A stretch of 64,000 nucleotides of DNA, from the NCBI RefSeq assembly GCF_051903065.1, contig NZ_CP178438.1. The stretch is one strand, 5' to 3'. The notes beneath the pieces were generated by a model that had not been told where the DNA came from, searched no databases, and was given only the letters and a program-made list of their open reading frames with translations. Numbering within the stretch: the stretch's first letter is position 1; each line of letters opens with the position of its first letter. Of the stretch, positions 1 to 64,000 are shown piece by piece. Source of the stretch: Escherichia coli. Its GTDB lineage: Bacteria; Pseudomonadota; Gammaproteobacteria; Enterobacterales; Enterobacteriaceae. The position numbers were made by a program, and so were the translations under genes.

Positions 1-995
1 TCGGCTTTCAGTTGTTGATACAGCGGTACGCAGGTGGCTGGCCCCATCAGGTAGTCGATTTCGGTCCACGGCATGCCGAGGTACAGCGATTCGAAAATCG
101 GCCTGGTGCGGTAAGAGACTTTATCGATGCGCACCACGGTCATGTTACGCCCGCCGGAGTAGTGTCCGGTAAACTCACCGAACGGCCCCTCGATTTCGCG
201 TTTACGGCTTTCGATGACCCCTTCGAGGATCACTTCTGAACCCCACGGCACATCAAAACCGGTCAGCGGGGCGGTGGCGATCGGGTACGAGCTTTCACGC
301 AGCGCGCCTGCCATTTCATACTCAGACTGATCGTATTTCAGCGGCGTGGCCCCCATCAGCGTGATGATCGGATCGTTACCGAGCGTGATGGCAATCGGCA
401 GATCTTCACCGCGCTCTTCTGCTTTATGCAGATGCAGGGCGATATCGTGCATCGGCACCGGTTGCAGGCCGAGCTTACGCTTGCCCTTCACTTCCATGCG
501 GTAGATGCCGACGTTCTGCTTGCCGAAGTTATCTGGGTCGAGCGGATCGCGGGAAACCACGCACGCTTTGTCGAGATAGAAACCGCCATCACCGTCGTTT
601 AAACGAAACAGCGGCAGGATATCGAACAGATTAATCTCGTCACCATCGACGGTGTTCTGCGCCCAGGCTGGATTGGCGCGGCGCTCCGGGGCGATCGGGA
701 AGTTATCCCAGCGGCGGATAAACTCATCAATCTGTTTTTTAACCGGGGTGTTTGGCGGCAGGCCCAAGGAAATCGCGTGGTTCTGCCAGGAACCGATGGT
801 ATTCATCGCCACGCGGGCATCGGTAAAACCGCGAATATTATCAAACCACAGCGCCGGTGCACCATCGCCGATACGCCCGGTGGCGTTGGCAGCGGCAGCC
901 AGATCCGGTTCCGCGTTCACCTCTTCGCTGATTTTCAGTAACTGGCCGTGGTCATCAAGCGCCTGTAAAAAGCTGCGTAAATCATCAAATGCCAT
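1..995 (-). CDS. UbiD-family decarboxylase (yclC/ecdC-like), N-terminal part only; gene runs off the window start
   Basis: Minus-strand frame opening at ATG (complement of 993-995) translating MAFDDLRSFLQAL..., a UbiD-like N-terminus. Start overlaps the stop of the upstream ubiX-like gene. Absent from ORF track because there is no stop inside the window. Confidence 0.6.
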   Translation of the reverse strand, partial: MAFDDLRSFLQALDDHGQLLKISEEVNAEPDLAAAANATGRIGDGAPALWFDNIRGFTDARVAMNTIGSWQNHAISLGLPPNTPVKKQIDEFIRRWDNFPIAPERRANPAWAQNTVDGDEINLFDILPLFRLNDGDGGFYLDKACVVSRDPLDPDNFGKQNVGIYRMEVKGKRKLGLQPVPMHDIALHLHKAEERGEDLPIAITLGNDPIITLMGATPLKYDQSEYEMAGALRESSYPIATAPLTGFDVPWGSEVILEGVIESRKREIEGPFGEFTGHYSGGRNMTVVRIDKVSYRTRPIFESLYLGMPWTEIDYLMGPATCVPLYQQLKA

Positions 996-1588
996 TATTC
1001 ATTCTCCTGAGAAAAATTCCGGGCCTGCGGCAATCCTTGCCAGCGCCTGGCGTGGGGATGTTCGAGGCCAAATTGATCCAGCACGCGGGCTACTACATGG
1101 TGGACAATGTCATCTACCGTTTCGGGATGGTTATAAAAGGCAGGCATCGGCGGCACCATCGCCACGCCCATGCGTGAAAGTGCGAGCATATTTTCGAGAT
1201 GGATGGTGCTAAGCGGCATTTCACGCGGCACCAGCACCAGTTTGCGGCCTTCTTTGAGCACGACGTCCGCCGCGCGCCCTACCAGGCCATCAGCGTAACC
1301 AGCGCGGATACCGGCGAGCGTTTTCATACTGCACGGAATAACGATCATGCCGTCGGTACGAAAGGAACCTGAGGAGATGGTCGCCGCCTGATCCGCCGGG
1401 TTATGGCTGAAGTCAGCGAGGGCAGCAACATCGCGGGCGCTGTAAGGCGTTTCCAGTTCAATGGTGGTTTTCGCCCACTTCGACATCACCAGATGAGTCT
1501 CGACATTCGGCATCTCCCGCAGCGCTTGCAGTAATGCCACACCAAGAGGCGCACCGGTAGCCCCTGTCATCCCGACGATCAGTTTCAT
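995..1588 (-). CDS. UbiX/Pad1-family flavin prenyltransferase (pad1/ecdB-like)
   Basis: 197-aa ORF MKLIVGMTGATGA... with the typical UbiX flavoprotein N-terminal motif; paired with the UbiD-like gene downstream. Confidence 0.85.
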   Translation of the reverse strand: MKLIVGMTGATGAPLGVALLQALREMPNVETHLVMSKWAKTTIELETPYSARDVAALADFSHNPADQAATISSGSFRTDGMIVIPCSMKTLAGIRAGYADGLVGRAADVVLKEGRKLVLVPREMPLSTIHLENMLALSRMGVAMVPPMPAFYNHPETVDDIVHHVVARVLDQFGLEHPHARRWQGLPQARNFSQENE

Positions 1589-1734
1589 TGCTTATTCTCT
1601 TAATTGTTCGTATACGAACGTTATTATTAAAATACGCCTCTGTTCTCATCGCGGCAAGCACTGAAAAGTAACAACATCCCCTTCGTCACTGAAAAACCGC
1701 TATGATAGCGGCAGAGAATTAGCCCGGAGTTTAC

Positions 1735-2142
1735 ATGGCGTTACGAAATAAAGCGTTCCATCAGTTACGACAGCTTTTTCAGCAGCACACATCTCGCTGG
1801 CAGCATGAGCTACCTGGCCTGACCAAACCGCAGTACGCGGTGATGCGCGCCATTGCTGATAAGCCTGGTATCGAACAGGTTGCGCTGATGGAAGCAGCAG
1901 TCAGCACCAAAGCAACGCTGGCAGAAATGCTGGCAAGAATGGAGAATCGTGGCTTAGTCAGACGTGATCATGATGCCGCTGACAAGCGGCGTCGCTTTGT
2001 CTGGCTGACTGCCGAAGGAGAAAAGATACTTGCTGCGGCGATACCGATTGGTGACAGCGTGGATGAGGAATTTTTGGGGCGTTTGAGTGCAGAAGAGCAG
2101 GAGCTGTTTGTGCAGCTGGTGCGCAAGATGATGAACACATAG
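1735..2142 (+). CDS. MarR/SlyA-family transcriptional regulator
   Basis: 135-aa ORF, winged-helix MarR-like sequence; divergent from the ubiX-like gene. Confidence 0.8.
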   Translation: MALRNKAFHQLRQLFQQHTSRWQHELPGLTKPQYAVMRAIADKPGIEQVALMEAAVSTKATLAEMLARMENRGLVRRDHDAADKRRRFVWLTAEGEKILAAAIPIGDSVDEEFLGRLSAEEQELFVQLVRKMMNT

Positions 2143-2215
2143 GATGCAAATTGCCGGGTAGGACGCTGACGTGTCTTATCCAGGCGACAAAAACACAAGC
2201 TTCCCAAACAAAAGA

Positions 2216-2248
2216 AAAAGGCCAGCCTCGCTTGAGACTGGCCTTTCT
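2216..2248. terminator. Hairpin between convergent MarR regulator and rpoS; probable bidirectional intrinsic terminator
   Basis: AAAAAGGCCAGCCTCGCTTGAGACTGGCCTTTCT: imperfect 9-10 bp stem flanked by an A-run and a T-rich tract. Confidence 0.5.
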
Positions 2249-2261
2249 GACAGATGCTTAC

Positions 2262-3254
2262 TTACTCGCGGAACAGCGCTTCGATATTCAGCCCCTGCGT
2301 TTGCAGGATTTCGCGCAAACGGCGCAGGCCTTCAACCTGAATCTGGCGAACACGTTCACGGGTGAGGCCAATTTCACGACCTACATCTTCCAGTGTTGCC
2401 GCTTCGTACCCCAGCAAACCGAATCGACGTGCCAGTACTTCACGCTGTTTGGCGTTCAGCTCGAACAGCCATTTGACGATGCTCTGCTTCATATCGTCAT
2501 CTTGCGTGGTATCTTCCGGACCGTTCTCTTTTTCATCGGCCAGGATGTCCAGCAACGCTTTTTCGGAATCACCACCCAGCGGGGTGTCTACCGAGGTAAT
2601 GCGCTCGTTAAGACGAAGCATACGGCTGACGTCATCAACTGGCTTATCCAGTTGCTCTGCGATCTCTTCCGCACTTGGTTCATGGTCCAGCTTATGGGAC
2701 AACTCACGTGCGGTTCGCAGGTAAACGTTCAGCTCCTTTACGATGTGAATCGGCAAACGAATAGTACGGGTTTGGTTCATAATCGCCCGTTCAATCGTCT
2801 GGCGAATCCACCAGGTTGCGTATGTTGAGAAGCGGAAACCACGTTCCGGGTCAAACTTCTCTACCGCGCGGATCAGCCCCAGGTTGCCCTCTTCGATAAG
2901 GTCCAGCAACGCCAGACCACGATTGCCATAACGGCGGGCAATTTTTACCACCAGACGCAAGTTACTCTCGATCATCCGGCGGCGAGAGGCGACATCTCCA
3001 CGCAGTGCGCGACGCGCAAAATAAACTTCTTCTTCGGCCGTTAACAGTGGTGAATAACCAATCTCACCAAGGTAAAGCTGAGTCGCGTCCAACACACGCT
3101 GTGTGGCTCCCTGCGATAACAGTTCCTCTTCGGCCAAATCGTTATCACTGGGTTCCTCTTCTACTAAGGCCTTTTCGTCAAAAACCTCAACTCCGTTCTC
3201 ATCAAATTCCGCATCTTCATTTAAATCATGAACTTTCAGCGTATTCTGACTCAT
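2262..3254 (-). CDS. rpoS: RNA polymerase sigma factor RpoS (sigma-38)
   Basis: Protein [21 protein letters not shown]... through ...[11 protein letters not shown] track extends 12 codons upstream; start placed at the internal ATG (3252-3254). Confidence 0.97.
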
Positions 3255-3316
3255 AAGGTGGCTCCTACCCGTGATCCCTTGACGGAACATTCAAGCAAAA
3301 GCCTGGTTCCGCCGAT

Positions 3317-4456
3317 TTATCGCTGCGGCAAATAACGCAGCGGGTTTACGGATTTCCCCTTGTAACGAATTTCAAAATGCAAGCGTGTTGAACTGGTTCC
3401 GGTGCTACCCATGGTTGCTATTTTTTGCCCCGCCTTCACTTCTTGTTGTTCCCGGACCAGCATTGTGTCGTTATGGGCGTAGGCACTCAGGTAATCATCA
3501 TTATGTTTGATGATAATCAGATTACCGTAGCCGCGCAGCGCGTTACCGGCATAAACAACGCGGCCATCTGCGGTCGCGATAATTGCCTGTCCTTTGCTGC
3601 CTGCGATATCAATCCCCTTGTTGCCCCCCTCAGAAGCGCCAAAGGTTTCGATCACTTTGCCCTCAGTCGGCCAGCGCCAGGTGGAGATAGGCGTACTGGT
3701 TGATGTACTGCTGACAGTCGGCTCGGTTGTGCTTGCTGTTGGTACCGTTACAGGCGCTGTGACCGTGGTCGCAGTTGGCTTGTTGTTCGGCAACATTTTG
3801 TTAGCACTCTGTTCACCCGAAGACTCAGAATACGTAATTGTCGGTTGCGACGCAACAGCAACGGTGGAATTTTGTGCAGGCTTGATCACAACTCCTTGCT
3901 CTGCTGCGTCGGCCTGGGTAATGGCATTTCCGCCAGTGATTGGCGTACCGGAAGCATTCCCCACCTGTAAGGTCTGACCAACGTTCAGCGCGTATGGTGC
4001 CTGAATATTGTTGCGCTGAGCAAGGTCACGGAAATCGTTGCCAGTAATCCAGGCGATATAGAAAAGTGTGTCGCCTTTTTTCACGGTGTATGTACTGCCG
4101 CTATAACTGCCTTTCGGAATGTTCCCATACTGACGGTTATAGACGATGCGTCCGTTTTCCATCTGTACCGGCTGCTGAGCTACTGGCTGCACTGGCTGGA
4201 TTTGCGGTTGTTGAGTAGCCTGAATTTGTGGCTGCTGTACCGGCTGAATTTGCGGTTGCTGCGCTGTAGACGTCGTCCCCATTTTCGGCGGCGGCGTAAT
4301 CAACATACCAGAATTGGTATTTGCAGGCGCATTGCCATTGACGGAACTGACCGGTGCCGGTGGATTTGAAGTGTCAGAACAGCCTGCCAGCCATAGCGAA
4401 ACCAGTGACAAAGCCGCAATGCGGCGAACGGTGAATTTTGGGCTTCCCGCGCTCAT
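3317..4456 (-). CDS. nlpD: Murein hydrolase activator lipoprotein NlpD (LysM + M23 peptidase domains)
   Basis: 379-aa ORF with lipoprotein signal (LAGCS), Gln/Pro-rich repeats, LysM and M23 regions. rpoS promoters are known to lie within this gene. Confidence 0.95.
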
Positions 4457-4595
4457 TTATCCCCCAGGAAAAATTGGTTAATAACCAGTGACATAATTAC
4501 CGTGCAAGGCACCATACTGAACACTGGAAAAGATGTTCACGATACGCTGACCTGCGGCAAAATAACCAGGAAAAATCCAGGTATTTCCTCACGTT

Positions 4596-5957
<1,362 letters not shown>

Positions 5958-5977
<20 letters not shown>

Positions 5978-7007
5978 AATCACCTGTTGTGTTGATAAGT
6001 TCCCTGACAACGCTGGTTGCAAAACTACCCGCCGGAAGCCAGAAACGGATCTCTACGGTGACGTCATCCCACCAGTTCCAGCTTAATTGTTGCGGATACA
6101 GCAGCATCGCTCTGCGCGCGGCTTCAACTTTTTCGCGCACCAGTAAGGTTTGTAATTCAGTTTCTGCGGCGACCGCTGCTTGTTCGAATGCCAACGCTTC
6201 ACGCTGAGTTCCCCATTCGCCACTGCCCGGCAATGCGGCGGTTATCATCAGCTCTTTATCGTTGACGCGACGCTGTAATTCCGCCAGTTCTTCGGTGGTT
6301 GCTACAAACCAGCTACCACGTCCGGCTAATTGTAGCGCATCGCCGTCAACAACTTGATTAACGTCTGCTTTTTTGAGGCGCTCAGCAACAATCTGATTAA
6401 ACAACGCACTGCGGGCTGCCGACAACCAAAAACTCCGTTTATTGCGATCGCGCACCGGAGTATTGGTTTGCGCCCAGCGCAGCGCGCCCTGCAAGTTGCT
6501 ACCGCCAATCCCAAAACGTTGGGCACCGAAGTAGTTCGGTACACCTTTTACGCAAATATCGATCAGACGTTGTTCAACGTCATCGCGATTGCTCACTTCG
6601 CGCAGAACCAGGGTAAAGGCGTTACCTTTCAGCGCCCCTAAACGCAGCTTGCGCTTGTGCCGCGCATACTCCAGCACTTGGCAGCCTTCCAATTGAAAGG
6701 CGCTCAGATCGGGCATTTCCTTGCCCGGCACGCGAGCACATAACCACTGTTCCGTTACAGCATGTTTGTCTTTTTGCCCAGCGAAGCTGACTTCACGGGC
6801 ATGAATTTTCAGGAATTTCGCCAGTGCATCCGCCACAAAACGGGTATTGCAGCCGTTTTTGAGGATTCTAACCAGAATATGCTCACCTTCACCATCAGGC
6901 TCAAAGCCCAAATCTTCCACCACCACAAAGTCTTCCGGATTGGCTTTCAGCAGCCCGGTGCCTTGCGGTTTACCGTGGAGGTAAGTGAGATTATCAAACT
7001 CAATCAT
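5958..7007 (-). CDS. truD: tRNA pseudouridine13 synthase TruD
   Basis: 349-aa [21 protein letters not shown]...; 3' end overlaps surE start. Confidence 0.95.
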
Positions 7008-7483
7008 TTTGTTGCCTTAATGAGTAGCGCCACCGCTTCACAGGCTATCCCTTCCCCACGTCCGGTAAATCCAAGTTTTTCCGTAGTAGTGGCTTTCACG
7101 TTAACATCATCCATATGGCAGCCGAGATCTTCGGCAATAAACACGCGCATTTGTGGAATGTGCGGCAACATCTTCGGTGCCTGAGCGATGATAGTGACAT
7201 CGACGTTGCCAAGGGTATAACCCTTCGCCTGAATACGACGCCAGGCTTCGCGTAGCAGCTCGCGGCTATCGGCACCTTTAAATGCCGGATCGGTATCCGG
7301 GAACAGCTTGCCGATATCCCCCAGCGCCGCCGCGCCAAGCAATGCATCGGTCAACGCATGGAGCGCCACGTCGCCATCAGAATGCGCCAGCAATCCTTTT
7401 TCGTAAGGAATGCGTACGCCACCAATGATAATTGGGCCTTCACCGCCAAAGGCGTGTACGTCAAAACCGTGTCCAATTCGCAT
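7004..7483 (-). CDS. ispF: 2-C-methyl-D-erythritol 2,4-cyclodiphosphate synthase
   Basis: 159-aa [15 protein letters not shown]... Confidence 0.97.
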
Positions 7484-8193
7484 TATGTATTCTCCTGATG
7501 GATGGTTCGGGTGAGGTAAAACTCGGCCAGTGCCAAATCCTCCGGGCGCGTGACTTTAATGTTATCCGCACGGCCTTCGACCAACTGAGGATGGAATCCG
7601 CAATATTCCAGCGCCGAGGCTTCGTCGGTAATAGTCGCGCCTTCATTTAGAGCGCGCGTCAGACAGTCATGTAACAGCTCACGAGGGAAAAATTGCGGCG
7701 TCAGCGCGTGCCATAAGCCGTTGCGATCAACGGTATGAGCAATGGCATTTTTGCCCGGTTCGGCACGTTTCATAGTATCGCGCACTGGTGCTGCTAGGAT
7801 CCCTCCCGTGCGGCTGGTTTCGCTCAACGCCAACAATCGCGCGAGGTCATCCTGATGCAGACAAGGACGAGCGGCGTCATGCACCAATACCCACTGCGCG
7901 TCGCCAGCGGCTTTCAAACCTGCCAGCACGGAATCGGCACGCTCATCACCGCCATCTACAACGGTGATTTGCGGATGATTCGCCAGAGGAAGTTGTGCAA
8001 AACGGCTATCGCCAGGACTTATGGCAATGACGACACGTTTCACCCGGGGATGCGCCAGCAGCGCATGCACCGAGTGTTCAAGAATGGTTTGATTACCGAT
8101 TGAGAGATATTGCTTAGGACATTCCGTTTGCATTCGACGGCCAAATCCGGCCGCCGGAACCACGGCGCAAACATCCAAATGAGTGGTTGCCAT
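7483..8193 (-). CDS. ispD: 2-C-methyl-D-erythritol 4-phosphate cytidylyltransferase
   Basis: 236-aa ORF with [11 protein letters not shown] motif; stop overlaps ispF start. Confidence 0.97.
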
Positions 8194-8211
8194 GTTAATT
8201 CCCGGGCTGAT

Positions 8212-8523
8212 TTATCGATTGTTTTGCCCCGCAGACTGTGCGCGCTTCGACGCGTCAGGTACCAGACGATAAAAAGTTTCGCCCGGCCTGGTCATGCTGA
8301 GTTCATTACGCGCACGCTCTTCGAGCGCCTCCTGGCCGCCATTGAGATCGTCAATTTCGGCAAAAAGTTGATCGTTTCGCGCTTTAAGTTTCGCGTTTGT
8401 AGCTTGCTGTGCCGCCACATCATCATTGACGCGGGTATAGTCATGTATACCGTTCTTACCGAACCACAGCGAATACTGTAGCCAGACCAGAATAGCCAGC
8501 AACAGCAGCGTTAGTTTACCCAT
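8212..8523 (-). CDS. ftsB: Cell division protein FtsB
   Basis: 103-aa [28 protein letters not shown]..., N-terminal TM followed by coiled-coil-like region. Confidence 0.95.
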
Positions 8524-8716
8524 CCTGCCCCCTGAAAAACGGCATCATCATCCCATGCATCCGAAGACGACTCTACATCCTCTGTTGGGGATACCGCGAC
8601 AACGCGGGCAAATGTACCACATTTGTCCATTGTTACGTATACCCAGGGCGTGCAGAACATAATCTCATTATTAGTTACGGTTTGAATTATGAACAGAGGA
8701 GACGAGAAAGTACAAA

Positions 8717-9040
8717 TTAGCCCAGTAGCCACATAAACAGTGCGCCAAACATAATGCCTACTGTCACCAGGGTGAAAACAATACTGTAGCGTAGCTTTCC
8801 GTCCATCAATGAATGCAGCGCAATCCCCACCACTACCGCGACGGGCATCAGCGCCAGAAAGAAAGGCCAGGTGTAGATAAAGAAGAACAGCGTGTTAGAG
8901 CCATAAATCAACATCGGCATCGCCAGCGCAAATAACCAGGAGATAAAACCGACCACGGCACCAGGCAGTGACCATGTGGTTTCTTCATCCTCAGTAAGGC
9001 TGTCGTTATTTGTTAGTGTAATGTTATGGCTATTACGCAT
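8717..9040 (-). CDS. ygbE: Small inner-membrane protein YgbE
   Basis: 107-aa hydrophobic ORF at the conserved position between ftsB and cysC. Confidence 0.8.
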   Translation of the reverse strand: MRNSHNITLTNNDSLTEDEETTWSLPGAVVGFISWLFALAMPMLIYGSNTLFFFIYTWPFFLALMPVAVVVGIALHSLMDGKLRYSIVFTLVTVGIMFGALFMWLLG

Positions 9041-9089
9041 ATTTGATCCTGTTACTTTGACGAACCGGGCATGGAAACCCGGTGGTGTC

Positions 9090-9695
9090 TCAGGATCTGA
9101 TAATATCGTTCTGTCTCAACAGATCTAATAATTGCTGTACCAAATTTGTTACTAATTGTTCACCATTGAGATGAATTTCTGCCGATTCAGGCGCTTCGTA
9201 AACGGAATCTATTCCCGTAAAGTTGCGCAGTTCACCGGCACGCGCTTTCTTATATAAGCCTTTGGGATCGCGGGCTTCGCAAATCGCCAGCGGCGTATCG
9301 ACAAACACTTCGATAAAGCGCCCTTCTCCTACGCGTTCGCGAACCATCTGGCGTTCGGCGCGGTGTGGCGAGATAAATGCGGTCAGCACCACCAGTCCGG
9401 CTTCAACCATCAAATTCGCCACTTCACCGACGCGACGGATATTCTCTTTACGATCGGCATCGCTAAAACCGAGATCGCTGCATAATCCGTGGCGAACATT
9501 ATCGCCATCCAGCAGATACGTACTGACGCCGAGTTTATGTAACGCCTCCTCCAGCGCCCCGGCAACCGTTGATTTACCGGACCCGGAGAGGCCGGTAAAC
9601 CACAGCACTACACCACGATGACCGTGGTGTAGCTCGCGTTGTTGCACAGTGACCGGATGGCTATGCCAGACGACGTTTTCGTCATGCAGCGCCAT
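9090..9695 (-). CDS. cysC: Adenylylsulfate (APS) kinase
   Basis: 201-aa ORF with P-loop GLSGSGKST. Confidence 0.97.
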
Positions 9696-11122
9696 TATTT
9701 ATCCCCCAGCAAATCGCGCGCGCCCCAGTGTGGAAAGTGGCGGCGAACCAGGGCATTCAATTCCAGTTCGAATGCACTAAATTCAGATGGCGCAGCAGTT
9801 GCCTGGCTAACTGGCTCCTGCACCATACCGGCACCTACGGTCACATTGCTCAGGCGATCGATAAAAATCAGCCCACCGGTAACCGGGTTTTGCTGATAAC
9901 GATCTAACACCAGTGGCTCGTCAAAAGTGAGATCCACCAGGCCGATGCCGTTCAGCGGCAGGTTTTCAACTTCGCGTTGGGTAAGGTTATTAATATCAAC
10001 CTGATAACGAATGCCATCAACACGAGCACGCGTCTTCTTACCGGCAATTTTGATGTCATAACTCTGGCCCGGGGAAAGCGGCTGTTCCGCCATCCATACC
10101 ACATCCACCGACGCGCTCTGCACAGCTGGTAACGCTTCGTCTGCCGCCAGCAGCAGATCGCCACGGCTGATGTCGATCTCATCCGTCAGCACCAGGGTGA
10201 TCGCTTCTCCGGCAAAGGCTTCTTCGCGATCACCATCAAAAGTCACGATCCGCGCGACGTTTGATTCCACACCAGAGGGCAGCACTTTTACACGTTGCCC
10301 GACTTCCACGCGACCGGATGCCAGCGTTCCGGCGTAGCCACGAAAATCGAGATTTGGGCGGTTAACGTACTGCACCGGGAAGCGCATTGGCTGGGCATCC
10401 ACCACTCGCTGGATCTCCACGGTTTCCAGCACTTCGAGCAGTGTCGGACCGCTGTACCACGGCATACTTTCACTTTGCGAAGCCACGTTGTCACCTTCCA
10501 GTGCGGAGAGCGGCACAAAGCGGATATCCAGATTACCCGGCAGCTGCCCGGCAAAGGTCAGATAATCTTCACGAATACGGGTGAACGTCTCTTCACTGTA
10601 ATCCACCAGATCCATTTTGTTGATCGCCACGACCAGATGTTTGATCCCCAGCAGCGTGGAGATAAAACTGTGACGACGGGTTTGATCGAGTACGCCTTTA
10701 CGGGCATCGATCAGTAAGATCGCTAGTTCGCATGTCGATGCGCCAGTCGCCATATTGCGGGTGTACTGCTCGTGCCCTGGGGTGTCGGCGATAATAAATT
10801 TACGCTTCTCGGTAGAGAAATAGCGGTAGGCCACATCAATAGTGATGCCCTGTTCGCGCTCAGCTTGCAGGCCGTCCACCAGCAGAGCCAGATCCAGCTT
10901 TTCGCCCTGGGTGCCGTGACGCTTACTGTCGTTATGCAGCGATGAGAGCTGATCTTCATAGATTTGGCGGGTATCGTGCAGCAGACGACCAATCAGGGTA
11001 CTTTTGCCGTCATCGACGCTACCACAGGTCAGAAAACGCAGCAGGCTTTTATGTTGTTGCGCAATCATCCAGGCTTCGACGCCGCCTTCATTGGCGATTT
11101 GTTGTGCAAGTGCGGTGTTCAT
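9695..11122 (-). CDS. cysN: Sulfate adenylyltransferase subunit 1 (GTPase)
   Basis: 475-aa ORF with GTP-binding motifs ([17 protein letters not shown]). Confidence 0.97.
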
Positions 11123-11123
11123 C

Positions 11124-12032
11124 TTAAAAATACCCCTGACGTTTTTTCAGCTCCATGGATCCCGCCTGGTCGCGGTCAATCACGCGGCCCTGACGTTCAC
11201 TGGTGGTGGAAACCAGCATCTCTTCGATGATTTCCGGCAGTGTTTGTGCATTTGACTCCACCGCACCGGTCAGCGGCCAGCAGCCCAGCGTACGGAAACG
11301 CACCATCCGTTTTTTGATCACTTCGCCCGGTTGCAGGTCGATACGGTTGTCATCAATCATCATCAACATACCGTCGCGTTCCAGAACCGGACGTTCCGCA
11401 GCGAGATACAGCGGCACAATGTCGATATTTTCCAGCCAGATGTATTGCCAGATATCCTGCTCGGTCCAGTTAGAGAGCGGGAAGACGCGGATGCTTTCGC
11501 CTTTGTTAATTTGCCCGTTGTAGTTGTGCCACAGCTCCGGGCGCTGATTTTTCGGATCCCAGCGATGGAAGCGGTCACGGAAAGAATAGATTCGCTCTTT
11601 AGCACGGGATTTCTCTTCGTCACGGCGCGCACCACCGAAGGCGGCATCAAAACCGTATTTGTTCAGTGCCTGTTTCAGACCTTCAGTTTTCATAATATCG
11701 GTATGTTTCGCGCTGCCGTGCACGAATGGATTAATCCCCATCGCCACGCCTTCCGGGTTTTTATGCACCAGCAGCTCGCAGCCGTAGGCTTTCGCCGTAC
11801 GATCGCGGAACTCATACATCTCGCGGAATTTCCAGCCGGTATCAACATGCAGCAACGGGAAAGGCAGCGTACCTGGATAAAACGCCTTGCGCGCCAGATG
11901 CAGCATGACGCTGGAATCTTTACCGATAGAGTAGAGCATCACCGGATTTGAAAATTCTGCCGCCACCTCGCGAATAATGTGGATGCTTTCCGCCTCCAGT
12001 TGCCGCAGGTGAGTAAGTCGTTTTTGATCCAT
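11124..12032 (-). CDS. cysD: Sulfate adenylyltransferase subunit 2
   Basis: 302-aa [30 protein letters not shown]..., PAPS-reductase-like fold. Confidence 0.97.
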
Positions 12033-12283
12033 AACCGTTCCTTTGCAATACCGCTATTTTCTTGCCATCAGATGTTTCGACTATAGGGAGCGTAAGAGAA
12101 CGAATGAAATTACCAATTAGAATGAGTAGTTCCTTAACGGAATAACGATTTGGCAAAGCTAATATCAAAAAGTGCTTAAGGCACCGGATTTCGGGCGTTT
12201 AGGAAGATTTGAAATTGTTTTAGCGCAGCGGCAGTTTCATACTATGGCGGTAAAAAAATTTGCATGGTATTTAAGGACTCACT

Positions 12284-13321
12284 ATGTTTTCCGCATTGCG
12301 CCACCGTACCGCTGCCTTGGCGCTCGGCGTATGCTTTATTCTCCCCGTACACGCCTCGTCACCTAAACCTGGCGATTTTGCTAATACTCAGGCACGACAT
12401 ATTGCTACTTTCTTTCCGGGACGCATGACCGGAACTCCTGCAGAAATGTTATCTGCCGATTATATTCGCCAACAGTTTCAGCAAATGGGTTATCGCAGTG
12501 ATATTCGGACATTTAATAGTCGGTATATTTATACCGCCCGCGATAATCGTAAGAGCTGGCATAACGTGACGGGAAGTACGGTGATTGCCGCTCATGAAGG
12601 CAAAGCCCCGCAGCAGATCATCATTATGGCGCATCTGGATACTTACGCCCCGCTGAGCGATGCTGACGCCGATGCCAATCTCGGCGGGCTGACGTTACAA
12701 GGAATGGATGATAACGCCGCAGGTTTAGGTGTCATGCTGGAATTGGCAGAACGCCTGAAAAATACGCCTACCGAGTATGGTATTCGATTTGTGGCGACCA
12801 GCGGCGAAGAGGAAGGGAAATTAGGCGCTGAGAATTTACTCAAGCGGATGAGTGACACCGAAAAGAAAAATACGCTGCTGGTGATTAATCTCGATAACTT
12901 AATTGTTGGCGATAAATTGTATTTCAACAGCGGTGTAAAAACCCCTGAAGCAGTAAGGAAATTAACGCGCGACAGGGCGCTGGCAATTGCGCGTAGTCAT
13001 GGAATTGCCGCAACGACCAATCCGGGTTTGAATAAAAATTATCCGAAAGGCACTGGGTGTTGTAATGACGCAGAAATATTCGACAAAGCGGGCATTGCTG
13101 TACTTTCGGTGGAAGCGACTAACTGGAATCTTGGGAATAAGGATGGTTATCAGCAACGCGCAAAAACACCTGCCTTCCCGGCGGGAAATAGCTGGCATGA
13201 CGTAAGACTGGATAATCAACAACATATTGATAAGGCACTTCCTGGAAGAATAGAACGTCGCTGCCGTGATGTTATGCGGATAATGCTACCGTTGGTGAAG
13301 GAGCTGGCGAAGGCGTCTTGA
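12284..13321 (+). CDS. iap: Alkaline phosphatase isozyme conversion aminopeptidase
   Basis: 345-aa ORF with signal peptide and M28 peptidase-like sequence; sits at the classic iap position next to the CRISPR array. Confidence 0.92.
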   Translation: MFSALRHRTAALALGVCFILPVHASSPKPGDFANTQARHIATFFPGRMTGTPAEMLSADYIRQQFQQMGYRSDIRTFNSRYIYTARDNRKSWHNVTGSTVIAAHEGKAPQQIIIMAHLDTYAPLSDADADANLGGLTLQGMDDNAAGLGVMLELAERLKNTPTEYGIRFVATSGEEEGKLGAENLLKRMSDTEKKNTLLVINLDNLIVGDKLYFNSGVKTPEAVRKLTRDRALAIARSHGIAATTNPGLNKNYPKGTGCCNDAEIFDKAGIAVLSVEATNWNLGNKDGYQQRAKTPAFPAGNSWHDVRLDNQQHIDKALPGRIERRCRDVMRIMLPLVKELAKAS

Positions 13322-13402
13322 TGGGTTGGAAAATGGGAGCTGGGTGTTCTACCGCAGGGGCGGGGAATTCTCAGTGATATCCATCATCGCATCCAGTGCG
13401 CC

Positions 13403-13858
13403 CGGTTTATCCCCGCTGGCGCGGGGAACACGTGTGGCACTCTGCGTCTGGTATTAAATCATTCGGTTTATCCCCGCTGGCGCGGGGAACACCCGCCACG
13501 CCGTGCGCATCAACAGATATACGCAGGTTTATCCCCGCTGGCGCGGGGAACACAAACCGAAACACACGATCAATCCGAATATGAGCGGTTTATCCCCGCT
13601 GGCGCGGGGAACACCGAAAAGGCACCGTGCCGGTGACGTTCAATTCCGGTTTATCCCCGCTGGCGCGGGGAACACCGTTTTCACTCACTGGCAATCTCCG
13701 AGCAGAGCGGTTTATCCCCGCTGGCGCGGGGAACACGTGCGAATACCGTGTAAAAAATTAGTGTTATTCGGTTTATCCCCGCTGGCGCGGGGAACACTCA
13801 CGGTAGCGCCACTGCGCGTCGGTGACGGGCGGTTTATCCCCGCTGGCGCGGGGAACAC
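13403..13858 (-). CRISPR. CRISPR array 1 (type I-E): 8 repeats, 7 spacers of 32 nt
   Basis: 29-bp repeat CGGTTTATCCCCGCTGGCGCGGGGAACAC at 13403, 13464, 13525, 13586, 13647, 13708, 13769, 13830 (61-bp period). Third repeat starts with A. AT-rich leader on the high-coordinate side, so transcription is on the minus strand. Confidence 0.97.
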
Positions 13859-13954
13859 ACTAAGCATACATATCTGTTTTTAAACAAATTTATTCCACAT
13901 CAACAATCTACCAACTAAATTCAAACATTTCCTTATTTTTAAAGAACACATAAC
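13859..13954 (-). promoter_or_regulatory. CRISPR array 1 leader (AT-rich; promoter and integration signals)
   Basis: AT-rich tract between the last repeat and cas2; contains CAATCTACCAAC, also found at similar distance in the leader of array 2. Confidence 0.7.
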
Positions 13955-15164
<1,210 letters not shown>

Positions 15165-15168
<4 letters not shown>

Positions 15169-15815
15169 ACCTCTGCTCCGGGTTTGATCAGCATCAGACC
15201 ACAGCCGAACGCGCGGCTTTTGCCATACCCCTGACTGAGACGTTGCAGAAATAACCCGGGATCGGTGACCGTAAGCATCCCCGTATAATCCACGCTACTG
15301 AACTGGATCAGTTGCCGGGAGTTTTCCCGCCGCAGTTGCTGTTGTCGGTAGGCATCAACCGAGGTATCCAGCAGTGTAAAACCGCTTCTCTCCCCCTGCG
15401 CTGCCAGCCAGTCCAGCGCCGCCTGTTGTTGATGCAACCAGACATCACGCCCTTCCGCCTGTCCCCTCACCTGCCGTTTCGCCTCCATCAGCAGATCGTG
15501 GCGCTTGCCCGCTTTACAAATTGTGGGATTCGCCCGCAGGTTGAAACAAAGGGATTGTCCGGTACGCAGCTCCGGAGCAAATGACCGGCATTCGATAGTG
15601 AAAGTTTCACTTTCCGCCGGGCGTTCCTGCGAGAGGACAAAAAAGCGAAACGCACCCTGAAGTTCCTCCCGACGATAAAGAAATTGCCTTTCTTTGCCGC
15701 CAGGGAAGAGATCCCACAGCCACTGATGCATCACATATTCACCGCGATCCACCAGATGCAGCAACTGCGCAGGCAAAAGCTGAGCGGTATGTAAGGTTAT
15801 TCTTGAGAGGTACAT
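15165..15815 (-). CDS. cas6e: Cas6e (CasE/Cse3) crRNA endoribonuclease
   Basis: Position between cas5 and cas1; C-terminal G-rich loop SRAFGCGLM typical of Cas6e. Start placed at internal ATG (MYLSRITLH...); track ORF extends 46 codons upstream into cas5. Confidence 0.8.
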
Positions 15816-16543
15816 GGTTCCTCCTTGCTGAGCCACGGCCCCTGATTGACGGTGCGTTCCCCAAACAGCCACTGCTGGCGATTTAAAGGAACATCCCGGC
15901 GGCGTAATATTTTGCTCACGACCAGGCCGTCGTGCTCCCCTTCCCACCAGCATTCATCCTGAAGTTTCGGGAGTGAGACTTTCAGGTCGTGGAAATGATC
16001 CTGATACTGTTGGTATGCGTTACGTAAAACATCAGACGCGTTGCCTTCGAGCAGTAACGGCGCAAGTGGTAATGCCAGCGGATGACTTTTTCGCCCCAGA
16101 TAAAGAGGAAAAACTGGATGGCGTAAACCGCCCTGCAACTGTTCGAGGCTGTAAGGCGCATCGGCTGTTGTTGCCACCGCCACCATCCACCAGGCGTCGG
16201 TGTAGTAGTCGCGCCGGGAGATAATCGCGCTCAGAAGATCAGAGTCGCTCAACTCTTCGCGACGGCTGAAATAACGCGCTTTGCGCACCTCTTTTGGCAT
16301 CTGGATCGTGTGATAATCCCGTGCCCAGCGCGGGTTACGGCTGGCGCAAACCACCAGTGAATAGTGGCGATTAAACGCGTTTAAGCGTTCGGTATCATCA
16401 CGCCGAATCCCTACCCCGGCAGCCAGCAGACCCAGCAATGCTGAGCGCGAAGGCAGTTCATGGGTATGACGCACTTCGCCGGGGGCATCGACGCCCCAGG
16501 ATGCCATTGGCCCATGAAGCTGAAAAATCAGATATTGGCTCAT
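15797..16543 (-). CDS. cas5: Cas5e (CasD) Cascade subunit
   Basis: 248-aa ORF MSQYLIFQLHGPMASWG..., Cas5 N-terminal pattern; operon position. Confidence 0.85.
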   Translation of the reverse strand: MSQYLIFQLHGPMASWGVDAPGEVRHTHELPSRSALLGLLAAGVGIRRDDTERLNAFNRHYSLVVCASRNPRWARDYHTIQMPKEVRKARYFSRREELSDSDLLSAIISRRDYYTDAWWMVAVATTADAPYSLEQLQGGLRHPVFPLYLGRKSHPLALPLAPLLLEGNASDVLRNAYQQYQDHFHDLKVSLPKLQDECWWEGEHDGLVVSKILRRRDVPLNRQQWLFGERTVNQGPWLSKEEPCTSQE

Positions 16544-16553
16544 AAGCCGCCCC

Positions 16554-17609
16554 TTACGCGCAGATAAAGTCCAGTACGTCCTTCATGCTTCCCTGTTTGT
16601 TCATCACGTCAAAACTTGCGCATTCAGTCTTCTGTTCGTAGACCGTATTCATGTTTTCGCGAAGCGTTGTAATACGCTGCACCGCCACATCTAACTGACG
16701 GGTACCATTAATGGGTTCATAGAAAGCCGCCGCCAGAGAACGCGGTTGATCAGTGCCTTTTTCCGCCAGCGCCCAGGAGGCGTAGGCACGGCTGGCAAAG
16801 CTATTTTGTTTACCGGTTGGGGAAACTTTAAGCGCGGCTTCCGTAAAAGCGCGTATGGTCTGATTAGCTAACGCTTCGTCACCGCCGAGGTTTTCTACCA
16901 GCAGATCTTTATCAATGCAGATATAGGTGTAGAAAAGTGCTGAACCGAATCCGGTTTCTCCGAGATGCCCGGCACCGGCATCTTCAGAGGCCTGGCGCAA
17001 ATCATCAACGGCGGTGAAAAAATCATCTTCGACAATCGTTTCACTGACACCAAACGCATGCGCGACCTGGCAGGCGGCTTCAACATTAAACTCAGGTTTA
17101 TTCGCCAGCATACGACCAAACATAGCGATATCTACCGCTATACGGTCTTTACGTAACAACGCGAGATCTTCCTCTTTTGGCGCGCGCTTTTCTTCTGCCA
17201 GTTGATGGGCCAGCGCTTTTACGGCGTCAAATTCTGCCGGGCTGATATGAACTAATTGTTCAGTTTCGGCGTTAGTGAGCGGATCTTTTGGTTTTTTGTC
17301 GTTTTTAGCTTTCCCAAGATAATCTGCAATTTTTGCCGCCCATTCGATGGCTTTTTTCTCTTCGATTCCTTTCTCAATCAGGATAGTTGCCGCCTCACGC
17401 GCAATTCGCCCACTGCGAATACCAATATGGCCCGCCAGTGCCTGTTCAAAAAGTGCAGAAGTGCGCCACGCACGTTTCAGACTTTGTGAGGAAACGCGCA
17501 GACGCGTTGCACCACCCAGTACCACAGTTTTTGGCGCACCAGTATCATCACGGTTAAGGTTGGCAGCAGGGTAAGCGGTTAACAAATGAAGCTGAATAAA
17601 TGTTGTCAT
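16554..17609 (-). CDS. cas7: Cas7e (CasC) Cascade backbone subunit
   Basis: 351-aa ORF MTTFIQLHLLTAYPAANLNRDDTGAPK..., Cas7e N-terminal signature. Confidence 0.92.
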   Translation of the reverse strand: MTTFIQLHLLTAYPAANLNRDDTGAPKTVVLGGATRLRVSSQSLKRAWRTSALFEQALAGHIGIRSGRIAREAATILIEKGIEEKKAIEWAAKIADYLGKAKNDKKPKDPLTNAETEQLVHISPAEFDAVKALAHQLAEEKRAPKEEDLALLRKDRIAVDIAMFGRMLANKPEFNVEAACQVAHAFGVSETIVEDDFFTAVDDLRQASEDAGAGHLGETGFGSALFYTYICIDKDLLVENLGGDEALANQTIRAFTEAALKVSPTGKQNSFASRAYASWALAEKGTDQPRSLAAAFYEPINGTRQLDVAVQRITTLRENMNTVYEQKTECASFDVMNKQGSMKDVLDFICA

Positions 17610-17620
17610 GAGATAGTCCT

Positions 17621-18160
17621 TTATTGATTTTGTTCGTTATCGGCGTCGCCAGCCTGGTAATATTCCAGCGCCCAGCGGATACGGATAAATTCGGTTGGCC
17701 GCTGCTGGCGGCGGTGATGATTGAGCAGGTCGTCGCTCTCCTGACACCAGCGGAAAATATCGTCTGCCAAAGAGATAAGATTGACGGAACCGTTTAATAA
17801 TTTGACTGCGCGTCGTAACTGGCGCAGTAATTCATCCGGCGTTTTTACTGCCGACAGGCAAGTAAAACGCCCCTCTGACATTACCGCCGCCAGCTGTGCG
17901 GCAAAAGGCTGCCGTTCATCAATGGCTTTAACATTGGCGGCAACGGCGGCGACCAGTGCCAGTGCGGTAAAACGCCACTCTTGTGCTTCAATTTTCCACA
18001 AAGTGTGGGTCTGCATCAGCAGAGAACGAAACCCTTCTGACAAGCAAACATCATTAACCGTTGTGCTACGCCGCAGACTGGCACGATTGCCGCGTTTAGC
18101 CTGCAACTCTTCGTGCCATTTACGCAGCGTGGCTTTGTGCCCGTCTTTTACAATACTCAT
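17621..18160 (-). CDS. cse2: Cse2 (CasB/Cas11e) Cascade small subunit
   Basis: 179-aa ORF between cse1 and cas7. Confidence 0.85.
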   Translation of the reverse strand: MSIVKDGHKATLRKWHEELQAKRGNRASLRRSTTVNDVCLSEGFRSLLMQTHTLWKIEAQEWRFTALALVAAVAANVKAIDERQPFAAQLAAVMSEGRFTCLSAVKTPDELLRQLRRAVKLLNGSVNLISLADDIFRWCQESDDLLNHHRRQQRPTEFIRIRWALEYYQAGDADNEQNQ

Positions 18161-19725
18161 TCAGCAGCCTCCTGCTTTTTCTCCCTGGCGGCTTTAGCAC
18201 TTTGCTTCTCCGCCGATGTTGTAAAATATTTTTTGCGCGCGGTCATGACGCGTTTTAAATCAACGGGCTCATAAGGATTGGTGAATACACGCTCGTCAAA
18301 ATCCTGACGCGAGAATAACCAAATCTCCTTATTCCATTTGCTGAGTAATTCATCCGCATCCTGACCTTCTTCAATTTGGCGCACTAACCTCAGGAAGCGA
18401 TGCTGAGTTTTGTTCCAGAAGTCGATATCCACAAAACTGAAATCACCCCGTGCACCTTTTGGATCGGAGAACCATGCTTCTTTCAATGCACTCCGTAACA
18501 GACTTAGAATGCGTGAAGCCGTTTGCGCAGCCAGCCGCAGTTTCGGTATCTGGCCTTCTTTTTTATTGAGCAGCAGCGGGAAACGGTGTTCGTACCAACA
18601 GCGGGCTTTCATGTTGTCGAAATCATAGCCAAATCCCCATAGGCCTACTTTTGCCTGCTTGAGACTGCTGGCATTAAAGAGTTTCACCACCAGAGCGGGA
18701 AGTTCCGTATTGTTTTCTGACTTACCCGTTTCGATAAGGCCTAACCAGTCGCGCCAAATTAAACCGCCTGGTTGTGGTTTAACTGAGTAAAACTCGCCAC
18801 CCTCTTTAAGTGGTACACGGTAAGGCGTTAATGGATGCTGCCACATGGCATAATTCGCACCGTAATTTTTGGTCGTCATCAGGCTCAGAAGCGCGTCGTC
18901 CTGCTCACCGCAAATATCGCAGTTGCCGACTGTCGTGGTATTAAAATCAATACGAATACGCCGCGGCATTCCCCAGTACGCCTGGAGTTTATTGACCTGA
19001 TCATCGGTTACCACCGCACCGGCCAGTTCGCTGGTACGCGTCGGGCCAAGCCAGGGGAAAACCAGATCGTCAAATTTTTTGGGTAGCGGTAAGTCGGCTT
19101 CATCCTGCGGCATCACGTTGAGCCACAGTTTGCGCCACAAGGGGGCTTGTTGATTGCCCTGATACTCCTGCAATTCAATCAGAGTCGTCATCGGCCCACC
19201 GCCGCGTAAACCGGTTCGGTAGCCTTTGCCGCCTGACGGTGCATTTAACTGTAGGGAGAACAGAGCTAACGCGGAACAATGAGGGCATACGTGTTCAGTC
19301 ACGCCACGCTTAATAAAGTGGTCTTTATTAAACTTCGTTGTTTGAGCGCCGGGAATCTCAGGCAGTAATGAAGCAACCTGAACTTTATCTCCCGTGAGCG
19401 CCTCGAAATCCTGCATAAATGAAGGGGAATCTGGCCCAAACTGGAAAGCATGTTCTAAAGACAGCAATGCTTCCCGTAGCTTTTCGGCTTCCAGTCCGTC
19501 TTGCCAGATATCATCCCAACGACCATGATTTTTGGGCGCGAAACTGGTTTGTAGTAGCCCCAGTAAAAACTGCCATGCTGCTCCCTGGAGATCTGCTCGT
19601 GGCGCAGCGATATCGACAACATTTTCATCAGCCAGATCGACTGGCGCCAGTTTGCCTGTCGTTCCGTCTTTAAAACGAACGGGCAACCACGGGGTTGTCA
19701 GAAGTGAAAACGAGTTCATACGCAT
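18157..19725 (-). CDS. cse1: Cse1 (CasA/Cas8e) Cascade large subunit
   Basis: 522-aa ORF at head of the Cascade operon; alternative start 2 codons in (MNSFSLL). Confidence 0.88.
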   Translation of the reverse strand: MRMNSFSLLTTPWLPVRFKDGTTGKLAPVDLADENVVDIAAPRADLQGAAWQFLLGLLQTSFAPKNHGRWDDIWQDGLEAEKLREALLSLEHAFQFGPDSPSFMQDFEALTGDKVQVASLLPEIPGAQTTKFNKDHFIKRGVTEHVCPHCSALALFSLQLNAPSGGKGYRTGLRGGGPMTTLIELQEYQGNQQAPLWRKLWLNVMPQDEADLPLPKKFDDLVFPWLGPTRTSELAGAVVTDDQVNKLQAYWGMPRRIRIDFNTTTVGNCDICGEQDDALLSLMTTKNYGANYAMWQHPLTPYRVPLKEGGEFYSVKPQPGGLIWRDWLGLIETGKSENNTELPALVVKLFNASSLKQAKVGLWGFGYDFDNMKARCWYEHRFPLLLNKKEGQIPKLRLAAQTASRILSLLRSALKEAWFSDPKGARGDFSFVDIDFWNKTQHRFLRLVRQIEEGQDADELLSKWNKEIWLFSRQDFDERVFTNPYEPVDLKRVMTARKKYFTTSAEKQSAKAAREKKQEAAE

Positions 19726-20115
19726 CCTCTCGTAGAAAAGACCATCCCTGGTCGGTTGTCCATCACCATATTTTCAGATTTAGTTGGAGACTTAATCTGA
19801 GTCGGATAAAAGAAAAGACGTTGAATGTGATACGAAAATCGAACTTAGTTTGTCGTTTTGAAAGCAGACTTAGCACAAGTTGAAGCAAAAAAATCGACAA
19901 CATCGTAGTCCTCTTCACCGCAGCTTTTCACCGGTCACGAAAATACGCCTTGTAACGGTGTGACTCAACTCCGGATCCGGACATTATTTAAAATCTTTGT
20001 TTCTCATTAACTCATAGCAATTACCCATCTATCATAATCACAATAGCATTGATAAAATAAATCCATTCCCTGATTCTAGGGATTAACCAAGTTAGTGAGA
20101 TACAAAAATTGGTTC

Positions 20116-20144
20116 CTGTTCCCCGCGTCAGCGGGGATAAGCCC
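20116..20144 (+). repeat. Solitary degenerate CRISPR-repeat-like element in the cas3-cse1 intergenic region
   Basis: cTGTTCCCCGCGtCAGCGGGGATAAgCCc is 24/29 identical to the crRNA-sense repeat GAGTTCCCCGCGCCAGCGGGGATAAACCG. Stem CCCCGC/GCGGGG is intact. crRNA sense is on the plus strand, opposite to the cas genes and to both arrays. Confidence 0.75.
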
Positions 20145-20166
20145 TGGCGTCATCCGACGCCAGGGC
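20141..20166 (-). terminator. Strong hairpin 4 nt downstream of cas3 stop (possible cas3 terminator)
   Basis: GCCCTGGCGTC-atcc-GACGCCAGGGC, 11-bp stem; on the cas3 sense strand it is followed by the repeat-derived hairpin and a TTTTTG run. Confidence 0.5.
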
Positions 20167-20169
20167 ATC

Positions 20170-22869
20170 TCAATCAACCTTGCCAATCAATCCTTCCGTA
20201 GCCGAATACCCGCAGCTTTCGTCATCGGTGACTAAAATCACGTTTGCCATCTCCGGATCTTGCCGTTGTTCAATGCACCACTGCCTGAACGCTTCCCCTT
20301 CCAGTAAAGAAAATTCATCCCGATGTTTTTTCCACCAGCTTCGACGCACTCTGGCAACGCTCATTTCCCATGCGTGAGCACCGCTGGCATAAGGCTTCAC
20401 CACACCGTCAATACAGGTAGCCAGCCACAGGGAAACAGACTCTTCAGCCAGACGTGTCGACAGCTTTTCCGGGAGGTAATCGTTGATATTGGCGGCATAG
20501 CCGGGCCTGAAGTTCAGCATAAACTTTTTAGCCATTGCGCGATCGCAGTAATATTTGCCCACTTGCTCCTGCTCGCTGCGGGCAAATCCTTCCGGCATTA
20601 CCACGTCCTCACCGTAGACGGATTCAATAAGAAGCCGGGCTGCGTGTGGCATCTGAATAGCGCCTTGCTCACGCAATACTCGCTGCGTCAGCCAGATTCG
20701 CCCATGATCGGGGTAGACATATGCGCTGTTACGCATCGCACTACCAAACCATTCGTCACCCGGAGAGTCGTCCCAGACGGGGGCCAGAATCAGCAATTCA
20801 GGAGGGGAACGCTCGTCTTTTCCATCACGTTTTAACTGACCATTAATATCACGAATATGCCGTTGTAATCGCCCCGCTCGCTGGATCAGCAAATCAATGG
20901 GGGCCAGGTCGGAGATCATTTCGTCCAGGTCAATATCCACACTTTGCTCAATTACTTGTGTACAAACAATGACTTGAGATGATCTTTTTAAACTACAATT
21001 TTTACCAAAGCGTGCCAGCGTTTCCGTTTCAATTCGCTGGCGATCGCTAAAAGCAAAGCGGCTATGAAAAAGTGAAAGGCTGGAAGCAGGAATGACGCCG
21101 CGGGCAAGTAACTGACGATAAACCTTAATAGCGTCATCGACAGAATTCCGGATCCAGGCGATGCATTTCCCCTGACTTACCGCTGATTCGATACGCGCAA
21201 TACATTCTTGTTCGCTATGAAGCCAACCCACGCTCACGCTACGCTCAACGTCTTTGCGCGTCGCTACCCGGTGCGAATGCACATCGGATTTCGTGACATG
21301 CGTCAGCCAGGGGTAATCATCCTTTTCTAGGAACGGAGCTTCTTGCTGGCCCTCTGTGCCACGCGCAAAGGCGGCGACAAGTTTGTCGCGCTGCTGTTGA
21401 GATAACGTAGCAGAAAGCAAAATGACGCTGTTTCCGCCACGCACCTGTCGCTCAATCAACCCTTCAAGAATGTACGACATGTAAGCGTCACAGGCGTGGA
21501 TCTCATCAGCCAGCAGGATTTTGTTACTCAACCCCAGAAGCCGCAGATTATTATGTTTAAACGGCATCACTGCCATCATCGCCTGATCCAGCGTGCCGAC
21601 GCCAATTTCAGCCAGTAAAGCCTTCTTGTTACTGTCGGCAAACCAGGCTGCACATCCTTGACTGAACGCTTGTTCATCCGGTTCTTCTGACCCGACTAAA
21701 TCACCGGACCAGAGTGATTCATTAAAGCGTTCCATTAATGTACGGGCGCTGTGTGCCAGCACCAGGCTGGGGCGGGATTCTGGCGAAAAGAAAGCAAGCC
21801 AGGTTTTGACCAGCCGATCGTACATGGCATTGGCCGTTGCCATTGTTGGCAGGCCAAAAAACAAACCCTGAGCTTTATTCTCAGCCATCAACCTGTGCGC
21901 CAGGATAAGCGCCGCTTCTGTTTTACCTGCGCCAGTCACATCTTCCAGAATAAATAACTGTGGCCCTGGCTGGCTGATATCCAGATCCAGTACCTTTTGC
22001 TGTAATGGTGTCGGGTGCTCAATAAAAGGAAACAGCGTATTAATTCCGGTGAAAGGTGCGGTTTCTGCTTTTGGAGGAAAGACGGTTAAGGCGTTTTGAG
22101 CCTGAACTAAAGTTTTCTGCCAGTAATCTTTAATATTCATTGTCTGTGCGACGCGTGGAAAAAATCGCGTTGACGAACCCGTCCAGTCTGCGAGTACGAC
22201 TGTTGCAGAGATATACCAGGAAAGTTGTTTTAAAAGTTCAACGCCCTCGTCATCATCCCAGAATGTGGGAATCTCTATGAGCGGAAACAGTGACTTGATT
22301 TCAAGGAGAAAATCTCGTGCGGCAGCTTTGTCTTCAGGCAGGAAATTATCCAGTTCATCAATACGGTCAGGGGGCCGACCATGATGCCCGGTAGTCATGG
22401 GCATCCACATCGCTATTACACGTTTAAGTTTGCGAGTAGAGAGTGAAGAGGCAGGAAGCAATTCTTCGCATTCACTTAAATAATGATGCCACAACCAGTA
22501 GCCCAGCGTTGAATGAGAGATCTTTTCGTAATTCTTTCTTGCGCCTTCCGGAACCTTGAGTTGTGGGTGCAGGTAAAGTTGCTGAAATGAGCGGGCAAAT
22601 TTTCCAATATCGTGCCAGCACAACAACCAGGCGAAAAATTGAGCCGCCTGTTCCTTGTCAGAAATCCCTAATTGACGAAAATAATCAGCCAGCCCGAAGC
22701 AATTTCTTTTAACCATTAAATAGCCCATCGCGGCCACATCCAGCGAATGCCAGCAAAGAAGGTGATAGTCGTCACCCCCTTCTTTCTCGTCGCGTCGGGT
22801 TTTTCCCCAGAAATCAAAGAAAGTCACAATATTTTTATCCTTCAGTAAACTTAAAGGATATTTACGCAT
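20170..22869 (-). CDS. cas3: Cas3 HD-nuclease/helicase
   Basis: 899-aa ORF with N-terminal HD-like region and SF2 helicase motifs (DVTGAGKTEA, DEIH). Confidence 0.93.
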   Translation of the reverse strand: MRKYPLSLLKDKNIVTFFDFWGKTRRDEKEGGDDYHLLCWHSLDVAAMGYLMVKRNCFGLADYFRQLGISDKEQAAQFFAWLLCWHDIGKFARSFQQLYLHPQLKVPEGARKNYEKISHSTLGYWLWHHYLSECEELLPASSLSTRKLKRVIAMWMPMTTGHHGRPPDRIDELDNFLPEDKAAARDFLLEIKSLFPLIEIPTFWDDDEGVELLKQLSWYISATVVLADWTGSSTRFFPRVAQTMNIKDYWQKTLVQAQNALTVFPPKAETAPFTGINTLFPFIEHPTPLQQKVLDLDISQPGPQLFILEDVTGAGKTEAALILAHRLMAENKAQGLFFGLPTMATANAMYDRLVKTWLAFFSPESRPSLVLAHSARTLMERFNESLWSGDLVGSEEPDEQAFSQGCAAWFADSNKKALLAEIGVGTLDQAMMAVMPFKHNNLRLLGLSNKILLADEIHACDAYMSYILEGLIERQVRGGNSVILLSATLSQQQRDKLVAAFARGTEGQQEAPFLEKDDYPWLTHVTKSDVHSHRVATRKDVERSVSVGWLHSEQECIARIESAVSQGKCIAWIRNSVDDAIKVYRQLLARGVIPASSLSLFHSRFAFSDRQRIETETLARFGKNCSLKRSSQVIVCTQVIEQSVDIDLDEMISDLAPIDLLIQRAGRLQRHIRDINGQLKRDGKDERSPPELLILAPVWDDSPGDEWFGSAMRNSAYVYPDHGRIWLTQRVLREQGAIQMPHAARLLIESVYGEDVVMPEGFARSEQEQVGKYYCDRAMAKKFMLNFRPGYAANINDYLPEKLSTRLAEESVSLWLATCIDGVVKPYASGAHAWEMSVARVRRSWWKKHRDEFSLLEGEAFRQWCIEQRQDPEMANVILVTDDESCGYSATEGLIGKVD

Positions 22870-23061
22870 ATTTTAAAAATTATCTGTGATATATATCAGC
22901 CAATAAAACATTTATATTGTGAATAAATTTATGATTTTCATTTGAAATTCATAATAATAAATAGAGACAATATATTCACATAAAAAATATAAATTTAAAA
23001 AAGGGTGCAGGAGACCAAACCATCACAATTCAATACGCGGGGTTTTACCCCCGCGTGGTGG

Positions 23062-23214
23062 CTACTTCTTCGATTCGTAAGCGAGAACAGCCTTAAACTC
23101 CATACCACGTTCTCTGATACTCAACTCACACAACGAGTCACCTACCATCAGCGTGAATCCCAGTACTGTACAACACAGTACGATGATTGCCACAAGGGCA
23201 TATTTTGTCAGCAT
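23062..23214 (-). CDS. Hok/Gef-family type I toxin (HokE-like small membrane peptide)
   Basis: 50-codon ORF not in the track (below size cutoff): [50 protein letters not shown]. Hok signature (TM helix, SLCE, AYE) and a GGGAGG Shine-Dalgarno 7 nt upstream. Location matches the known hokX/sokX locus between cysH and cas3. Confidence 0.75.
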
Positions 23215-23478
23215 GTCTTGCCTCCCTGCAAAGAAGAGACTAACATTCGAATTGCTTAGGTTCGAACGCTGGCCTCAGGTTGATAGAAATATCGCCTGGG
23301 GCTTTTGTCCATCTGGAACCTCGCGAATGCTTAACGCCAGACAGCCTCAAGCACCCAACACCATTCTATACCTGTTAATTCTTCCAGCGGCGTTCACGTT
23401 TAAAATCAGGAATGCTGCTCGCAAAATAAAAACGCCCCCATCATTTCTGACAGAGGCGTTTAATTTATCCGGCAATAT

Positions 23479-24213
23479 TTACCCTTCGTGTAACCCACAT
23501 TCCCTTTTTAAGCCAAAGAAACGCGTTTCTTCTTCAGCCATGCCGGGTTCCCATTTACGGGTTGTATGGGTATCACCAACCGATAAATATCCTTCATCCC
23601 ATAATGGGTGATATTTAAGGCCATGTTTTTGCAGGTACTGATAAATAGTTCGGTTATCCCAGTCGATAATCGGCAGCACTTTAAATACGCCACGCTGAAT
23701 TGCCAGCACCGGTAAATTGGCGCGGCTGCCGGATTGTTCGCGGCGCAGGCCAGCAAACCACGTTTGCGCGTTAAGTTCTTTCAGCGCCCGGTTCATCGGT
23801 TCGACTTTGTTGATGTCATTGTACTTTTCAATGCCTTCAACGCCCTGTTCCCACAGTTTTCCGTAGCGTGCTTCCTGCCAGGCTGCGCTTTCGGTAGCAC
23901 GGTACACTTTCAGGTTGAGCTTGAGTTTGTCCGTTAACTCGTCAATAAAGCGGTAGGTTTCCGGGAACAAGTAACCGGTATCGGTGAGGATCACTGGAAT
24001 ATCCGGGCGAATCTGATTCACCAGATGCAGGCTCACCGCCGCCTGAATGCCGAAGCTGGAAGAAAGCACATATTCACCGGGCAGATTATCCAGCGCCCAG
24101 GCTACGCGGCCTTCAGCGTCCAGTTTTTCCAGTTGGGCGTTAGTTTCTGCCAGCGCCAGAATGCGATCTACCTTCGGCAGTTCGTTCAGGGCGTTTAGAT
24201 CGAGTTTGGGCAT
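23479..24213 (-). CDS. cysH: Phosphoadenosine phosphosulfate (PAPS) reductase
   Basis: Protein [19 protein letters not shown]... through ...ECGLHEG. Start placed at internal ATG (24211-24213); track ORF extends 51 codons upstream. Confidence 0.95.
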
Positions 24214-24234
24214 AGATTCCTCACTGTTTGCCTT

Positions 24235-24270
24235 GCCTGATGCGACGCTCACGCGTCTTATCAGGCCTAC
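24235..24270. repeat. REP (repetitive extragenic palindromic) element between cysI and cysH
   Basis: GCCTGATGCGACGCTCACGCGTCTTATCAGGCCTAC, a classic REP palindrome. Confidence 0.8.
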
Positions 24271-24286
24271 AAGACCGGGCTGATGG

Positions 24287-25999
24287 TTAATCCCACAAAT
24301 CGCGCGCCGGATCGAGCACCGGGCGAATGATGCCCGCACGCACCGTAAAGTCGCCGAAGCCTTCACCCGCTTCGCGCTCTTTCGCCCAGCGCCCTATCAG
24401 TTCATCAAGCGACGCCAGGATTTCCGGCTCGGTGATGTTTTCTTTATACATCCGTGGGATACGTGTCCCAATACGGTTGCCGCCAAGATGCAGGTTGTAG
24501 CGACCCGGCGCTTTACCCACCAGGCCCACTTCCGCCAGCATCGCGCGACCACAACCGTTCGGGCAGCCTGTTACACGCATCACGATATGCTCATCGCTAA
24601 CACCATGTTTCGCCATTAAATTATCGATGTTGTCGATAAAAGACGGTAGGAAACGCTCCGCTTCCGCCATCGCCAGCGGGCAAGTCGGGAACGAGACGCA
24701 GGCCATTGAGTTTTCACGCTGCGGCGTGACGGCATTCATTAACCCGCTCTCTTTGGCGATCTTCTCGATCTTCGCTTTCTCGCTTTCCGGCACACCGGCG
24801 ATGATCAGATTCTGGTTCGCCGTAATGCGGAAATCACCTTTGTGGATCTTCGCGATCTCCAGCAGGCCGGTTTTCAGCGGACGCCCCGGATAATCAAGGA
24901 TGCGACCATTTTCGATAAACAGCGTCAGGTGCCAGTTATCATCAATGCCCTTAACCCAGCCAATACGATCTCCGCGTCCGGTGAACTCATACGGACGGAT
25001 CGGTTCAAATTTGATCCCCGCGCGACGCTCCACTTCCGCTTTAAACGTCTCAACCCCCACGCGCTCCAGCGTGTATTTGGTTTTGGCATTTTTACGATCG
25101 GTTCGGTTACCCCAGTCACGCTGAGTTGTCACGACGGCTTCCGCCACCGCTAGCGTATGCTCTAGCGGCAGATAGCCAAACTCACTCGCGGTGCGGGCGT
25201 AGGTTTTCTTGTTGCCGTGTTCGATGGAAAGCCCACCGCCCACCAACAGGTTAAAGCCCACCAGCTTGCCGTTTTCGGCGATCGCCACGAAGTTCATGTC
25301 GTTGGCGTGCAGATCGATATCGTTCTGTGGCGGGATCACTACCGTGGTTTTGAATTTACGCGGCAGGTAGGTCTGGCCGAGGATCGGTTCTTCATCAGTG
25401 GTGGCGACTTTTTCCTGATCGAGCCAGATCTCCGCATACGCGCGGGTACGCGGCAGCAGATGTTCAGAGATTTTCTTCGCCCATTCATACGCTTCCGCGT
25501 GTAGCTGCGACTCGTAAGGGTTCGAGGTGCAGAGTACGTTACGGTTCATGTCGTTAGCGGTCGCCAGCGCATCAAGACCAACCGAGTGCAGCATCTGGTG
25601 CACCGGTTTGACGTTCTTTTTCAGAATGCCGTGGAACTGAAACGTCTGGCGGTTGGTCAGGCGAATGCTGCCATAGATGGTGTTTTCACCGGCAAATTTG
25701 TCTATCGCCTGCCACTGTTTAGTGGTAATCACCCCACCCGGCAGACGGCAGCGCAACAGCATCGCGTGGCGCGGCTCCAGCTTCTGTTCAGCACGTTCGG
25801 CGCGGATGTCGCGGTCATCCTGCTGATACATGCCGTGGAAGCGGATCAGCAGGAAGTTGTCGCCCTTAAAGCCGCCGGTCAGACCGTCGTTTAAATCTTC
25901 CGCAATGGTGCCGCGCAGGTAGTTGCTTTCAAGCTTCATGCGCTCGGCGTCTGTCAGTTTTCCTTCGACCACTAAAGGCCCTGGATGTTTTTCGCTCAT
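24287..25999 (-). CDS. cysI: Sulfite reductase hemoprotein beta subunit
   Basis: 570-aa ORF with siroheme/4Fe-4S Cys cluster motifs ([27 protein letters not shown]). Confidence 0.97.
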
Positions 26000-27798
26000 T
26001 AGTAGACATCTCGCTGATAACGGCGCTCTACGCGCAGCTCACTTAAAAATTCATCCGCCGCTTCGGTGTCCATACCACCAAATTCGGCAATCACTTCCAG
26101 AAGTGCCTGCTCAACGTCTTTCGCCATGCGATTAGCGTCGCCGCAGACATAAATGTGGGCACCGTCATTGATCCAGCGCCACAGCTCCGCGCCCTGTTCG
26201 CGTAGTTTGTCTTGTACGTAAACTTTTTCTTTTTGATCGCGCGACCAGGCGAGATCGATACGTGTCAGCACACCCTCTTTGACGTAGCGCTGCCACTCCA
26301 CCTGGTAGAGGAAATCTTCCGTAAAATGCGGGTTGCCAAAGAACAGCCAGTTTTTACCCGGTGCTTCATCGGCAGCACGTTGCTGCATAAAGGCGCGGAA
26401 CGGCGCGATACCGGTGCCTGGGCCAATCATAATCACCGGGGTTTCTGGATTGGCTGGTAGGCGGAAGTTATCGTTATGTTCGATAAATACGCGGAGTTCG
26501 CCCTCTTCTTCCACGCGGTCCGCAAGGAAGCTGGAGGCCCCCCCGGCACGGGCGCGGCCTTCCACGTCGTAACGCACCACACCAACGGTGACGTGTACTT
26601 CGTTCTCGACTTCCGCCTGCGAGGAGGCAATGGAATAGAGACGCGGCGTCAGCGGGCGCAGCAGATTAATTAGCGCTTCGGCATCAAGCTGTGCCGGGGA
26701 GAAACGCACCATGTCAACAATCGGCGTCGTCGCGGCGTAATGCTGTAACTTCGCTTTATCGCCCACCAGCGGCAGCAGTGTTTCACTGCGGGTAAGCGTG
26801 GCGTAATTCTCAACAATGTTGGCGGTGTTGACGGTCAGTTCGAAGTGCCACTGTAGCGCTTCGTTCAGAGGCAACGTTTTGCCCTCGACGGTGACAGGTT
26901 CATCGCCTTTCAGCCACAGCAGTTCGACAAGTTCTTTCACCAGTGCCGGATCGTTCTGATACCAGACACCCAGCGCGTCACCCGGCTGGTAACGCAGGCC
27001 CGAGTCACCTAAGTCAATTTCGATATGGCGAACGTCTTTTTCAGAGTTACGCCCGGTAATTTTCTGGTTAACAGAGAGGCTCGCCACCAGCGGCGAGTCT
27101 TTGCTGTACGGGCTGGTGTGGATTTCATTTACCGCGCCAGTAGCGACGGATTGCGAAGGTGCCGCGACAGGCGCACGCGATTTAAGCGCATCAACCACGC
27201 GAGCGCGCCACTCGCTGGCAGCGGTCTGGTATTCAACGTCGGCATCGACACGGTCGAGCAGGCGTTCACCGCCCAGTTCCGCCAGCTTGCTGTCAAAATC
27301 TTTCCCGGACTGGCAGAAAAATTCATAAGAGCTATCGCCGAGGCTAAACACGGCAAATGCGGTGTTTTCCAGCTTCGGCGCTTTTTTGGAGAACAGGAAC
27401 TTATGCAGCGCGACGGCTTCTTCCGGCGGTTCCCCTTCTCCTTGCGTTGACGTCACCACGATAAGCAGTTTTTCGCTGGCGATTTGTTTGAATTTATAGT
27501 CGCCCGCGTTCACCAGCTTAACGTTCAGTTTTGCCGTCAATAAATCATCGCGTAATGCTTCAGCAACCCGGCGCGCATTGCCGGTTTGCGAGGCGGAGAT
27601 AATAGTTATACCCGGCATTTCTGCGGCTGGCGCTGGCGTTGCTGCAAGCGCAGCAGGCTGCTGATTGAGCACGCCCCAGAAATAGCCAGAAACCCAGGCA
27701 AGCTGGGTGGGAGTTAAATCGGTCGTGGCCGCCTGAAGGCGTGCCAGTTGCTCCGGGTTCAACGGAAGCAACGCGGAAGGTGGGACCTGTGTCGTCAT
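25999..27798 (-). CDS. cysJ: Sulfite reductase flavoprotein alpha subunit
   Basis: 599-aa ORF with flavodoxin-like N-domain and FAD/NADPH reductase C-domain. Confidence 0.97.
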
Positions 27799-28113
27799 GC
27801 GTCGTTATGTTCCAGTAAGCAAAGCTGTTTCTGCGCCCTGTCAGCGCCCATAAAACAGAAGAAAAGGTAAGGTTAACGGGGTGAACGGTGTGGATTAAAG
27901 ACGGGATAGCGATAACTAATAACCAAATCGACTAACCTGTTTTAGCAATAGTCTTTAACAACAAAATAGATTAACCAACCTAATGAAAAACAAATGAATT
28001 TAGCCAATCATTAAGATAAATCAGCGATTTTGCGCAACAAAGTCGTTTTAGATAATGCGAAAAAACAGCCTTTCCGGTACTCTACGGCGGTTTTATCGTC
28101 CTGTAGAGAAATT

Positions 28114-28479
28114 ATGATGTCCACCACGTTATTTAAAGATTTCACCTTCGAAGCCGCTCACCGCTTACCACACGTCCCGGAAGGGCATAAATGTGGTCGC
28201 CTGCACGGGCATTCCTTTATGGTGCGACTGGAAATTACCGGGGAAGTCGATCCGCATACGGGCTGGATTATCGATTTCGCTGAACTGAAAGCGGCGTTTA
28301 AGCCAACTTATGAGCGCCTCGATCACCATTATCTCAATGATATTCCAGGTCTGGAAAACCCGACCAGCGAAGTTTTAGCAAAATGGATTTGGGATCAGGT
28401 TAAACCCGTTGTGCCGCTGTTAAGTGCGGTGATGGTAAAAGAAACCTGCACCGCTGGTTGTATCTATCGCGGCGAATGA
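28114..28479 (+). CDS. queD: 6-carboxy-5,6,7,8-tetrahydropterin synthase
   Basis: 121-aa protein [33 protein letters not shown]...; start at ATG 28114. Confidence 0.95.
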
Positions 28480-28556
28480 TAAGAGTGTGTCGGCGGTCAA
28501 TTTCCCTTAAGTAACGCTATGTTAGGGTGTTGTGTTCAGGATATCTGGGGCATGAC

Positions 28557-29828
28557 ATGGAAGACGACTGCGACATTATTATTATTGGTGCCGGTATTGC
28601 AGGCACCGCTTGCGCGTTACGCTGCGCGCGAGCGGGTTTATCCGTTTTGTTACTGGAACGCGCTGAAATCCCCGGCAGCAAAAATCTTTCCGGCGGGCGG
28701 TTATATACCCATGCACTCGCGGAACTCCTCCCTCAGTTTCATCTGACCGCGCCTCTTGAACGACGCATCACTCACGAAAGCCTTTCCCTGTTAACGCCGG
28801 ATGGCGCAACGACGTTTTCCAGCTTACAGCCCGGCGGTGAATCCTGGAGTGTATTACGTGCACGGTTCGATCCGTGGCTGGTTGCCGAAGCCGAAAAAGA
28901 AGGTGTCGAATGTATCCCCGGAGCGACGGTGGATGCACTGTATGAAGAAAACGGCAGAGTGTGTGGTGTCATTTGTGGTGACGATATTCTCCGCGCCCGT
29001 TATGTGGTGCTGGCAGAAGGTGCCAACAGCGTCCTGGCTGAACGTCACGGATTAGTGACTCGTCCTGCTGGCGAAGCGATGGCGTTGGGGATCAAAGAAG
29101 TGCTGTCGCTGGAAACATCCGCTATTGAAGAACGTTTTCATCTGGAGAATAACGAAGGCGCAGCGTTGCTGTTCAGCGGCGGAATCTGTGATGACTTACC
29201 CGGCGGCGCATTTCTTTATACTAATCAACAAACGCTCTCGTTAGGGATTGTTTGCCCGCTCTCTTCCCTTACGCAAAGTCGTGTTCCGGCAAGCGAGCTG
29301 CTGGCTCGCTTTAAAACGCATCCGGCAGTTCGCCCGCTTATCAAAAACACGGAATCACTGGAGTATGGTGCGCATCTGGTGCCAGAAGGTGGCTTGCACA
29401 GTATGCCGGTGCAATACGCCGGTAACGGCTGGCTGCTGGTGGGCGATGCGTTGCGCAGTTGCGTCAATACCGGAATTTCTGTGCGCGGCATGGATACGGC
29501 GCTAACTGGCGCGCAGGCGGCGGCACAAACACTGATAAGCGCCTGCCAGCACTGCGAGCCGCAAAATCTGTTTCCGCTTTATCATCACAACGTAGAGCGC
29601 AGCCTGCTGTGGGATGTTCTACAGCGTTATCAGCATGTTCCGGCGCTTTTGCAACGCCCGGGATGGTACCGTACGTGGCCTGCGTTAATGCAGGATATTT
29701 CCCGCGATTTATGGGATCAGGGTGATAAACCTGTTCCACCGCTGCGCCAGTTACTCTGGCGTCATTTACGTCGTCATGGCTTGTGGCATCTGGCGGGCGA
29801 TGTTATCAGGAGTCTGCGATGTCTGTAG
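28557..29828 (+). CDS. ygcN: FixC-like FAD-dependent oxidoreductase (ETF-quinone oxidoreductase family)
   Basis: N-terminal Rossmann motif IIIIGAGIAGTACAL; start at ATG 28557 (MEDDCD...). Confidence 0.88.
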   Translation: MEDDCDIIIIGAGIAGTACALRCARAGLSVLLLERAEIPGSKNLSGGRLYTHALAELLPQFHLTAPLERRITHESLSLLTPDGATTFSSLQPGGESWSVLRARFDPWLVAEAEKEGVECIPGATVDALYEENGRVCGVICGDDILRARYVVLAEGANSVLAERHGLVTRPAGEAMALGIKEVLSLETSAIEERFHLENNEGAALLFSGGICDDLPGGAFLYTNQQTLSLGIVCPLSSLTQSRVPASELLARFKTHPAVRPLIKNTESLEYGAHLVPEGGLHSMPVQYAGNGWLLVGDALRSCVNTGISVRGMDTALTGAQAAAQTLISACQHCEPQNLFPLYHHNVERSLLWDVLQRYQHVPALLQRPGWYRTWPALMQDISRDLWDQGDKPVPPLRQLLWRHLRRHGLWHLAGDVIRSLRCL

Positions 29829-30079
29829 CCCGTAATCTCTGGCGCGCTGCTGATGCGCCGCACATTGTTCCGGCTGACTCCGTTGAGCGCCAGACGGTAC
29901 AACGGTTGATTAACGCTTGTCCGGCTGGTCTTTTTTCGCTCACACCGGGAGGTGACTTACGCGTTGATTATCACGGCTGCCTGGAGTGTGGCACCTGCCG
30001 TTTGCTGTGCGACGAATCAACACTACAACAGTGGCGCTATCCGCCTTCCGGATTCGGCATCACCTACCGTTTTGGATAA
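29819..30079 (+). CDS. ygcO: FixX-like ferredoxin
   Basis: 86-aa frame MSVARNLW... with Cys cluster (CLECGTCRLLC); overlaps ygcN 3' end. Confidence 0.8.
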   Translation: MSVARNLWRAADAPHIVPADSVERQTVQRLINACPAGLFSLTPGGDLRVDYHGCLECGTCRLLCDESTLQQWRYPPSGFGITYRFG

Positions 30080-30095
30080 ATAATAAGGATAATTT

Positions 30096-30671
30096 ATGCC
30101 CCTCTTACACCTGCTCCGCCAGAATCCGGTGATTGCTGCCGTTAAAGATAATGCCAGCCTGCAACTGGCAATCGATTCTGAATGCCAATTTATTTCCGTG
30201 TTGTACGGCAATATCTGCACCATCAGTAATATCGTTAAAAAGATTAAGAACGCCGGGAAATATGCTTTTATTCATGTTGATTTGCTGGAAGGCGCGTCAA
30301 ATAAAGAAGTCGTTATTCAGTTTTTGAAACTGGTGACCGAGGCGGACGGCATTATCAGTACCAAAGCCTCAATGTTGAAAGCGGCAAGAGCGGAAGGTTT
30401 TTTCTGTATTCATCGCCTGTTTATTGTTGATTCGATTTCGTTTCACAACATTGATAAGCAAGTTGCGCAATCGAATCCGGATTGTATTGAGATCCTGCCA
30501 GGCTGCATGCCCAAAGTGCTGGGCTGGGTGACGGAAAAAATCCGCCAACCGCTGATTGCTGGCGGGCTGGTATGCGATGAAGAAGATGCGCGTAATGCGA
30601 TTAACGCGGGTGTCGTGGCGCTTTCCACCACGAATACTGGGGTCTGGACGTTAGCGAAAAAATTGCTTTGA
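30096..30671 (+). CDS. ygcP: GlpP-family glycerol-3-phosphate-responsive antiterminator-like protein
   Basis: 191-aa ORF MPLLHLLRQNPVIAAVKDNASLQ..., GlpP-like N-terminus. Confidence 0.85.
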   Translation: MPLLHLLRQNPVIAAVKDNASLQLAIDSECQFISVLYGNICTISNIVKKIKNAGKYAFIHVDLLEGASNKEVVIQFLKLVTEADGIISTKASMLKAARAEGFFCIHRLFIVDSISFHNIDKQVAQSNPDCIEILPGCMPKVLGWVTEKIRQPLIAGGLVCDEEDARNAINAGVVALSTTNTGVWTLAKKLL

Positions 30672-30703
30672 CGGAATAATCGTAACGAATTGAATTTGTG
30701 TCA

Positions 30704-30775
30704 TTTGTAGGCTGCACGCCACATCCGACATTCAGCGCCTGATGCGACGCTTGACGCGTCTTATCAGGCCTACAA
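30704..30775. repeat. REP elements between ygcP and ygcQ
   Basis: GTAGGCTGCACGCC... and GCCTGATGCGACGCTTGACGCGTCTTATCAGGCCTAC. Confidence 0.75.
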
Positions 30776-30817
30776 GTCCCCAGGCCAGAACCGTAGGCAG
30801 GATCATCCGGCAACACG

Positions 30818-31678
30818 TTATTGGCAATCTGCGTGAATGTTTGTCACCAGTGCCTCCAGCACCACTTTCCAGTCATCAACCACGCCAACATCTGCCTGTG
30901 AAAATACCGCTGCGCTGGCGTCATGATTAATCGCCACCACAAACTTGCTATTGCATACGCCCGCCATTAACGCTGCTGCGCCAGAAGCGCCAACAACAAT
31001 ACACACCTCAGGTGCCAGCAGATGTCCGGAAATACCAATCACTTTTTCAGCATCAACGCCACCGTTCATCACTCGCGCCCGACTGTAGCCCACTTCGGCT
31101 CCCAGCTTTTCTGCCAGCATAGCGATTTCCTGGTTATCTGCCACTCCGCCCTGCCCCACCACCAGCACCCATCTGGCCTCAGCTAATGGGTCGCGAGTAA
31201 CATTTTTCAGATCCTCTGTGCTAACCAGCCAGTCGGGAAGCGCACCTGGGACTATGTTCAGTTGCTGCATACCAGAGGGCAACGTGGCATTTTTATCTGT
31301 TCCCGCCTGGCGCGCCAGGGAAAGACATAGCGGGCGTTTTTCTGTTTGCAGCGTCGCCGTTAGCGCATTTCCCCAGTGGGATTTGCGCACGCTTACGGTT
31401 GGAATATCTAACGAAGTCACCTGGCAGATGCTTGCACCATGTAAACGCCAGGCCAGCCGGGTCGACAGTTCATCGCCAAACGTTCCCGGCGGAAAGAGAA
31501 CAACGTTCGCAGGCGTTCGCTGCCACTGTTCCACCAGCGCATCCAGCACCTGTTCCACCACTACGGGCTGTGGTTCTATTTGCCAGTGCGCCAGGGTACA
31601 ACCGCTGAAATCCTGCGCCGCCAGCCAGCCCGCTAATGCGGCATTATCCTGATTTATTGTCACAATTGCGATATTCAT
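30818..31678 (-). CDS. ygcQ: Electron transfer flavoprotein alpha-subunit-like protein (FixB-like)
   Basis: Frame MNIAIVTINQDN...; start at ATG complement 31676-31678 overlapping ygcR stop (ATGA). Confidence 0.85.
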   Translation of the reverse strand: MNIAIVTINQDNAALAGWLAAQDFSGCTLAHWQIEPQPVVVEQVLDALVEQWQRTPANVVLFPPGTFGDELSTRLAWRLHGASICQVTSLDIPTVSVRKSHWGNALTATLQTEKRPLCLSLARQAGTDKNATLPSGMQQLNIVPGALPDWLVSTEDLKNVTRDPLAEARWVLVVGQGGVADNQEIAMLAEKLGAEVGYSRARVMNGGVDAEKVIGISGHLLAPEVCIVVGASGAAALMAGVCNSKFVVAINHDASAAVFSQADVGVVDDWKVVLEALVTNIHADCQ

Positions 31679-32460
31679 GGCTGCATCCTTTGGCGTAAAT
31701 AGTCCTGCCATAGCTTTTGCGCTTTTTCTGCTACCGTTTGCCCATCAATCAGCGTCGCTCCGCGTCGTTGCTCTGCTCTTGCCAGTTGCAGACACTGCAT
31801 CGCTGGCAATTCGGCAGCAACAGTTTTACGGATAATTTCCGCTTTCCCCGCAGCCATTCGCTGGCGCATTCCCGGTACTGGCAAGGCCACTTCACCGCAC
31901 TGGCGCACGGCAATCACCGCAGGCAAGCGAATCCGACAACAGCGCAGCCCATGTTCAGTACGCTGTTCGAGGGTGATAAACGGCGCGTCGAGAGTGAAAC
32001 GCTCCACCTGGGTGAAGCAGGGCCAGCCCAGCATTTCCGCCAGCAAAAATGGCGTTTGCCCATTCTGCCCTTCGCTGCTTTGGCAGCCGGTAATTATCAG
32101 ATCCAGCGGATTCTGACGCTGCCATTCGGCAATATGGCGAGCGACAAATTCCGACGCAAAGCGCAGATCTGCCGCCGTCTCCAGCAATACAGCTTCCTCA
32201 AACCCAAGAGCCATGAGATAGCGCAGCCAGTGTAACGCCCGTTCATCCCCCATGCTCAACGCGGTTAAAGACATCGGCGTACCGTTTTTTCTCTGCGCCA
32301 ACAGTAGCGCGGCGGCAGCCTGTTCATCAGCACCGAGTAAACTTCGCAGTAGCGAAACATCCGGTCCGCTATTACCCTGAGCCGCCGCCTGCCACTCTTT
32401 TTCCGCCAGCATTCCGGCATCCGGTTCGGCTTTAAACGCTAACAGAATGTTCATTCGCAC
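31675..32460 (-). CDS. ygcR: Electron transfer flavoprotein beta-subunit-like protein (FixA-like)
   Basis: 261-aa ORF M(RM)NILLAFKAEPDAG... Confidence 0.85.
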   Translation of the reverse strand: MRMNILLAFKAEPDAGMLAEKEWQAAAQGNSGPDVSLLRSLLGADEQAAAALLLAQRKNGTPMSLTALSMGDERALHWLRYLMALGFEEAVLLETAADLRFASEFVARHIAEWQRQNPLDLIITGCQSSEGQNGQTPFLLAEMLGWPCFTQVERFTLDAPFITLEQRTEHGLRCCRIRLPAVIAVRQCGEVALPVPGMRQRMAAGKAEIIRKTVAAELPAMQCLQLARAEQRRGATLIDGQTVAEKAQKLWQDYLRQRMQP

Positions 32461-33769
32461 CTCCTACATTTCCCGCCGCCACCAGCGGGAGGGCTTTGGT
32501 TTCTGGTGCCCATAGCCAGGTCACAACAAAACCAACCAACAACACTGCCGCCAGGAGCAATAAGGAGACTTGCATTCCCCACTGCGCCAGCACCCACGGC
32601 AGCAGGCCAGTACTTACCGCCGCCCCCAACCGACTCATGGCGGTGGCAAAACCGACGCCCAGCGAGCGAATGTCAGTAGGAAAACTTTCCGCAGGCAAAA
32701 TGCCCACCAGATTACTGACTGCCGAAATGGTGGTGCTGAAGAGAACAAAAAGCAGCAGCGTTAATGAACTGCCGGAAGGCAAACAGGCCATCACTACCAG
32801 CGTTGCCGCCAGCAGCAAAAAACTTCCCAGCAAAAATTTGCGATGTGCCAGCAGGTGCGTCAGAACTAATCCCAGCAGCGCGCCCACAATTAACAATGCA
32901 TTAAGCATCAGGCTGGCAGTCAGCGCATCTTCCAGACCAATAGTCTGGGCGATAGTTGGCAGCCAGGTATAAATCACAAACCATGGGATTACGAGGCAGA
33001 CAAAGAAGACGCTGTTAAACGCCGTGCGCCGCCAGTAACGCGAAGAGAACAAGGTTTTGATGTGTTTATGGGTCGCCGTTACCACTTCATCGCCCAGTAA
33101 AACATGGGGACCAAAATAGCGATGCACGATAGCGTGAGCTTCTGCAAAACGCCCCTGGCGCAGTAGCCAGCGTGGCGATTCTGGCGTTCCCCAGCGTAAT
33201 AACGTAATCAACAACGCGGGCAGAGCTGCCGATGCCAGCAGCCAGCGCCAGGCCTCCGGGCTTTCGCTAATAAAGTGATGTCCGGCAATACTTGCTAACA
33301 CATAGCCTACGGTCCACACCACGCTGAATGCGCCCAGCAAAACACCGCGATGGCGGCGCGGGGAAAATTCAGCCAGCAAGGTGTGACCTACTGAGTAATC
33401 GCCTCCCAGACCAATGCCGATCAAAATGCGCAGTCCAATAAGATGCTCTGGCGTGGTGGCAAAAAATTGCAGGAACGAAGCGAGCGTAATCAGCAAAAAG
33501 CTGAAGGTGAAGATTTTTTGCCGACCAATATGGTCGGAGATCCACCCAAGAACCAGGCTGCCAAGAAACAAACCAAGGAGCGCCGAGCCGCCGATCATTC
33601 CCGCCATAAACGGCGTCAGTTGCATGGCGGGCGTAAGTTGAATAATGGCGTAACCAATGACGCCGAGAACATAACCGTCGGTCAGGTGTGCGCCGAAAGT
33701 GAGCGCAGCAATTCGACAGTGAAAACGGTTAAGCGGTAAATCATCCATTCGCACCGGTGAAGTGTTCAT
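32432..33769 (-). CDS. ygcS: MFS-family transporter (sugar-porter-like)
   Basis: 445-aa frame from MNTSPVRMDDL... with multiple TM segments and the MFS PESPRWL motif; RBS AAGGGG upstream of ATG 33769. Confidence 0.85.
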   Translation of the reverse strand: MNTSPVRMDDLPLNRFHCRIAALTFGAHLTDGYVLGVIGYAIIQLTPAMQLTPFMAGMIGGSALLGLFLGSLVLGWISDHIGRQKIFTFSFLLITLASFLQFFATTPEHLIGLRILIGIGLGGDYSVGHTLLAEFSPRRHRGVLLGAFSVVWTVGYVLASIAGHHFISESPEAWRWLLASAALPALLITLLRWGTPESPRWLLRQGRFAEAHAIVHRYFGPHVLLGDEVVTATHKHIKTLFSSRYWRRTAFNSVFFVCLVIPWFVIYTWLPTIAQTIGLEDALTASLMLNALLIVGALLGLVLTHLLAHRKFLLGSFLLLAATLVVMACLPSGSSLTLLLFVLFSTTISAVSNLVGILPAESFPTDIRSLGVGFATAMSRLGAAVSTGLLPWVLAQWGMQVSLLLLAAVLLVGFVVTWLWAPETKALPLVAAGNVGGANEHSVSV

Positions 33770-33862
33770 CTTTACCCCTTCATTGTCCGGTAATAAGAAC
33801 GGCTTCTCGCCTGAGAAGCCGAAAAGGCAACGCCCCATCATCGCGGAACGCTGCCTGACACA

Positions 33863-35317
33863 TTATTTTTCAATCGGATAGATAGTACCCGTATTCATAA
33901 TGCCGTTAGGATCGAATTGCTTTTTCAGCCCTTCCAGCAACGCCCACGCGCTGCCGTGTTCCAGCTTGCTCCAGTGAACGCGATGTTTACCAATGCCGTG
34001 GTGGTGCACCATCGAACCGCCGAGGCGAATGGTTTCTTCGCAGATGATTTTGTTGAGCGGATTGTGGTACTTGTCGATTTCCTCTTCCGGCTTACAGTCA
34101 ACAACGTTGTAGTCATAGACGAAGTACATGTTTGTGCCGTTCTGATAGCTATGAGAGGAGTGACCGCCCAGCATAGTGATGTCGTCGGCGTGCGGGAACT
34201 CGGTACGAATACGGTTAATAACGCTTTCGTAGATTTCGTGGATGCAGCTCCAGCAGCCGGACACTTCAGTGGTAAAGCCCATGTTGCCGGTTTTGAGGAT
34301 TTGCACACGTTCGGCAGCCACTTTATCCGGTCCCCAGTTCAGGTTGTTAAACCAGGTTTCGATCAGTTTGCTGTCCACGCGCTGGCACTGCGGGTAGCGG
34401 GCAACGATTTCCGCAATCCCTTCGCCCGTCGCCTTCGCAATGCGAGGGTTACCTTCAGCCATAAAGATCAGCACACATTTTCCGTCGGCAAAATGGGTGA
34501 AGTGTTGGGTGCCATCTTCAGCGTCATACAAACGAGCGATCGACGGACGATACCCTTCCACCATGATTTCACGCAGGATGTTGAAGCCGGTTTTCATGTC
34601 TTCCAGGATATAGCCGTAGAAGAGGTTGTTTTTCGGGGTGAATTTAAAGATTTTCACTGTTACTTCAGTGATATAGCACAATGCACCTTCGTTGCCGATG
34701 ATGATGTGACGAATGTCCGGGCCAGCCGCGCGGCGTGGCACGTTTTTAATACGTGTGACGGTGCCATCAGCCAATACGGCTTCCAGACCAACGACCATAT
34801 CTTCGATTGCGCCGTAGAGTGTGGAGAACTGCCCGATACTGCGGGTTGCTACCAGGCCGCCCATCTGCGCCAGCGGCTTTGACTGCGGAGAATGCCCAGT
34901 GGTGTAACCTTTTTCACGCAACGCGTTTTCCAGCACCTCCAGCGGAACGCCACATTGCGCCGTCGCCTGCATATTCTCAATATCAATATTAATGATTTGA
35001 TTCATGGCGGAACCGTCGAGCACCACCGAGTTTTCTACAACAGTTTCCAGCCCACCTTCGGTGGCGGAAGCACCGGTACGCGGCACACCGTTAATTTTGT
35101 GCGCATTCATAAAATTCAGCACACGGGAGACTTGTTCTGTGGAACCGAGTTTTACGACCGCAGCCGGAATCGGCAAAGTATAAATACCATGAATATCCGG
35201 AAATTTACGAAAACGGTCAATACTGTTCTTCTTTAATACTGTTTCATCGGTAATTACGCGATCTGCACCAACAATTTCCTTTAGCTGGTCGACAATCGCT
35301 GCGCGAGATAAAGACAT
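33863..35317 (-). CDS. ygcU: FAD-linked oxidase (alkyl-DHAP-synthase/D-lactate-dehydrogenase fold)
   Basis: 484-aa ORF. Confidence 0.85.
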   Translation of the reverse strand: MSLSRAAIVDQLKEIVGADRVITDETVLKKNSIDRFRKFPDIHGIYTLPIPAAVVKLGSTEQVSRVLNFMNAHKINGVPRTGASATEGGLETVVENSVVLDGSAMNQIINIDIENMQATAQCGVPLEVLENALREKGYTTGHSPQSKPLAQMGGLVATRSIGQFSTLYGAIEDMVVGLEAVLADGTVTRIKNVPRRAAGPDIRHIIIGNEGALCYITEVTVKIFKFTPKNNLFYGYILEDMKTGFNILREIMVEGYRPSIARLYDAEDGTQHFTHFADGKCVLIFMAEGNPRIAKATGEGIAEIVARYPQCQRVDSKLIETWFNNLNWGPDKVAAERVQILKTGNMGFTTEVSGCWSCIHEIYESVINRIRTEFPHADDITMLGGHSSHSYQNGTNMYFVYDYNVVDCKPEEEIDKYHNPLNKIICEETIRLGGSMVHHHGIGKHRVHWSKLEHGSAWALLEGLKKQFDPNGIMNTGTIYPIEK

Positions 35318-35386
35318 AGTAATTCCTTCCTGATAATAAAAATGGAATAATCATTAATAAGAGAAAACAGAAACCACCGTTATGGG

Positions 35387-36172
35387 TTAGCGCACTAAAT
35401 AACCGCCATCAACCACTAATAAATGCCCGTTGACATAATTCGATGCCGGACTTGCGAGGAATACGGCTGCGCCCATTAAATCCTGAGTATCGCCCCAACG
35501 GTTTGCTGGAATATGATCAAGAACGCGCTGATTGGTTTCTGGATTACTGCGTGTCGCCAGCGTAATATCTGTTGCATAATAGCCAGGGGCGATACCATTT
35601 ACCTGAATATTATATTGACCTAGTTCATCACAATAAGCTTTGGTGAACCCGGCAAGAGCATGTTTAGTGGCAGAATATGCAGGTGACCATTGTCCACCTA
35701 AGTAAGAGAACAATGAACAGATATTAATGATTTTACCGCTTTTCTGCGGGATCATAATTTTTGCTGCTTCGTAGCTTAACTCAAATGCGGCGGTCAGGTT
35801 CACATCAATCATTGGATCCCAGTCGGCACGACCGAAGTCCAGCACCTTATTCAGCTTACAAATACCGGCATTGTTAACCAGAATATCGACGGTACCGAAA
35901 CGTTCGCAACAGGCGGCGATTATCTTCTGCGGCGCGCCTTCTGCGGTGATATCCACCTGCATGAAGTCCACCTCAACACCCTGTTTTTCAATCATTTCCT
36001 TTGTTTCGCCGTTATCTTTGACAAAACTTGGAATAAAGACATTTGCGCCTGCTTTGGCCAACGCCATGGCAAATGCCTGGCCTAAACCGCTATTCCCGCC
36101 GGTAACAATTGCGGTTTTACCTTTCAGGGAGAAAAAATCCATTGAGAACGCATTGAGAGATTCGATTGACAT
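35387..36172 (-). CDS. ygcW: Short-chain dehydrogenase/reductase (SDR)
   Basis: Frame MSIESLNAFSMDFFSLKGKTAIVTGGNSGLGQ... (TGxxxGxG); start at ATG complement 36170-36172. Confidence 0.85.
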   Translation of the reverse strand: MSIESLNAFSMDFFSLKGKTAIVTGGNSGLGQAFAMALAKAGANVFIPSFVKDNGETKEMIEKQGVEVDFMQVDITAEGAPQKIIAACCERFGTVDILVNNAGICKLNKVLDFGRADWDPMIDVNLTAAFELSYEAAKIMIPQKSGKIINICSLFSYLGGQWSPAYSATKHALAGFTKAYCDELGQYNIQVNGIAPGYYATDITLATRSNPETNQRVLDHIPANRWGDTQDLMGAAVFLASPASNYVNGHLLVVDGGYLVR

Positions 36173-36490
36173 AGTTAGCTCCAATTTCCGTAAGGCAAAA
36201 AAAAAGAAAGGTAACTTCCCCCGCAAGAGGGAAGTTACCTTTCTCATTATCTCTGGTAACTGGAGATAATTTTTAGCATAAGGGCATAACTGCTAATGTG
36301 ATCGTAATCACAGTGTAATATTCGTATTGTCAAATAATTTTAAAAAGCAGAAGCGTGATTACTCTCACACAACACCTCTGCTTTCCATGTTATTTATTAT
36401 TTCAATTACTAGAGACCTGAGAAAAGTAATCCACCTGAAAGGGCGGCTTACTTTTCTCTTTTTTTTGTCTATTACAAATGGGAATACGAT

Positions 36491-37768
36491 ATGCAACACA
36501 ACTCATATCGCCGTTGGATAACCCTCGCGATAATTAGTTTTAGCGGCGGCGTTAGTTTCGACCTGGCTTATTTACGTTATATTTATCAAATTCCCATGGC
36601 GAAATTTATGGGATTCAGCAATACCGAGATAGGTTTAATAATGAGTACCTTTGGTATTGCAGCTATTATTCTTTATGCCCCCAGCGGCGTTATTGCTGAT
36701 AAATTCTCACATCGCAAAATGATTACTTCCGCGATGATCATTACCGGATTACTGGGTCTGTTAATGGCAACGTATCCACCGCTGTGGGTAATGCTCTGTA
36801 TTCAGGTCGCCTTTGCGATAACGACGATTTTAATGCTGTGGTCGGTGTCGATTAAAGCCGCATCGTTGCTTGGCGATCATAGCGAGCAAGGGAAAATTAT
36901 GGGCTGGATGGAAGGGCTGCGCGGCGTCGGTGTAATGTCGCTGGCGGTGTTTACCATGTGGGTCTTTTCTCGCTTTGCACCGGATGACAGCGCTAGCCTG
37001 AAAACGGTCATAATTATCTACAGTGTGGTTTACATCTTGTTGGGGATTCTGTGCTGGTTTTTTGTTAGCGATAACAACAACCTGTGCAGTGCCAATAACG
37101 AAGAAAAACAGTCATTCCAGCTTAGCGACATCCTGGCCGTTTTGCGCATCAGCACCACCTGGTATTGCAGCATGGTGATTTTTGGCGTCTTCACCATCTA
37201 CGCCATTCTGAGTTACTCCACCAACTATCTGACCGAAATGTATGGCATGTCGCTGGTGGCGGCGAGCTACATGGGGATTGTGATCAACAAAATCTTCCGC
37301 GCGCTGTGCGGCCCACTTGGCGGCATTATCACCACCTACAGTAAAGTGAAATCCCCTACCCGCGTGATCCAAATCCTTTCCGTACTCGGCCTGCTGGCGT
37401 TAACTGCCCTGCTCGTCACGAACTCTAACCCGCAATCGGTCGCGATGGGGATTGGCCTGATTTTACTGCTGGGATTCACCTGTTACGCCTCACGCGGGCT
37501 GTACTGGGCCTGCCCTGGCGAAGCGAGAACACCGTCTTACATTATGGGCACCACGGTAGGTATTTGTTCGGTGATTGGATTCCTGCCGGATGTCTTCGTT
37601 TACCCGATTATCGGCCACTGGCAGGACACCCTGCCCGCAGCAGAAGCCTACCGCAACATGTGGCTGATGGGCATGGCGGCGCTTGCCATGGTGATTGTCT
37701 TTACCTTTTTGCTGTTCCAAAAAATTCGTACTGCTGATATCGCCCCCACAACGGCTAACAGCAAGTAA
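36491..37768 (+). CDS. yqcE: MFS-family transporter
   Basis: 425-aa polytopic membrane ORF. Confidence 0.85.
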   Translation: MQHNSYRRWITLAIISFSGGVSFDLAYLRYIYQIPMAKFMGFSNTEIGLIMSTFGIAAIILYAPSGVIADKFSHRKMITSAMIITGLLGLLMATYPPLWVMLCIQVAFAITTILMLWSVSIKAASLLGDHSEQGKIMGWMEGLRGVGVMSLAVFTMWVFSRFAPDDSASLKTVIIIYSVVYILLGILCWFFVSDNNNLCSANNEEKQSFQLSDILAVLRISTTWYCSMVIFGVFTIYAILSYSTNYLTEMYGMSLVAASYMGIVINKIFRALCGPLGGIITTYSKVKSPTRVIQILSVLGLLALTALLVTNSNPQSVAMGIGLILLLGFTCYASRGLYWACPGEARTPSYIMGTTVGICSVIGFLPDVFVYPIIGHWQDTLPAAEAYRNMWLMGMAALAMVIVFTFLLFQKIRTADIAPTTANSK

Positions 37769-37794
37769 GCCAGAAAAATTACAGGAGAAAAATC

Positions 37795-39273
37795 ATGTCG
37801 AAGAAATACATCATAGGGATTGATGGCGGAAGTCAGAGCACAAAAGTGGTGATGTACGATCTGGAAGGTAACGTGGTTTGCGAAGGCAAAGGTTTATTGC
37901 AGCCGATGCACACGCCAGATGCCGATACCGCAGAACATCCTGACGACGATTTATGGGCATCATTATGTTTTGCCGGTCACGATTTGATGAGTCAGTTTGC
38001 CGGGAATAAAGAAGATATTGTCGGTATTGGTCTGGGATCCATCCGTTGCTGCCGTGCGTTATTGAAAGCCGATGGCACGCCAGCTGCGCCATTGATTAGC
38101 TGGCAGGATGCACGCGTAACGCGTCCCTACGAACACACTAATCCTGACGTGGCATATGTCACCTCTTTTTCGGGTTATCTAACGCATCGCTTAACCGGCG
38201 AGTTTAAAGACAATATCGCCAACTATTTTGGTCAGTGGCCAGTGGATTATAAGAGCTGGGCATGGAGCGAAGATGCTGCGGTAATGGAGAAGTTTAATAT
38301 CCCTCGTCATATGCTGTTTGATGTGCAAATGCCTGGCACCGTCCTCGGACATATCACACCACAAGCCGCACTGGCGACACATTTCCCGGCAGGGCTGCCG
38401 GTTGTTTGTACCACCAGTGATAAACCGGTAGAAGCTCTGGGAGCCGGATTACTGGATGATGAAACGGCGGTGATTTCTCTTGGCACCTACATCGCGCTGA
38501 TGATGAACGGTAAAGCACTGCCGAAAGATCCGGTGGCGTACTGGCCGATTATGTCTTCTATACCGGAAACATTGCTGTATGAAGGGTACGGTATCCGTAA
38601 AGGCATGTGGACGGTGAGCTGGCTACGCGACATGTTAGGCGAGTCGTTAATTCAGGATGCCAAAGCACAGGATCTTTCACCGGAAGATTTGCTCAACAAA
38701 AAAGCTTCTTGTGTGCCGCCTGGCTGTAATGGTCTGATGACGGTGCTGGACTGGCTGACCAACCCGTGGGAACCCTACAAACGTGGGATTATGATCGGCT
38801 TTGATTCCAGCATGGATTACACATGGATATATCGTTCGATACTGGAAAGCGTGGCGCTGACGCTGAAGAACAATTACGACAATATGTGTAATGAAATGAA
38901 TCACTTTGCAAAGCATGTGATCATTACTGGCGGCGGTTCGAACAGCGATCTATTTATGCAAATTTTTGCCGACGTGTTCAACCTTCCGGCACGCCGTAAC
39001 GCCATTAACGGTTGTGCAAGTCTGGGGGCAGCGATCAATACGGCGGTAGGTCTGGGGCTATACCCGGATTACGCAACGGCTGTCGACAAAATGGTTCGCG
39101 TGAAAGATATCTTTATGCCTGTTGAGAGCAATGCCAAACGCTACGACGCGATGAATAAAGGTATTTTCAAAGCCCTAACCAAACATACTGATGTGATCCT
39201 GAAAAAATCGTATGAAGTGATGCATGGGGAATTGGGGAATGCGGATTCGATCCAGAGCTGGTCGAATGCGTAA
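37795..39273 (+). CDS. ygcE: FGGY-family carbohydrate kinase
   Basis: 492-aa ORF MSKKYIIGIDGGSQSTKVVMYD..., FGGY kinase N-terminus. Confidence 0.88.
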   Translation: MSKKYIIGIDGGSQSTKVVMYDLEGNVVCEGKGLLQPMHTPDADTAEHPDDDLWASLCFAGHDLMSQFAGNKEDIVGIGLGSIRCCRALLKADGTPAAPLISWQDARVTRPYEHTNPDVAYVTSFSGYLTHRLTGEFKDNIANYFGQWPVDYKSWAWSEDAAVMEKFNIPRHMLFDVQMPGTVLGHITPQAALATHFPAGLPVVCTTSDKPVEALGAGLLDDETAVISLGTYIALMMNGKALPKDPVAYWPIMSSIPETLLYEGYGIRKGMWTVSWLRDMLGESLIQDAKAQDLSPEDLLNKKASCVPPGCNGLMTVLDWLTNPWEPYKRGIMIGFDSSMDYTWIYRSILESVALTLKNNYDNMCNEMNHFAKHVIITGGGSNSDLFMQIFADVFNLPARRNAINGCASLGAAINTAVGLGLYPDYATAVDKMVRVKDIFMPVESNAKRYDAMNKGIFKALTKHTDVILKKSYEVMHGELGNADSIQSWSNA

Positions 39274-39319
39274 GTGAGGAAGACCGGGCGGGAAACTGCC
39301 CGGCCTGAACATACCTGAA

Positions 39320-39458
39320 TGGTTATCCCCGCTGGCGCGGGGAACATAAGTTCGACAACTTAAAAAATGATAACAAGTCCGGTTTATCCCCGCTGATGCA
39401 GGGAACATAATAAAAACTTTAACTAGTTCGGTTTATCCCTGTTTTTACAAGGAATATT
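39320..39458 (-). CRISPR. Decayed CRISPR remnant: three degenerate type I-E repeats with irregular spacing
   Basis: tGGTT-ATCCCCGCTGGCGCGGGGAACAT (39320-39347), CGGTTTATCCCCGCTGATGCAGGGAACAT (39380-39408), CGGTTTATCCCTGTTTTTACAAGGAATAT (39430-39458); intervening segments 32 and 21 nt. Confidence 0.8.
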
Positions 39459-39519
39459 AACTACACTCGATGTCTTTAGAATAAAAGACAATACGAATCG
39501 CACTTTATCAATTTTCACT

Positions 39520-40576
39520 GGCTTTGTTGAATAAATCGAACTTTTGCTGAGTTGAAGGATCAGATCACGTATCTTCCCGACAACGCAGACCGTTCCGTGG
39601 CAAAGCAAAAGTTCAAAATCACCAACTGGCCCACCTACAATAAAGCCCTCATCAACCGTGGCTCCATAACTTTCTGGCTGGATGATGAAGCTATTCAGGC
39701 CTGGTATGAGTCAGCAACACCTTCTTCACGAGGCAGACCTCAGCGCTATTCTGACCTTGCCATCACGACTGTGCTGGTCATTAAACGCGTATTCAGGCTG
39801 ACCCTGCGCGCTGCGCAGGGCTTTATTGATTCCATTTTTTCTCTGATGAACGTTCCGCTACGCTGCCCGGATTACAGCTGTGTCAGCAGGCGGGCAAAGT
39901 CGGTTAATGTCAGTTTCAAAACGCCCACCCGGGGTGAAATCGCACACCTGGTAATTGATTCCACCGGGCTGAAGGTCTTCGGTGAAGGCGAGTGGAAAGT
40001 CAAAAAGCATGGCCAGGAACGCCGCCGTATCTGGCGTAAGCTGCATCTCGCCGTTGACAGTAAAACACATGAAATCATCTGCGCTGACCTGTCGCTGAAC
40101 AACGTTACGGACTCAGAGGCCTTCCCCGGGTTAATCCGGCAAACCCACCGGAAAATCAGGTCAGCCGCCGCCGATGGCGCTTACGATACCCGGCTATGTC
40201 ACGATGAACTGCGGCGTAAGAAAATCAGCGCGCTTATCCCTCCCCGAAAAGGTGCGGGTTACTGGCCCGGTGAATATGCAGACCGTAACCGTGCAGTGGC
40301 TAATCAGCGAATGACCGGGAGTAATGCGCGGTGGAAATGGACAACAGATTACAACCGTCGCTCGATAGCGGAAACGGCGATGTACCGGGTAAAACAGCTG
40401 TTCGGGGGTTCACTGACACTGCGTGACTACGATGGTCAGGTTGCAGAGGCTATGGCCCTGGTACGAGCGCTGAACAAAATGACGAAAGCAGGTATGCCTG
40501 AAAGCGTGCGTATTGCCTGAAAACACAACCCGCTACGGGGGAGACTTACCCGAAATCTGATTTATTCAACAAAGCC
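39520..40576 (+). mobile_element. IS903-family (IS5 superfamily) insertion sequence, 1057 bp, intact, with 9-bp target site duplication
   Basis: 18-bp terminal inverted repeats GGCTTTGTTGAATAAATC at 39520-39537 and (reverse complement) 40559-40576. Direct repeat ATTTTCACT at 39511-39519 and 40577-40585. One transposase ORF spans the element. Confidence 0.93.
39597..40520 (+). CDS. IS903-family DDE transposase
   Basis: Open frame from 39552 (TTG) in the track; likely start GTG 39597, giving ~307 aa. Start assignment is uncertain. Confidence 0.85.
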   Translation: MAKQKFKITNWPTYNKALINRGSITFWLDDEAIQAWYESATPSSRGRPQRYSDLAITTVLVIKRVFRLTLRAAQGFIDSIFSLMNVPLRCPDYSCVSRRAKSVNVSFKTPTRGEIAHLVIDSTGLKVFGEGEWKVKKHGQERRRIWRKLHLAVDSKTHEIICADLSLNNVTDSEAFPGLIRQTHRKIRSAAADGAYDTRLCHDELRRKKISALIPPRKGAGYWPGEYADRNRAVANQRMTGSNARWKWTTDYNRRSIAETAMYRVKQLFGGSLTLRDYDGQVAEAMALVRALNKMTKAGMPESVRIA

Positions 40577-40976
40577 ATTTTCACTTAAAGTATGAACAGG
40601 ATATCTTTATTCATAAGAACTATTCATCAACAGCGTATAGAGGCGGTTATGTAAAACCACTCATTAGCCTCAAAACAAAGACAAATTTCCAGATTTATTA
40701 CTTAATCAATGAATAACAAGCTTAAAAAATACACTGTTATTCTAAAGAAAAAATTAACAGGCATTAATTAATATTAAAAAAATAATATATTAAAATTTCT
40801 TAACGGTTTAAGGATTATACAAATAACACTTTGATTAAATTTGATTTTTTGTATCGATAATTGTGAACTTATCTGGCATGGGGAACTATTTTGAACATGA
40901 GGTGTTACGTGGATATGTTGCTTATTACAAGTACAGCTAATATAAAAACTTGAGAAAGAGATAACGGGTTATATGG

Positions 40977-41554
40977 TGGTTTATCCCCGCTGGCGCGGGG
41001 AACTCGTACTGACGGATAAAAATAATACCTTTTGCGGCGGTTTATCCCCGCTGGCGCGGGGAACTCGTCAACGTTTTTCATGTGGGCATGAGTTGGGGCG
41101 GTTTATCCCCGCTGGCGCGGGGAACTCTATTCGGCCTCGTGCTGGTCGTGACAAAATACCGGTTTATCCCCGCTAGCGCGGGGAACTCTGGCGATATTGC
41201 CTACCGCAACAAAGAAAATACGGTTTATCCCCGCTAGCGCGGGGAACTCATCCACGAATCCAGTGCAAATGAGTTTGTTGGCGGTTTATCCCCGCTAGCG
41301 CGGGGAACTCATTGTGACTACCACCGATAACCCCGCAACCACCGGTTTATCCCCGCTAGCGCGGGGAACTCCTGCATTCGCCTGCGGTTATCAGATCGCT
41401 AAACGGTTTATCCCCGCTAGCGCGGGGAACTCGCTGCCATTACTTCCCGCCAGCGTTGCTCTGGCGGTTTATCCCCGCTAGCGCGGGGAACTCGCAGAGA
41501 ATCGTTCGATTGCCCCTACATCTTCCGGTTTATCCCCGCTGGCGCGGGGAACTC
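40977..41554 (-). CRISPR. CRISPR array 2 (type I-E): 10 repeats, 9 spacers of 32 nt
   Basis: 29-bp repeat CGGTTTATCCCCGCTGGCGCGGGGAACTC at 40977, 41038, 41099, 41160, 41221, 41282, 41343, 41404, 41465, 41526. Repeats 4-9 have CTAGCGC instead of CTGGCGC; repeat 1 starts with T. Leader on the high-coordinate side. Confidence 0.97.
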
Positions 41555-41700
41555 TCTAAACATAACCTATTATTAATTAATGATTTTTTAAGCCAGTCAC
41601 AATCTACCAACTTTACAGTATCACACAAACAACACATCCATTATGTTAAAGAGCGCTTAATCCATTGATTAAAAAGGTAAATATTTAAAATAACTCTATA
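41555..41700 (-). promoter_or_regulatory. CRISPR array 2 leader (AT-rich)
   Basis: AT-rich; contains CAATCTACCAAC about 45-58 nt from the first repeat as in leader 1, and a second similar copy AAAATCTACCAAAC further out. Confidence 0.65.
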
Positions 41701-41892
41701 CAAACTAAAATCTACCAAACTTTACCGCAATAATTTTCACTCCAACGAAAAATTAACGCCACAGAATTTGTAGAGAATGATAATGATTAGTCCAGGATGG
41801 GCAAAATGGAGGTTTTTCAGAGGCGACAAAGAATATAAATGAGTAGAAGTCTTTACAGGTTCCACCCATTTATAACGCTTATAAAAGTTTAA

Positions 41893-42564
41893 TCAGGCAA
41901 TATTTAGATATTTATGTGTTTGCATCGACAAACGCCAATTACGCGCAATGCAGATTTCAATGCACAATCGTGTGGCATCATCCTTTTGGCTAATCGGCTG
42001 CAGTGCAATGACTCGCGGTTTATCATCGGTCAGCGTTGCCAATAGTTCATCCAGTGCTTCAATATCGCGTACGCGCCCCACTGGATGCTTGATTTCGTTG
42101 GCTCGCTCCAGTGCCTGTGACAACACTTCATAGCCGCCGCGCATGTTCAGCTTTGGCGATACGGTAACCCAGGTATTCGGTGTGCAGCGTACCTCATGAG
42201 TACCACTGGTTTCGATCTGGCAGCTAAAACCGTTCTTTTCGAGCAGATCAGTCAGTGGTAGCAAATCATGAATGCAAGGCTCACCACCCGTAATCACCAC
42301 ATGCCGCGCGGTGTATCCCTGGCGACTAATGACAGCCAACAAGTCTTCACTGCTCGCCGCCCCCCACTTATCACTCTCTTTGGTCTTCGCCAGAATGCTG
42401 AAAAGGGAGACTTCCCGATCCTCAAGCTTTTCCCAGGTGTGTTTGGTGTCGCACCAGGCACAGCCAACCGGGCATCCCTGTAAACGAATAAAAATGGCGG
42501 GGACGCCGGTAAAGTAACCCTCACCTTGCAGGGTCTGGAACATCTCGTTAATCGGGTACTGCAT
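41893..42564 (-). CDS. queE: 7-carboxy-7-deazaguanine synthase (radical SAM)
   Basis: 223-aa ORF MQYPINEMFQTLQGEGYFTGVPAIFIRLQGCPVGCAWCDTK... Confidence 0.95.
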   Translation of the reverse strand: MQYPINEMFQTLQGEGYFTGVPAIFIRLQGCPVGCAWCDTKHTWEKLEDREVSLFSILAKTKESDKWGAASSEDLLAVISRQGYTARHVVITGGEPCIHDLLPLTDLLEKNGFSCQIETSGTHEVRCTPNTWVTVSPKLNMRGGYEVLSQALERANEIKHPVGRVRDIEALDELLATLTDDKPRVIALQPISQKDDATRLCIEICIARNWRLSMQTHKYLNIA

Positions 42565-42736
42565 AGCATTCTCTGTGAAGTGGATAATTGTTAATTATTG
42601 CAGATCCTGCCACAACAATCATGTCTTATTAACATTCTGTTACAGGCAGGCTTATGGCAAAAAGTGGATTAGATCATAAAGAATAAAATGAAGCAGTGTA
42701 TTATGTTTTAAGGAATTAATTAAAAGGGATTTAAAC

Positions 42737-43339
42737 ATGCTCAGAATATGCATCGTAATTATATTTATTTTCAATTTATCAGGCTGTGGATATAACGATA
42801 TTCAAACCTATGATGAGCAGGTTAACGCCTCCTGGTCTGAGGTATTAAATCAATATCAACGTCGCGCCGATCTTATTCCTAATCTTGTCGCCAGTATTAA
42901 AGGTTATTCCAACCATGAAAAAGACGTTTTGGAAGCCGTAACATTGGCTCGTAGCCAGGCTAATCGCGCCAGCAGCGATCTTCAGCAAGCTCCCGGAGAT
43001 GCACAAAAATTACAAGCCTGGCAACAGGCCCAGGCGCAGGTGACTCGCACTCTCGGTCAGTTAACGATAATTAGTGAGCGTTACCCTGAGTTAAAGGCTC
43101 AAGAGCTCTATCAAAACTTAATGGTACAGCTCGAAGGAAGTGAAAATAGAATTGCCGTTGCGCGAGGAAGATATATTAAAGCCATTGAACAATATAATGT
43201 CACTATCCGCAAATTCCCCGCTGTATTAACCGCAAAGGTCATGGATTACACACCAAAGAAAAATTATTTGCCGGATGATGTCACCGCAGTAAGTAAAGCC
43301 CCAACAATAGATTTTAGCCAGAATGCTAATGCTCATTAA
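42737..43339 (+). CDS. LemA-family lipoprotein
   Basis: 200-aa ORF with lipobox-like signal (FNLSGCG) followed by LemA-like helical region (WSEVLNQYQRRADLIPNLV...). Confidence 0.8.
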   Translation: MLRICIVIIFIFNLSGCGYNDIQTYDEQVNASWSEVLNQYQRRADLIPNLVASIKGYSNHEKDVLEAVTLARSQANRASSDLQQAPGDAQKLQAWQQAQAQVTRTLGQLTIISERYPELKAQELYQNLMVQLEGSENRIAVARGRYIKAIEQYNVTIRKFPAVLTAKVMDYTPKKNYLPDDVTAVSKAPTIDFSQNANAH

Positions 43340-43352
43340 GCGGGGAACTTCT

Positions 43353-44246
43353 ATGCGAAATTTTATCTTCCTTATGGCTTTCTTCTGTTCATCTGTGTTT
43401 GCCACACAAATTCCAGTACCTGAATCCCCCAAGTATGTGAATGACTTAACCGGCACATTAACAAACAGCGAAGTAAACACCCTGACCAACCAGATTAAAG
43501 CCCTGACGCAAAAAAACCACGCACAGTTGGTCGTGTTAGTGGTTGATACAACAGGCGATGAAACCATCGAGCAGTACGCAACGCGGGTATTCGATAGCTG
43601 GAAACCGGGTGATAAAGACCGCGATGATGGCGTTCTACTGTTAGTCGCCTGGCAGGATCATACCGTGCGTATTGAAATCGGTTACGGGCTGGAAGGTATT
43701 ATTACGGATGCACAGTCCGGGAAAATTATTCGCAACAGTATTATTCCTGCATTTAAAAAAGGCGACCTGGCTGGCGGTTTACAAAAGGGGATCAGCGATA
43801 TTGAAAGTCGTCTTACGGGGAATAATTTAGCAACGATAACACCGACCGATCACCCTTTGCCCTTTAGCGGTTGGTGGGCATTGTTAGTCTGGGCGATAGT
43901 ACTGACATTTATTTCTGCCAGAGGATATATCAAAACGCTGGGAGTAATTTGCTTCGCAGCTATTGTACTGGCCTTTGTTTTACCTATAGCAGGCTTCAGC
44001 GGAAGCTGGGGAGTACTCGCAACATTACTCTGCTTCGCCACACCGTTCCTGGCTGTCGCCATCGCTTTTACCCCCTTCGGCAAAAAAGTTCGGGATTTGA
44101 TGCGTGATGTCAACCAGCCATCACGCCATACAAGAAGCAATTCTTCCTCCCACTATTCATCATCGTCATCCTCTTCATTCAACAATGACAATTTCAGCGG
44201 TGGTGGCGGTTCATCTGGTGGCGGTGGCGCTTCCGGGCGCTGGTAA
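43353..44246 (+). CDS. TPM-domain membrane protein (YgcG-like), paralog 1
   Basis: Start at ATG 43353 (MRNFIFLMAFFCSSVFA signal peptide); TPM-like domain (DLTGTL..., VVLVVDTTGDETIEQYATRVFDSW), 2-3 TM helices, Ser-rich then Gly-rich tail ending GGGGSSGGGGASGRW. Confidence 0.8.
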   Translation: MRNFIFLMAFFCSSVFATQIPVPESPKYVNDLTGTLTNSEVNTLTNQIKALTQKNHAQLVVLVVDTTGDETIEQYATRVFDSWKPGDKDRDDGVLLLVAWQDHTVRIEIGYGLEGIITDAQSGKIIRNSIIPAFKKGDLAGGLQKGISDIESRLTGNNLATITPTDHPLPFSGWWALLVWAIVLTFISARGYIKTLGVICFAAIVLAFVLPIAGFSGSWGVLATLLCFATPFLAVAIAFTPFGKKVRDLMRDVNQPSRHTRSNSSSHYSSSSSSSFNNDNFSGGGGSSGGGGASGRW

Positions 44247-44260
44247 CAAAAGGAATTGAT

Positions 44261-45409
44261 ATGCGTATTTTTCTCTTACTTCTGATGCTATGCAGTTTTC
44301 AGGTATTCGCTGAACGATTGCCTTCAGTGAATGACTTAACCGGGACATTAACGACAGAAGAACAAAGTGTTTTAAATCAACAATTAAAGACTCTCGAGCA
44401 GCAAAACCACTTCCAGGTGGCCGTGTTAGTTACGCCAACCACAGGGGGCAAAAACATTAAACTTGCAGCCTCGCAGAGCTACGGGTTATATCACTGGAAA
44501 CCCATTGGAGAGAAGCGATACGGCGAAGGTATCTTAATTCTCGTCGTTTGGCCGGAAGGGCTGGCGTCAATGAAGATTGGACATGGACTGGAAGAGATGT
44601 TGCCGCCGGAACAAGCTGCGCAAATTGTTCGTTACCATATGCAGCCAGAATTCGAAAAAAACAATCTCTTTGCTGGATTAACGGGCGGAATTGAAAGCAT
44701 CGCACAGTTTACCCATATCAAAGCGAACCTTAGCCCTTTGGATGCTTTAGCCAATCATCTGTTTGCTAATCCGCAACGTTCGCTGCCATGTCTTGCCTGG
44801 ACACTGCTGATGATCGTTGCCATCGTTGTCCTCTGGCGATTTGCCAGCCGCCCACGGCGTGGCATATGGATGATATCGATGATTACCCCTATGGTCTGGT
44901 TTTTCTCCTTTCAGGACGATGTCATCATTCGGCGGGTATCGGTCGTTTGTTTTAGTTTATTGTTAGCAACAACCTGCAAGCAGCGTCTCGCGGTAGTTTT
45001 TAATATGTGCCGCGTATTTCCTATGATGCTGACCCCAAAAAATAAAAACTCTAAAGTGAAAAAACAAAAGAAGACTCCGCAGGTTCGTGAATCAGGACGA
45101 AATTCATTGTTTGTCGTGATGCTAATAATTATTGTGGGATGGTGCCTGGTGTTCGCCAGTAATAAAAATATTGCATTCATCTCAACAATTATTGGGTTAA
45201 TTGATCATTTTATCGGCCCAATAACCATTGCTGGCATCGTTCTGCTGATCATTGTGGCCAAATTTACTGGCAATCTTAAGCTGGGGTCAGGAGAAAAAAG
45301 CAACAGGAAAACGGGGAATCGTAATGCTCACTCTCGCTCTTCGTCGAGAAATTCTTTCCGCGGTGGTGGCGGTTCTTCAGGAGGCGGCGGTTCATCCGGC
45401 CGTTGGTGA
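44261..45409 (+). CDS. TPM-domain membrane protein, paralog 2 (divergent, extended membrane region)
   Basis: 382-aa ORF MRIFLLLLMLCSFQVFA...; same architecture with additional TM segments and a Lys-rich insert; tail GGGGSSGGGGSSGRW. Confidence 0.75.
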   Translation: MRIFLLLLMLCSFQVFAERLPSVNDLTGTLTTEEQSVLNQQLKTLEQQNHFQVAVLVTPTTGGKNIKLAASQSYGLYHWKPIGEKRYGEGILILVVWPEGLASMKIGHGLEEMLPPEQAAQIVRYHMQPEFEKNNLFAGLTGGIESIAQFTHIKANLSPLDALANHLFANPQRSLPCLAWTLLMIVAIVVLWRFASRPRRGIWMISMITPMVWFFSFQDDVIIRRVSVVCFSLLLATTCKQRLAVVFNMCRVFPMMLTPKNKNSKVKKQKKTPQVRESGRNSLFVVMLIIIVGWCLVFASNKNIAFISTIIGLIDHFIGPITIAGIVLLIIVAKFTGNLKLGSGEKSNRKTGNRNAHSRSSSRNSFRGGGGSSGGGGSSGRW

Positions 45410-45414
45410 TCGTA

Positions 45415-46308
45415 ATGCGCTTAATCTTTATTCTATTCACTTTGTGGTGCCTTCCTGGGCTTGCCCAGCAAATTGCTGTGCCGGAACTGCGCCAACAGGT
45501 GACCGATATTACTGGTACGTTAAGCACTTCTGAACAACAATCACTGACACAGCAACTGCAGGATATTACACATAAAACACGGGCGCAGGTCGCTGTATTA
45601 GTAGTGCCGTCCACCGGAGACGATTCCATTGAACAATATGCAACACGCGTTTTTGATAGCTGGAAACTGGGAGATAAGCAGAGAAACGATGGTATTTTAC
45701 TTCTGGTTGCCTGGGAGGATCATGCTGTTCGTATTGAGGTTGGCTACGGGCTGGAAGGGATGGTTACCGACCTGCAAGCGGCGAAAATTATCAGGGATAT
45801 ATTGATCCCTGCCTTCAAAAGTGATGACCTGATGGGTGGATTAACACTGGCAAGCGAAAATATCGGCGCGCTTCTGTTGAATGGTGAATTATCGGAAGAC
45901 AAGGGGGATTATTACAGTATCAATCCCCCTATTCCATTATCGCTTGCTGTAATTATATTGCTGGCGGTACTTTCATATTTTATTGTTTTTACCGATCCGT
46001 CGAATTTACCCTGGATCACTCTCACTGGCGCCATTTACGGGATGGTATTCCTCTATGTTGCCGAGCCAGGACCATGGACCAATTTAATCGTTGCCTGCGG
46101 TATGTTAACACCTTTTGCGATCGTGACGCTGGTTATTTTTTGGCTTATCGTTAATAAAAAGCTACGCGCCAAATACAAAAAACTCAGTAAAGAAAGAGCT
46201 TCAAGAAAAGGTTCTTCTTCATCCTCTTCCGGTGGAGGCTCAAGTGGCGGCGGATTTAGCGGCGGGGGCGGTTCTTCTGGCGGTGGCGGCGCGTCCGGTC
46301 GCTGGTAA
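45415..46308 (+). CDS. TPM-domain membrane protein, paralog 3
   Basis: Start at ATG 45415 (MRLIFILFTLWCLPGLA); close to paralog 1 in the TPM domain (VAVLVVPSTGDDSIEQYATRVFDSWK); tail GGGGSSGGGGASGRW. Confidence 0.8.
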   Translation: MRLIFILFTLWCLPGLAQQIAVPELRQQVTDITGTLSTSEQQSLTQQLQDITHKTRAQVAVLVVPSTGDDSIEQYATRVFDSWKLGDKQRNDGILLLVAWEDHAVRIEVGYGLEGMVTDLQAAKIIRDILIPAFKSDDLMGGLTLASENIGALLLNGELSEDKGDYYSINPPIPLSLAVIILLAVLSYFIVFTDPSNLPWITLTGAIYGMVFLYVAEPGPWTNLIVACGMLTPFAIVTLVIFWLIVNKKLRAKYKKLSKERASRKGSSSSSSGGGSSGGGFSGGGGSSGGGGASGRW

Positions 46309-46312
46309 CTCA

Positions 46313-46350
46313 ACCATAAAAAACGCCAGCCCGGAGGCTGGCATTTTTAA
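46313..46350. terminator. Bidirectional intrinsic terminator between the TPM operon and eno
   Basis: AAAAAACGCCAGCCCGGAGGCTGGCATTTTTAAA: GC-rich hairpin flanked by an A-run and a T-run. Confidence 0.7.
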
Positions 46351-46367
46351 ATCAGATAAAGTCAGTC

Positions 46368-47681
<1,314 letters not shown>

Positions 47682-47753
47682 TCACTAGTTAAACTGAAAC
47701 TCCAGACAAACAACGCGTACCCAGGGTACGCGTTGCCGTTCTAACTTTTTTAC

Positions 47754-49406
<1,653 letters not shown>

Positions 49407-49618
49407 TTAGGTTGAAAAGACGATGGAATAACCAGGACGGGAAAGCAGTATACCCGAACATGACCTGTGCCACAAACTTTCATTATCCCTCCTCTTCGCC
49501 AGCGCACTATTGAAATCAGGAGTGAGAAAATAGCCCCTTTGGGGTAAATGTTTTTGACGCAAATCAAGCGCTTGTCATTTAAAAAATGACACAAATGGCG
49601 CTTGACCGCGTAATTCCC

Positions 49619-50410
49619 TTAGAGATCAATTTCCTGCCGTTTTACCTGTTGCCAGACTTCTTCCATTGTTTCGAGGTCAACACCTGTCATTTCCAGTCCA
49701 CGCGCGGCAACAATACGCTCCACTTCGCGAAAACGACGCTCGAATTTTTCGTTCGCTTTTTGCAATGCGATTTCTGCTTTCGTCCCTAAATGGCGAGCCA
49801 GATTAACCGTGGCAAACAGCAGGTCGCCCATTTCCTCCTCCAGTTTAGCCTGGTCGATAACAGCCTGCCGTGCCTCGTACATCACCTCGTCGATCTCTTC
49901 GTAGACTTTATCGACTACCGGACCAAGCGTCGTCCAGTCGAAGCCAACGTTGGCGCAACGTTTCTGGATTTTTTGCGCACGCATTAAAGCCGGTAAACTA
50001 CGAGGAATATCGTCCAGCGCCGAATGCTGCGCTTTCTGCGCGCGCTCTTCGGTTTTGATTTGCTCCCAACGGGCAAGCACTTCACTACTGTTTTCGGCAG
50101 AACTGTCAGCAAAAACATGCGGATGGCGACGCTCTAATTTATCGCTAATAGCAGCGCAAATATCATTAAAGTCAAAGCGCCCTTCTTCCTGAGCCATTTG
50201 CGCGTAAAACACCACCTGGAATAGCAGATCGCCCAGTTCACCGCGCAGATCGTCAAAATCTTCACGGGCGATGGCGTCCAGCACTTCGTAGGTTTCTTCA
50301 AGGGTGTAAGGCGCAATGGTGGCAAATGTCTGCTCTTTATCCCACGGGCAGCCGTTTTCCGGATCGCGCAGGCGCTGCATAATAGTGAGCAAACGGTCGA
50401 TTTGATTCAT
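49619..50410 (-). CDS. mazG: Nucleoside triphosphate pyrophosphohydrolase MazG
   Basis: 263-aa ORF. Confidence 0.95.
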   Translation of the reverse strand: MNQIDRLLTIMQRLRDPENGCPWDKEQTFATIAPYTLEETYEVLDAIAREDFDDLRGELGDLLFQVVFYAQMAQEEGRFDFNDICAAISDKLERRHPHVFADSSAENSSEVLARWEQIKTEERAQKAQHSALDDIPRSLPALMRAQKIQKRCANVGFDWTTLGPVVDKVYEEIDEVMYEARQAVIDQAKLEEEMGDLLFATVNLARHLGTKAEIALQKANEKFERRFREVERIVAARGLEMTGVDLETMEEVWQQVKRQEIDL

Positions 50411-50480
50411 TAGAATGTCCTGAAAATTGCGGGTCCGTCAGGTGGAAACCTGTGACCAGAATAGAAGTGAGTTAGTAACA

Positions 50481-50816
50481 CTACCCAATCAGTACGTTAA
50501 TTTTGGCTTTAATGAGTTGTAATTCCTCTGGGGCAACCGTTCCTTTCTTCGTTGCTCCTCTTGCCCGCCAGGCGATACTTTTTACCTGATCAGCTAACGC
50601 TACGCCATCACGTTCCTGACCGGATAAAACAACTTCGAACGGATATCCTTTTGATTGCGTTGTACAAGGAACACACAGACACATACCTGTTTTGTTGTTG
50701 TACATGAACGGACTCAGGACAACAGCCGGACGATGTCCGGCTTGCTCGCTACCTTTTGTCGGGTCAAAATCAACCCAAATCAGATCGCCCATATCGGGTA
50801 CGTATCGGCTTACCAT
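50481..50816 (-). CDS. mazF: Type II toxin MazF (mRNA interferase)
   Basis: 111-aa [39 protein letters not shown]... Confidence 0.97.
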   Translation of the reverse strand: MVSRYVPDMGDLIWVDFDPTKGSEQAGHRPAVVLSPFMYNNKTGMCLCVPCTTQSKGYPFEVVLSGQERDGVALADQVKSIAWRARGATKKGTVAPEELQLIKAKINVLIG

Positions 50817-51064
50817 TACCAGACTTCCTTATCTTTCGGCTCTCCCCAGTCGATATTCTCGTGGAGGTTTTCCGGCGTGATGTCGTTGACCAGTTCAGCA
50901 AGCGTAAATACGGGCTCTTTACGCACTGGCTCAATAATTAATTTGCCATCCACCAGGTCAATCTTCACTTCATCATCAATATTCAGATTGAGCGCCTGCA
51001 TTAACGTAGCCGGGATCCGCACCGCCGGTGAATTTCCCCAACGCTTTACGCTACTGTGGATCAT
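50816..51064 (-). CDS. mazE: Type II antitoxin MazE
   Basis: 82-aa [30 protein letters not shown]...; stop overlaps mazF start. Confidence 0.97.
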
Positions 51065-51087
51065 AACCCTTTCCTCAAACCGCTATC

Positions 51088-51128
51088 ATATGTAGATACA
51101 GTATATATCAATCTACATTGTAGATACG
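51088..51128 (-). promoter_or_regulatory. mazEF promoter/operator region with palindromic repeats
   Basis: ATGTAGATACAGTATATATCAATCTACATTGTAGATAC: TGTAGAT / ATCTACA inverted repeats just upstream of mazE. Confidence 0.45.
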
Positions 51129-51141
51129 AGCAAGTTTCGGC

Positions 51142-53376
51142 CTAACTCCCGTGCAACCGACGCGCGTCGATAACATCCGGCACCTGGTTCAGTTTACCCA
51201 GCACGCGACCCAGCACTTGCAGGTTGTAAATCTCAATGGTCATGTCGATGGTCGCCAGTTGCTGTTTGGTGTCGCTACGGCTGGCAACGCCAAGCACGTT
51301 CACTTTCTCATTGGCGAGAATGGTCGTGATATCACGTAACAACCCACTACGATCATTAGCCACCACGCGGACCACCAGCGAATATCCGGCGGAGTAGCTC
51401 TCGCCCCATACCGCGTCAACAATGCGTTCTGGCGCATGGGAGCGCAGTTCCGCCAGTTGTTCGCAATCGGCGCGGTGTACTGAAATACCGCGTCCCTGGG
51501 TAATGAAGCCGACAATCTCATCTCCAGGAATCGGCTGGCAGCAGCGCGCGATGTGGTGCATCAGGTTACCGACACCTTCAACCACCACACGACCGTTATC
51601 TTTACTGCGGTTTTGCGGCGTGTAGCTTTTTTGCTGAAGTTGCTTCAGCGCGGCGGCGTCCTGCTCTTCGGCACTCGGCTTATTAAATTGCGATTGCAGG
51701 AAGTTCACCATCTGATTGAGACGGATATCCCCGCCACCAATCGCCGCCAGCAACTCGTCGACATCATTGAAGTTGTAACGCGGCAGCAGATGTTTTTCTG
51801 CTTCTTTCAGGCTGATCCCCAGATGTTCCAGCTCGTCGTCAAGGATTTGCCGCCCAGCCAGAATGTTTTTGTCACGGTCCTGTTTACGGAACCAGGCGTG
51901 AATTTTCGAACGCCCACGGCTGGTTGTGACGTAACCGAGGTTTGGGTTTAACCAGTCACGGCTGGGGTTCGGCTGTTTCTGGGTGATAATTTCAATCTGG
52001 TCGCCCATTTGCAGCTGGTAGGTGAACGGCACAATGCGCCCGCCAATTTTTGCCCCGATGCAGCGGTGTCCGACATCACTGTGGATGTGGTAAGCGAAGT
52101 CCAGCGGCGTTGATCCCGCAGGCAAATCAACGACATCACCTTTCGGCGTAAAGACATACACCCGGTCGTCAAACACCTGACTACGTACTTCGTCGAGCAT
52201 TTCGCCGGAATCAGCCATCTCTTCCTGCCACGCAATCAGTTTACGCAGCCAGGCAATCCGGTCTTCATGTCCCGAACGTGCGCCGCCAGCAGCCGCGCCC
52301 TCTTTATATTTCCAGTGCGCAGCAACACCCAACTCTGCATCTTCATGCATCTGTTTGGTGCGGATTTGGATCTCAACGGTTTTTCCACCCGGCCCCAGAA
52401 CCACGGTATGAATAGACTGATAACCGTTTGGTTTCGGGTTAGCGACGTAATCGTCAAACTCATCCGGCAGGTGGCGATAGTGAGTGTGCACTATCCCCAG
52501 TGCGGCATAACAATCCTGTAAACGCTCGGCGACAATACGTACCGCACGCACATCAAACAGCTCATCGAAGGCGAGGTTCTTTTTCTGCATTTTGCGCCAG
52601 ATGCTGTAGATGTGTTTCGGACGACCATACACTTCAGCTTTAACGCCTTCAGCTTTCATCTCAGCGCGCAGATGACCGACAAACTCTTCGATATAGTGTT
52701 CGCGGTCGAGACGGCGTTCATGCAACAGTTTTGCGATGCGTTTGTATTCGGTCGGGTGGAGATAACGGAAGCAGTAATCTTCCAGCTCCCATTTCAGTTG
52801 CCCAATCCCAAGACGGTTTGCCAACGGCGCGTAGATATTGGTGCACTCTTTTGCCGCCAGTACGCGTTCATCTTCCGGCGCATCTTTTACTTCACGCAGA
52901 TGAGCAATACGCTCCGCCAGTTTGATGACCACGCAGCGAAAATCATCGACCATCGCCAATAACATCCGGCGAACGTTATCGACCTGTTCGGAGGAAACAG
53001 AATCAGTGTGCGTCGCTTTCAGCTGGCGGATCGCCGCCATATCACGCACGCCGTGAATAAGGTTAACGACCGACTTACCGACGCTCTCACGCAGCACATC
53101 TTCGCTGACTACGTTGGCATCGGCCAGAGGGAACAGCAGCGCCGCCCGCAGCGTGTCAATATCCATACTTAATGTCGAGAGGATCTCCACCATCTCAACA
53201 CCACGCCACAATAACAGACTGGCATCCGGATGCCCCTGCGTCTGCTGCAGACAATACGCCCAGGTTTCGGCTAAGCACTCACACGACTTCTGGCTGGTAA
53301 TACCCAGACTTGCGATCCATTTTTCCGGATCAAATTCACCAGCCTTATTGATATGTGCACTTCTTACCGCAACCAT
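51142..53376 (-). CDS. relA: GTP pyrophosphokinase ((p)ppGpp synthetase I)
   Basis: 744-aa ORF. Confidence 0.98.
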   Translation of the reverse strand: MVAVRSAHINKAGEFDPEKWIASLGITSQKSCECLAETWAYCLQQTQGHPDASLLLWRGVEMVEILSTLSMDIDTLRAALLFPLADANVVSEDVLRESVGKSVVNLIHGVRDMAAIRQLKATHTDSVSSEQVDNVRRMLLAMVDDFRCVVIKLAERIAHLREVKDAPEDERVLAAKECTNIYAPLANRLGIGQLKWELEDYCFRYLHPTEYKRIAKLLHERRLDREHYIEEFVGHLRAEMKAEGVKAEVYGRPKHIYSIWRKMQKKNLAFDELFDVRAVRIVAERLQDCYAALGIVHTHYRHLPDEFDDYVANPKPNGYQSIHTVVLGPGGKTVEIQIRTKQMHEDAELGVAAHWKYKEGAAAGGARSGHEDRIAWLRKLIAWQEEMADSGEMLDEVRSQVFDDRVYVFTPKGDVVDLPAGSTPLDFAYHIHSDVGHRCIGAKIGGRIVPFTYQLQMGDQIEIITQKQPNPSRDWLNPNLGYVTTSRGRSKIHAWFRKQDRDKNILAGRQILDDELEHLGISLKEAEKHLLPRYNFNDVDELLAAIGGGDIRLNQMVNFLQSQFNKPSAEEQDAAALKQLQQKSYTPQNRSKDNGRVVVEGVGNLMHHIARCCQPIPGDEIVGFITQGRGISVHRADCEQLAELRSHAPERIVDAVWGESYSAGYSLVVRVVANDRSGLLRDITTILANEKVNVLGVASRSDTKQQLATIDMTIEIYNLQVLGRVLGKLNQVPDVIDARRLHGS

Positions 53377-53423
53377 CGTCCTCTCCTTTAGGGACCAGAC
53401 CTGCCGAAATCGGCAAATCGTAA

Positions 53424-54725
53424 CTATTTAACGCGCGAGAAAAGTACCATCGATTCCAGATGTCCCGTGTGTGGGAACATATCCAGCATCGCCAGTCGCG
53501 CAATGGTATATCCTGCTTTTAATAACGCTTCGCTATCCCGAGCCAGCGTTGCAGGGTTACAGGATACATAAACTATACGAATAGGTTCCAGTTTTATAAT
53601 TTGCTGCATAACACCTGCGGCACCTGCTCGCGCCGGGTCCAGCAACACTTTATCGAAGCCGTTTTTCGCCCACGGCTGCTTTGTGACATCTTCTTCAAGA
53701 TTTTCGTGATAAAACGTCACATTCTGTAAGCCATTAAGACGCGCATTCTGCTGGCCTTTTTCCACCAGCGCCGGAACACCTTCTACACCCACGACACTGG
53801 CTGCTTGTGTCGCCAATGGCAGTGTAAAGTTGCCCATACCGCAGAACAGATCCAGTACGCGATCTTCAGGTTGCACATCCAGCCATTCCAACGCACGCGC
53901 TTCCATTTTTTGGTTCACACCCGCATTGACCTGAATAAAATCGCGCGGGCTAAAAGTTAAGCGCAACCCGTTTGAGTCATACCAGGGCATCTCACCAGAG
54001 ACGGTTTCGAGTATCTCACTATCGGGGGCGAGATACAGATCCAGGCCTTCAGAATGCGAAAAGCGTTCCAGTTTTTCGCGATCTGCCGAACTTAGCGGTG
54101 CGGTATGGCGCAAAATCATCAGCGTGCCGCTGGTTGCCTGTACTAGTTCAACATGACCAAGATGGCGCATAGCTTGTAAGCTGCCCAGGCATGCCCTGAC
54201 TTTGGGCAGCAATGCTTCAAGTTGGGGCACTAAAATGGGGCATTGTTTAACGTCGACAATGTCACTGGAGCCCGCTTTGCGAAACCCCATCTGAAGTTGC
54301 TGTGTTTTCGGTAAGTAGTTCAGACTTAAACGCGCGCGACGGCGATAGCCCCAGGGAACATCGGCGATCACTTCAGAGACTTCGTGTTTCATTAATCGGG
54401 CGAGTGCCGCACTTTTGCTTCGCTGCTGTAAATCCACGCTGGCGTGTTGTTGCTGACAGCCGCCGCATACGCCAAAATGAGGACAGCGTGGCGTTTCGCG
54501 TTCCGGGCTATCGCTTAACCGGCGTACGACTTTAGCGCGGGCATACTGTTTTTTATCTTCAGTAACAGTAACTTCCGCGTTTTCCTGCGGCAATAATCCG
54601 GGGATAAATAGCGTTTTGCCGTTATGTCGCGCCACGCCCTGACCAAAAGAGTCGAGGTCGTTGACTGAAACGGTTATGATCTGACGCGTCGTCGTGCGTC
54701 GTTTTGCAGAGTAGAATTGCGCCAT
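53424..54725 (-). CDS. rlmD: 23S rRNA (uracil1939-C5)-methyltransferase
   Basis: 433-aa ORF with TRAM and SAM-MTase regions and Fe-S Cys motif ([11 protein letters not shown]). Confidence 0.95.
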
Positions 54726-54781
54726 TGGCGAGACTTTCTCAATTTAACAGTGTGACCTTAATTGTCCCATAACGGAACTCC

Positions 54782-57538
54782 ATGACCAACTACAGCCTGC
54801 GCGCACGCATGATGATTCTGATCCTGGCACCGACCGTCCTTATTGGTTTATTGCTGAGTATCTTTTTCGTCGTGCATCGCTATAACGACTTGCAGCGTCA
54901 ACTGGAAGATGCCGGTGCCAGCATTATTGAGCCGCTTGCAGTTTCTACTGAATATGGCATGAGCCTGCAAAATCGCGAATCTATCGGTCAGTTAATAAGC
55001 GTACTGCATCGTCGCCATTCCGATATTGTTCGCGCGATTTCGGTTTATGATGAAAATAACCGGCTCTTTGTCACCTCCAATTTTCATCTTGATCCCTCAT
55101 CAATGCAGCTCGGCAGCAACGTGCCGTTTCCTCGCCAGCTCACTGTCACTCGTGACGGCGATATTATGATCCTCCGCACGCCGATTATTTCTGAGAGTTA
55201 CTCCCCCGACGAATCGCCCAGTAGCGATGCCAAAAATAGTCAAAATATGCTGGGATATATTGCGCTGGAGCTGGATCTTAAATCGGTTCGCTTGCAGCAA
55301 TATAAAGAGATCTTTATTTCCAGCGTGATGATGCTGTTTTGTATCGGCATTGCGCTTATTTTTGGCTGGCGCTTAATGCGCGATGTAACCGGTCCGATTC
55401 GCAACATGGTGAATACCGTCGACCGCATCCGTCGCGGGCAACTCGACAGCCGGGTGGAAGGATTTATGCTCGGCGAGCTGGATATGCTGAAAAACGGTAT
55501 CAACTCGATGGCAATGTCGCTGGCTGCTTATCACGAAGAGATGCAGCACAATATCGACCAGGCGACGTCCGATCTGCGTGAAACGCTGGAGCAGATGGAA
55601 ATTCAGAACGTTGAGTTGGATCTGGCGAAAAAGCGCGCCCAGGAAGCGGCGCGTATTAAATCCGAGTTTCTGGCAAATATGTCACACGAGCTGCGTACAC
55701 CACTGAATGGTGTTATTGGCTTTACCCGCCTGACGCTGAAAACAGAATTAACACCAACGCAGCGCGATCACCTGAATACGATTGAACGTTCGGCAAATAA
55801 TTTGCTGGCAATTATTAATGATGTTCTCGACTTCTCGAAACTGGAAGCAGGTAAGCTGATTCTGGAAAGTATTCCATTCCCACTACGCAGCACACTGGAT
55901 GAAGTCGTTACTCTGCTGGCACATTCTTCTCACGATAAAGGGTTGGAATTGACGCTCAATATTAAAAGCGACGTGCCTGATAACGTGATCGGCGACCCAC
56001 TGCGATTACAGCAAATCATCACTAACCTGGTGGGGAATGCAATTAAATTCACCGAGAATGGCAACATTGATATTCTGGTAGAAAAACGTGCGCTGAGTAA
56101 TACCAAAGTGCAGATTGAAGTGCAGATTCGGGATACCGGCATTGGTATTCCTGAACGCGATCAATCGCGCTTATTCCAGGCCTTCCGACAGGCTGATGCC
56201 AGTATTTCCCGCCGTCATGGTGGCACCGGGCTGGGGCTGGTGATTACACAAAAACTGGTTAATGAAATGGGCGGCGATATTTCGTTCCATAGCCAGCCGA
56301 ATCGCGGTTCAACTTTCTGGTTCCACATTAATCTCGATCTGAACCCGAACATTATTATTGAAGGGCCATCCACCCAGTGCCTCGCCGGTAAACGCCTGGC
56401 CTATGTCGAACCAAACTCCGCAGCAGCGCAATGCACGCTGGATATTTTAAGTGAAACGCCGCTGGAAGTGGTTTATAGCCCAACGTTCTCCGCGCTGCCT
56501 CCCGCGCATTACGACATGATGTTGTTAGGCATCGCGGTGACCTTCCGCGAGCCGTTAACAATGCAACATGAGCGATTAGCGAAAGCGGTATCGATGACCG
56601 ATTTCCTGATGCTGGCACTTCCTTGCCATGCACAAGTCAATGCTGAAAAACTCAAGCAAGATGGTATCGGCGCGTGTCTGCTGAAACCATTAACACCTAC
56701 GCGCCTGCTGCCTGCCCTGACGGAATTTTGTCATCACAAACAAAACACGCTTTTGCCTGTAACCGATGAAAGTAAGCTGGCAATGACAGTCATGGCGGTT
56801 GATGACAACCCCGCTAACCTGAAACTTATCGGCGCATTGCTGGAAGATATGGTGCAACATGTGGAACTTTGCGATAGCGGGCATCAGGCGGTTGAACGGG
56901 CGAAACAGATGCCGTTCGATTTGATCTTAATGGATATTCAAATGCCTGACATGGATGGCATTCGGGCCTGCGAGCTCATCCACCAGCTCCCCCATCAGCA
57001 ACAAACGCCGGTTATCGCGGTAACGGCGCATGCAATGGCCGGGCAAAAAGAGAAGCTGCTTGGCGCAGGGATGAGCGATTATCTGGCGAAACCGATTGAA
57101 GAAGAGCGATTGCATAATTTGTTGTTGCGCTACAAGCCTGGCAGCGGTATTTCGTCTCGCGTCGTGACGCCCGAAGTCAACGAAATTGTGGTGAACCCGA
57201 ATGCGACCCTCGACTGGCAACTGGCACTACGCCAGGCAGCAGGAAAAACCGATTTAGCGCGCGATATGCTGCAAATGTTACTCGATTTCCTGCCTGAAGT
57301 TCGCAACAAAGTTGAGGAACAGCTGGTTGGAGAAAACCCGGAAGGCCTGGTTGATTTGATTCATAAACTGCATGGCAGTTGCGGCTATAGCGGTGTGCCG
57401 CGTATGAAGAATCTCTGCCAACTGATCGAACAACAGCTACGTAGCGGTACTAAAGAAGAAGATTTGGAGCCGGAGCTGCTGGAACTGTTGGACGAGATGG
57501 ATAATGTCGCGCGCGAAGCCAGCAAAATTCTCGGGTAA
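54782..57538 (+). CDS. barA: Hybrid sensor histidine kinase BarA
   Basis: 918-aa ORF with TM/HAMP, HisKA H-box (SHELRTPLN), HATPase, receiver and HPt domains. Confidence 0.97.
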
Positions 57539-57612
57539 CGGACGTCTTGTCGAGTAGCAATCGGCTTTTTATGACGCTGGTTTCAGATTGGTGACAAAGT
57601 GCCTGTGTTTAT

Positions 57613-57708
57613 GCCGGATGCGGCGTTAACGCCTTATCCGGCCTACAAAACCAATTAAATTCAATAAATTAAAAAGCATGTAGGCCTGATAAGCGTAGCG
57701 CATCAGGC
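57613..57708. repeat. Two REP elements between barA and gudD
   Basis: GCCGGATGCGGCGTTAACGCCTTATCCGGCCTAC (57613-57646) and GTAGGCCTGATAAGCGTAGCGCATCAGGC (57680-57708). Confidence 0.75.
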
Positions 57709-57732
57709 AATTTTGTGTTTGGCATCAGTCTC

Positions 57733-57768
57733 AAACCGGCTCCAGATAGAGCCGGTTTTGGTTTTTTG
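57733..57768 (+). terminator. Intrinsic terminator (hairpin + T-run) downstream of barA, adjacent to gudD 3' end
   Basis: AAACCGGCTCCAGATAGAGCCGGTTTTGGTTTTTTGT. Confidence 0.6.
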
Positions 57769-57770
57769 TC

Positions 57771-59111
57771 TTAACGCACCATGCACGGGCGCTTATTATC
57801 GAACGTCCAGCCAGGAATCAGATACTGCATTCCCATCGCATCGTCACGCGCGCCAAGCCCGTGTTTCTGATACAGCTCATGGGCTTTCATCACTTGATCC
57901 ATATCGATTTCTACACCCAGCCCCGGTTTTTCTGGCACCTGTACCAGCCCGCCTTTGATCTCAAACGGTTCTTTGGTCAGGCGCTGATTGCCTTCCTGCC
58001 AAATCCAGTGCGTATCAATAGCAGTAATTTTACCCGGTGCAGCGGCGGCAACATGGGTAAACATCGCCAGGGAAATATCGAAGTGGTTGTTAGAGTGTGA
58101 ACCCCAGGTCAGGCCAAATTCATGGCACATTTGCGCCACACGTACCGAACCTTGCATCGTCCAGAAATGCGGATCCGCCAGCGGGATATCAACGGATTGT
58201 AACGAGAGCGTATGGCCCATCTGCCGCCAGTCGGTGGCGATCATATTGGTTGCAGTCGGCAGGCCAGTCGCGCGACGGAACTCTGCCATCACTTCACGCC
58301 CGGAGAAACCTTGCTCCGCACCACACGGATCTTCTGCATAAGCCAGCGAACCTTTCAGGTATTTACCAATTTTAATCGCTTCGTTCAGCGACCAGGCACC
58401 GTTAGGATCGAGCGTAATACGCGCCTGCGGGAAGCGTTGCGCCAGTGCCACAATAGACTCGGCCTCTTCTTCCCCGGCCAGTACACCGCCTTTCAGTTTG
58501 AAATCGTTGAAGCCATATTTTTCATACGCCGCTTCCGCCAGGCGCACCACCGCATCCGGCGTCATCGCTTCTTCATGACGCAGGCGATACCAGTCGCATG
58601 AGTCATCCGGCTGGCTTTGATACGGCAGCGGTGTGGCTTTGCGATTACCGACGAAGAACAGATAACCGAGCATTTCGACTTCGCTACGCTGTTGACCATC
58701 GCCCAGCAGCGATGCCACGTTAACCCCCAGATGCTGCCCCAGCAGATCCAGCATTGCCGCTTCTATCCCGGTAACTACATGAATAGTGGTACGCAAATCA
58801 AATGTCTGCAAACCGCGCCCGCCGGCATCACGATCGGCAAAAGTATTACGCACCAGCGTCAGAACGTTTTTGTATTCACCCAGCGTTTTACCCACTACCA
58901 GCGGAATCGCATCTTCCAGCGTTTTACGGATTTTCTCGCCGCCGGGAATTTCCCCTACGCCAGTGTGACCAGAATTATCTTTGATAATCACAATATTACG
59001 CGTGAAGAACGGTGCGTGTGCACCACTCAGATTCATCAGCATACTGTCATGGCCCGCCACCGGGATGACCTTCATTTCAGTAACAACAGGCGTCGTAAAT
59101 TGAGAACTCAT
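57771..59111 (-). CDS. gudD: Glucarate dehydratase
   Basis: Protein [32 protein letters not shown]...; start placed at ATG complement 59109-59111. Confidence 0.95.
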
Positions 59112-59131
59112 ATTTATGTCCTTTTTCAGAA

Positions 59132-60472
59132 TCAATGACGGCCGAAAACGGGACGTTTACGGTCAAAGGTCCAGCCGGGGATCAGGTACTGCATCGGGCC
59201 TGCGTCGTTACGCGCACCGCCAGGCAGACGTTTATAGGCCTCATGTGCCTTTTGTACCTGTTCCCAGTCCAGTTCCACGCCCAGACCGGGCGCATCAGGA
59301 ACGGCAATTTTTCCGTTTTTAATCTCCAGCGGATTTTGGGTCAGGCGACAATCGCCCTCCTGCCAAATCCAGTGGGTATCGATAGCGGTAGGATTACCCG
59401 GTGCCGCCGCGCCCACATGGGTAAACATCGCCAGAGAGATATCGAAATGGTTGTTGGAATGGCAGCCCCAGGTCAGCCCCCAGTCGTCGCAAAGCTGCGC
59501 CACGCGGACTGCACCGGAAAGCGTCCAGAAGTGCGGATCGGCAAGTGGAATATCTACCGCATTGAGCATCACCGCATGGCCCATTTCGCGCCAGTTGGTG
59601 GCGATCATATTAGTCGCGACGGGCAAGCCGGTCGCCCGCCGAAACTCCGCCATCACTTCACGTCCGGAGAAGCCCTGTTCTGCGCCGCATGGATCTTCGG
59701 CATAGGTAAGAACATCATTCAGCCCTTTGCATAAAGAAATGGCTTCATCAAGCAGCCAGGCACCGTTGGGATCAACGGTAATCCGCGCATCCGGGAAGCT
59801 TTTCTTCAATGCACGAACAGTGTCGATTTCTTGCTCGCCAGGTAACACGCCGCCCTTAAGTTTGAAATCTTTAAAGCCATAGCGATCCTGTGAGGCTTCC
59901 GCCAGACGCACAACGGCTTCGCTGTTCATCGCTTTCTGATGTCGCAACTGATACCACTCATGGTTGCCCGGCGTATTTTCCAGATAAGGAAGATCGGTTT
60001 TAGTCCGATCACCGATATAAAACAGATAACCGAGGACGGTGATAGCATCGCGTTGCTTGCCTGGCCCTAACAGTTCGCAGACCGGAACATTCAGCGCCTT
60101 ACCTAGCAGGTCAAGCAAGGCGGCTTCCAGCGCCGCCACGGCGTTAACGCGCAATTCAAAGGTCCAGGCCCCTTTACCGAAGGTATCAAAATCGGCGGCC
60201 TGATTACCTTTATGCACCTGCTGAACCACTTTATTCAGGCGCGCAACTTCCTGGCCCAGCACCATCGGAATAGCTTCGACCAGTGTTTGATAAATCACCT
60301 CTCCGCCCGGCGCTTCACCAATGCCGGTATGCCCGGCATTATCGGTGAGTACCACGATATTGCGGGTGAAGTATGCGTTATGCGCACCACCAATATTGAG
60401 CAACATGCTGTCATGTCCGGCGACCGGAATGACTTTCATATCAGTAATAACAGGACTGGATTGTGTCGTCAT
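59132..60472 (-). CDS. gudX: Glucarate dehydratase-related protein (enolase superfamily paralog)
   Basis: 446-aa [34 protein letters not shown]..., paralogous to gudD. Confidence 0.93.
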
Positions 60473-60473
60473 C

Positions 60474-61826
60474 TTATTGCCCCGCGACAGGTTTCAGCTC
60501 GATACGCTTGATATCGCCCACCAGCACCAGGTAGCTCAGTACCGCGATTAAGGCATGAACACCAACATAAATCAGCGCCCCATTAAAGGAGCCAGTCGTG
60601 CCAACGATATAACCAATTGCGATTGGCGTGACGATGCCAGAAATGTTACCGAACATGTTGAACAGGCCACCGGAAAGACCGCTGATCTCTTTTGGCGCGG
60701 TATCTGCCATTACTGCCCAACCCAGCGCCCCAATGCCCTTACCGAAGAAGGCCAGCGCCATAAAGCCGATGATCATCCACTCAACGTTGACGTAGTTGCA
60801 GAACACCATCACCATCGACAGCAACATGCCCATTACGATCGGTGTTTTACGCGCAATGTTCAGCGATCCCGTGCGGCGCATCAGCCAGTCGGAAATAATC
60901 CCACCCAGCACACCGCCGATAAAACCGCAAACCGCCGGAACGGAAGCCACAAAGCCCGCTTTCAGAATCGACATCCCACGCGCCTGCACCAGATAAACCG
61001 GAAACCAGGTAATGAAAAAGTAAGTCAGGGCGTTGATACAGTACTGACCGATATAAACGCCGATCATCATCCGTGACCCGAGCAGCTGTTTGATCTGCCC
61101 CCACTTCACGCTGAACGGCACTTTAACTTTGGTGTTTTGCTGATCCATATTGATCAGCGCGCCACCCGCGGCGATGTACTCCAGCTCTTTCTGATTTACC
61201 CCCGGATGTTGATTTGGCTCGTGGATGACTTTCAACCAGATAAAGCTGATGACAATCCCCAGACCGCCCATAAAGAAGAAGACGTGTGACCAGCCCACTT
61301 CATGCGTCAGCCAGCCCATAATCGGCGCGAAGATCACCGTTGCGAAGTATTGAGCGGAGTTAAAAATCGACACCGCCGTTCCCCTTTCCTGCGCCGGAAA
61401 CCAGGCCGCAACAATGCGACTGTTGCCGGGGAAAGATGGCGCTTCAGCAAGCCCGACCAGGAAGCGCAGCGTAAACAGGGCAACGATAATGCCGAATCCA
61501 CTAAAGATATCGACGAAGCCTTGCAGCAAGGTAAACATCGACCAGATAAAGATCGACCAGAAGTAGACGCGTTTTGAACCAAAACGATCCAGCAACCAAC
61601 CACCAGGGATCTGCCCGATAACATAAGCCCATGAGAAGGCAGAGAACACATAACCCATTCCCACGGGATCAAGGCCGATATCTTTGGCCATTTCCGAACC
61701 GGCAATAGAAAGCGTAGCGCGGTCGCCGTAGTTGAAGGATGTGACGATAAACAACATCACCACTATCCAGTAACGAGCATTCGTGCGTTTTTCCACACTG
61801 CTCGCAGCCTGACTTAAAGAACTCAT
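60474..61826 (-). CDS. gudP: Glucarate/galactarate MFS transporter
   Basis: 450-aa polytopic ORF. Confidence 0.93.
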
Positions 61827-62260
61827 TGTTGCACTCCTGAAAATTCGCGTTAGCCACGCTCACTCTGGACTGCGACATCGCCAGGAAATCAGAGGTGACG
61901 TAGGGTGTTTTTTGCCGTTTTTATAGGTTGTTCGCCGAATACGGCGCGTGTTTATATCTGGCAATAGCAGTATAAAAAGCGCGCCATAGCGGCTCACCGT
62001 GCAACAACACAACATTAATGCGTTCAATGAGGCCCGATTTTGGCATTAGCCCTGGACGGTGGAATCCACTTCACGGAAATGAAAACAAGAACAAGAAAGG
62101 AAGGGTTAAAACGAAGAAATAAAGAAGAGTATGAAATGGATCGCTTGACTCCAGGCAAACGCCAGTAAAAATCCGCGCTATGAAGCAGTTTTTACTGGCA
62201 TTTGCCTGAAAAGATTCGATTCAGCACCGCTAAAACGACATTTACCGCTCGCTGAACATA

Positions 62261-62710
62261 TCAGGACAACAGCGTGCCCCACTGTTCGACCCACGGATTT
62301 GATTCCGTTTCCGGTTCCGGGTTCTCACTGGCGTCAATCAACAGCATTTCGCCAACCCGCTGAGCGCTCTGTTCCTGCAACAAGGCATCGAACTGTTTGC
62401 CGCCATTGCAGAAATTCACATAACTACTGTCGCCGAGCGCAATCACGCCATAACGCAGATTCGGCTGGAAGCCCAGACTATCTTTGATTCCCTGAAAGAG
62501 CGGCACAATGCTATCAGGAAGGTCGCCCTGCCCGGTCGTGGACGTAACCACCAGAACATACTTATCCTGATAGGGCAGCCAGTCGCTTAATTCAGGATCT
62601 TCAAATACCGTTGCTTTGTGGCCCTGTGCGGTCAGAATTGCTTCTGCTTCTTCCGCCACTAACAGCGAATTTCCGTACATGGTGCCGACAAAAATACCAA
62701 TTTCCGCCAT
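62261..62710 (-). CDS. yqcA: Flavodoxin-like protein YqcA
   Basis: 149-aa [26 protein letters not shown]... Confidence 0.9.
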
Positions 62711-62727
62711 ACCGTTTTCTCCCTGGA

Positions 62728-63510
62728 TTAGGAACTTATCTCTCCATCCTGACCTGATGGCGCACTGAACTCAACCCTTTCATTTTCAGGAAGCAGACCG
62801 CGCCAGCCAAATTGTGATAACGCCTGCATCCAGGTGTCGTCCAGGCCCGCGTGAATAGTCAGCGGCTCGCCAGTAAAAGGATGCGTCAATGACAACTGAC
62901 TGGCATGCAGCATTAACCGCTGAAGACCAAAATGCTCAGCACCGCTGCGATTCTGGCGTAAATCGCCATGTTTGCTATCGCCAATAATCGGATGACGCAA
63001 ATGGGCAAGATGTCGGCGAAGCTGATGTTTGCGTCCGGTTTTCGGCTCCAGTTCCACCAGGCCGTAGCGCGTGGTCGGGTAACGTCCGGTCGCTACCGGC
63101 ATTTCTACGGTCGCCAGACCGCGATAATGCGTCACTGCTGGCTGCGGGCCTTTATCTTCGCGGGCAAATTTATCAGCGATTTTGTCCAGTTCTTCCACCA
63201 GTGGATAATCCAGCACCGCTTCTTCCATCAACCAGCCGCGCACAATCGCATGGTAACGTTTCTGGATTTGGTGCTGTTCAAACTGTTGTGCCAGCAGCCG
63301 TCCGGCCTCGCTGGATAATCCCATCAACAACACACCAGAAGTTGGTCGGTCCAGACGATGAGCAGTAAAAACATGCTGTCCTATCTGGTCACGCACGGTT
63401 TGCATGACCACTACTTTCTCGTCGCGATCCAGCCAGCTGCGGTGAACCAGCCAGCCGGAGGGTTTATTTACCGCAACCAGCCATTCATCCTGATAGAGTA
63501 TTTCCAGCAT
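62728..63510 (-). CDS. truC: tRNA pseudouridine65 synthase
   Basis: 260-aa ORF with RluA-family motif ([12 protein letters not shown]). Confidence 0.93.
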
Positions 63511-63839
63511 TAGCTCGCATCATCCGCAAAAAGAGCATCCAGTTTTTCCAACTCAGCCAGAATAAGCGCGCGTTGCGGATGGTCCGTCGCCAGCGCCATT
63601 TCATAATAGGGAGCAACGGCAAAAGCGCCCGGTAACGGCTGGTTGTTATTTAACAAATCGTGCATTCGCGGGATCAGCACCCACTGCAACCACTCCAGTG
63701 GTTCCATGGTGTCCATAAAGAACGGTTGGGTACTATTAAATTGATGCGGCTGGGGTACATCGTTTCGCCAGTGCTGATGTTCACGCAGTAACGCTTCAAG
63801 CGCCTGCAACTGGAGACGAACGCGGTCATGAGTGGTCAT
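63510..63839 (-). CDS. yqcC: DUF446-family protein YqcC
   Basis: 109-aa ORF; stop overlaps truC start. Confidence 0.85.
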   Translation of the reverse strand: MTTHDRVRLQLQALEALLREHQHWRNDVPQPHQFNSTQPFFMDTMEPLEWLQWVLIPRMHDLLNNNQPLPGAFAVAPYYEMALATDHPQRALILAELEKLDALFADDAS

Positions 63840-63882
63840 AAAGCAACCTCAATAAGAAAAACTGCCGCGAAGGATAGCAGGA

Positions 63883-64000
63883 ATAAAAAAAGGGAGCACT
63901 GTATTCACAGTGCTCCCGGTTCGTTTCGCAGCATTCCAGCTACATTTGTTGCTCCCTGCTCATCCTTGACAACTTTTCCTCTGGCCTTGCGGCCAATCGT
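63883..64000 (-). ncRNA. csrB: 3' portion of the CsrA-sequestering sRNA CsrB (continues beyond window end)
   Basis: Minus strand reads ...CAAGGATGAGCAGGGAGCAACAAATGTAGCTGGAATGCTGCGAAACGAACC followed by terminator GGGAGCACTGTGAATACAGTGCTCCC + T-run; GGA-containing motifs and the expected position next to yqcC. Confidence 0.8.

Follow-up and report, generated by a model that had tools for sequence, protein, structure and literature searches.

Paralogous leader RNAs with intrinsic terminators in the ygc cluster of Escherichia coli suggest a catabolic regulon controlled by the GlpP-family protein YgcP

The ygc cluster itself is already known in E. coli, but its role is unexplained. Our data indicate that its divergent ygcW/yqcE region (36173-36490) contains two paralogous leaders, one per strand; a CRP site accompanies each leader, which combines a 5' box with an AGAGA..GAGAAA loop and a strong intrinsic terminator. 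YgcP, a GlpP-family protein encoded in the cluster, probably overrides these RNA stop signals, which head both main operons. Taking the proposed antitermination and the pathway as a whole, we favor with moderate confidence the reading of the locus as a catabolic regulon with two layers of control. Control by antitermination had been put forward in the original prediction and is strongly supported by these leaders. The leader sites proposed there (28480-28556 and upstream of ygcQ/ygcR) were checked and have neither a terminator nor the motif. Control of the leaders by YgcP would provide a direct route to finding the substrate of the cluster.

Gene coordinates were taken from the RefSeq annotation of a complete genome that is 100% identical over positions 28000-39520 of the window (the whole stretch of DNA analysed, 64 kb), and were shifted by the offset. 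The locus and its flanks are as follows.

28557-29828, plus strand: ygcN, homologue of FixC/YdiS-like FAD-dependent ETF:quinone oxidoreductases (NF007450 379.6 bits, FixC 362.7 bits, both below cut-off)
29819-30079, plus strand: ygcO, FixX-like ferredoxin (annotation and family match)
30096-30671, plus strand: ygcP, putative RNA-binding antiterminator of the GlpP family (PF04309, E 1.6e-62, full model)
30700-30815, no strand: REP/BIME-like palindromes between the convergent ygcP and ygcQ (read by eye; naRNA4 match weak)
30818-31678, minus strand: ygcQ, divergent ETF alpha subunit (72 bits, far under cut-offs)
31675-32454, minus strand: ygcR, divergent ETF beta subunit (annotation and family match)
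32432-33841, minus strand: ygcS, MFS transporter related to the sugar-porter, aromatic-acid, organic-cation and NiaP groups (family match; PMC8601175)
33863-35317, minus strand: ygcU, VAO/PCMH flavoenzyme with alkyl-DHAP-synthase-type active site R262, Y398, H438-H440 (profile alignment)
35387-36172, minus strand: ygcW, SDR near KduD and gluconate 5-dehydrogenase (349.9 bits against a cut-off of 369)
36491-37768, plus strand: yqcE, MFS transporter weakly related to the anion:cation symporter and organophosphate groups
37795-39273, plus strand: ygcE, FGGY kinase, nearest to xylulokinase, LsrK and glycerol kinase
39317-39457: degenerate CRISPR repeats, three copies
39552-40520: transposase ORF, IS5 family
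40975-41554: CRISPR array, I-E-type, 10 repeats

The ten-gene content described earlier was borne out at these positions, all ten genes are intact ORFs, and the families named for them (FixC/FixX-like, ETF, GlpP-like, two MFS, FAD oxidase, SDR and FGGY kinase) hold. Every NCBIfam match of the cluster proteins is under its curated cut-off, and therefore none of them has an assigned equivalog. Instead of two divergent blocks, we find three transcription units, ygcNOP, ygcWUSRQ and yqcE-ygcE; ygcNOP is convergent with ygcWUSRQ, which is divergent from yqcE-ygcE. CRISPR relics, REP elements and an IS flank the cluster as predicted, but the accessory origin that they had suggested is not supported, given the wide presence of the region (at least 80% of it in 5058 of 5426 complete E. 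coli genomes), its ordinary GC content, and the queD-ygc synteny kept in Escherichia, Citrobacter, Klebsiella, Enterobacter, Raoultella, Pluralibacter, Yokenella, Cedecea and Buttiauxella.

The elements of the ygcW/yqcE intergenic region are arranged as follows.

36194-36268, minus strand: ygcW leader RNA motif (model R1, 84.6 bits)
36255-36261, minus strand: ygcW leader 5' box AGUUACC
Minus strand: ygcW leader loop AGAGAUAAUGAGAAA
36204-36245, minus strand: ygcW leader terminator hairpin, 19 bp, with U-run at 36195-36203 (T9)
36270-36278, minus strand: putative ygcW promoter, extended -10 TGcTAAAAA, placed from CRP spacing
36297-36312, no strand: CRP site 1 TGTGATTACGATCACA, -41.5 geometry for the ygcW promoter
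36354-36369, no strand: CRP-like site 2 CGTGATTACTCTCACA, -41.5 geometry for the yqcE promoter
36397-36468, plus strand: yqcE leader RNA motif (model R1, 77 bits)
36404-36410, plus strand: yqcE leader 5' box AAUUACU
Plus strand: yqcE leader loop AGAGACCUGAGAAA
36419-36458, plus strand: yqcE leader terminator hairpin, with U-run at 36459-36466

The two leaders share a mean column identity of 79% over 94 alignment columns, and covariance model R1 has exactly these two sense matches within the window. Folding energies are -34 kcal/mol for the ygcW leader (z -7.2) and -22 kcal/mol for the yqcE leader (z -4.4). The antiterminator hairpins alone reach -6.7 kcal/mol for ygcW and only -1.4 kcal/mol for yqcE; the latter is very weak and on par with shuffled sequence. 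Term-seq of K-12 places RNA 3' ends at both terminators (PMC7815308). The end at -38 from ygcW has 40640 reads and an intrinsic terminator score of 15.8 and does not depend on Rho; that at -36 from yqcE scores 11.4. CRP site 1 is bound in ChIP-seq, with an in vitro Kd of ~1.7 nM, and yqcE-ygcE is listed as Crp-activated. The sequence of CRP-like site 2 is conserved, and judging from its position it may serve the yqcE promoter. Transcription starts in E. coli were placed by CRP spacing, and by this measure the ygcW transcript would begin 1-2 nt before the box. A start past the box would leave the transcript unable to form the antiterminator.

The regulatory part of this reading is well supported. 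From the region between ygcW and yqcE, two mirror-image CRP promoters of class-II type probably drive transcription in opposite directions. Both transcripts open with a leader of ~70 nt that by default folds into the strong terminator, so that RNA polymerase halts 36-38 nt before the first gene. Alternatively, the 7 nt that open the leader, AGUUACY, can pair with RGUAACU at the start of the terminator 5' arm, giving a weak hairpin with the invariant AGAGA..GAGAAA in its 15-nt loop. In the mechanism that we propose, YgcP, made from ygcNOP, would bind this hairpin once loaded with a phosphorylated intermediate of the pathway, stabilising the antiterminator, blocking the terminator and allowing read-through into ygcWUSRQ and yqcE-ygcE. 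We infer both the binding of this RNA by YgcP and the identity of the inducer.

Comparison of related leaders is consistent with this switch, as the box and the terminator 5' arm covary. The shuffle controls for this covariation ignore phylogeny. In the 70 leaders compared, 91.9% of the terminator helix is paired, and seven of its pairs have changes on both sides. At antiterminator pair 10-37, 40 leaders have G-C and 19 have A-U, and at pair 15-32, 38 have U-A and 18 have C-G. In 43 of the 70, column 37 does not match its partner in the terminator, yet pairs with the upstream box. Box and arm pair at six or seven of seven positions in 112 of 114 leaders, and independent compensatory variants occur (AGTTGCC/GGCGACT, AATTACT/AGTAATT and TGTTACT/AGTAACA). 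Model R1 gave 16 sense-oriented matches directly 5' of cluster operons at nine non-enteric loci with ygcP; the operons preceded by the motif belong to Vibrio, Photobacterium, Clostridia, Sporomusa and Bacilli. A scan for the exact pattern in metagenome records found 82 stretches; all 80 examined are the ygc cluster, with ygcW or yqcE 54-97 nt downstream wherever the contig reaches.

It is very unlikely, in our judgment, that the leaders are a small metabolite-sensing riboswitch, or plain terminators or insulators, with YgcP acting as an enzyme. The family has a TIM-barrel-like fold (PDB 3kts and 1vkf), so YgcP could in principle be an enzyme, and the leader sequences are very highly conserved, as in riboswitch cores. 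However, only ~30 nt precede the terminator (a 7-bp helix plus the 15-nt loop), which is small for an aptamer, and Rfam has no family matching either leader motif. The orientation of each U-run matches its own operon and rules out bidirectional terminators shared between the two. In the R1 search the motif was found at all nine loci with ygcP and at none of the seven without it, two of which (L051 and L062) are truncated contigs where the absence of ygcP is unproven. Classical GlpP loci, where GlpP is the established antiterminator, also share the leader architecture of box, GAGA..GAGA and terminator arm in the loci sampled.

The proposed control by YgcP resembles the GlpP system of Bacillus subtilis, where the glpD, glpFK and glpTQ leaders respond to glycerol-3-phosphate (G3P). 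Both proteins match PF04309 over their full length, and GGL and other barrel residues are invariant and common to YgcP and GlpP; YgcP is 31-46% identical to GlpPs of glycerol contexts. In B. subtilis GlpP targets, the promoter is followed by a 5' UTR with a GlpP site and a terminator, which GlpP disrupts. The ygc operons likewise have a promoter and a short leader with a putative protein site, and an intrinsic terminator lies ahead of the first gene; the ygcE kinase within the regulon is of the same superfamily as GlpK. Unlike the GlpP system, that of ygc belongs to a proteobacterium and is subject to CRP control, and its targets are not glpF, glpK, glpD and glpT but an SDR, an AGPS-like flavoenzyme, an FGGY kinase and transporters. 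The RNA consensus is also distinct (GUUACY-AGAGA-N3-4-GAGAAARGUAAC), and a classical leader scores only 15.7 bits with model R1. The inducer of YgcP is presumably not G3P itself.

The literature searched contains no substrate assignment for the ygc genes, in agreement with the original prediction. The conserved core consists of ygcP, ygcW, ygcU and ygcE. YgcU has FAD_binding_4 and FAD-oxidase_C domains, and its best solved relative is alkyl-DHAP synthase (AGPS, EC 2.5.1.26; PDB 4bby, 2uuu). AGPS residues R419, Y578 and HHH615-617 align with residues invariant across the YgcU family, so that the catalytic Arg, Tyr and His-His-His set is kept. Unlike AGPS, YgcU has 484 residues and aligns only from AGPS residue 165 onward, and therefore lacks the N-terminal region of ~160 residues. 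The gene lies in a catabolic, transporter-linked operon with no lipid genes nearby, beside a kinase and a C2-type dehydrogenase that could make a DHAP-like substrate. ETF genes often follow it, which implies net electron transfer, which AGPS does not perform. The chemistry of AGPS is redox-neutral overall, and this fits awkwardly with the tight ygcU-etfB-etfA linkage in many genomes.

LctD and D2HGDH feed ETF, and YgcU might instead be a D-2-hydroxy-acid dehydrogenase of the GlcD/D-lactate-dehydrogenase type that does the same, with YqcE importing an acid sugar or hydroxy acid. YgcU does match GlcD, LctD, LDHD and D2HGDH, YqcE is weakly related to galactonate-type anion:cation symporters, and ETF genes lie directly 3' of ygcU in many genomes. 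We regard this role as highly improbable, since the YgcU profile matches AGPS (E 5.8e-62) far more strongly than glycolate oxidase (6e-39) or LctD (4e-28), the GlcD-type metal motif SEHG is replaced by HHHG, the GHxxxNxxH segment of canonical family members was not found in YgcU, and the kinase would be left without an obvious role. The SEHG motif is present in a second oxidase of anaerobe clusters, which is followed by EtfB and a ferredoxin-domain EtfA and resembles LctBCD-type lactate dehydrogenase/ETF complexes; E. coli lacks this second module, and YgcU is not of the LctD type.

In the AGPS-type pathway that we favor, the substrate would be taken up by YqcE and/or YgcS, or in other phyla by BCCT or OpuA-type transporters. 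YgcW would oxidise the carbinol adjoining a terminal CH2OH, as its kin KduD and gluconate 5-dehydrogenase do, and YgcE would phosphorylate the terminal hydroxyl; together these steps would give a phospho-ketone resembling 1-substituted DHAP. YgcU would enolise the carbon alpha to the keto group onto its flavin, and then either expel the substituent to leave DHAP or oxidise the alpha carbon. Where the genes exist, electrons would pass to YgcR/YgcQ (ETF) and through YgcN/YgcO to quinone. We infer the order of the steps, the substrate, the chemistry and the direction of electron flow from the families and neighborhoods of the genes.

The original prediction named a polyol or sugar-like substrate. 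The substrate may be of this kind, but the AGPS-type site of YgcU and the BCCT/OpuA-type transporters point to something more specific. BCCT or OpuA/C-type transporters are found in seven of nine non-enteric ygcP-type clusters, four of them directly preceded by the RNA motif, and we know of no neutral-sugar transport by these families. The use of such transporters by the non-enteric regulons suggests a substrate that is not a plain sugar but an osmolyte-like glycerol or ketol derivative. The E. coli cluster has MFS transporters instead, and the transporter inference comes from other phyla. A neutral polyol or rare-sugar route, with MFS uptake, the FGGY kinase, the SDR and YgcU as an ordinary alcohol or polyol-phosphate oxidase, and ETF carrying the electrons, is unlikely but has several points in its favor. 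YgcE is nearest xylulokinase and LsrK, YgcW is KduD-like, YgcS is nearest sugar porters, CRP activation is typical of sugar operons, and in some Bacilli the place of ygcP is taken by regulators of the RpiR/SIS type, which are sensors of sugar phosphates. Besides the transporters and the AGPS catalytic residues, the finding of no aldolase, isomerase or epimerase in any cluster version compared argues against such a route.

Electron disposal through ETF was also predicted. The ETF/FixCX genes are real but are not part of the core. They diverge far faster than the core genes and are not at the locus in Erwinia, Pantoea, Izhakiella, some Serratia and aerobic Bacilli. As with E. coli FixABCX (with caiTABCDE) and YdiQRST, a dedicated ETF chain is tied to one catabolic cluster, and BCCT, the CaiT family, is used by homologous ygc clusters in other phyla. 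In contrast to those systems, the ygc partner enzyme is a VAO-type flavoprotein and not an acyl-CoA dehydrogenase, CoA-transferase and CoA-ligase genes are lacking, and the ETF subunits are very divergent, under all curated cut-offs. FixABCX is thought to drive carnitine reduction in E. coli, and Walt and Kahn are said to have found in 2002 that fixABCX is needed for this reduction under anaerobic conditions. By analogy, low-potential electrons might flow in reverse to YgcU and reduce the substrate, so that the pathway would serve as a sink for electrons under anaerobic conditions and would not be an oxidation. This is consistent with YgcN, YgcO, YgcQ and YgcR being paralogues of FixC, FixX, FixB and FixA, and with the additional ferredoxin-domain ETF of anaerobes. 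We consider it distinctly unlikely, as the core pathway occurs without any ETF genes in aerobic Bacilli, Erwinia and Pantoea.

The ygc cluster itself is already known. The leader RNA motif of the ygcW/yqcE intergenic region, the pairing of this motif with the GlpP-family protein YgcP, the alkyl-DHAP synthase (AGPS)-type active site of YgcU and the osmolyte-type transporters of related clusters appear to be new in the sources searched. The window has the gene order cysJIH, queD, ygc cluster, CRISPR array and queE. Positions 28000-39520 are identical at 100% in one complete E. coli genome, and the RefSeq annotation of that genome, offset-shifted to the window, gives the following genes.

28557-29828, plus strand, ygcN
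29819-30079, plus strand, ygcO
30096-30671, plus strand, ygcP
30818-31678, minus strand, ygcQ
31675-32454, minus strand, ygcR
32432-33841, minus strand, ygcS
33863-35317, minus strand, ygcU
35387-36172, minus strand, ygcW
36491-37768, plus strand, yqcE
37795-39273, plus strand, ygcE

These coordinates reproduce exactly the limits first proposed for the cluster, and the gene families that had been named from sequence alone were found correct by profile and relative searches. No NCBIfam match reached its curated cut-off, and therefore none of the ten proteins is an assigned equivalog. The CRISPR relics, REP elements and insertion sequence described as flanks were all seen.

Between ygcP and ygcQ, REP-like palindromes
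39317-39457, three degenerate CRISPR repeats
39552-40520, IS5-family transposase ORF
40975-41554, CRISPR array of ten repeats with a 61-nt period

An accessory origin, which had been suggested for the cluster, is not supported. At least 80% of 28000-40000 is present in 5058 of 5426 complete E. coli genomes, and this prevalence, the synteny and the ordinary GC content all argue against it. The ten genes belong to the long-standing "y-genes" of the best-studied bacterium and are present in ~93% of its complete genomes. The IS5-family element interrupts the type I-E CRISPR array that separates ygcE from queE (39317-41554), leaving three degenerate repeats on the ygcE side and ten regular ones on the queE side, and a closely related genome without the IS departs from the window at 39520. 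In the closest genome, cas3 and a hok/gef toxin gene lie just past cysH (fetched locus L001:1-1215, corresponding to about 22000-23200 of the window), and therefore the cys-queD-ygc block stands between the cas genes and the CRISPR array.

The original prediction held that the cluster is probably controlled by antitermination, with leaders to be sought in the queD-ygcN gap (28480-28556) and 5' of ygcQ and ygcR. Antitermination control is backed by structure, covariation, co-occurrence and published 3' ends, but the leaders are located between ygcW and yqcE instead. The gap before ygcN has no terminator in the scan and no match to R1, our covariance model of the leader motif, and there are no leaders 5' of ygcQ or ygcR because ygcQ, ygcR and ygcS overlap their neighbours. 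In the ygcW leader, the terminator scan gave a perfect hairpin of 19 bp and, after it, nine T (36245-36204, minus strand). This hairpin is 30 nt 5' of the ygcW start codon, in a divergent promoter region where no gene ends, and its fold has an energy of -34 kcal/mol (z = -7.2). The yqcE leader has an imperfect hairpin and T8 (36419-36466, plus strand) ~25 nt 5' of yqcE, with a fold of -22 kcal/mol (z = -4.4). Over 94 columns, including the sequence 5' of the hairpins, the two leaders share 79% mean column identity, which marks them as paralogues. Two CRP sites lie between them.

36297-36312, perfect CRP site
36354-36369, second, CRP-like site

Both sites are probably centred 41.5 bp from the start set by an extended -10 element (TGcTAAAAA or TGtTATTTA), and the predicted transcription starts, 36262-36263 on the minus strand and 36402-36403 on the plus strand, would lie 1-2 nt 5' of the conserved leader. 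The perfect site is occupied in ETEC ChIP-seq (PMC4287617) and bound in vitro with a Kd of ~1.7 nM (PMC12871828), and yqcE-ygcE is in a published list as Crp-activated (PMC8085971). Term-seq of E. coli MG1655 in LB detected RNA 3' ends at both leader terminators (Adams et al. 2021, PMC7815308, supplementary files 1 and 3). The end 38 nt 5' of ygcW had 40640 reads, a Rho score of 0.50 (not Rho-dependent) and an intrinsic terminator score of 15.8, and the end 36 nt 5' of yqcE had 1557 reads, a Rho score of 0.61 (not Rho-dependent) and an intrinsic terminator score of 11.4 (PMC7815308). The sequences printed for these ends are the leader sequences of ygcW and yqcE, and neither end has an entry under "regulatory element" (PMC7815308). 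Therefore, both promoters are active and both terminators work in vivo without inducer. The same Term-seq data contain a significant Rho-dependent 3' end 84 nt within ygcN (window ~28640; K-12 coordinate 2892741; Rho score 3.67; PMC7815308), and the ygcNOP operon itself may be limited by premature Rho termination.

A YgcU scan with one genome per species gave 65 loci, and both leaders were found in every Enterobacterales locus with divergent ygcW and yqcE. In A2, a MAFFT alignment that comprises 70 distinct leaders, pairing in the terminator helix reaches 91.9%, and 7 of its 17 pairs show changes on both sides; when the partners were slid as a control, pairing fell to 53-65%. At the 5' end of the leader a 7-nt box, AGUUACY, can pair with RGUAACU, with which the terminator 5' arm begins. 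The leaders therefore hold a conserved element that overlaps the terminator and is able to form a mutually exclusive helix. This box/arm helix is 84.7% paired in raw A2, and the unpaired cells are mostly from leaders with a 3-nt insertion that MAFFT had shifted; a register-free recount gave 6 or 7 of the 7 pairs in 112 of 114 leaders. Two of the pairs covary: 10-37 between G-C (40 leaders) and A-U (19), and 15-32 between U-A (38) and C-G (18). Independent compensatory variants of box and arm are AGTTGCC/GGCGACT, AGTTGCT/AGCGACT, AATTACT/AGTAATT and TGTTACT/AGTAACA. Column 37 is unpaired with its terminator partner in 43 of the 70 leaders, yet it tracks the upstream box, which is difficult to explain unless the box/arm helix is itself under selection.

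The 15-nt loop of the antiterminator hairpin, AGAGA-N3-4-GAGAAA, is almost invariant. This hairpin alone has a folding energy of -6.7 kcal/mol in the ygcW leader and -1.4 kcal/mol in the yqcE leader. Because it is weak alone, termination would be the default and a factor would be needed for the alternative structure. Attenuation by a leader peptide was rejected as another explanation: the intergenic short ORFs are unconserved, and the ORF that overlaps the box begins 5' of the predicted promoter. In the full-length leader folds (36195-36268 and 36397-36468), AGAGA of the loop pairs with the terminator U-run and lengthens the hairpin, so that a protein on AGAGA could weaken termination by a second route. 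Two deviating arrangements were seen in enteric loci. The ygcW/yqcE region of Limnobaculum eriocheiris (L034:3057-3186) is just 130 bp with one palindromic hairpin between A-runs and T-runs, and both 5' boxes, the promoters and the CRP sites are missing, as if the two leaders had recombined. In Klebsiella spallanzanii and Citrobacter youngae (L006:8680-8800 and L012:8680-8800), an insert of ~127 bp, ERIC/IRU-like by eye, lies between the yqcE terminator and the start codon, and the leader motif is intact.

R1 was built from Enterobacterales leaders alone and searched in the window and the fetched loci. It has exactly two sense matches in the 64-kb window (84.6 and 77 bits) and 16 sense matches in nine loci outside the enterics (E 7e-11 to 2e-2), namely those of Vibrio, Photobacterium, Sporomusa, Clostridium, Fodinisporobacter, Salsuginibacillus, Alkalicoccus, Enterococcus canis and an uncultured Firmicute. 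Each non-enteric match is directly 5' of a cluster operon whose first gene encodes an SDR, an FGGY kinase, a YgcU homologue, an MFS, BCCT or OpuC-type ABC transporter, or a gldA-like protein. These matches show further compensatory changes, for example GAGGAAAG/CUUUCCUC. By R1, the motif is present in all nine non-enteric loci with ygcP and in none of the seven without ygcP within 10 kb, two of the seven being short contigs in which absence is unproven. These seven YgcU loci are from five Bacilli, a Spirochaeta MAG and a Desulfobacterales MAG, and at least one of them, L055, has an RpiR-type regulator instead. An exact-pattern scan of 241 million metagenome records found 82 stretches, and all 80 that were examined lie in this cluster, with ygcW or yqcE 54-97 nt downstream wherever the contig is long enough. 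Therefore the motif is not a dispersed repeat. No Rfam covariance model came near its gathering score in 27800-42000; a SurA match (26.9 vs 100 bits) is spurious. Since the leader is a conserved cis-element, absent from Rfam, that terminates transcription prematurely in vivo, a leader-reporter fusion would be a direct screen for the inducer.

The proposed binder of the leaders is YgcP. Its residues 12-184 match positions 1-173 of the 173 of PF04309 (G3P_antiterm; E 1.6e-62), and it matches PDB 3kts with E 1.2e-27; this and a second solved relative, 1vkf, are "glycerol uptake operon antiterminator" proteins. In Bacillus subtilis, GlpP with glycerol-3-phosphate disrupts the 5'-UTR terminator of glpD, glpFK and glpTQ, and the target promoters are followed by a GlpP site and then the terminator (PMC9604022, PMC10573289). 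The ygc system shares with this the PF04309 regulator and an intrinsic terminator in the 5' leaders of the regulated operons, but in place of glpFK, glpD or glpTQ the regulated operons encode an SDR, an AGPS-like oxidase, an FGGY kinase and transporters. Homologues ~52-60% identical to YgcP are found in ygcW/U/E-type clusters, of which the most divergent is that of Enterococcus canis (38%), and homologues of at most 46% identity are found in glycerol contexts (glpF, glpK, DAO-type G3P dehydrogenase with DUF1667). Classical GlpP loci were taken from metagenomes for comparison, and among the glpP-linked leaders that could be read, four share the layout of the ygc leaders.

L073:6649-6730, classical glpP-linked leader
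L077:1926-1995, classical glpP-linked leader
L078:1030-1095, classical glpP-linked leader
L078:3580-3650, classical glpP-linked leader

Each of the four has a short box able to pair with the beginning of the terminator arm and, between the two, a purine loop with two GAGA-like repeats, as in GUUUC-AAGAGAUAUGAGC-GAAAC. No RNA family for this architecture was found in the searched sources. These leaders suggest that GAGA..GAGA may be a family-wide recognition principle of GlpP proteins. This stays a lead because R1 scores classical leaders weakly; its best match in one of them is at the correct spot with 15.7 bits only. If YgcP binds the leader RNA, riboregulation of the GlpP type would acquire a sequence code, extend to a second regulon and be present in Gram-negative bacteria.

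The genes ygcW, ygcU and ygcE are common to almost every locus, and ygcP is present wherever the RNA motif is. The operon order in Firmicutes is ygcP-ygcW-ygcU-ygcE, and in Enterococcus canis a GldA-type dehydrogenase replaces the SDR. YgcU has FAD_binding_4 and FAD-oxidase_C domains (VAO/PCMH fold), and its profile scores (AGPS E 5.8e-62, glycolate oxidase 6e-39, LctD 4e-28) place it closer to AGPS than to any 2-hydroxy-acid dehydrogenase. R419, Y578 and the His615-617 loop of AGPS, the first two marked by mutant entries R419H (4bc7) and Y578F (4bca), align with R262, Y398 and H438-H440 of YgcU, which are invariant in 15 sequences from five phyla. Unlike AGPS, YgcU has no N-terminal region of ~160 residues; the alignment begins at AGPS 165, and the proteins have 484 and 658 residues, respectively. 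Unlike enzymes of the GlcD/D-lactate dehydrogenase type, it lacks the GHxxxNxxH and S/G-E-H-G metal motifs and has HHHG and another upstream segment. The neighbours of ygcU are transporter and kinase genes but no lipid genes, a context that favours another reaction, a catabolic one, over alkyl-DHAP synthesis. An AGPS-type site in a transporter-linked catabolic enzyme hints at a new flavin-dependent C-O, C-N or C-S cleavage beside a DHAP-like ketone. The nearest families of YgcW are KduD and gluconate 5-dehydrogenase, which oxidise the carbinol adjoining a terminal CH2OH. After such a step the FGGY kinase would give a phospho-ketone with a DHAP-like end, the kind of molecule that AGPS enolises onto flavin, and we infer a chain from YgcW through the kinase to YgcU.

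The electron-transfer module had been regarded as part of a complete pathway. Its genes are present in E. coli, but it is an optional add-on, missing from the locus in several genera (Erwinia, Pantoea, Izhakiella, some Serratia and aerobic Bacilli). The ETF/FixCX proteins match NCBIfam models over most of their length, but all four score far under the curated cut-offs, for example 72.5 against 240 for EtfA, 44 against 350 for EtfB and 362.7 against 610 for FixC. YgcQ, YgcR, YgcO and YgcN are 40-60% identical to those of E. coli where the core proteins are ~90% identical. An EtfB-EtfA pair is directly 3' of ygcU in Vibrio, Photobacterium, Clostridium, Sporomusa, Spirochaeta and Desulfobacterales. 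Clusters of anaerobes have a second oxidase with canonical GHxxxNxxH and SEHG motifs and a ferredoxin-domain EtfA. The second FAD oxidase followed by EtfB and this EtfA forms an LctBCD-like module, which suggests that a later step of the pathway yields a D-2-hydroxy acid.

L064:13233-16789, LctBCD-like module
L069:14954-16495, LctBCD-like module
L070:422-3909, LctBCD-like module
L071:14803-18207, LctBCD-like module

No substrate of the cluster is assigned in the literature searched (full text), as the original prediction had stated. Its further proposal of an uptake, phosphorylation and oxidation pathway for a polyol or sugar-like compound needs narrowing: this is probably not a generic polyol route, and the osmolyte-type transporters and the AGPS-type YgcU point to a more specific compound. 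BCCT or OpuA/C-type transporters are encoded in seven of the nine non-enteric ygcP-type clusters, BCCT in those of Vibrio, Photobacterium, Sporomusa, Clostridium and the uncultured Firmicute, and OpuA/C-type ABC with an OpuAC binding protein in those of Salsuginibacillus and Fodinisporobacter. The BCCT and OpuA-type families transport quaternary-ammonium, sulfonium and related compatible solutes. In four non-enteric cases the RNA motif is directly 5' of the transporter gene. A YqcE-type MFS is also kept beside the kinase in proteobacterial clusters, and YgcS is similar to transporters of the organic-cation and NiaP groups. The ygcS genes of Erwinia and Serratia stand apart, in an operon under LysR control that also encodes a formaldehyde-activating-enzyme (Fae) homologue and an aldo-keto reductase. 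Because of the BCCT/OpuA transporters, the motif 5' of transporter genes, the likeness of YgcS and other locus clues, we think a plain sugar less likely than a small hydroxylated compound, onium or zwitterionic, that has a glycerol-like end; in E. coli the substrate may be a different member of this class. From the link with BCCT/OpuA transporters one may suspect that gut, marine and saline habitats contain an osmolyte-like nutrient that has gone unrecognised.

A 1-substituted glycerol (or related diol) with an onium or zwitterionic group would be imported, oxidised at C2 and phosphorylated, and YgcU would then cleave C1-X via a flavin N5 adduct to give DHAP. Candidates could be a deacylated betaine lipid (glyceryl-trimethylhomoserine), glycerophosphocholine-like diesters and (2,3-dihydroxypropyl)trimethylammonium. 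In the joint reading, YgcP and the leader motif would be the first defined GlpP-family RNA target beyond the glycerol regulon, and likewise the first from Proteobacteria, with the GAGA..GAGA loop as family code, in a regulon with a hitherto unknown catabolic use of AGPS chemistry where a glycerol-like substrate is imported and its C1-X bond cleaved by YgcU to DHAP. That all of this holds together is a long shot.

The sulfonate DHPS was considered as a substrate since a TauE gene stands beside the Vibrio cluster. It was set aside because it does not agree with transporters of the BCCT/OpuA kind and because E. coli reportedly excretes DHPS unchanged. In Vibrio hannami (L067:12752-20119), a TauE/SafE-type exporter, three SnoaL-like genes, a sugar-type ABC transporter and a LacI regulator lie beside the cluster BCCT gene, possibly as an organosulfonate or unusual sugar module. 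In Erwinia typographi (L032:1332-5402) and Serratia proteamaculans (L046:1241-5351), which have no ETF genes, the ygcS homologue stands with the Fae homologue and a YghZ/YdjG-like aldo-keto reductase. This operon is divergent from a LysR gene of GcvA/choline-sulfate type and has no leader motif, and ygcP lies 3' of the LysR gene. Where a PTS-Ntr review prints "ygcO", ycgO is meant. Besides CRP binding, the literature searched gave just two functional notes on the cluster: ygcU is up 1.69-fold with D-serine, with no phenotype, and overexpression of YgcS aids NMN production (PMC8601175).

Follow-up and report, generated by a model that had tools for sequence, protein, structure and literature searches.

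A three-unit CRISPR remnant next to ygcE corresponds to CRISPR2.2, a small leaderless and probably largely inert array of Escherichia coli

The analysed window, a stretch of 64,000 nucleotides of Escherichia coli DNA, contains the CRISPR-II region between ygcE and queE. Its left boundary is formed by the coding sequence of ygcE (37795..39273, plus strand), which encodes an FGGY-family sugar kinase and was delimited from its open reading frame and the RefSeq annotation of homologous regions. The stop codon is followed by a G+C-rich hairpin, CCGGGC...GCCCGG (plus strand, approximate ends ~39282..39305), a terminator-like stem without a T run, which pairs over 9 bp when the K-12 equivalent is folded and received no call when the K-12 locus was scanned for terminators. 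Three type I-E repeat-like units, named here U1 (39320-39347), U2 (39380-39408) and U3 (39429-39457), begin 46 nt past the ygcE stop and enclose two spacers of 32 nt (S1, 39348-39379) and 20 nt (S2, 39409-39428), all of them read on the minus strand. Beyond U3 lie the first 62 nt of an AT-rich gap (39458..39519), an IS903-type element of the IS5 family with a length of 1,057 bp (39520..40576, plus strand), the remainder of the gap (40577..40976), the CRISPR2.3 array (40977..41554, minus strand), its leader together with the intergenic DNA to queE (41555..41892, minus strand; leader described in PMC3903273), and queE itself, also named ygcF (41893-42564, minus strand). CRISPR2.3, which was delimited by a repeat search and by the RefSeq 'CRISPR' feature in the homologue of strain 23CRST031, comprises ten repeats ending in AACTC and nine spacers. 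The crRNA-sense strand of both CRISPR-II arrays is the minus strand, and the CRISPR2.3 leader runs from 41555 onward and adjoins queE. A further array of eight repeats ending in AACAC is located at 13403-13858 and adjoins the genes cas2-cas1-cas6e-cas5-cas7-cse2-cse1-cas3 (13955-22869), which were assigned by ORF size and order. One spacer of CRISPR2.3 (41067-41098, GTCAACGTTTTTCATGTGGGCATGAGTTGGGG; within 41006-41098) is missing from 23CRST031, the closest complete genome, in which the other eight spacers are common with the window and their order is kept.

The three units differ from the type I-E consensus to different degrees. U1 (TGGTTATCCCCGCTGGCGCGGGGAACAT, 28 nt) shows two substitutions and a 1-nt deletion, as one T is missing from the TTT run and the first base is T instead of C; the single-base deletion recognised in the first-pass annotation is this one. 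A T in place of the usual C is also the first base of the leader-distal terminal repeat of CRISPR2.3 (40977), a feature common to it and U1 (39320). U2 (CGGTTTATCCCCGCTGATGCAGGGAACAT, 29 nt) has four differences from the 29-nt consensus (25/29), two in the loop, one in the stem, which results in a G-U pair on the minus strand, and a terminal C>T change, while its 5'-handle AUAAACCG is intact. The loop substitutions reported before were thus found in U2, where they are accompanied by the stem change. U3 (CGGTTTATCCCTGTTTTTACAAGGAATAT, 29 nt) has ten differences (19/29), and its first 11 nt on the plus strand, which correspond to the cleavage site and handle on the minus strand, are unchanged. 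The periods are 61 nt for S1 and 49 nt for S2; a spacing of 32 and 21 nt had been given earlier, of which the first value is correct and the second is 20 nt by the boundaries 39409-39428. Similarly, the AACAT ending, which had been described as shared by all units and unlike either active array, applies to U1 and U2 (as opposed to AACAC and AACTC), and U3 ends in AATAT. A possible fourth decayed unit within the ygcE hairpin ('...CCTGAACAT') was rejected, because its position 5 nt before U1 does not fit the register and it represents the flank of that hairpin.

In the repeat search, U1 and U2 fell into the same register as all 18 canonical repeats from both arrays and were 74-77% identical to a canonical repeat over 31 nt, and U3 matched U2 over 46 nt at 74% identity. 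In addition, the exact 11-mer CGGTTTATCCC is kept in U2 and U3 and was seen elsewhere only in canonical repeats, with about 0.03 chance occurrences expected in 128 kb (window, both strands). These matches, together with the 11-mer kept in U2 and U3, show that the units are truly CRISPR-derived. The opposite reading, a chance resemblance, could point to U3, which taken by itself is only weakly like the consensus (19/29), but it has a practically negligible probability given the register of U1 and U2 with the canonical repeat, the position of U3, which has the repeat 11-mer and sits at a repeat-like distance after U2, and the literature, which counts the units as CRISPR2.2. The earlier claim of a decayed CRISPR remnant adjoining ygcE was borne out.

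In K-12 MG1655, the interval from ygcE (b2776) to queE/ygcF (b2777) contains the same three units and two spacers, identical except for one SNP in the U1 loop, and strain 23CRST031 shows no difference across the stretch. The first-pass annotation had proposed a comparison with related strains, and it revealed a species-wide element: a 247-nt query (39274-39520) was at least 80% covered in 4,100 of 5,426 complete E. coli genomes, with 2,835 matching records being at least 99% identical, and the segment from S1 to U3 was found in 4,040 of the 5,426 genomes searched. In the type I-E system of E. coli, CRISPR2.1 adjoins the cas genes, and CRISPR-II (ygcE-ygcF) contains either the two arrays CRISPR2.2 and CRISPR2.3, which are 0.5 kb apart, or a single array, CRISPR2.2-3; only CRISPR2.1 and CRISPR2.3 adjoin a leader, and CRISPR-II contains sporadic IS elements (PMC3903273; PMC3737337). 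The name CRISPR2.2 goes back to Diez-Villasenor et al. (2010), as cited in PMC3903273 and PMC4489801. Judged by its sequence, the remnant is this mini-array of E. coli, species-wide and already published. It agrees with the published CRISPR2.2 in position, three units of type-2 repeat, two spacers that are constant between strains, an AT-rich gap of ~0.45 kb to CRISPR2.3 and the lack of a leader, but differs in the IS903-type element located within the gap here, 62 nt from U3. This strain-specific insertion is the sole novelty over the literature since 2010, and since the remnant is the known, species-wide CRISPR2.2, the finding is real but ordinary. Recognising CRISPR2.2 is useful for annotation, because RefSeq has no feature annotated under the CRISPR2.2 matches and scans will therefore keep finding it afresh.

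The inserted element has perfect 18-bp terminal inverted repeats (GGCTTTGTTGAATAAATC) and a transposase ORF (39552-40520, plus strand) that matches NCBIfam NF033579, IS5 family transposase, with an E value of 6e-107. It is flanked by a 9-bp target duplication, ATTTTCACT (39511-39519 and 40577-40585), so that the first 62 nt of the gap end with one copy and the remainder consists of the second copy and 391 nt. With its length of 1,057 bp, 18-bp inverted repeats, 9-bp duplication and single DDE transposase ORF, the element resembles the IS903/IS102 group of the IS5 family, the IS903-type label being based on length, repeats, duplication and NF033579. After removal of the IS and one duplication copy, an AT-rich gap of 453 nt results, the flanks of which, including the first 62 nt, are collinear with K-12 and 23CRST031. 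The earlier description had the IS as what sets the remnant apart from the active array. However, K-12 and thousands of other strains contain the same units followed by ~455 bp of AT-rich DNA to CRISPR2.3 and no IS, and as the gap exists in these strains, the IS did not create the separation; it is a clean secondary insertion into a pre-existing gap. At this site, the IS was absent from all 5,426 complete E. coli genomes searched. An independent IS5-type insertion (ISKpn26-family) is present in E. coli A10 (L088, NZ_CP195143.1; locus position ~356), 27 nt past U3, and the gap beside CRISPR2.2 has thus been the target of IS elements more than once.

In E. albertii, E. whittamii, the O4:H5 strain CU532-9 and single-array E. 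coli, the array between ygcE and queE has the T-deleted U1 as its terminal repeat as well. In E. albertii, U1 is followed by normal repeats, in the O4:H5 strain and E. whittamii a lone U1 is fused directly to leader 2.3, and in the single-array strains (L003, L004) the array starts with a T-deleted U1 that ends in AACTC. In Citrobacter, Enterobacter and other genera with ygcE orthologues, no convincing repeat array was detected in the 3.5 kb downstream, the exceptions being Klebsiella spallanzanii, which has canonical repeats ~3.3 kb downstream of the ygcE orthologue, and two weak approximate matches. Because the T-deleted U1 is terminal across the Escherichia relatives and convincing counterparts were absent from other genera, this comparison identifies U1 as the ancient, degenerate repeat that terminates the locus at its leader-distal end in Escherichia. 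The earlier suggestion of an ancient array boundary was borne out by the terminal position of U1 in these relatives. Modified terminal repeats were reported in 100% of the arrays at this locus, referred to as 'CRISPR2' (Touchon and Rocha, PMC2886076).

Degenerate terminal repeats are known from CRISPR arrays, and U1, with a T deletion common to Escherichia species, is one of them. In contrast, U2 and U3 are positioned on the leader side of U1 and yet are more decayed, which reverses the usual gradient and fits a tail severed from its leader. The single array CRISPR2.2-3 likewise begins with U1 adjoining ygcE, but there U1 ends in AACTC and leads directly into a normal series of repeats with variable spacers that extends to leader 2.3, without S1, U2, S2, U3 or the gap. 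U2 and U3 have three derived states in common relative to the consensus (positions 18, 21 and 29), and S2 matches the last 20 nt of S1 in register at 12/20 positions (P ~0.02), which suggests that U2 and U3 originated from an old 49-bp tandem duplication of a spacer tail plus repeat. A single form of the locus is found in E. albertii, E. whittamii and the O4:H5 strain. The double form occurs in E. coli and in E69, a lineage that is filed under E. coli but diverges from the window at 28% of the ygcE four-fold sites. In the E69 lineage (L006 5023-5115), U1 lacks the deletion, S1 has two changes, U3 is identical, and U2 and S2 are missing; the leader 2.3/intergenic region of the window is only 4.7% divergent from this lineage. 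Furthermore, E. coli-like metagenome contigs were found with the forms U1-S2-U3 (two contigs) and U1-S1-U3 (one contig). These forms indicate that units were lost by repeat-repeat deletion, and they are consistent with repeat-repeat recombination or slippage; the former can also turn the double form into the single form. In E. coli SCPM-O-B-8794 (L034, 4977-5120), no CRISPR is present between ygcE and queE, which are separated by ~150 nt of unrelated intergenic DNA.

The first-pass annotation had described a progressive decay up to a largely destroyed stem in the last unit. This was not confirmed, as all three hairpins are kept on the crRNA-sense strand. In the predicted minus-strand folds, the canonical repeat forms a 7-bp stem with a 4-nt loop at -15.1 kcal/mol, and the same 7-bp/4-nt fold is obtained for U1 (-15.1 kcal/mol), U2 (-12.1 kcal/mol) and U3 (-7.9 kcal/mol, z -2.9), with one C·A mismatch each in the plus-strand hairpins of U2 and U3. 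Compared to the consensus, both bases differ in two pairs of the U3 stem, which have become U-A instead of C-G, and a third C-G pair has become U-G. These compensatory changes were considered as proof of RNA-level selection and rejected: five random stem transitions keep all seven pairs with P = 0.13 on the minus strand and 0.27 on either strand, and the U3 stem is therefore weak evidence for selection. Across 11 unit variants, 98.7% of cells pair, and the shuffle control for this value, in which paralogous units are counted, is not independent evidence. The 3' half of the repeat (minus strand), GGGAUAAACCG, which represents the Cas6e cleavage site and the 8-nt 5' handle of the I-E system, is intact in U2 and U3. 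With this handle and the U1 hairpin, a crRNA of S1 would be canonical at both, if the region is transcribed at all, and as the hairpins are still foldable in the model, cutting of any read-through transcript by Cas6e may be possible. Two palindromes, AAGTTCGACAACTT inside S1 (39348-39361) and GTCTTTAGAATAAAAGAC located 17 nt past U3 (39474-39491), are likewise predicted to fold into hairpins in the K-12 block.

When the gap (453 nt, IS removed) was aligned with leaders 2.1 and 2.3 of the window, the scores were equalled by 280/300 and 35/300 shuffles, respectively, whereas in the control leaders 2.1 and 2.3 aligned with each other at a score of 29 versus 20.8±3.3 (8/300 shuffles). The idea of the gap as a recognisable decayed leader was discarded, as its likeness to both leaders does not exceed that of shuffled sequences. 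The promoter scan of the K-12 locus yielded three promoter-like sites versus 4.4 expected, none of them beside U3, the terminator scan of the same locus gave nothing above chance, and the Rfam search returned nothing relevant in the window region or in the IS-free K-12 locus. A search of phages and plasmids for a protospacer of S1 gave chance-level partial hits only, plus E. coli chromosomes filed as plasmids. No spacer turnover was detected in CRISPR2.2, the variants being point changes and whole-unit deletions. Of the features of a functional I-E array, CRISPR2.2 has consensus repeats with a palindromic core and cognate cas genes in the genome, and lacks a recognisable leader or promoter beside the first repeat and strain-variable spacers. 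Together with its retention in cas-less strains and its natural disruptions, these results fit a relic that takes up no spacers and does not form an independent transcription unit.

The diversity of the remnant and its flank is unevenly distributed. A block of ~220 nt (39348-39519 and 40586-40640 in the window; 3449-3668 in the K-12 locus L001), including S1, is nearly invariant in ~4,150 E. coli genomes, in contrast to strong polymorphism in the following 110 nt of the gap and at the 3' end of ygcE. In 51 full-length haplotypes of E. coli type, taken from both genomes and metagenomes, segregating sites other than singletons amounted to 12/54 at the four-fold sites of ygcE, 7/46 between the ygcE stop and U1, 3/28 in U1, 0/110 from S1 through U3, and 39/434 in the gap, where the first one occurs 74 nt after U3. 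The absence of such sites from S1 through U3 is significant compared to the gap (Fisher P 2e-4) and to the four-fold sites (Fisher P 7e-7). Of the 4,155 matching complete genomes, 3,964 have the window allele of these 110 nt at 99% identity or more, and for the K-12 allele of the gap this threshold is reached in 4,075 of ~4,150 genomes at nt 1-110 and in 2,373 of ~4,150 for the next 110 nt, where 788 genomes are at 90-95%. The divergence from E69 is 20% for the gap overall, 13.5% for its first 74 nt, 2/32 for S1 and 0/29 for U3, and in a divergent contig (L097) U2-S2-U3 is unchanged over its 78 nt, as opposed to four changes in S1 and five within the initial 74 nt of the gap. On these alignments, the fossil seems to vary less than would be expected of a neutral relic. 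The low diversity could be due to purifying selection, to a local sweep, or to mosaic recombination whose breakpoints lie at the repeats. Within E. coli, it is not specific to the CRISPR-like parts, as the invariant block runs ~110 nt into non-repeat DNA. That selection keeps the ~220-nt block, from S1 to ~110 nt past U3, and has given the former repeats a fixed RNA- or DNA-structure role is in our opinion doubtful; such a role could be that of an invariant crRNA-like RNA or of a barrier that keeps the convergent transcripts of ygcE and CRISPR2.3 apart, and it would explain why U2 and U3 retain their hairpins and the Cas6e cleavage-site and handle sequence. If this were true, decayed CRISPR repeats would here have been put to a new use.

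In our interpretation, CRISPR2.2, the small leaderless type I-E array of CRISPR-II (ygcE-queE/ygcF), is probably a relic that acquires no spacers and is largely or wholly inert. U1 is the old degenerate terminal repeat, and U2 and U3 together with the two fixed spacers form a frozen tail, which in this strain and in thousands of others is severed from leader 2.3, the sole leader of the locus, by ~0.45 kb of AT-rich DNA. Without an adjacent leader, CRISPR2.2 would take up no spacers, which would explain why its spacers are identical in all strains examined. Any CRISPR2.2 RNA would need read-through of the minus-strand CRISPR2.3 transcript, which in this strain would have to traverse 1,057 bp of the IS in antisense. 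As the array has no recognisable promoter of its own and would depend on read-through for any RNA, it is most likely non-acquiring and largely or wholly inert. The IS insertions and unit deletions that occur in nature indicate that its disruption is tolerated. However, the retained hairpins and the intact GGGAUAAACCG count against a neutral relic, being expected if Cas6e recognition still mattered.

Two other readings grant the element a present function. According to one of them, read-through from leader 2.3 would still reach the units, Cas6e would cut U3, U2 and U1, and a conserved S1 crRNA with the AUAAACCG handle from U2 and the hairpin from U1 would be directed at a fixed, possibly regulatory or self, target; an RNA with the 20-nt spacer might also be freed. 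The three hairpins in canonical register on the minus strand, the handle in U2 and U3, the canonical 32-nt length of S1, the complete I-E cas operon in the window (13955-22869), the unusually low diversity of spacers and units, and the lack of a predicted intrinsic terminator between CRISPR2.3 and CRISPR2.2 in K-12 are all in line with such a residual activity. However, 20 nt is not known as a usual spacer length for Cascade guides of the I-E system. No target of S1 was found in phages or plasmids, the invariant block reaches ~110 nt past U3 and so is not crRNA-specific, disruption by the IS in this strain, by the IS5 in A10 and by natural unit deletions is tolerated, and cas-less strains, such as BL21 derivatives, keep CRISPR2.2 (PMC3737337), which together make this reading very unlikely.

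According to the other reading, the segment from S1 to ~110 nt past U3 would be selected for a role outside immunity, its run of hairpins stopping or stabilising the convergent transcripts of ygcE (plus strand) and CRISPR2.3 (minus strand), or the segment acting as an unannotated small RNA or protein-binding site. This we consider unlikely, although less so than a residual crRNA. The sharp diversity valley (3,964 and 4,075 versus 2,373 of ~4,150 genomes) is what it would lead one to expect, the interspecies contrast with E69 goes in the same direction, and shuffled versions of the 293-nt K-12 block fold far less well on the minus strand than the block itself (z -5.6), but this z-score is driven by the CRISPR and ygcE hairpins themselves, and the compensated U3 stem alone has P ~0.13 under random transitions. 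Conservation between species does not extend to the start of the gap, since E69 diverges by 13.5% over the first 74 nt there. Moreover, wild strains have IS insertions inside the block, an Rfam match and a promoter or terminator call are missing, and mosaic recombination at the CRISPR repeats or a local sweep could produce the same pattern.

Outside the CRISPR loci, two further repetitive regions were observed in the window. At 43437-46306, diverged tandem paralogous segments recur with a spacing of 890 bp and contain Gly/Ser-rich coding repeats near 44192, 45355 and 46254, and at 57949-59612 there is a diverged 300-nt tandem pair with 76% identity, the copies being 1,364 bp apart.

Follow-up and report, generated by a model that had tools for sequence, protein, structure and literature searches.

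IS903B is a member of the IS903 group of the IS5 family and an isoform of IS903 (from Tn903) and of IS102, isoforms being defined in ISfinder by at least 95 % DNA identity to the reference element. In the established biology of IS903, the transposase binds the element ends, the 3'-OH ends are transferred to target strands cut 9 bp apart, and the remaining gaps are repaired. IS903B is 1057 bp long and is flanked by 9-bp direct repeats (PMC10513040), and a 9-bp target-site duplication is given for IS903 in Table 1 of PMC2577343, which also lists the target consensus WTTYA-N9-TRAAW with reference to Hu & Derbyshire (1998) and to Hu et al. (2001). Both cut-and-paste and replicative pathways can be used by IS903 (PMC13224724, discussion). 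The current mobility of IS903B, including hops from plasmid to chromosome with 9-bp direct repeats as well as deletions, has been documented (PMC10513040; PMC13224724), and in Klebsiella its insertions have been linked to colistin resistance (mgrB) and phage resistance (wcaJ and wbaZ) (PMC10513040, PMC13224724).

Insertion sequences have also been described in the type I-E CRISPR-Cas loci of Escherichia coli. Almendros et al. (2014; PMC3903273), from whom the names CRISPR2.2 and CRISPR2.3 and the layout of CRISPR-II, with clusters about 0.5 kb apart, are taken, reported IS186, IS1 and other elements in CRISPR-I and sporadic insertions in CRISPR-II. The latter were described as being 'with no apparent impact'. 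The same work attributes losses of cas-E genes in E. coli to IS elements (PMC3903273).

Here, we describe an IS903B copy in the CRISPR-II locus of an E. coli chromosome, within a window (the whole stretch of DNA analysed) of 64 kb. The structure and identity of the element, its empty site in other strains and its absence from relatives were observed directly. The reading that we favour, with a probability of about 96 %, is that a canonical IS903B has recently transposed into the non-coding spacer of CRISPR-II.

The CRISPR-II locus and the position of the insertion

The order of features in this part of the window is ygcE, a CRISPR2.2 remnant, IS903B, CRISPR2.3, its leader and queE, with the cas-E operon encoded on the minus strand. 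The ygcE and queE flanks, the two type I-E clusters and the leader beside CRISPR2.3 identify the locus as CRISPR-II. The intact ygcE gene, encoding an FGGY-family carbohydrate kinase (37795–39273, plus strand), ends 238 bp before the left copy of the target-site duplication ATTTTCACT. It is followed by the CRISPR2.2 remnant (39319–39461), which consists of three progressively degenerate type I-E repeats whose would-be crRNA sense is the minus strand. On the other side of the element, the right-hand part of an AT-rich spacer (40586–40976; 391 bp, 27 % G+C) leads to the CRISPR2.3 array (here also array 2), with 10 repeats and nine spacers at 40977–41554, which is transcribed leftward on the minus strand from a leader at 41555–41892 (minus strand). 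The queE (ygcF) gene occupies 41893–42564 on the same strand.

The orientation of the arrays was derived from their flanks. An alignment was obtained between the higher-coordinate flank of array 2 and the flank of array 1 that faces cas2 (z = 4.5 against shuffled sequences), and the two leaders are homologous and have the motif ACAATCTACCAAC in common; since this homology lies to the right of both arrays, both are read leftward. The element was originally placed in AT-rich DNA between decayed repeats and array 2, roughly 400 bp away from the end of that array opposite its leader, and this placement proved accurate. The tract is the CRISPR2.2–CRISPR2.3 spacer, the leaders are on the higher-coordinate side, and the distance from the end of IS903B (40576) to the first CRISPR2.3 repeat (40977) is 400 bp on the leader-distal side. 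The IS thus lies downstream of the array, and its transposase gene (plus strand) is convergent with CRISPR2.3 transcription (minus strand). Once the IS is removed, the spacer measures 449 bp (39462–39519 plus 40586–40976).

The spacer was also considered as a vestigial CRISPR2.2 leader, and this candidate was rejected: its alignments to the CRISPR2.3 and CRISPR2.1 leaders gave z = 1.35 and 0.52, respectively, against shuffled sequences, compared with z = 4.5 for the two true leaders.

Structure and identity of the element

The complete element spans 39520–40576 (plus strand) and is bounded by the terminal inverted repeats IRL (GGCTTTGTTGAATAAATC, 39520–39537, plus strand) and IRR (40559–40576, minus strand), the latter being the exact reverse complement of the former. 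These two sites, matched with zero mismatches, are the only occurrences of GGCTTTGTTGAATAAATC in the 64-kb window, and shuffled sequence yields a mean of 0.11 matches even when three mismatches are permitted. Complementarity between the two ends drops immediately past 18 bp, which is the canonical length of the IS903 inverted repeat and agrees with identical annotated copies. The perfect 9-bp copies of ATTTTCACT at 39511–39519 and 40577–40585 directly adjoin the two ends of the element, leaving exactly 1057 bp between them; the chance of an exact 9-mer match at one fixed position is approximately 4^-9. The element differs from its surroundings in composition, with 52.7 % G+C compared with 27–37 % in the flanks.

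Further matches to ATTTTCACT are present in the window, one in the CRISPR2.3 leader (41733–41741) and two elsewhere. The total of five, which includes the two copies that form the duplication, compares with 0.69 expected, and the surplus probably reflects the AT-rich composition of the DNA.

A single uninterrupted long frame runs along the plus strand of the element. The mechanically called ORF begins at a TTG codon (39552), while the actual start is taken to be the GTG codon at 39597, because the coding sequence in an identical RefSeq copy (WP_001118619.1, annotated as 'IS5-like element IS903B family transposase') has the same boundaries. The resulting gene (39597–40520, plus strand, with the TGA stop codon at 40518–40520) encodes a protein of 307 aa, which scores 357.6 bits against the NCBIfam model of IS5-family transposases NF033579 (cutoff 140) and contains significant matches to the Pfam domains DDE_Tnp_1_5 (PF13737) and DDE_Tnp_1 (PF01609). 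The residues D121, D193 and E259, which we take to be the IS903 catalytic triad, are located in the motifs VIDSTG, AADGAY and SIAETAM, respectively. The element thus carries, as is characteristic of the IS903 group, one ORF encoding a DDE transposase of the IS5 family.

The name of the element rests on the RefSeq and GenBank annotation of identical copies, so that nucleotide identity to IS903B is established indirectly, through annotated records that match over 1057/1057 bp at 100 %. At least 15 such plasmid copies, from Escherichia, Salmonella and Citrobacter, are found among the matches listed, and all of the identical plasmid copies listed are annotated as IS903B. Copies occur in more than 5000 plasmid records, and in 1566 of these the identity is 99 % or more. 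Judged by its sequence, the element is a full-length canonical IS903B that agrees with this element in every defining feature testable in silico. The original prediction of an intact IS903-family element, with terminal inverted repeats of 18 bp and a direct repeat of 9 bp, all perfect, and a single open transposase frame, is therefore upheld in each of its parts, with the coordinates given correct, the inverted repeats exact, the frame uninterrupted on re-inspection, and the family assignment narrowed to IS903B.

IS903B matches are widespread in E. coli, being present in 1993 of the 5426 complete genomes searched, with a median of two places per genome and a maximum of 47. On some chromosomes, including NZ_AP045800.1, NZ_CP083585.1 and NZ_CP061764.1, 12 to 47 IS903B-like places are found. 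Such IS903B-rich chromosomes, which include those of the closest relatives of the window strain, indicate lineage-specific expansions of the element.

The empty site and the age of the insertion

The empty site was reconstructed by deleting IS903B together with one copy of ATTTTCACT, and the resulting 809-bp sequence was searched for in complete E. coli genomes. It is present, uninterrupted and at 100 % identity, in strains ECNB21-M121, 23CRST027 and 23CRST031, and it is at least 80 % covered in 4115/5426 genomes, always at the ygcE/CRISPR position. None of the 5426 genomes searched, not even those of the nearest relatives, contained the filled junctions. No array identical to array 2 was detected in these genomes either, the best matches having one spacer fewer or two more; the lack of both a filled site and an identical array places the source strain outside this collection.

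Strains 23CRST027 and ECNB21-M121 are regarded as close kin of the window strain because they have the spacer backbone of array 2 in common with it. The former has the array minus one spacer and a cas operon that is 100.0 % identical over 9041 bp; the latter has the spacers of array 2 in matching order together with two more, and its flanking DNA is approximately 99.3–99.5 % identical. The suggestion that the insertion is recent is strongly supported by these comparisons, in which the closest relatives have the exact empty site, with a single copy of ATTTTCACT and at 100 % identity, and no filled site occurs in any of the 5426 genomes. The term 'recent' is used here to mean within this lineage, the closest empty-site relatives differing by approximately 0.5 % in the flanks and by one to two spacers.

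Potential donors are abundant in these strains. ECNB21-M121 and 23CRST031 have 12 and 20 IS903B-like chromosomal places, respectively, the best of which in each strain is 100 % identical to the window element, and an identical copy is also carried by a plasmid of ECNB21-M121. The simplest history would be a recent strain-specific hop from a resident copy, with IS903B proliferating in the lineage. The copy is presumably still able to transpose, because it is identical to copies documented as mobile and the filled site is specific to this strain.

Two other accounts of the element conflict with two observations, namely that the duplication is perfect and that the relatives' sequence is restored exactly. 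One is that the copy is an old, fixed or inactive relic. This account is effectively refuted by the copy's 100 % nucleotide identity to widespread copies from several genera, its perfect inverted repeats and duplication, the open frame with its catalytic residues, and the lack of any filled site in 5426 genomes, nearest relatives included. The other, which we consider very improbable, is that the structure did not arise by simple insertion and instead reflects recombination between copies, a composite transposon of which the IS forms one end, or a repeated IS misplaced during assembly. IS903B is indeed multi-copy in the lineage, and copies that lack direct repeats owing to recombination have been documented (PMC13224724; PMC10513040). 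However, a recombinant or misplaced copy would lack a matching duplication, whereas the one observed here is perfect; excision of the IS and one duplicate restores the sequence of the relatives at 100 % across the junction, and the 64-kb window contains only one IS903B copy. A recent, simple transposition of IS903B remains by far the better explanation.

Target choice and the proposed mechanism

The insertion site, TATCA|ATTTTCACT|TAAAG, matches the IS903 target consensus at 8/10 specified positions. Scores of 8 or more occur at 0.56 % of window positions and at 16/619 positions in the local AT-rich intergenic tract, and the site is one that the known target preference of IS903 would predict. 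In the proposed sequence of events, a full-length IS903B has recently transposed into the non-coding, AT-rich CRISPR2.2–CRISPR2.3 spacer of approximately 0.5 kb. The 307-aa DDE transposase is envisaged to bind both 18-bp inverted repeats and to free the 3'-OH ends, which would then be joined to target DNA cut with a 9-bp stagger, gap repair yielding the copies of ATTTTCACT on either side. The structural part of this course of events is borne out by the DNA itself. As donor, an identical IS903B copy of the lineage, located on the chromosome or on plasmids, is the most likely.

Consequences for CRISPR2.3 and neighbouring genes

The original prediction raised the possibility that the element supplies outward promoters. 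This is not supported by a consensus scan, in which no sigma-70-like outward site was detected at either end of IS903B, and the number of promoter-like sites in the region 39200–41900 (six) does not exceed that in shuffled sequences (4.4 ± 2.0), indicating no enrichment. The ORFs of the spacer near the insertion site are mechanical only, at 20–31 aa. In an Rfam search of window positions 39000–42000, no match reached the gathering threshold, and the empty-site locus yielded only sub-threshold chance matches, all inside the array. As no gene, RNA family or leader is interrupted, we infer that the insertion is selectively neutral.

DNA of 27–37 % G+C, such as the host tract of the insertion, is typical of H-NS-bound DNA. 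Such a setting could be taken to suggest that the insertion is consequential, in that an outward or hybrid promoter, the breaking of an H-NS-silenced tract, or convergent antisense transcription alters the expression of CRISPR2.3 or CRISPR2.2, and the location of the IS, 400 bp downstream of the leftward CRISPR2.3 with the transposase gene converging on the array, would fit such a scenario. We nevertheless regard it as improbable. Apart from the lack of outward sigma-70-like sites at the IS ends and a regional count within the range of the shuffles, any transcript leaving the element rightward would run antisense, not sense, to the crRNA, the leader and promoter of CRISPR2.3 lie untouched beyond the opposite end of the array, and the published survey saw no impact of IS elements at CRISPR-II (PMC3903273). 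The neutral insertion of IS903B into non-coding DNA accounts for the locus better.

The element had further been proposed as a substrate for IS-mediated deletions of the array. This is plausible in view of the published behaviour of IS903B, which generates large deletions through recombination between copies or through intramolecular replicative transposition (PMC13224724), but no such event is visible in the window. It is also conceivable, though improbable, that IS903B, while proliferating in this lineage, lands preferentially in the AT-rich spacer and that the present copy represents the first step in the remodelling of CRISPR-II, with CRISPR loss in progress. If this were so, an adjacent deletion, removal of CRISPR2.3 by recombination with another copy, or a change in H-NS silencing or in antisense transcription of the array might be expected.

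Other features of the cas-E operon and the arrays

Seven cas-E genes of the window (cas1, cas6e, cas5, cas7, cse2, cse1 and cas3; 14245–22869) are open and score above the cutoffs of the general type I-E NCBIfam models. Against the E. coli equivalog models, Cse1 scores 101 bits (NF007247, cutoff 576) and Cas3 scores 431 (NF007248, cutoff 569). We read these two models as representing the K-12 type, and the scores, both below cutoff, fit the 'E1' variant described by Almendros et al. (PMC3903273). The operon as a whole is of the common non-K-12 type and is at least 80 % covered in 2408 genomes; the 100 % identical operon of 23CRST027 is annotated as complete.

The intergenic region between cas3 and cse1 (19726–20169) is unusual in its length, 444 bp compared with approximately 97 bp in O157:H7. 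This variant is rare, being at least 80 % covered in 6/5426 complete E. coli genomes. The extra 350–390 bp or so contain a solitary type I-E repeat-like unit (20118–20169; CTGTTCCCCGCGTCAGCGGGGATAAGCC on the plus strand), which has two mismatches to the core of the array repeat and is inverted relative to both arrays. A hairpin with a 10-bp stem, CCCTGGCGTC-ATCC-GACGCCAGGG, adjoins the cas3 stop codon and is followed by the solitary repeat.

The repeats of the two arrays also vary, those of array 1 (13403–13858) ending in ...GGGGAACAC and those of array 2 in ...GGGGAACTC. Within array 2, a G-to-A change (GCTAGCG) is shared by a run of six adjacent internal repeats. Between relatives and the window, array 2 differs by internal gains or losses of spacers rather than by additions at the leader end.

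Comparison with known insertions

The insertion described here is real but ordinary, the presence of IS elements in CRISPR-II having been reported previously. It has little importance past annotation, in which the element should be labelled IS903B, although its strain-specific site offers a marker with which the lineage may be typed or tracked. It adds one more example of a sporadic IS in the E. coli CRISPR-II locus and fits the expansion of IS903B to 12–47 places per genome in some E. coli lineages. With regard to CRISPR stability, the copy is a plausible future deletion breakpoint.

In length, inverted repeats, duplication size, 307-aa DDE transposase and nucleotide sequence, the window element is like IS903B as already known, and the element itself shows no difference from it; only the insertion site is new, occurring in 0/5426 complete E. 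coli genomes. The IS903B events described in Klebsiella involve the same element family, with plasmid or chromosomal donors and 9-bp direct repeats. Those insertions, however, inactivate genes and are selected, whereas no sign of selection is seen for the window copy, which lies in non-coding DNA. The closest counterparts by location are the IS insertions in the CRISPR-Cas I-E loci of E. coli and Shigella (PMC3903273), which are likewise found in a CRISPR locus and are sporadic in CRISPR-II. IS903 is not mentioned in that survey (Almendros et al. 2014), and, in contrast to the insertions it describes, the IS903B copy reported here lies outside the cas genes, arrays and leaders, in the spacer between arrays, and has not been followed by a deletion.

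Follow-up and report, generated by a model that had tools for sequence, protein, structure and literature searches.

A CRISPR array in which a run of identical repeat variants is bounded at the leader end by a canonical repeat raises the question of how that canonical repeat came to be there. The array considered here lies in a 64,000-nt stretch of Escherichia coli DNA (contig NZ_CP178438.1 of assembly GCF_051903065.1), the whole of which is referred to as the window. The original prediction, made from the letters alone, had described an internal block of loop-variant repeats and offered two explanations: a transient variant of the leader-proximal repeat that later reverted, or recombination between arrays. 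A comparable arrangement has been described in a preprint (bioRxiv 10.1101/2022.05.19.492656) as Pattern 2, in which a repeat mutation is kept through at least two duplications and is followed towards the leader by an apparent reversal. Pattern 2 was found in 219/1095 trackable prokaryote arrays (reported as about 18%), and reversal, internal insertion and recombination were offered as its causes. The window array, which reads GGG-AAAAAA-G, with six A repeats and then a G leader-proximal repeat, conforms to this pattern.

Architecture of the CRISPR2.3 array and its surroundings

The array is composed of ten 29-nt repeats and nine 32-nt spacers at an exact 61-bp period (Table 1). Repeats 4-9 read CGGTTTATCCCCGCTAGCGCGGGGAACTC, with A at repeat position 16 on the + strand. 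Repeats 2, 3 and 10 read GCTGGCGC, with G at this position, and repeat 1 is the same except for an initial T. The description of the repeats given in the original prediction was therefore accurate, as was its placement of the leader at the repeat 10 end, where a conserved AT-rich leader was found on the queE side. No repeat match was obtained in any shuffled copy of the window, and the chance that six variants are contiguous among ten positions is 5/210 = 0.024 by our own arithmetic. The repeat is the E. coli type-2 (type I-E) 29-nt repeat CGGTTTATCCCCGCTGGCGCGGGGAACTC, and a 60-mer of the leader is common to 4087 genomes. The array is situated between ygcE and queE, with a CRISPR2.2 remnant on the ygcE side; homologous RefSeq loci annotate a CRISPR between these two genes, and QueE was identified in the window. 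This is the canonical E. coli type I-E CRISPR2.3 array of the CRISPR-II locus, in the nomenclature of Díez-Villaseñor and Almendros (Mojica group; PMC3737337, PMC3903273). Because the leader lies to the right of the array (from 41555), transcription runs leftwards, with the crRNA on the - strand, and the repeat nearest the leader is repeat 10. A scan of positions 40800-41800 against Rfam returned no family at the gathering score, such a scan being uninformative for a 29-nt repeat.

Table 1. Positions of the CRISPR2.3 array, its subdivisions and neighbouring elements in the window.
Feature	Position	Strand	Remarks
Array 1 (CRISPR2.1)	13403..13858	-	8 repeats, ending AACAC, all G16; adjoins cas operon
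Complete type I-E cas operon (cas2, cas1, cas6e, cas5e, cas7e, cse2, cse1, cas3)	13955..22869	-	
ygcE	37795-39273		
Left part of tract shared with strain 48, including CRISPR2.2 remnant	39283..39519	.	No difference
Degenerate CRISPR2.2 remnant	39319-39467		Repeats end AACAT
IS903B insertion, 1057 bp	39520..40576	+	9-bp target duplication ATTTTCACT at 39511-39519 and 40577-40585
400 bp directly left of array	40577..40976	.	0 differences to strain 48, 2 to PapRG-06-5
CRISPR2.3 array (array 2), CRISPR-II locus (ygcE-queE)	40977..41554	-	10 repeats, ending AACTC, and 9 spacers
Repeats 1-3, canonical G16, with oldest spacers S1 and S2	40977..41127	-	
Repeats 4-9, all A16	41160..41493	-	crRNA C14 to U; tetraloop GCCA to GCUA
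Repeat 10, leader-proximal, canonical G16	41526..41554	-	First site departing from A-type sister arrays; putative recombination junction
Leader and intergenic region to queE	41555..41892	-	First 100 bp same in all relatives
queE/ygcF	41893-42564	-	

In crRNA sense the variant alters the third base of the tetraloop, and its assignment to the hairpin loop in the original prediction was upheld by folding, which gave the same result for both forms. The repeat RNA is predicted to form a 7-bp stem, a tetraloop and an 8-nt 3' tail, which is the Cas6e substrate form, and GCCA, GCUA and GUCA loops all gave one predicted structure with an MFE of -15.1 kcal/mol. Cas6e processing of the A-loop repeats is probably retained, and the loop change is functionally neutral as far as can be told. 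No relevant study came out of a literature search on Cas6e and loop mutations. Acquisition falls 3-fold at most when bases between the inverted repeats are substituted (PMC5039180), and the growth of the A block by duplication fits this experimental tolerance. The array confirms for wild E. coli that acquisition goes on despite a substitution in the tetraloop.

A comparison of the spacers with phages and plasmids, proposed in the original prediction, yielded a phage match for one spacer and no plasmid match. Spacer S2 (41067-41098) matched 32/32 positions, beside an ATG PAM, in a gene for an ImmA/IrrE-family metallo-endopeptidase that is carried by Escherichia phage vB_EcoM-705R4 and by prophages of about 600 E. 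coli genomes, many of them ST131. The other eight spacers had no match in the phage or plasmid collections, and the proportion of spacers with a mobile-element match beside an AWG PAM was 1/9.

The eight proteins of the cas operon exceed the NCBIfam cut-offs, and the operon would serve both arrays. It is not the K-12 variant, the score obtained with the K-12 Cse1 equivalog model (cse1, 18157-19725) being 101 bits against a cut-off of 576 bits and the score obtained with the K-12 Cas3 model 431 bits against 569. A solitary repeat-like sequence with a 17A-like loop, GCTTATCCCCGCTGACGCGGGGAACAG, was noted in the cas3-cse1 intergenic region (20116-20142, - strand), in the opposite orientation to both arrays. 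In Array 1, the repeat at 13525 has A instead of C as its first base, which is the PAM-derived position and suggests an acquisition that used a non-canonical PAM. The IS903B copy, 100% identical to plasmid copies, separates the CRISPR2.2 remnant from the CRISPR2.3 array. The three closest genomes do not have it, and its insertion is thus very recent; it plays no part in the history of the repeat variant.

Related arrays, flank haplotypes and the position of the junction

A search with the nine spacers identified five complete E. coli genomes that share some of them. The window, ECNB21-M121 (China), 23CRST027 and 23CRST031 (both Ecuador) belong to the same clone, and each has the A block closed by a G repeat (the G cap), which was seen only in this clone. 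About 5 SNPs over 38 kb separate the window from ECNB21-M121. The latter has two additional internal spacers and the Ecuador strains are without S2, from which it follows that the ancestor of the clone had at least eight A repeats and that its members differ by deletions only. As a separate observation, ECNB21-M121 carries IS421 next to cas3 (locus 1818-2930), and positions 23040-23051 of the window are the corresponding empty site.

Three arrays outside the clone, referred to as sister arrays, were found in strain 48 (deer, Switzerland), PapRG-06-5 (baboon, Gambia) and the metagenome contig Ga0129317_1013888. Spacers S1, S3, S4 and S5 are common to the window and all three, S2 and S6 are present also in strain 48, and the newer spacers of the sister arrays differ from those of the window. 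All three have A in each repeat after S3, the leader-proximal repeat included. The A block comprises 12 repeats in strain 48, and lineage-specific spacers are always located on the leader side of the shared ones, as polarised addition predicts. Since A extends up to the leader in the sister arrays, it was the leader-proximal repeat that mutated, after S3 had been gained, and each later acquisition copied the variant; the G cap came afterwards as a derived feature peculiar to the window clone. The comparison among related strains that the original prediction had proposed thus established that the variant was once leader-proximal and spread by repeat duplication; the random scatter that the prediction had also considered was not encountered, the same contiguous block recurring in every related array. 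In PapRG-06-5 (locus 1960-3275), iap directly adjoins hok and cysH, and both the cas-E operon and CRISPR2.1 are missing. This strain keeps a 12-repeat CRISPR2.3 array, 10 repeats of which are A-type, and with the loss of the cas-E operon the array is now frozen.

The flanks were compared with those of the same relatives. Between the window and strain 48 there is no difference from 637 bp left of the array (39283, the IS element being ignored) to leader position +100, a tract of about 1.2 kb that runs through the shared part of the array. Outside this tract the two sequences diverge by 3.0% further left and by 1.76% further right. The nearest difference on the left is at 39282, and divergence on the right starts at 41655 and 41661, which are the first SNPs specific to the window clone (G and T in the clone). 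E. coli genomes vary in the 400 bp directly left of the array, and identity there therefore reflects common descent. The first 100 bp of the leader contain zero informative sites, and a run of 100 bp without a difference has P = 0.17 at 1.76% divergence; there is hence no sign that shared ancestry reaches beyond repeat 10 into the leader. The shared tract and the diverged right flank together place the junction between position 16 of repeat 10 and leader +100. This interval measures 129 bp, and within 15 bp of it no further mutation is needed for the G cap.

The G cap coincides with this haplotype junction. The A-capped relatives, including the metagenome contig, have common (native) right-flank alleles, and among the window clone and the A-capped relatives only the G-capped clone has a foreign right flank. 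Strain ET350 has both flank haplotypes of the A-capped relatives and different spacers. The right flank of the window clone is unique among 5426 genomes, the next best matches being 99.0% and 98.4%, and on the far left its flank is similar to a third haplotype, seen in Combat11I9; this additional mosaicism indicates that the locus saw several exchanges. Examined as a possible chimera, the locus has an array shared by descent, flanks of discordant ancestry and a junction at or in the array. Neither a donor nor a pre-exchange recipient was found by searching 5426 genomes with the spacers and the right flank and metagenome contigs with S9. Outside the clone, S7-S9 were found in none of the genomes or metagenome contigs, and the right flank of the clone was found with no other array.

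The history proposed for the array is as follows. A C-to-T change on the crRNA-sense strand (G-to-A on the + strand) would have struck tetraloop position 3 in the leader-proximal repeat at a time when the array held S1-S3. With Cas1-Cas2 copying the leader-proximal repeat at each acquisition, the A would have passed to each later repeat; as this repeat is the one duplicated and loop substitutions are tolerated, all later repeats would be expected to carry A. Homologous recombination with a different E. coli lineage may later have joined the array to a foreign right flank. The exchange would have ended inside the leader-proximal repeat, the last homology before the strain-specific spacers, restoring the G16 of the partner. 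No spacer appears to have been gained after the exchange, the members of the clone differing by internal spacer deletions only.

We favour this reading of the G cap, as the product of homologous recombination that ended in the leader-proximal repeat, with a probability of roughly 0.6. Two points are our interpretation: that the junction falls inside the repeat and not within the first 100 bp of the leader, and which way the transfer went. If the junction is in the repeat, the G needs no extra event and the repeat provides a natural stopping point for strand exchange. A junction in the leader would require, in addition, an independent A-to-G reversion at position 16 on a short branch. Homology between position 16 and spacer S9 amounts to 15 bp, so that extension of a heteroduplex to the homology boundary followed by repair or segregation would be needed, and not a classical crossover. 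Precedent exists in E. coli for an exchange inside an array by which a leader and a CRISPR unit became attached to a resident one (PMC3903273). This reading is limited by the 129-bp width of the interval, by the negative searches for a donor and a recipient, by the short homology and by the mosaic far-left flank, and in an analysis of spacer order E. coli arrays were explained without recombination (PMC4524480). The flank haplotypes thus favour the second alternative of the original prediction, with the locus of another strain as the partner and not an exchange between the two arrays of the genome itself; Array 1 is an unlikely donor, as its repeats end AACAC and repeat 10 ends AACTC.

Loop variants across E. 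coli and other origins of the G cap

The frequency of loop variants in the species was determined by searching 5426 complete genomes with single-variant 30-nt queries. The exact 16A repeat was present in 39/5426 genomes, in 123 copies. Blocks of 16A repeats were found in 15 genomes, which fall into five groups with unrelated spacers in the A part. All of them have G in the repeats on the trailer side, and in all but the window clone the A run extends to the leader. The variant is also present as a single repeat in at least five other unrelated contexts, including one CRISPR2.1 array, and the recurrence of 16A among unrelated spacers indicates that the change itself is recurrent. The 17A repeat was found in 231 genomes (972 copies), making it about six times more widespread than 16A, and it is present in a published consensus (PMC3737337). 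The 15C repeat was absent from the census with its single-variant 30-nt query. The 17A blocks of CRISPR2.1 are like the window block in that a neighbouring loop G-to-A change forms polarised blocks up to the leader; they differ in that both of the 17A arrays inspected reach the leader uncapped, whereas the 16A block of the window is G-capped.

Several individual arrays in the census deserve mention. The array of O78 strain 3 contains a tandem duplicate spacer (S38 twice) and a leader-proximal repeat with both 16A and 19A, the latter mutation affecting the stem of the very copy from which future repeats would be templated. In O121 RM8352 and O178 2012C-4431 a single 16A repeat stands second from the leader, below a G leader-proximal repeat, and NCTC9064 has the same S69-[16A]-S70 unit followed by seven newer G repeats. 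The single 16A of these three strains may date from an acquisition event, as a change in just one of the two daughter repeats. In CRISPR2.1 of YSP8-1 and 504239, the trailer repeats have AACAC with G17 and all leader-side repeats AACTC with 17A, a two-position switch that looks like an array chimera of the kind described by Almendros et al.

A true back-mutation, in which the leader-proximal repeat would have changed from A to G after acquisition of S9 and independently of the nearby junction, is the most credible of the other explanations of the G cap, and we consider it unlikely. Position 16 does change recurrently, 16A occurring in at least nine spacer-unrelated contexts; reversal is among the explanations offered for Pattern 2 (bioRxiv 10.1101/2022.05.19.492656), and the junction has been mapped no more finely than 129 bp. 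However, a back-mutation would require a specific transition on a short branch and, in any case, a junction within 100 bp. The recurrent change runs from G to A, and the frequency of 16A and 17A together with the absence of 15C looks like a directional C-to-T change in the loop and not a two-way process. A reverted repeat was seen in none of the other 16A blocks, and A-type arrays went on acquiring, up to 12 spacers, which gives no sign of selection against A. The reversion that formed part of the first alternative of the original prediction is accordingly less likely than recombination, while its transient variant repeat is retained.

Intragenomic gene conversion, by which repeat 10 would have been corrected from a G repeat on the same chromosome (repeats 1-3, Array 1 or the CRISPR2.2 remnant), is somewhat less probable again. 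Templates of the G type are available at distances of 400 bp to 28 kb, and repeats 2 and 3 match repeat 10 exactly. Yet nothing would direct conversion to the leader-proximal copy alone when seven to nine A repeats were present, or make its position agree with the flank junction. The remnant repeats, ending AACAT, differ from repeat 10, as do those of Array 1. Patchwork of G and A was observed in 0/15 block-bearing genomes, no array besides those of the window clone having a G inside or capping a 16A block, and repeat-to-repeat conversion is therefore rare.

The two remaining explanations are weaker. Were the leader-proximal repeat always G, an internal repeat could have mutated to A and spacers could have been inserted there repeatedly, mid-array insertion being one of the possible causes of Pattern 2 (bioRxiv 10.1101/2022.05.19.492656). 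Such ectopic integration is highly improbable here: the leader-proximal repeat is A in the three sister arrays, the lineage-specific spacers are always leader-side of the shared ones, and none of the sister arrays has S9, which would predate S4-S6. The leader and IHF, moreover, strongly direct type I-E integration. An error at position 16 of the six repeats, whether of sequencing, as raised in the original prediction, or of assembly, is excluded, as the pattern is found in three independent complete genomes from China and Ecuador (ECNB21-M121, 23CRST027 and 23CRST031) and the A repeats are found also in strain 48, PapRG-06-5 and the metagenome contig.

The origin of the A change itself was considered separately. 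A quasi-palindrome template switch, in which G16-to-A perfects CGCTGGCG into CGCTAGCG, was rejected, the reciprocal 15C being absent and the unpredicted 17A abundant; a C-to-T change in the loop would fit 16A and 17A better. A single origin of 16A spread by recombination is also unlikely, given the unrelated spacers of the A parts and near-leader haplotypes that differ from position +87. For ET350 and the window family, which share both flanks, a single origin is compatible with the data. A broader and doubtful proposal is that the two loop cytosines of the type I-E repeat form a directional C-to-T hot spot tied to spacer integration. The repeat strands would be briefly single-stranded in the gapped integration intermediate, where a hairpin with an exposed loop could form. 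Once fixed in the copy on the leader side, a change would mark all later acquisitions as a heritable barcode, and exchanges ending at the leader-repeat boundary might occasionally reset that barcode.

Relation to known systems and significance

Both the system and the pattern of a mutation followed by an apparent reversal were already known, and the window array is a well-resolved ordinary example. Its A block is what duplication of a mutated leader-proximal repeat is expected to leave behind. The reasoning of the original prediction was sound, but loop-variant blocks are common in E. coli, and the pattern is less unusual than it had held. In the Pattern 2 preprint the cause was left open, whereas here the sister arrays and flanks argue for a specific one.

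The repeat, the 61-bp unit, the leader and the hairpin are the same as in the K-12 type I-E system (Yosef 2012; Goren 2016, PMC5039180), in which mutations of the leader-proximal repeat are likewise copied into new repeats. Unlike the K-12 experiments, the present evidence comes from natural history, and the cas operon differs from the K-12 variant. The proposed exchange is similar to that of Almendros et al. 2014 (PMC3903273), in which a leader and at least one CRISPR unit were joined to a resident array within the array. In that study, CRISPR and strain phylogenies were discordant in E. coli, and the CRISPR-II locus was far more clonal than CRISPR-I. The two cases differ in extent, CRISPR-I and whole cas-E modules having been involved there and a tract of about 1.2 kb with no cas genes here.

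The general understanding of CRISPR function is unchanged by the window array. What it adds is confirmation from wild E. coli that each new repeat is copied from the leader-proximal one, and a demonstration that a single-base variant of the repeat, read together with flank SNPs, can place a recombination junction at an array's leader end. Methods based on spacer order are blind to an exchange at this end, and one such study judged recombination unnecessary (PMC4524480). If the hot-spot proposal were true, loop variants together with flank haplotypes would provide a general clock and recombination marker for the otherwise silent arrays of E. coli.

Follow-up and report, generated by a model that had tools for sequence, protein, structure and literature searches.

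The four genes lemA, TPM1, TPM2 and TPM3, which lie between queE and eno in the stretch of Escherichia coli DNA analysed here (the window, 64,000 nucleotides), appear on balance to be the complete enterobacterial form of a widespread LemA–TPM envelope module and the probable ancestral state of the ygcG locus. The genes occupy positions 42737–46308 on the plus strand and are tightly packed, with successive intergenic gaps of 13, 14 and 5 nt (Table 1). All four are already annotated, and the exact TPM1 and TPM3 proteins carry the source-database name 'YgcG family protein', TPM1 in many E. coli records. RefSeq marks TPM1 as a pseudogene in two genomes despite its intact ORF, and we consider this label to be probably wrong. 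Alternative starts are present for TPM1 (ATG at 43323) and for TPM3 (45403 and 45406, of which PGAP uses the GTG at 45406).

Table 1. Coordinates of the lemA–TPM array and associated features in the window.
Feature	Position	Strand	Description
queE–lemA divergent intergenic region	42565..42736	.	presumed promoter region for both genes
lemA, LemA-family lipoprotein, 200 aa	42737..43339	+	LemA domain predicted periplasmic; PF04011
TPM1 (type a), 297 aa	43353..44246	+	signal peptide, periplasmic TPM domain (residues 29-151), three membrane segments, basic linker, Gly-rich tail
TPM1 tail	44199..44243	+	GGGGSSGGGGASGRW
TPM2 (type b), 382 aa	44261..45409	+	divergent TPM domain, about five membrane segments, Lys-rich loop, Gly-rich tail
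Lys-rich loop of TPM2	residues 257-281, nt 45029-45103	+	alignment and hydropathy
TPM2 tail	45362..45406	+	GGGGSSGGGGSSGRW
TPM3 (type c), 297 aa from ATG	45415..46308	+	signal peptide, TPM domain, three membrane helices, basic linker, Gly-rich tail
TPM3 membrane helices	residues 175-246, nt 45937-46152	+	AlphaFold2 model
TPM3 tail	46261..46305	+	GGGGSSGGGGASGRW; AlphaFold2 strand at residues 288-296, last block pLDDT 92
Terminator-like stem-loop, convergent TPM3/eno	46325..46342	+	GCCAGCC-CGGA-GGCTGGC then ATTTTTAAAT

An earlier reading of this DNA, made from its letters alone (the sequence-only reading), had described a tight plus-strand operon of lemA and three TPM paralogs, and we recovered all four ORFs where it had placed them, with Pfam matches to LemA and TPM. 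The LemA domain matched PF04011 over the full model (E 1.4e-48; residues 32–193, model positions 1–149 of 149), and TPM_phosphatase (PF04536) was found in all three paralogs; for this profile, 5/5 aligned sequences matched at E <= 0.001, the best at 3.8e-41. The three TPM genes are old paralogs of ygcG, with 36–46% identity among their proteins. Profile and hydropathy scans agreed with the signal peptide, TPM domain and at least two membrane helices that had been ascribed to each. Their signal-peptide-like N termini end VFA/T, VFA/E or GLA/Q, and the segments over the hydropathy threshold after the domain number three in TPM1, four in TPM2 and two in TPM3. The extra membrane segments and Lys-rich insert reported for TPM2 were likewise found, its reading as about five segments including a weaker one between the first two. 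All three paralogs have the features of YgcG-type proteins, namely a signal peptide, a TPM domain, one or more membrane segments and the C-terminal motif FSGGGGxxGGGGASGxW.

The LemA protein begins with MLRICIVIIFIFNLSGC, which contains a predicted lipobox (LSGC, residues 14–17); its relatives have either an LSGC or LTGC lipobox or a transmembrane helix as anchor. It shares the LemA domain with Thermotoga LemA (PDB 2ETD, 'lemA protein'; E 4.3e-32) and with the magnetosome protein MamQ. However, the identification of the window protein as MamQ was rejected, as it scored 87.8 bits against the equivalog cut-off of 250 (NCBIfam NF040966), and it has no magnetosome context.

To place the array among E. 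coli strains, we examined complete genomes. The four-gene form occurs in 1,102 of 5,426, and lemA in 1,451. The reduced form of K-12 accounts for 72%. In K-12 MG1655, the queE–eno interval contains yqcG and ygcG only, which bears out the smaller K-12 content given in the sequence-only reading; lemA and two paralogs are missing. The same reading had proposed a strain-variable expansion. Strain variability held up, but expansion is probably the wrong direction, because E. albertii and E. whittamii, too, have lemA and paralogs of types a, b and c in the queE–eno interval. TPM1 orthologs in other Escherichia species are 84–92% identical, variants of the array are found at this site in other Escherichia, and Entomohabitans has lemA and two paralogs there.

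K-12 YgcG (b2778) and YqcG (b4682) are encoded at the same chromosomal site as the window array. YgcG has the architecture of the window paralogs, with a signal peptide, a TPM domain, three hydrophobic segments and an identical tail (...GGGFSGGGGSSGGGGASGRW), but it is a single paralog of another type (d, 31–42% identical to the window three) and is not accompanied by lemA. Positions 1–206 of the K-12 interval match window positions 42565–42771, and yqcG shares with lemA the signal-peptide codons ATT ATA TTT ATT TT, read in an unchanged frame. This alignment identifies the 46 codons of K-12 yqcG as what remains of the lemA 5' end. The last ~80 nt of ygcG and the downstream spacer are 94% identical to those of TPM3, showing that recombination occurs at this end of the array.

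Beside queE, ~90 nt show near-identity among the window, K-12, the type-B locus and E. albertii. EMSA showed binding of phosphorylated PhoP to 300-bp fragments from the region upstream of queE in K-12 (PMC4974570). PhoP-box matches in the window were not above chance, and a simple scan of 42565–42736 found no convincing sigma-70 site. The RefSeq name of YqcG is 'cell envelope stress response protein', and in an sppA mutant of F. columnare both lemA and a TPM gene were induced; with the PhoP binding in K-12, these observations connect the module to envelope stress. We found no experimental function for a bacterial LemA/YgcG pair in the literature that we searched.

LemA and YgcG-type TPM proteins are very widespread, and a search with the TPM domain only returned 21,809 cluster representatives at E <= 0.001. 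In six of the seven contexts with a visible upstream side, LemA immediately preceded a tailed TPM gene, and the window's layout of lemA followed by a tailed TPM gene was present at loci L017, L019, L020, L025, L027 and L028. A short leaderless TPM gene was adjacent in 6/8 contexts. The usual operon, for example that of Chitiniphilus purpureus (L017), consists of lemA, a long TPM and a short TPM. As in the window, a LemA with a lipobox or N-terminal anchor precedes a tailed TPM, and the genes overlap or sit tightly spaced; by contrast, the usual operon has one long tailed TPM and a leaderless TPM of ~165 aa ending NELPNxPxxx, whereas the window has three long paralogs only. This long-only layout also occurs in Entomohabitans (L009) and GCA_000302695.1 (L027). 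A short-type TPM profile gave only weak matches in the 64-kb window, all to the long paralogs, and we found no adjacent short gene. At distant LemA loci (Bacillota, Bacteroidaceae and Woesearchaeota), no TPM neighbour was detected.

The AlphaFold2 model of TPM3 (mean pLDDT 80.9, above 90 in the TPM domain) contains three membrane helices. Foldseek matched its TPM fold to 5anp and 7tbr (TM-score 0.90–0.91, rmsd 1.9–2.3 Å), and additionally to Psb32, TLP18.3 and chains of the mycobacterial CIII2CIV2 supercomplex. The closest solved relatives of the window TPM domains are BA41 (PDB 5ANP, E 1.6e-19) and Rhom172_1776 (PDB 7TBR, E 1.5e-22), whose structures are of isolated domains and are uninformative about the tail, the LemA partner or the cellular role. 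Some TPM domains, among them those of BA41 and BA42, reportedly have weak phosphatase or nucleotidase activities, which leaves an enzymatic role some probability.

One alternative, which we regard as unlikely, is that the TPM domains act in the periplasm as phosphatases or nucleotidases, with the paralogs as isoenzymes, LemA as an accessory protein and the tail as a mere spacer or anchor. The Pfam name TPM_phosphatase, the identity of these solved relatives, the low acid-phosphatase activity reported for AtTLP18.3 and the metal sites present in several TPM structures are all in its favour. However, recent structural papers on TPM describe a fold without a consensus function, and TPM2 is conserved in three species despite having lost the R and E of the RIEVGYGLEG motif. 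These residues, invariant and near-invariant in the family, respectively, are substituted in its versions of the motif (SMKIGHGLEE in the window and E. whittamii, ALKMGPGLEE in E. albertii), which hints that the TPM2 domain is non-canonical. With the family profile, the TPM2 domain scored 114 bits versus 293–322 bits for whole TPM1 and TPM3. Additionally, a spacer would not be expected to show conservation position by position and an unvarying W at its end, and the motif is also found on a protein that has no TPM domain.

The last 15 residues of TPM1, TPM2 and TPM3 are GGGGSSGGGG(A/S)SGRW. The sequence-only reading had claimed that this one peptide is written in differing codons and had seen in this selection on the peptide, not recent duplication or gene conversion; both points withstood comparison. 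The DNA strings that it quoted are present, and any two window copies of the tail are identical at 35–37 of 45 nt, with 7–8 synonymous and 0–1 non-synonymous codon differences over the 15 codons. As the remainder of the proteins is only ~40% identical, these differences argue that the tail is under purifying selection. The tail is not peculiar to these paralogs or to this strain: the motif is a conserved signature of the whole YgcG-type TPM subfamily, K-12 YgcG included. When we retrieved 150 cluster representatives (50% identity level) with a tail-less TPM query, 107 were found to end F-S-G-G-G-G-x-x-G-G-G-G-A-S-G-x-W, and in these the G at −12, −8, −7 and −6 and the W at −1 are invariant. 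Most of the remaining representatives resemble fragments or frameshifted calls.

We next considered on which side of the membrane the tail lies. Among the 107 representatives, the net charge is −1.21 in the flank after the TPM domain and +1.44 before the tail (Wilcoxon p 9e-13), and in TPM3 the sequence NKKLRAKYKKLSKERASRK follows the last helix. This asymmetry places the tail in the cytoplasm. At locus L026, a 96-aa protein is made up of a single membrane helix followed by RRRVR and the tail, and it lacks a TPM domain. Together, these sequence features lead us to infer that the tail is autonomous and cytoplasmic. Each window paralog has a Sec signal peptide, a number of membrane helices that looks odd and a basic linker next to the membrane; family-wide, a crude count of membrane segments gave both odd and even numbers.

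In the AlphaFold2 model of TPM3, residues 288–296 form a strand (pLDDT about 92) next to a linker with pLDDT below 50, and when the tail was fused to a short cytoplasmic TPM, a strand was again predicted at residues 200–204 (pLDDT 91). Such a confident strand suggests a docking peptide, and of the roles that had been suggested for this terminus we favour cytoplasmic docking or association over a sorting signal. A tail in the cytoplasm could not, however, physically touch a periplasmic domain of its own chain, and the predicted docking may therefore be an artefact of monomer prediction. More specifically, and only tentatively, we propose that GGGGxxGGGGASGxW-COOH is a dedicated docking ligand that would bind by β-strand addition to a TPM-fold domain or to other tails. 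If this is true, the TPM fold would be a C-terminal-peptide-binding module, and LemA, long TPM and short TPM would be joined in a complex that crosses the inner membrane; in Escherichia, the long-only array would be a rewired version, with its three tails converging on a cytoplasmic partner.

We think it improbable that the tail is instead periplasmic, either as a ligand for a PDZ protease of the DegS, Prc or RseP type or folded onto its own TPM domain. The terminal aromatic residue resembles signals read by PDZ domains, the locus is tied to envelope stress through YqcG, and the only other strands in the TPM3 model belong to the TPM domain, so that the strand list, from which the partner of the tail strand was deduced, would point to this domain. 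However, the family-wide positive-inside analysis, including NKKLRAKYKKLSKERASRK after the last TPM3 helix, the three membrane helices modelled in TPM3 and the L026 mini-protein all speak against a periplasmic tail.

A role in turnover likewise seems to us improbable. Here, the tail would be a flexible initiation site for FtsH, or its Gly-rich tract would be 'slippery' and guard against AAA+ proteases. FtsH has tail-length requirements and Gly-rich tracts impair unfoldases, and the tail is cytoplasmic, membrane-tethered and joined by a flexible linker (pLDDT <50). However, initiation of degradation depends little on sequence, which contrasts with the invariant G/A/S pattern and terminal W, and AlphaFold2 gives an ordered strand rather than disorder for the last residues.

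We attach very little probability to the possibility that a variable defence island carries the array as cargo, with a role against phages. It is strain-variable, and a 10-repeat CRISPR array and an IS5 copy are about 1.2 kb away; however, none of the four proteins matches any PADLOC-DB 2.0 model (0/4), the array is fixed at its site across Escherichia species with vertical-looking divergence, and all matching places in complete E. coli genomes are chromosomal, with none on plasmids. Functionless low-complexity drift or a recent duplication or gene conversion can be set almost wholly aside as the origin of the tail: its Gly/Ser-rich sequence, slippage-prone GGT/GGC runs and the recombination at the ygcG/TPM3 3' end would suit it, but the synonymous codon differences and the conservation of positions across 107 clusters refute this reading.

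In the reading that we favour on balance, the LemA and TPM domains would face the periplasm and the tails the cytoplasm, where each membrane-tethered tail could form a β strand and dock onto a partner by strand addition. In the usual module, the best candidate partner would be the cytoplasmic short TPM. This cannot be the only role of the tail, as the Escherichia locus has no short TPM and yet its tails are perfectly conserved; as no short TPM gene is nearby, the partner in Escherichia would be some other protein of the cytoplasm, or other tails. If the TPM-fold proteins of known role are a guide, namely Psb32/TLP18.3 (in photosystem II), MOLO-1 (on a receptor) and a TPM-like subunit in the respiratory supercomplex of mycobacteria, the module would most likely assist envelope membrane proteins during envelope stress, as an accessory or assembly factor rather than primarily a phosphatase. 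Psb32/TLP18.3, which functions in photosystem II assembly and repair, likewise has an extracytoplasmic (lumenal) TPM fold and a C-terminal membrane helix, but it has no glycine-rich extension, and E. coli has no photosystem. The paralogs are not themselves Psb32 (NCBIfam NF047379, equivalog): two fell short of the cut-off of 160 bits, at 34.3 and 31.5, and TPM2 was unmatched.

With the array read as the probable ancestral state, ygcG would be reinterpreted as what is left of a larger array, and YqcG, a small protein induced by stress, as a leftover of the LemA signal peptide. At this one locus, E. coli provides a natural genetic series (lemA with three paralogs, lemA with one, and the relic with one), so that the module and its invariant tail can be tested directly in a model organism.

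Four genes lie between queE and eno, lemA followed by three TPM paralogs that represent types a (TPM1), b (TPM2) and c (TPM3), with spacings of 13, 14 and 5 nt. The LemA and TPM_phosphatase profiles suggested by the sequence-only reading both matched, the latter (PF04536) in all three paralogs (best E value, 3.8e-41). The N terminus of LemA, MLRICIVIIFIFNLSGC, is a lipoprotein signal, and TPM1, TPM2 and TPM3 each begin with a Sec-type signal peptide. The three paralogs share 36-46% pairwise identity. TPM2 exceeds the others in length by 85 residues; its residues 257-281 form a Lys-rich loop, LTPKNKNSKVKKQKKTPQVRESGRN, and it has extra hydrophobic segments. The earlier description of the locus proved accurate in every checkable detail. 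Membership of the MamQ and Psb32 families was ruled out by scores far under the curated cut-offs.

Features of the queE-eno region and its upstream flank (window positions)
Feature	Position	Strand	Profile match or description
IS5-family transposase gene	39552-40520		just past the CRISPR array
CRISPR array	40977-41561		upstream of queE; 10 repeats, 61-nt period
queE	41893-42564	minus	TIGR04322, 7.6e-111
PhoP-box-like intergenic site	42638-42654
Nearest PhoP-box match to lemA	42721-42737	minus	2 mismatches
lemA	42737-43339	plus	Pfam LemA, 1.4e-48, full-length match
TPM1	43353-44246	plus	TPM_phosphatase PF04536
TPM2	44261-45409	plus	TPM_phosphatase PF04536
TPM3	45415-46308	plus	TPM_phosphatase PF04536
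Terminator-like hairpin	46325-46342		between TPM3 and eno
eno	46368-47666	minus

The CRISPR repeats, CGGTTTATCCCCGCT[G/A]GCGCGGGGAAC, vary at one position, G-bearing and A-bearing repeats being grouped in blocks. In two genomes, TPM1 is annotated by PGAP as a pseudogene ('incomplete; missing C-terminus'; comparison locus L001, 4789-5460, and the type B E. coli locus L002, 5789-6460). The TPM1 reading frame is intact to its SGRW tail, one of the flagged genomes is 100% identical to the window over the TPM1 interval, and the exact protein is called 'YgcG family protein' in other records. The pseudogene label is probably an annotation artefact of the low-complexity C-terminal region.

TPM1, TPM2 and TPM3 all end in GGGGSSGGGG(A/S)SGRW. 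Any two copies have seven or eight differing codons out of the 15 in the tail, and no more than one of these differences is non-synonymous. To avoid bias from the membrane region and tail, we queried 1.84 billion cluster representatives with only the TPM domain of TPM3 and obtained 21,809 matches at E <= 0.001. Among the best 150 of these, 107 ended in GGG[AS]S[G]xW; the remaining 43 were mostly short fragments or had the Arg/Ala-rich ends typical of frameshifted Gly tracts. Counted position by position, the 107 sequences yield F(-17) S G G G G x [S/F] G G G G A S G x W(-1), with invariant G at -12, -8, -7 and -6, an invariant W at -1, S at -4 in 106 and A at -5 in 95. K-12 YgcG has the same ending. 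The tail is therefore not a peculiarity of these paralogs and did not arise in them; it is the hallmark of the whole YgcG-type subfamily. The sequence-only reading is right that selection acts on the tail peptide, and the synonymous codon differences, together with the motif in 107 of 150 representatives, warrant a stronger statement than it made. In E. albertii NBRC 107761, the last codon of the TPM2 ortholog is TAG in place of TGG (L005, 4975-4983), and the protein, a natural tail mutant, ends in ...ASGR without the otherwise invariant terminal Trp.

We inspected the genomic contexts of ten diverse tailed representatives and translated their neighbours; nine distinct contexts were informative. 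LemA lay directly upstream of the tailed TPM gene in six of the seven contexts with a visible upstream side, and a short TPM of about 165 residues adjoined in six of the eight with visible neighbours. The short protein lacks both a signal peptide and a membrane helix and has the C terminus NELPNxPxxx; the one at locus L021 has an inserted membrane hairpin. The usual module, as these contexts indicate, is lemA with a single long tailed TPM and a single short cytoplasmic one. The enterobacterial version has two or three long TPMs and no short one: a short-type profile matched nothing beyond the long paralogs within the 64-kb window, and K-12 is not known to have another PF04536 protein. In GCA_000302695.1, a lemA gene whose product is 73% identical to the window's LemA is likewise accompanied by three long tailed paralogs; the chromosomal site is a different one. 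At another locus (L026), a 96-residue reading frame (527-817) is flanked by a short cytoplasmic TPM gene on one side and two long TPM genes on the other. Its product consists of one membrane helix, RRRVR, a linker and a tail, ...GGGFGGGGASGNW; here the tail occurs without a TPM domain. The LemA-TPM association is not universal for all LemA branches, because the distant LemA loci picked up by a genome scan (L010-L015) lacked both a TPM neighbour and a tail-like C terminus.

The queE-eno interval of K-12 MG1655 contains only yqcG and ygcG (the latter of type d), and the number of paralogs differs among genomes, as the sequence-only reading had anticipated. Among 5426 complete E. coli genomes, lemA was present in 1451 (gene coverage of at least 80%), the four-gene interval, again to at least 80%, in 1102, and the K-12-type yqcG-ygcG pair in 3926. 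A variant with lemA, TPM1 and an unrelated 120-residue membrane protein accounted for 340 genomes, counted through the segment encoding that protein. A lemA-positive O157:H7 strain has the locus at 97.7% identity. In L002 (6730-7092), this hydrophobic hypothetical protein stands where TPM2 and TPM3 would be. In species-representative genomes, E. albertii and E. whittamii have lemA with a, b and c between queE and eno; two other Escherichia genomes have lemA with a and c, another has lemA with a, c and d, and Entomohabitans teleogrylli has lemA with two paralogs. Within each type, orthologs from different species share 77-94% identity, and the types differ from one another by about 60%. Because cross-species orthologs are closer than paralog types, the four-gene array is in all probability old and most simply ancestral to the genus, with the K-12 type a reduction; we hold these evolutionary statements, like the gene identities, with high confidence. 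Thus, of the strain-variable expansion proposed earlier, the variability stands (1102 of 5426 genomes) and the expansion probably does not, since the array is shared with E. albertii and E. whittamii and K-12 is reduced.

Traces of this history are visible in K-12. The first 206 nt of its interval align to window 42565-42771, and yqcG, which has an upstream start and a 1-nt deletion, shares the reading frame of the lemA signal-peptide codons ATT ATA TTT ATT TT (IIFIF); the small protein YqcG therefore appears to be a relic of the LemA N terminus. Comparison of yqcG (L016, 3558-3698) with window 42703-42790 showed that a conserved upstream ATG serves as the start and that the lipobox is destroyed. 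The 3' end of ygcG and the spacer to eno are 94% identical to their TPM3 counterpart, in contrast to only about 42% for the rest (protein), which marks a recombination boundary at the 3' end of ygcG/TPM3. In an E. coli locus with lemA, a, c and d (L007), the third paralog (8367-9251) has a type c N terminus. As its 3' part is 94% identical to K-12 ygcG, this gene is a recombinant between paralog types.

Hydropathy windows gave a mix of one, two, three and more segments across the family, too noisy for topology, and we used a flank-charge test in their place. TPM3 has an acidic segment after the TPM domain (ELSEDKGDYY) and a strongly basic one after the last helix (NKKLRAKYKKLSKERASRK), a pattern shared by TPM1 and TPM2. 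Across the 107 tailed representatives, mean net charge was -1.21 over the 15 residues preceding the first hydrophobic segment after the domain and +1.44 over the 15 that follow the last one (Wilcoxon p = 9e-13). Given the positive-inside rule, the signal peptides and the lipobox, we infer that the LemA and TPM domains are periplasmic and the tails cytoplasmic.

In an AlphaFold2 model of TPM3 (67-sequence alignment), the TPM domain had pLDDT above 90, membrane-length helices at 175-191, 195-215 and 220-246 about 75, and the linker below 50. Residues 288-296 formed an unexpected nine-residue beta strand (pLDDT of the last block, 92). Because the TPM domain supplies every other strand of the model, the tail strand is presumably docked on its sheet; such a cis contact of a cytoplasmic tail with a periplasmic domain cannot exist across the membrane. 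In a fusion of a short cytoplasmic TPM (Chitiniphilus, P0151) with a 40-residue tail, modelled from a 35-row alignment, the last residues, 200-204, likewise formed a strand (pLDDT 91) beside a linker below 50. These two models hint at a tail with a tendency to extend a beta sheet by one strand, and at a TPM fold able to receive that strand. The TPM domain of TPM3 superposes on BA41 (5anp) and Rhom172_1776 (7tbr) with TM-scores of 0.90-0.91, and Foldseek also matched the model to Psb32 and TLP18.3. A further Foldseek match (model m569a41039859) was a subunit of the mycobacterial CIII2CIV2 supercomplex (6adq_J, 8ovc_V, 6hwh_O and 8hcr_J), another TPM-like fold acting as an accessory subunit of a membrane complex.

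The scheme that we consider most likely is that LemA and the three TPM domains act jointly on the periplasmic face of the inner membrane, as an envelope module, and that the cytoplasmic tails are tethered docking peptides joining the proteins to one another or to a partner in the cytoplasm. Our confidence in this mechanism is low. In the usual operons, the short TPM would be the obvious candidate partner. The tails are perfectly conserved in Escherichia without a short TPM, so another partner or a tail-tail association would be needed there. Alternatively, the TPM domains could be periplasmic phosphatases. However, in all three species with a TPM2, this paralog no longer has the family-invariant Arg or the near-invariant Glu of RIEVGYGLEG, which fits a non-catalytic, structural role for TPM2 at least. 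The tail could instead be a periplasmic PDZ-type ligand, for which it would have to lie on the side opposite to that predicted from the flank charges, or a turnover signal. That the locus is defence cargo is not supported, given that PADLOC gave no match and the chromosomal site is fixed across species. A meaningless low-complexity tail is refuted by the synonymous codon pattern (at most one exception) and the positional motif in 107 representatives.

PhoP-P binds the homologous promoter region in K-12 (PMC4974570), and K-12 YqcG is annotated as envelope-stress-induced. A PhoP-box search of the window, allowing two mismatches, gave 21 matches against 14 expected, a number reached in 3 of 100 shuffles, which we treat as not significant; only one match lay near lemA. 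The intergenic sequence TGTTACAGGCAGG(C/T)TTA, conserved in K-12 (L016) and L002, resembles a PhoP box (TGTTTA-N5-TGTTTA). Its second half-site, GGCTTA in the window, is the perfect GGTTTA in both K-12 and type B; the whole-window pattern search did not return this sequence. A sigma-70 scan upstream of lemA gave no convincing promoter.

More than a thousand RefSeq genomes already have these genes annotated, under the names 'LemA family protein' and 'TPM domain-containing protein'; Pfam contains both families, and the glycine-rich extension has been mentioned in print. In the literature searched, we found no functional study of the bacterial LemA-TPM module, and no account of the exact tail motif, of the tail as an autonomous unit, of its predicted strand-forming end, of the long-only layout in enterobacteria, of the four-gene array as ancestral or of where yqcG came from. 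Because the TPM-fold proteins whose role is known serve membrane complexes as accessory or assembly factors, and in view of the YqcG annotation and PhoP-P binding, we favour a role for these genes in membrane-protein or envelope homeostasis rather than a purely enzymatic one.

Follow-up and report, generated by a model that had tools for sequence, protein, structure and literature searches.

The feature at positions 50481 to 51141 of the window (the whole 64,000-nucleotide stretch of Escherichia coli DNA analyzed here) is, with a probability of about 97%, an intact type II toxin-antitoxin operon, the chromosomal mazEF (chpA) locus of E. coli, whose proteins cannot be distinguished from those of K-12. 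The interval begins with the final nucleotide of the mazF stop codon and ends one nucleotide short of the relA stop codon. According to the list of open reading frames, the genes of the region lie, in transcription order and all on the minus strand, as follows: rlmD (53424 to 54725), relA (51142 to 53376), mazE (50816 to 51064), mazF (50481 to 50816), mazG (49619 to 50410), pyrG, and eno. The locus is ordinary and already known in full; to our knowledge, mazEF was the first chromosomal toxin-antitoxin system ever described, and it is among the most studied.

The antitoxin gene, mazE (82 amino acids), precedes the gene for the toxin MazF (111 amino acids), a predicted PemK-fold, ACA-specific endoribonuclease. 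The two genes form a bicistronic unit in which the TAA stop codon of mazE and the ATG start codon of mazF have one base in common (TAATG; sense strand ...GTCTGGTAATGGTAAGC). Direct reading places a Shine-Dalgarno motif, GAGG, at 51073 to 51076 (minus strand), ending 8 nt 5′ of the mazE ATG, and the corresponding motif of mazF, AAGGAAG, lies within mazE at 50824 to 50830 (minus strand). MazF matches Pfam PF02452 (PemK_toxin) with 84.8 bits (cutoff, 23.1) and the NCBIfam equivalog NF007386 with 227.4 bits (cutoff, 120), and MazE matches PF04014 (MazE_antitoxin) with 52.9 bits (cutoff, 24.7) and the equivalog NF007312 with 196.2 bits (cutoff, 113). Among solved structures, which for MazE and MazF comprise both crystal and NMR structures, full-length matches were obtained for MazF with PDB 3nfc, 5ck9, and 1ub4 and for MazE with PDB 1mvf, 1ub4, and 2mrn. 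Base-by-base comparison with K-12 MG1655 revealed no amino acid difference in MazE, MazF, or RelA. Profiles, structures, and identity to K-12 thus agree in identifying the toxin as the E. coli MazF orthologue with the PemK/MazF fold and its partner as the antitoxin of E. coli MazEF (ChpA). The same K-12 comparison detected no frameshift or premature stop codon in the module, and a decayed module in the present strain was ruled out by the lack of any amino acid change. The sequence-only reading had described a canonical mazE-mazF pair with overlapping stop and start codons, and these results bear it out.

The flanking genes place the module. Upstream, relA encodes a GTP diphosphokinase of 744 amino acids with the Pfam domains HD_4, RelA_SpoT, TGS, and ACT, is annotated as such in RefSeq, and is identical in amino acid sequence to its K-12 counterpart; 77 bp separate its stop codon from the mazE ATG, and the relA-mazEFG transcription unit has relA at its upstream end. 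Downstream, mazG encodes a nucleoside triphosphate pyrophosphohydrolase of 263 amino acids (Pfam PF03819; NCBIfam NF007113, 370 bits versus a cutoff of 208). The location between relA and mazG, as originally proposed, is therefore corroborated by Pfam, NCBIfam, and the RefSeq annotation of near-identical genomes, and 4,415 complete E. coli genomes carry the RefSeq annotation mazE and mazF for the same genes at this site. The strain is of non-K-12 background; the nearest genome is that of ECNB21-M121, with about 99.98 to 99.99% identity over the flanks, compared with 98.5% for K-12.

Related systems are clearly distinguishable from the one in the window. The chpB module of E. coli (chpS/chpBK), a paralogous PemK-family system at a chromosomal site other than that of mazEF, combines the same folds (AbrB-type antitoxin and PemK-type toxin) and also carries the antitoxin gene first, but the window proteins score only 55 bits against the ChpB equivalog model (cutoff, 129) and 35 bits against that of ChpS (cutoff, 101). 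They also fall far under the cutoffs of the NCBIfam models for Agrobacterium-type MazEF. The toxin of Bacillus subtilis ndoAI/ndoA (EndoAI/EndoA, ydcDE) is likewise a MazF-family endoribonuclease (PDB 4mdx and 1ne8, at about E = 4e-5), whereas its genomic context differs from that of E. coli mazEF. The EndoAI antitoxin has an RHH-type fold, and the B. subtilis toxin recognizes an RNA sequence other than that of E. coli MazF. The plasmid systems parD (kis/kid, R1) and pemIK (R100) encode homologous toxins, and Kid (PDB 1m1f) matches MazF at E = 7.6e-9. These systems share the logic of mazEF, with autorepression by antitoxin and toxin and a labile antitoxin (PMC4333400); unlike mazEF, they are plasmid borne, mediate postsegregational killing, and are only distantly similar in sequence.

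The 77-bp spacer between relA and mazE contains the described mazEF operator. On the sense strand the spacer reads GCCGAAACTTGCTCGT-ATCTACA-A-TGTAGAT-TGATATATACTGT-ATCTACA-TATGATAGCGGTTTGAGGAAAGGGTT and so holds three arms, the middle one being complementary to each of the outer ones. Two inverted repeats were returned by the repeat finder: one, 8 nt and 100% complementary, pairs ATGTAGAT (51090 to 51097) with ATCTACAT (51111 to 51118) across 13 nt, and the other pairs ATCTACA (51111 to 51117) with TGTAGAT (51119 to 51125) across 1 nt. On the minus strand, the upstream arm (sense ATCTACA) thus occupies 51119 to 51125 and belongs to the second repeat, the middle arm (sense TGTAGAT) occupies 51111 to 51117 and belongs to both, and the downstream arm (sense ATCTACAT) occupies 51090 to 51097 and belongs to the first. 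Mononucleotide shuffling of the spacer yielded a 7-mer with reverse-complement partners to its left and right in only 4 of 20,000 trials, and the three-arm arrangement exceeds chance. All three arms, including the upstream one, are invariant across six diverse aligned E. coli loci, with a single change at 51110 in one strain.

The operator itself, termed cab and comprising three sites at which the MazE dimer binds, spans 51081 to 51130 (minus strand), where the published 50-nt oligonucleotide CTCGTATCTACAATGTAGATTGATATATACTGTATCTACATATGATAGCG matches with 0 mismatches (0.00 matches expected by chance). This oligonucleotide stems from the MazE-DNA binding work of Zorzini et al. 2015 (PMC4333400). 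Site a (sense TTGATATATACTGT; 51098 to 51111, minus strand), the same as the a oligonucleotide in that study, includes a perfect ATATAT palindrome at 51103 to 51108 and is the MazE site of highest affinity in the published binding work (PMC4333400). The alternating palindrome was defined as the mazEF operator by Marianovsky et al. 2001, as summarized in PMC4803016. At the sequence level, both the cab match and the three-arm repeat place MazE sites in the order c-a-b upstream of mazE. The sequence-only reading had recognized a palindromic operator with TGTAGAT/ATCTACA inverted repeats and had suggested comparing it with the described mazEF operator. The repeats are present, and the comparison yielded identity; the structure, however, is not a simple palindrome but an alternating one that has three arms and three MazE sites.

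Two promoters of mazEF, P2 and P3, lie 13 nt apart; MazE represses both, and MazE-MazF does so more strongly (PMC4803016). Candidate −10 hexamers can be read from the minus strand as TATACT (51100 to 51105), within the operator, for the stronger promoter P2 and as TATGAT (51085 to 51090) for the weaker promoter P3, with a possible −35 hexamer, TTGATA (51106 to 51111), 15 nt upstream of TATGAT. We infer this assignment because the two hexamers, whose starts are 15 nt apart, are offset by close to the reported spacing and because each matches TATAAT in 5 of 6 positions. A scan for the sigma-70 consensus called neither these sites nor P2 or P3. Its sole match in the spacer (51089 to 51060) would place a −10 hexamer on the mazE start codon and is probably spurious, since transcription would start within mazE and since the region holds fewer promoter-like sites than its shuffles do (2 versus a mean of 3.9). 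A literature search found no usable transcription start-site coordinates for the mazEF promoters.

The 15-mer that adjoins the operator on its upstream side, at 51127 to 51141 (minus strand; sense GGCCGAAACTTGCTC), agrees with the degenerate Fis consensus, which we take to be GNNYRNNWNNYRNNC. It is a candidate for the Fis site reported upstream of the palindrome, from which P2 and P3 are activated (PMC4803016).

The minus strand showed no terminator-like site in either the relA-mazE or the mazF-mazG spacer. The 70-bp mazF-mazG spacer (50411 to 50480, minus strand) contains only a weak hairpin that is not followed by a U-run. The module thus sits in the relA-mazG interval uninterrupted by terminator-like sites, and cotranscription itself is known from the literature: mazEF belongs to a relA-mazEFG operon (PMC7167474), mazG is cotranscribed with mazEF (PMC4803016), and relA has its own promoters (PMC4803016, PMC7167474). 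Read-through from relA into mazEF is plausible, given that operon and the lack of a terminator-like site before mazE. It had been proposed from the sequence that stringent-response transcription may read in from relA. The read-through part of that proposal agrees with the missing terminator and the known operon, whereas "stringent-response" is imprecise, since the reported effect of ppGpp on mazEF transcription is repression and not stimulation (cited reviews PMC4803016 and PMC7167474).

An antisense RNA known from K-12 would also cover the module. The coordinates of aMEF (ameF, b4844), a K-12 noncoding RNA at 2911051 to 2911450 (plus strand), were transferred to approximately 50776 to 51175 (plus strand) of the window, and the offset was checked by a gap-free base-by-base comparison with K-12. 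The transferred RNA starts in the 5′ part of mazF, crosses mazE and the operator, and ends in the last 34 nt of relA. In K-12, knockdown of the weak, noncanonical aMEF promoter lowers MazE and MazF and abolishes the monocistronic mazE transcript (Van Gundy et al. 2022, PMC8749433).

The module of K-12 (b2783/b2782) has the same relA-mazE-mazF-mazG order, MazE and MazF proteins that are 100% identical, the same TAATG overlap, the same 50-nt cab operator with its alternating palindrome, and the same spacers of 77 and 70 bp. Over 50411 to 51141, the window differs from K-12 at nine nucleotides: four are synonymous changes in mazF, four lie in the mazF-mazG spacer, and one is at 51134, with none in mazE. 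Position 51134 is G where K-12 has A (C for T on the sense strand); it lies 8 nt after the relA stop codon, inside the 15-mer that resembles the Fis consensus. At 50739, which corresponds to position −37 relative to the transferred aMEF start site, the window has G and K-12 has A. On account of the changes at 50739 and in the putative Fis region (51134), regulation could differ in degree from that of K-12.

Identity to the studied proteins suggests how the operon would work. From this identity we infer the RNase specificity, MazE proteolysis, MazE-DNA binding, Fis activation, the action of aMEF, and the exact promoter hexamers. mazE and mazF would be transcribed together, from two close promoters in the 77-bp spacer and by read-through from relA, with transcription running on into mazG, and their translation would be coupled through the TAATG overlap. 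MazF is expected to be a dimeric PemK-fold endoribonuclease that cuts single-stranded RNA at ACA and so blocks translation; ACA occurs eight times in the mazF mRNA, twice in mazE, and twice in the relA-mazE spacer, once in each ATCTACA arm. MazE would form a dimer with a DNA-binding domain of the AbrB/SpoVT type at its N terminus and a disordered C-terminal tail that wraps MazF, and the toxin would be neutralized in a MazF2-MazE2-MazF2 complex. Continued expression would be needed to keep MazF inactive, because MazE is unstable, being degraded by ClpAP and Lon (PMC8749433, PMC7167474).

MazE and, more strongly, MazE-MazF would bind the adjacent sites c, a, and b at 51081 to 51130. The operon is predicted to repress itself, as the operator overlaps the promoters and holds the three-arm palindrome. 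Very high MazF:MazE ratios would weaken operator binding, Fis bound upstream would activate transcription, and aMEF, starting within mazF, would raise the levels of MazE and MazF, as shown in K-12. This scheme draws on published work on DNA binding (PMC4333400) and on regulation and RNase activity (PMC4803016), and nothing in the window sequence suggests a departure from the established MazEF scheme. The physiological role of chromosomal mazEF is disputed (PMC7167474).

The module is not universal in E. coli. Of 5,426 complete E. coli genomes, 4,506 contain the 731-bp cassette with its two spacers, in every case chromosomally. When the flanks were included in the query, 5,425 genomes matched, 4,415 of which contained the cassette at a coverage of at least 80%. 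About 1,010 of the 5,425 (∼19%) lack mazEF, and among the low-coverage (55%) matches listed, relA adjoins mazG. mazEF is therefore an accessory cassette with a presence/absence polymorphism. In strain SCU-105 (L004, positions 701 to 795, compared with 50449 to 51139 of the window), the gap between relA and mazG is 95 bp and contains no mazEF. Approximately 55 nt of this gap is unrelated filler that folds into a 12-bp GC-rich hairpin (GCTGGATATGGC/GCCGTATCCAGC), and no discussion of such a filler hairpin was found in PMC7167474. Strains free of mazEF were described previously, PMC7167474 citing UTI89. Among plasmids, 1,568 records from many genera carry MazF-family toxins, the best true plasmid match to MazF being from Providencia (70% identity). 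One match in the plasmid collection, H46 (NZ_OL790696.1), is a 4.8-Mb E. coli record with 98% identity to MazF and probably represents a misfiled chromosome, not a plasmid-borne copy of mazEF. The sequence-only reading had left out this accessory nature, along with the three-arm palindrome, the antisense RNA aMEF, and the cotranscribed mazG.

The window also contains a type I-E CRISPR-Cas system and a second toxin-antitoxin system. cas3 of the type I-E cas operon lies at 20170 to 22869 (minus strand), and the CRISPR arrays lie at 13403 to 13856 and 40977 to 41552. A hok coding sequence of 50 amino acids (23062 to 23214, minus strand; RefSeq Hok/Gef family protein WP_000956458.1) overlaps sok (23199 to 23356, minus strand), which matches Rfam RF01794 with 111.7 bits (gathering score, 59). 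The protein falls under the NCBIfam cutoffs for both HokA (53 versus 89 bits) and Hok (39.5 versus 73 bits) and is therefore a divergent Hok. The combination of a small Hok/Gef-family open reading frame with an overlapping antisense Sok, with Hok function predicted from sequence, confirms the earlier claim that the window carries a hok-like type I system as well. The further claim that the two toxin-antitoxin systems flank the CRISPR-Cas region applies to hok/sok, which abuts cas3, but only loosely to mazEF, which is 27.6 kb from cas3 and approximately 8.9 kb from the second, nearer array. The genes between mazEF and CRISPR-Cas include the housekeeping genes mazG, pyrG, eno, and queE, as well as cys genes and genes for LemA- and TPM-domain proteins.

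Several other elements were observed in this neighborhood. Approximately 1.6 kb away from the second array, two degenerate CRISPR repeats with 3 mismatches each and a spacing of 61 nt (39319 to 39406, minus strand) probably represent what is left of a mini-array. A solitary CRISPR-repeat-like sequence (20118 to 20144, plus strand; 3 mismatches to the array repeat) lies between cas3 and casA, inverted relative to the arrays and approximately 25 nt after the cas3 stop codon. A perfect 11-bp hairpin (GCCCTGGCGTC/GACGCCAGGGC) ends just 5′ of it, and AATTTTTG comes after; the sequence may have a regulatory role as an element derived from a repeat, or a repeat may have given rise to a terminator of cas3 here. 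ECNB21-M121 carries an IS4-like element, IS421, between hok and cas3 (L003, 25366 to 26704, compared with 23040 to 23051 of the window) that is absent from the window, and the second CRISPR array (at approximately 41 kb) differs between the two despite flanks that are 99.98% identical. The window ends within the gene for the CsrB small RNA, of which it holds the 3′ part (63882 to 64000, minus strand; Rfam RF00018, 135.7 bits).

The position of the module can be read in more than one way. mazEF may be a selfish, addiction-type insertion at relA-mazG that persists since its loss is costly, with no function tied to relA or mazG, and would then be neither an effector of the stringent response nor a device for programmed cell death; such a reading contests the meaning of the position and not the identity of the module. 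The chances that it is correct are about even. It agrees with the approximately 1,010 genomes without mazEF, with the 95-bp gap in SCU-105, and with the sharp boundaries of the indel, which extends from approximately 3 nt after the relA stop codon to approximately 40 nt before the mazG ATG, as well as with the spread of MazF-family toxins on plasmids of many genera. The cassette is also less diverse than its flanks: in the alignment of six E. coli loci, a very small sample (window 50011 to 51541, K-12, and L006 to L009), the proportion of variable columns is 2.0% in mazE and 2.7% in mazF, compared with 5 to 7% in the adjoining 400-bp pieces of relA and mazG and in both spacers. The same conclusion is reached in PMC7167474, which argues that mazEF was inserted into a functional relA-mazG operon independently of its function. 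Cotranscription with relA and mazG and the reported responsiveness of the locus to ppGpp and Fis (PMC4803016) speak against a purely selfish element, as does the strict conservation of MazE and MazF wherever they are present.

Two further readings concern the operator and the neighborhood. The inverted repeats might act mainly in relA read-through RNA, as a terminator, attenuator, or stabilizing hairpin, rather than as a DNA operator, as an 8-bp hairpin (AUGUAGAU/AUCUACAU) can form and the MazF cleavage motif ACA is present in each ATCTACA arm. The spacer, however, folds with −15.5 kcal/mol, no better than expected (z = −0.97; 32 of 200 shuffles fold at least as well), the hairpin is not followed by a U-run, and direct binding of MazE to operator DNA has been demonstrated (PMC4333400). 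A primary function in RNA is thus very improbable and was rejected on the z score against shuffles and the lack of a minus-strand terminator-like site. As a speculation of similarly slim probability, the operator arms may also work in RNA; in relA read-through transcripts the middle arm could pair with either outer arm, each of these alternative hairpins would conceal a different ACA, and read-through and promoter-proximal mazEF mRNAs would then be processed by MazF in different ways. A more modest second reading, equally doubtful, is that the low diversity of the cassette reflects recent recombinational spread of mazEF through E. coli. It is extremely unlikely that mazEF, hok/sok, and the type I-E CRISPR-Cas system form a defence island in which the toxin-antitoxin systems stabilize or cooperate with CRISPR-Cas, e.g., as an abortive-infection backup. 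All three lie within one 64-kb window, with hok/sok directly abutting cas3, and the review PMC7167474 cites work in which deletion of mazEF led to more P1 infection. Nevertheless, core metabolic genes fill the distance between mazEF and both cas3 and the nearer array, and SCU-105, which lacks mazEF, retains hok, the type I-E cas genes (cas1e being a pseudogene interrupted by an internal stop), and the CRISPR array on the queE side, so the presence of mazEF is uncoupled from that of the cas genes, at least in this strain. A functional link between mazEF and CRISPR-Cas was rejected on these two grounds.

The preferred reading is the chromosomal mazEF operon with its described DNA operator, and no observation speaks against this identification. 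The association of toxin-antitoxin systems with CRISPR-Cas in the window is a matter of map position and not evidence of a joint system. The value of the identification lies in annotation: it marks the window as the rlmD-relA-mazEFG-pyrG-eno region of the E. coli chromosome and fixes where the operator and the antisense RNA lie.
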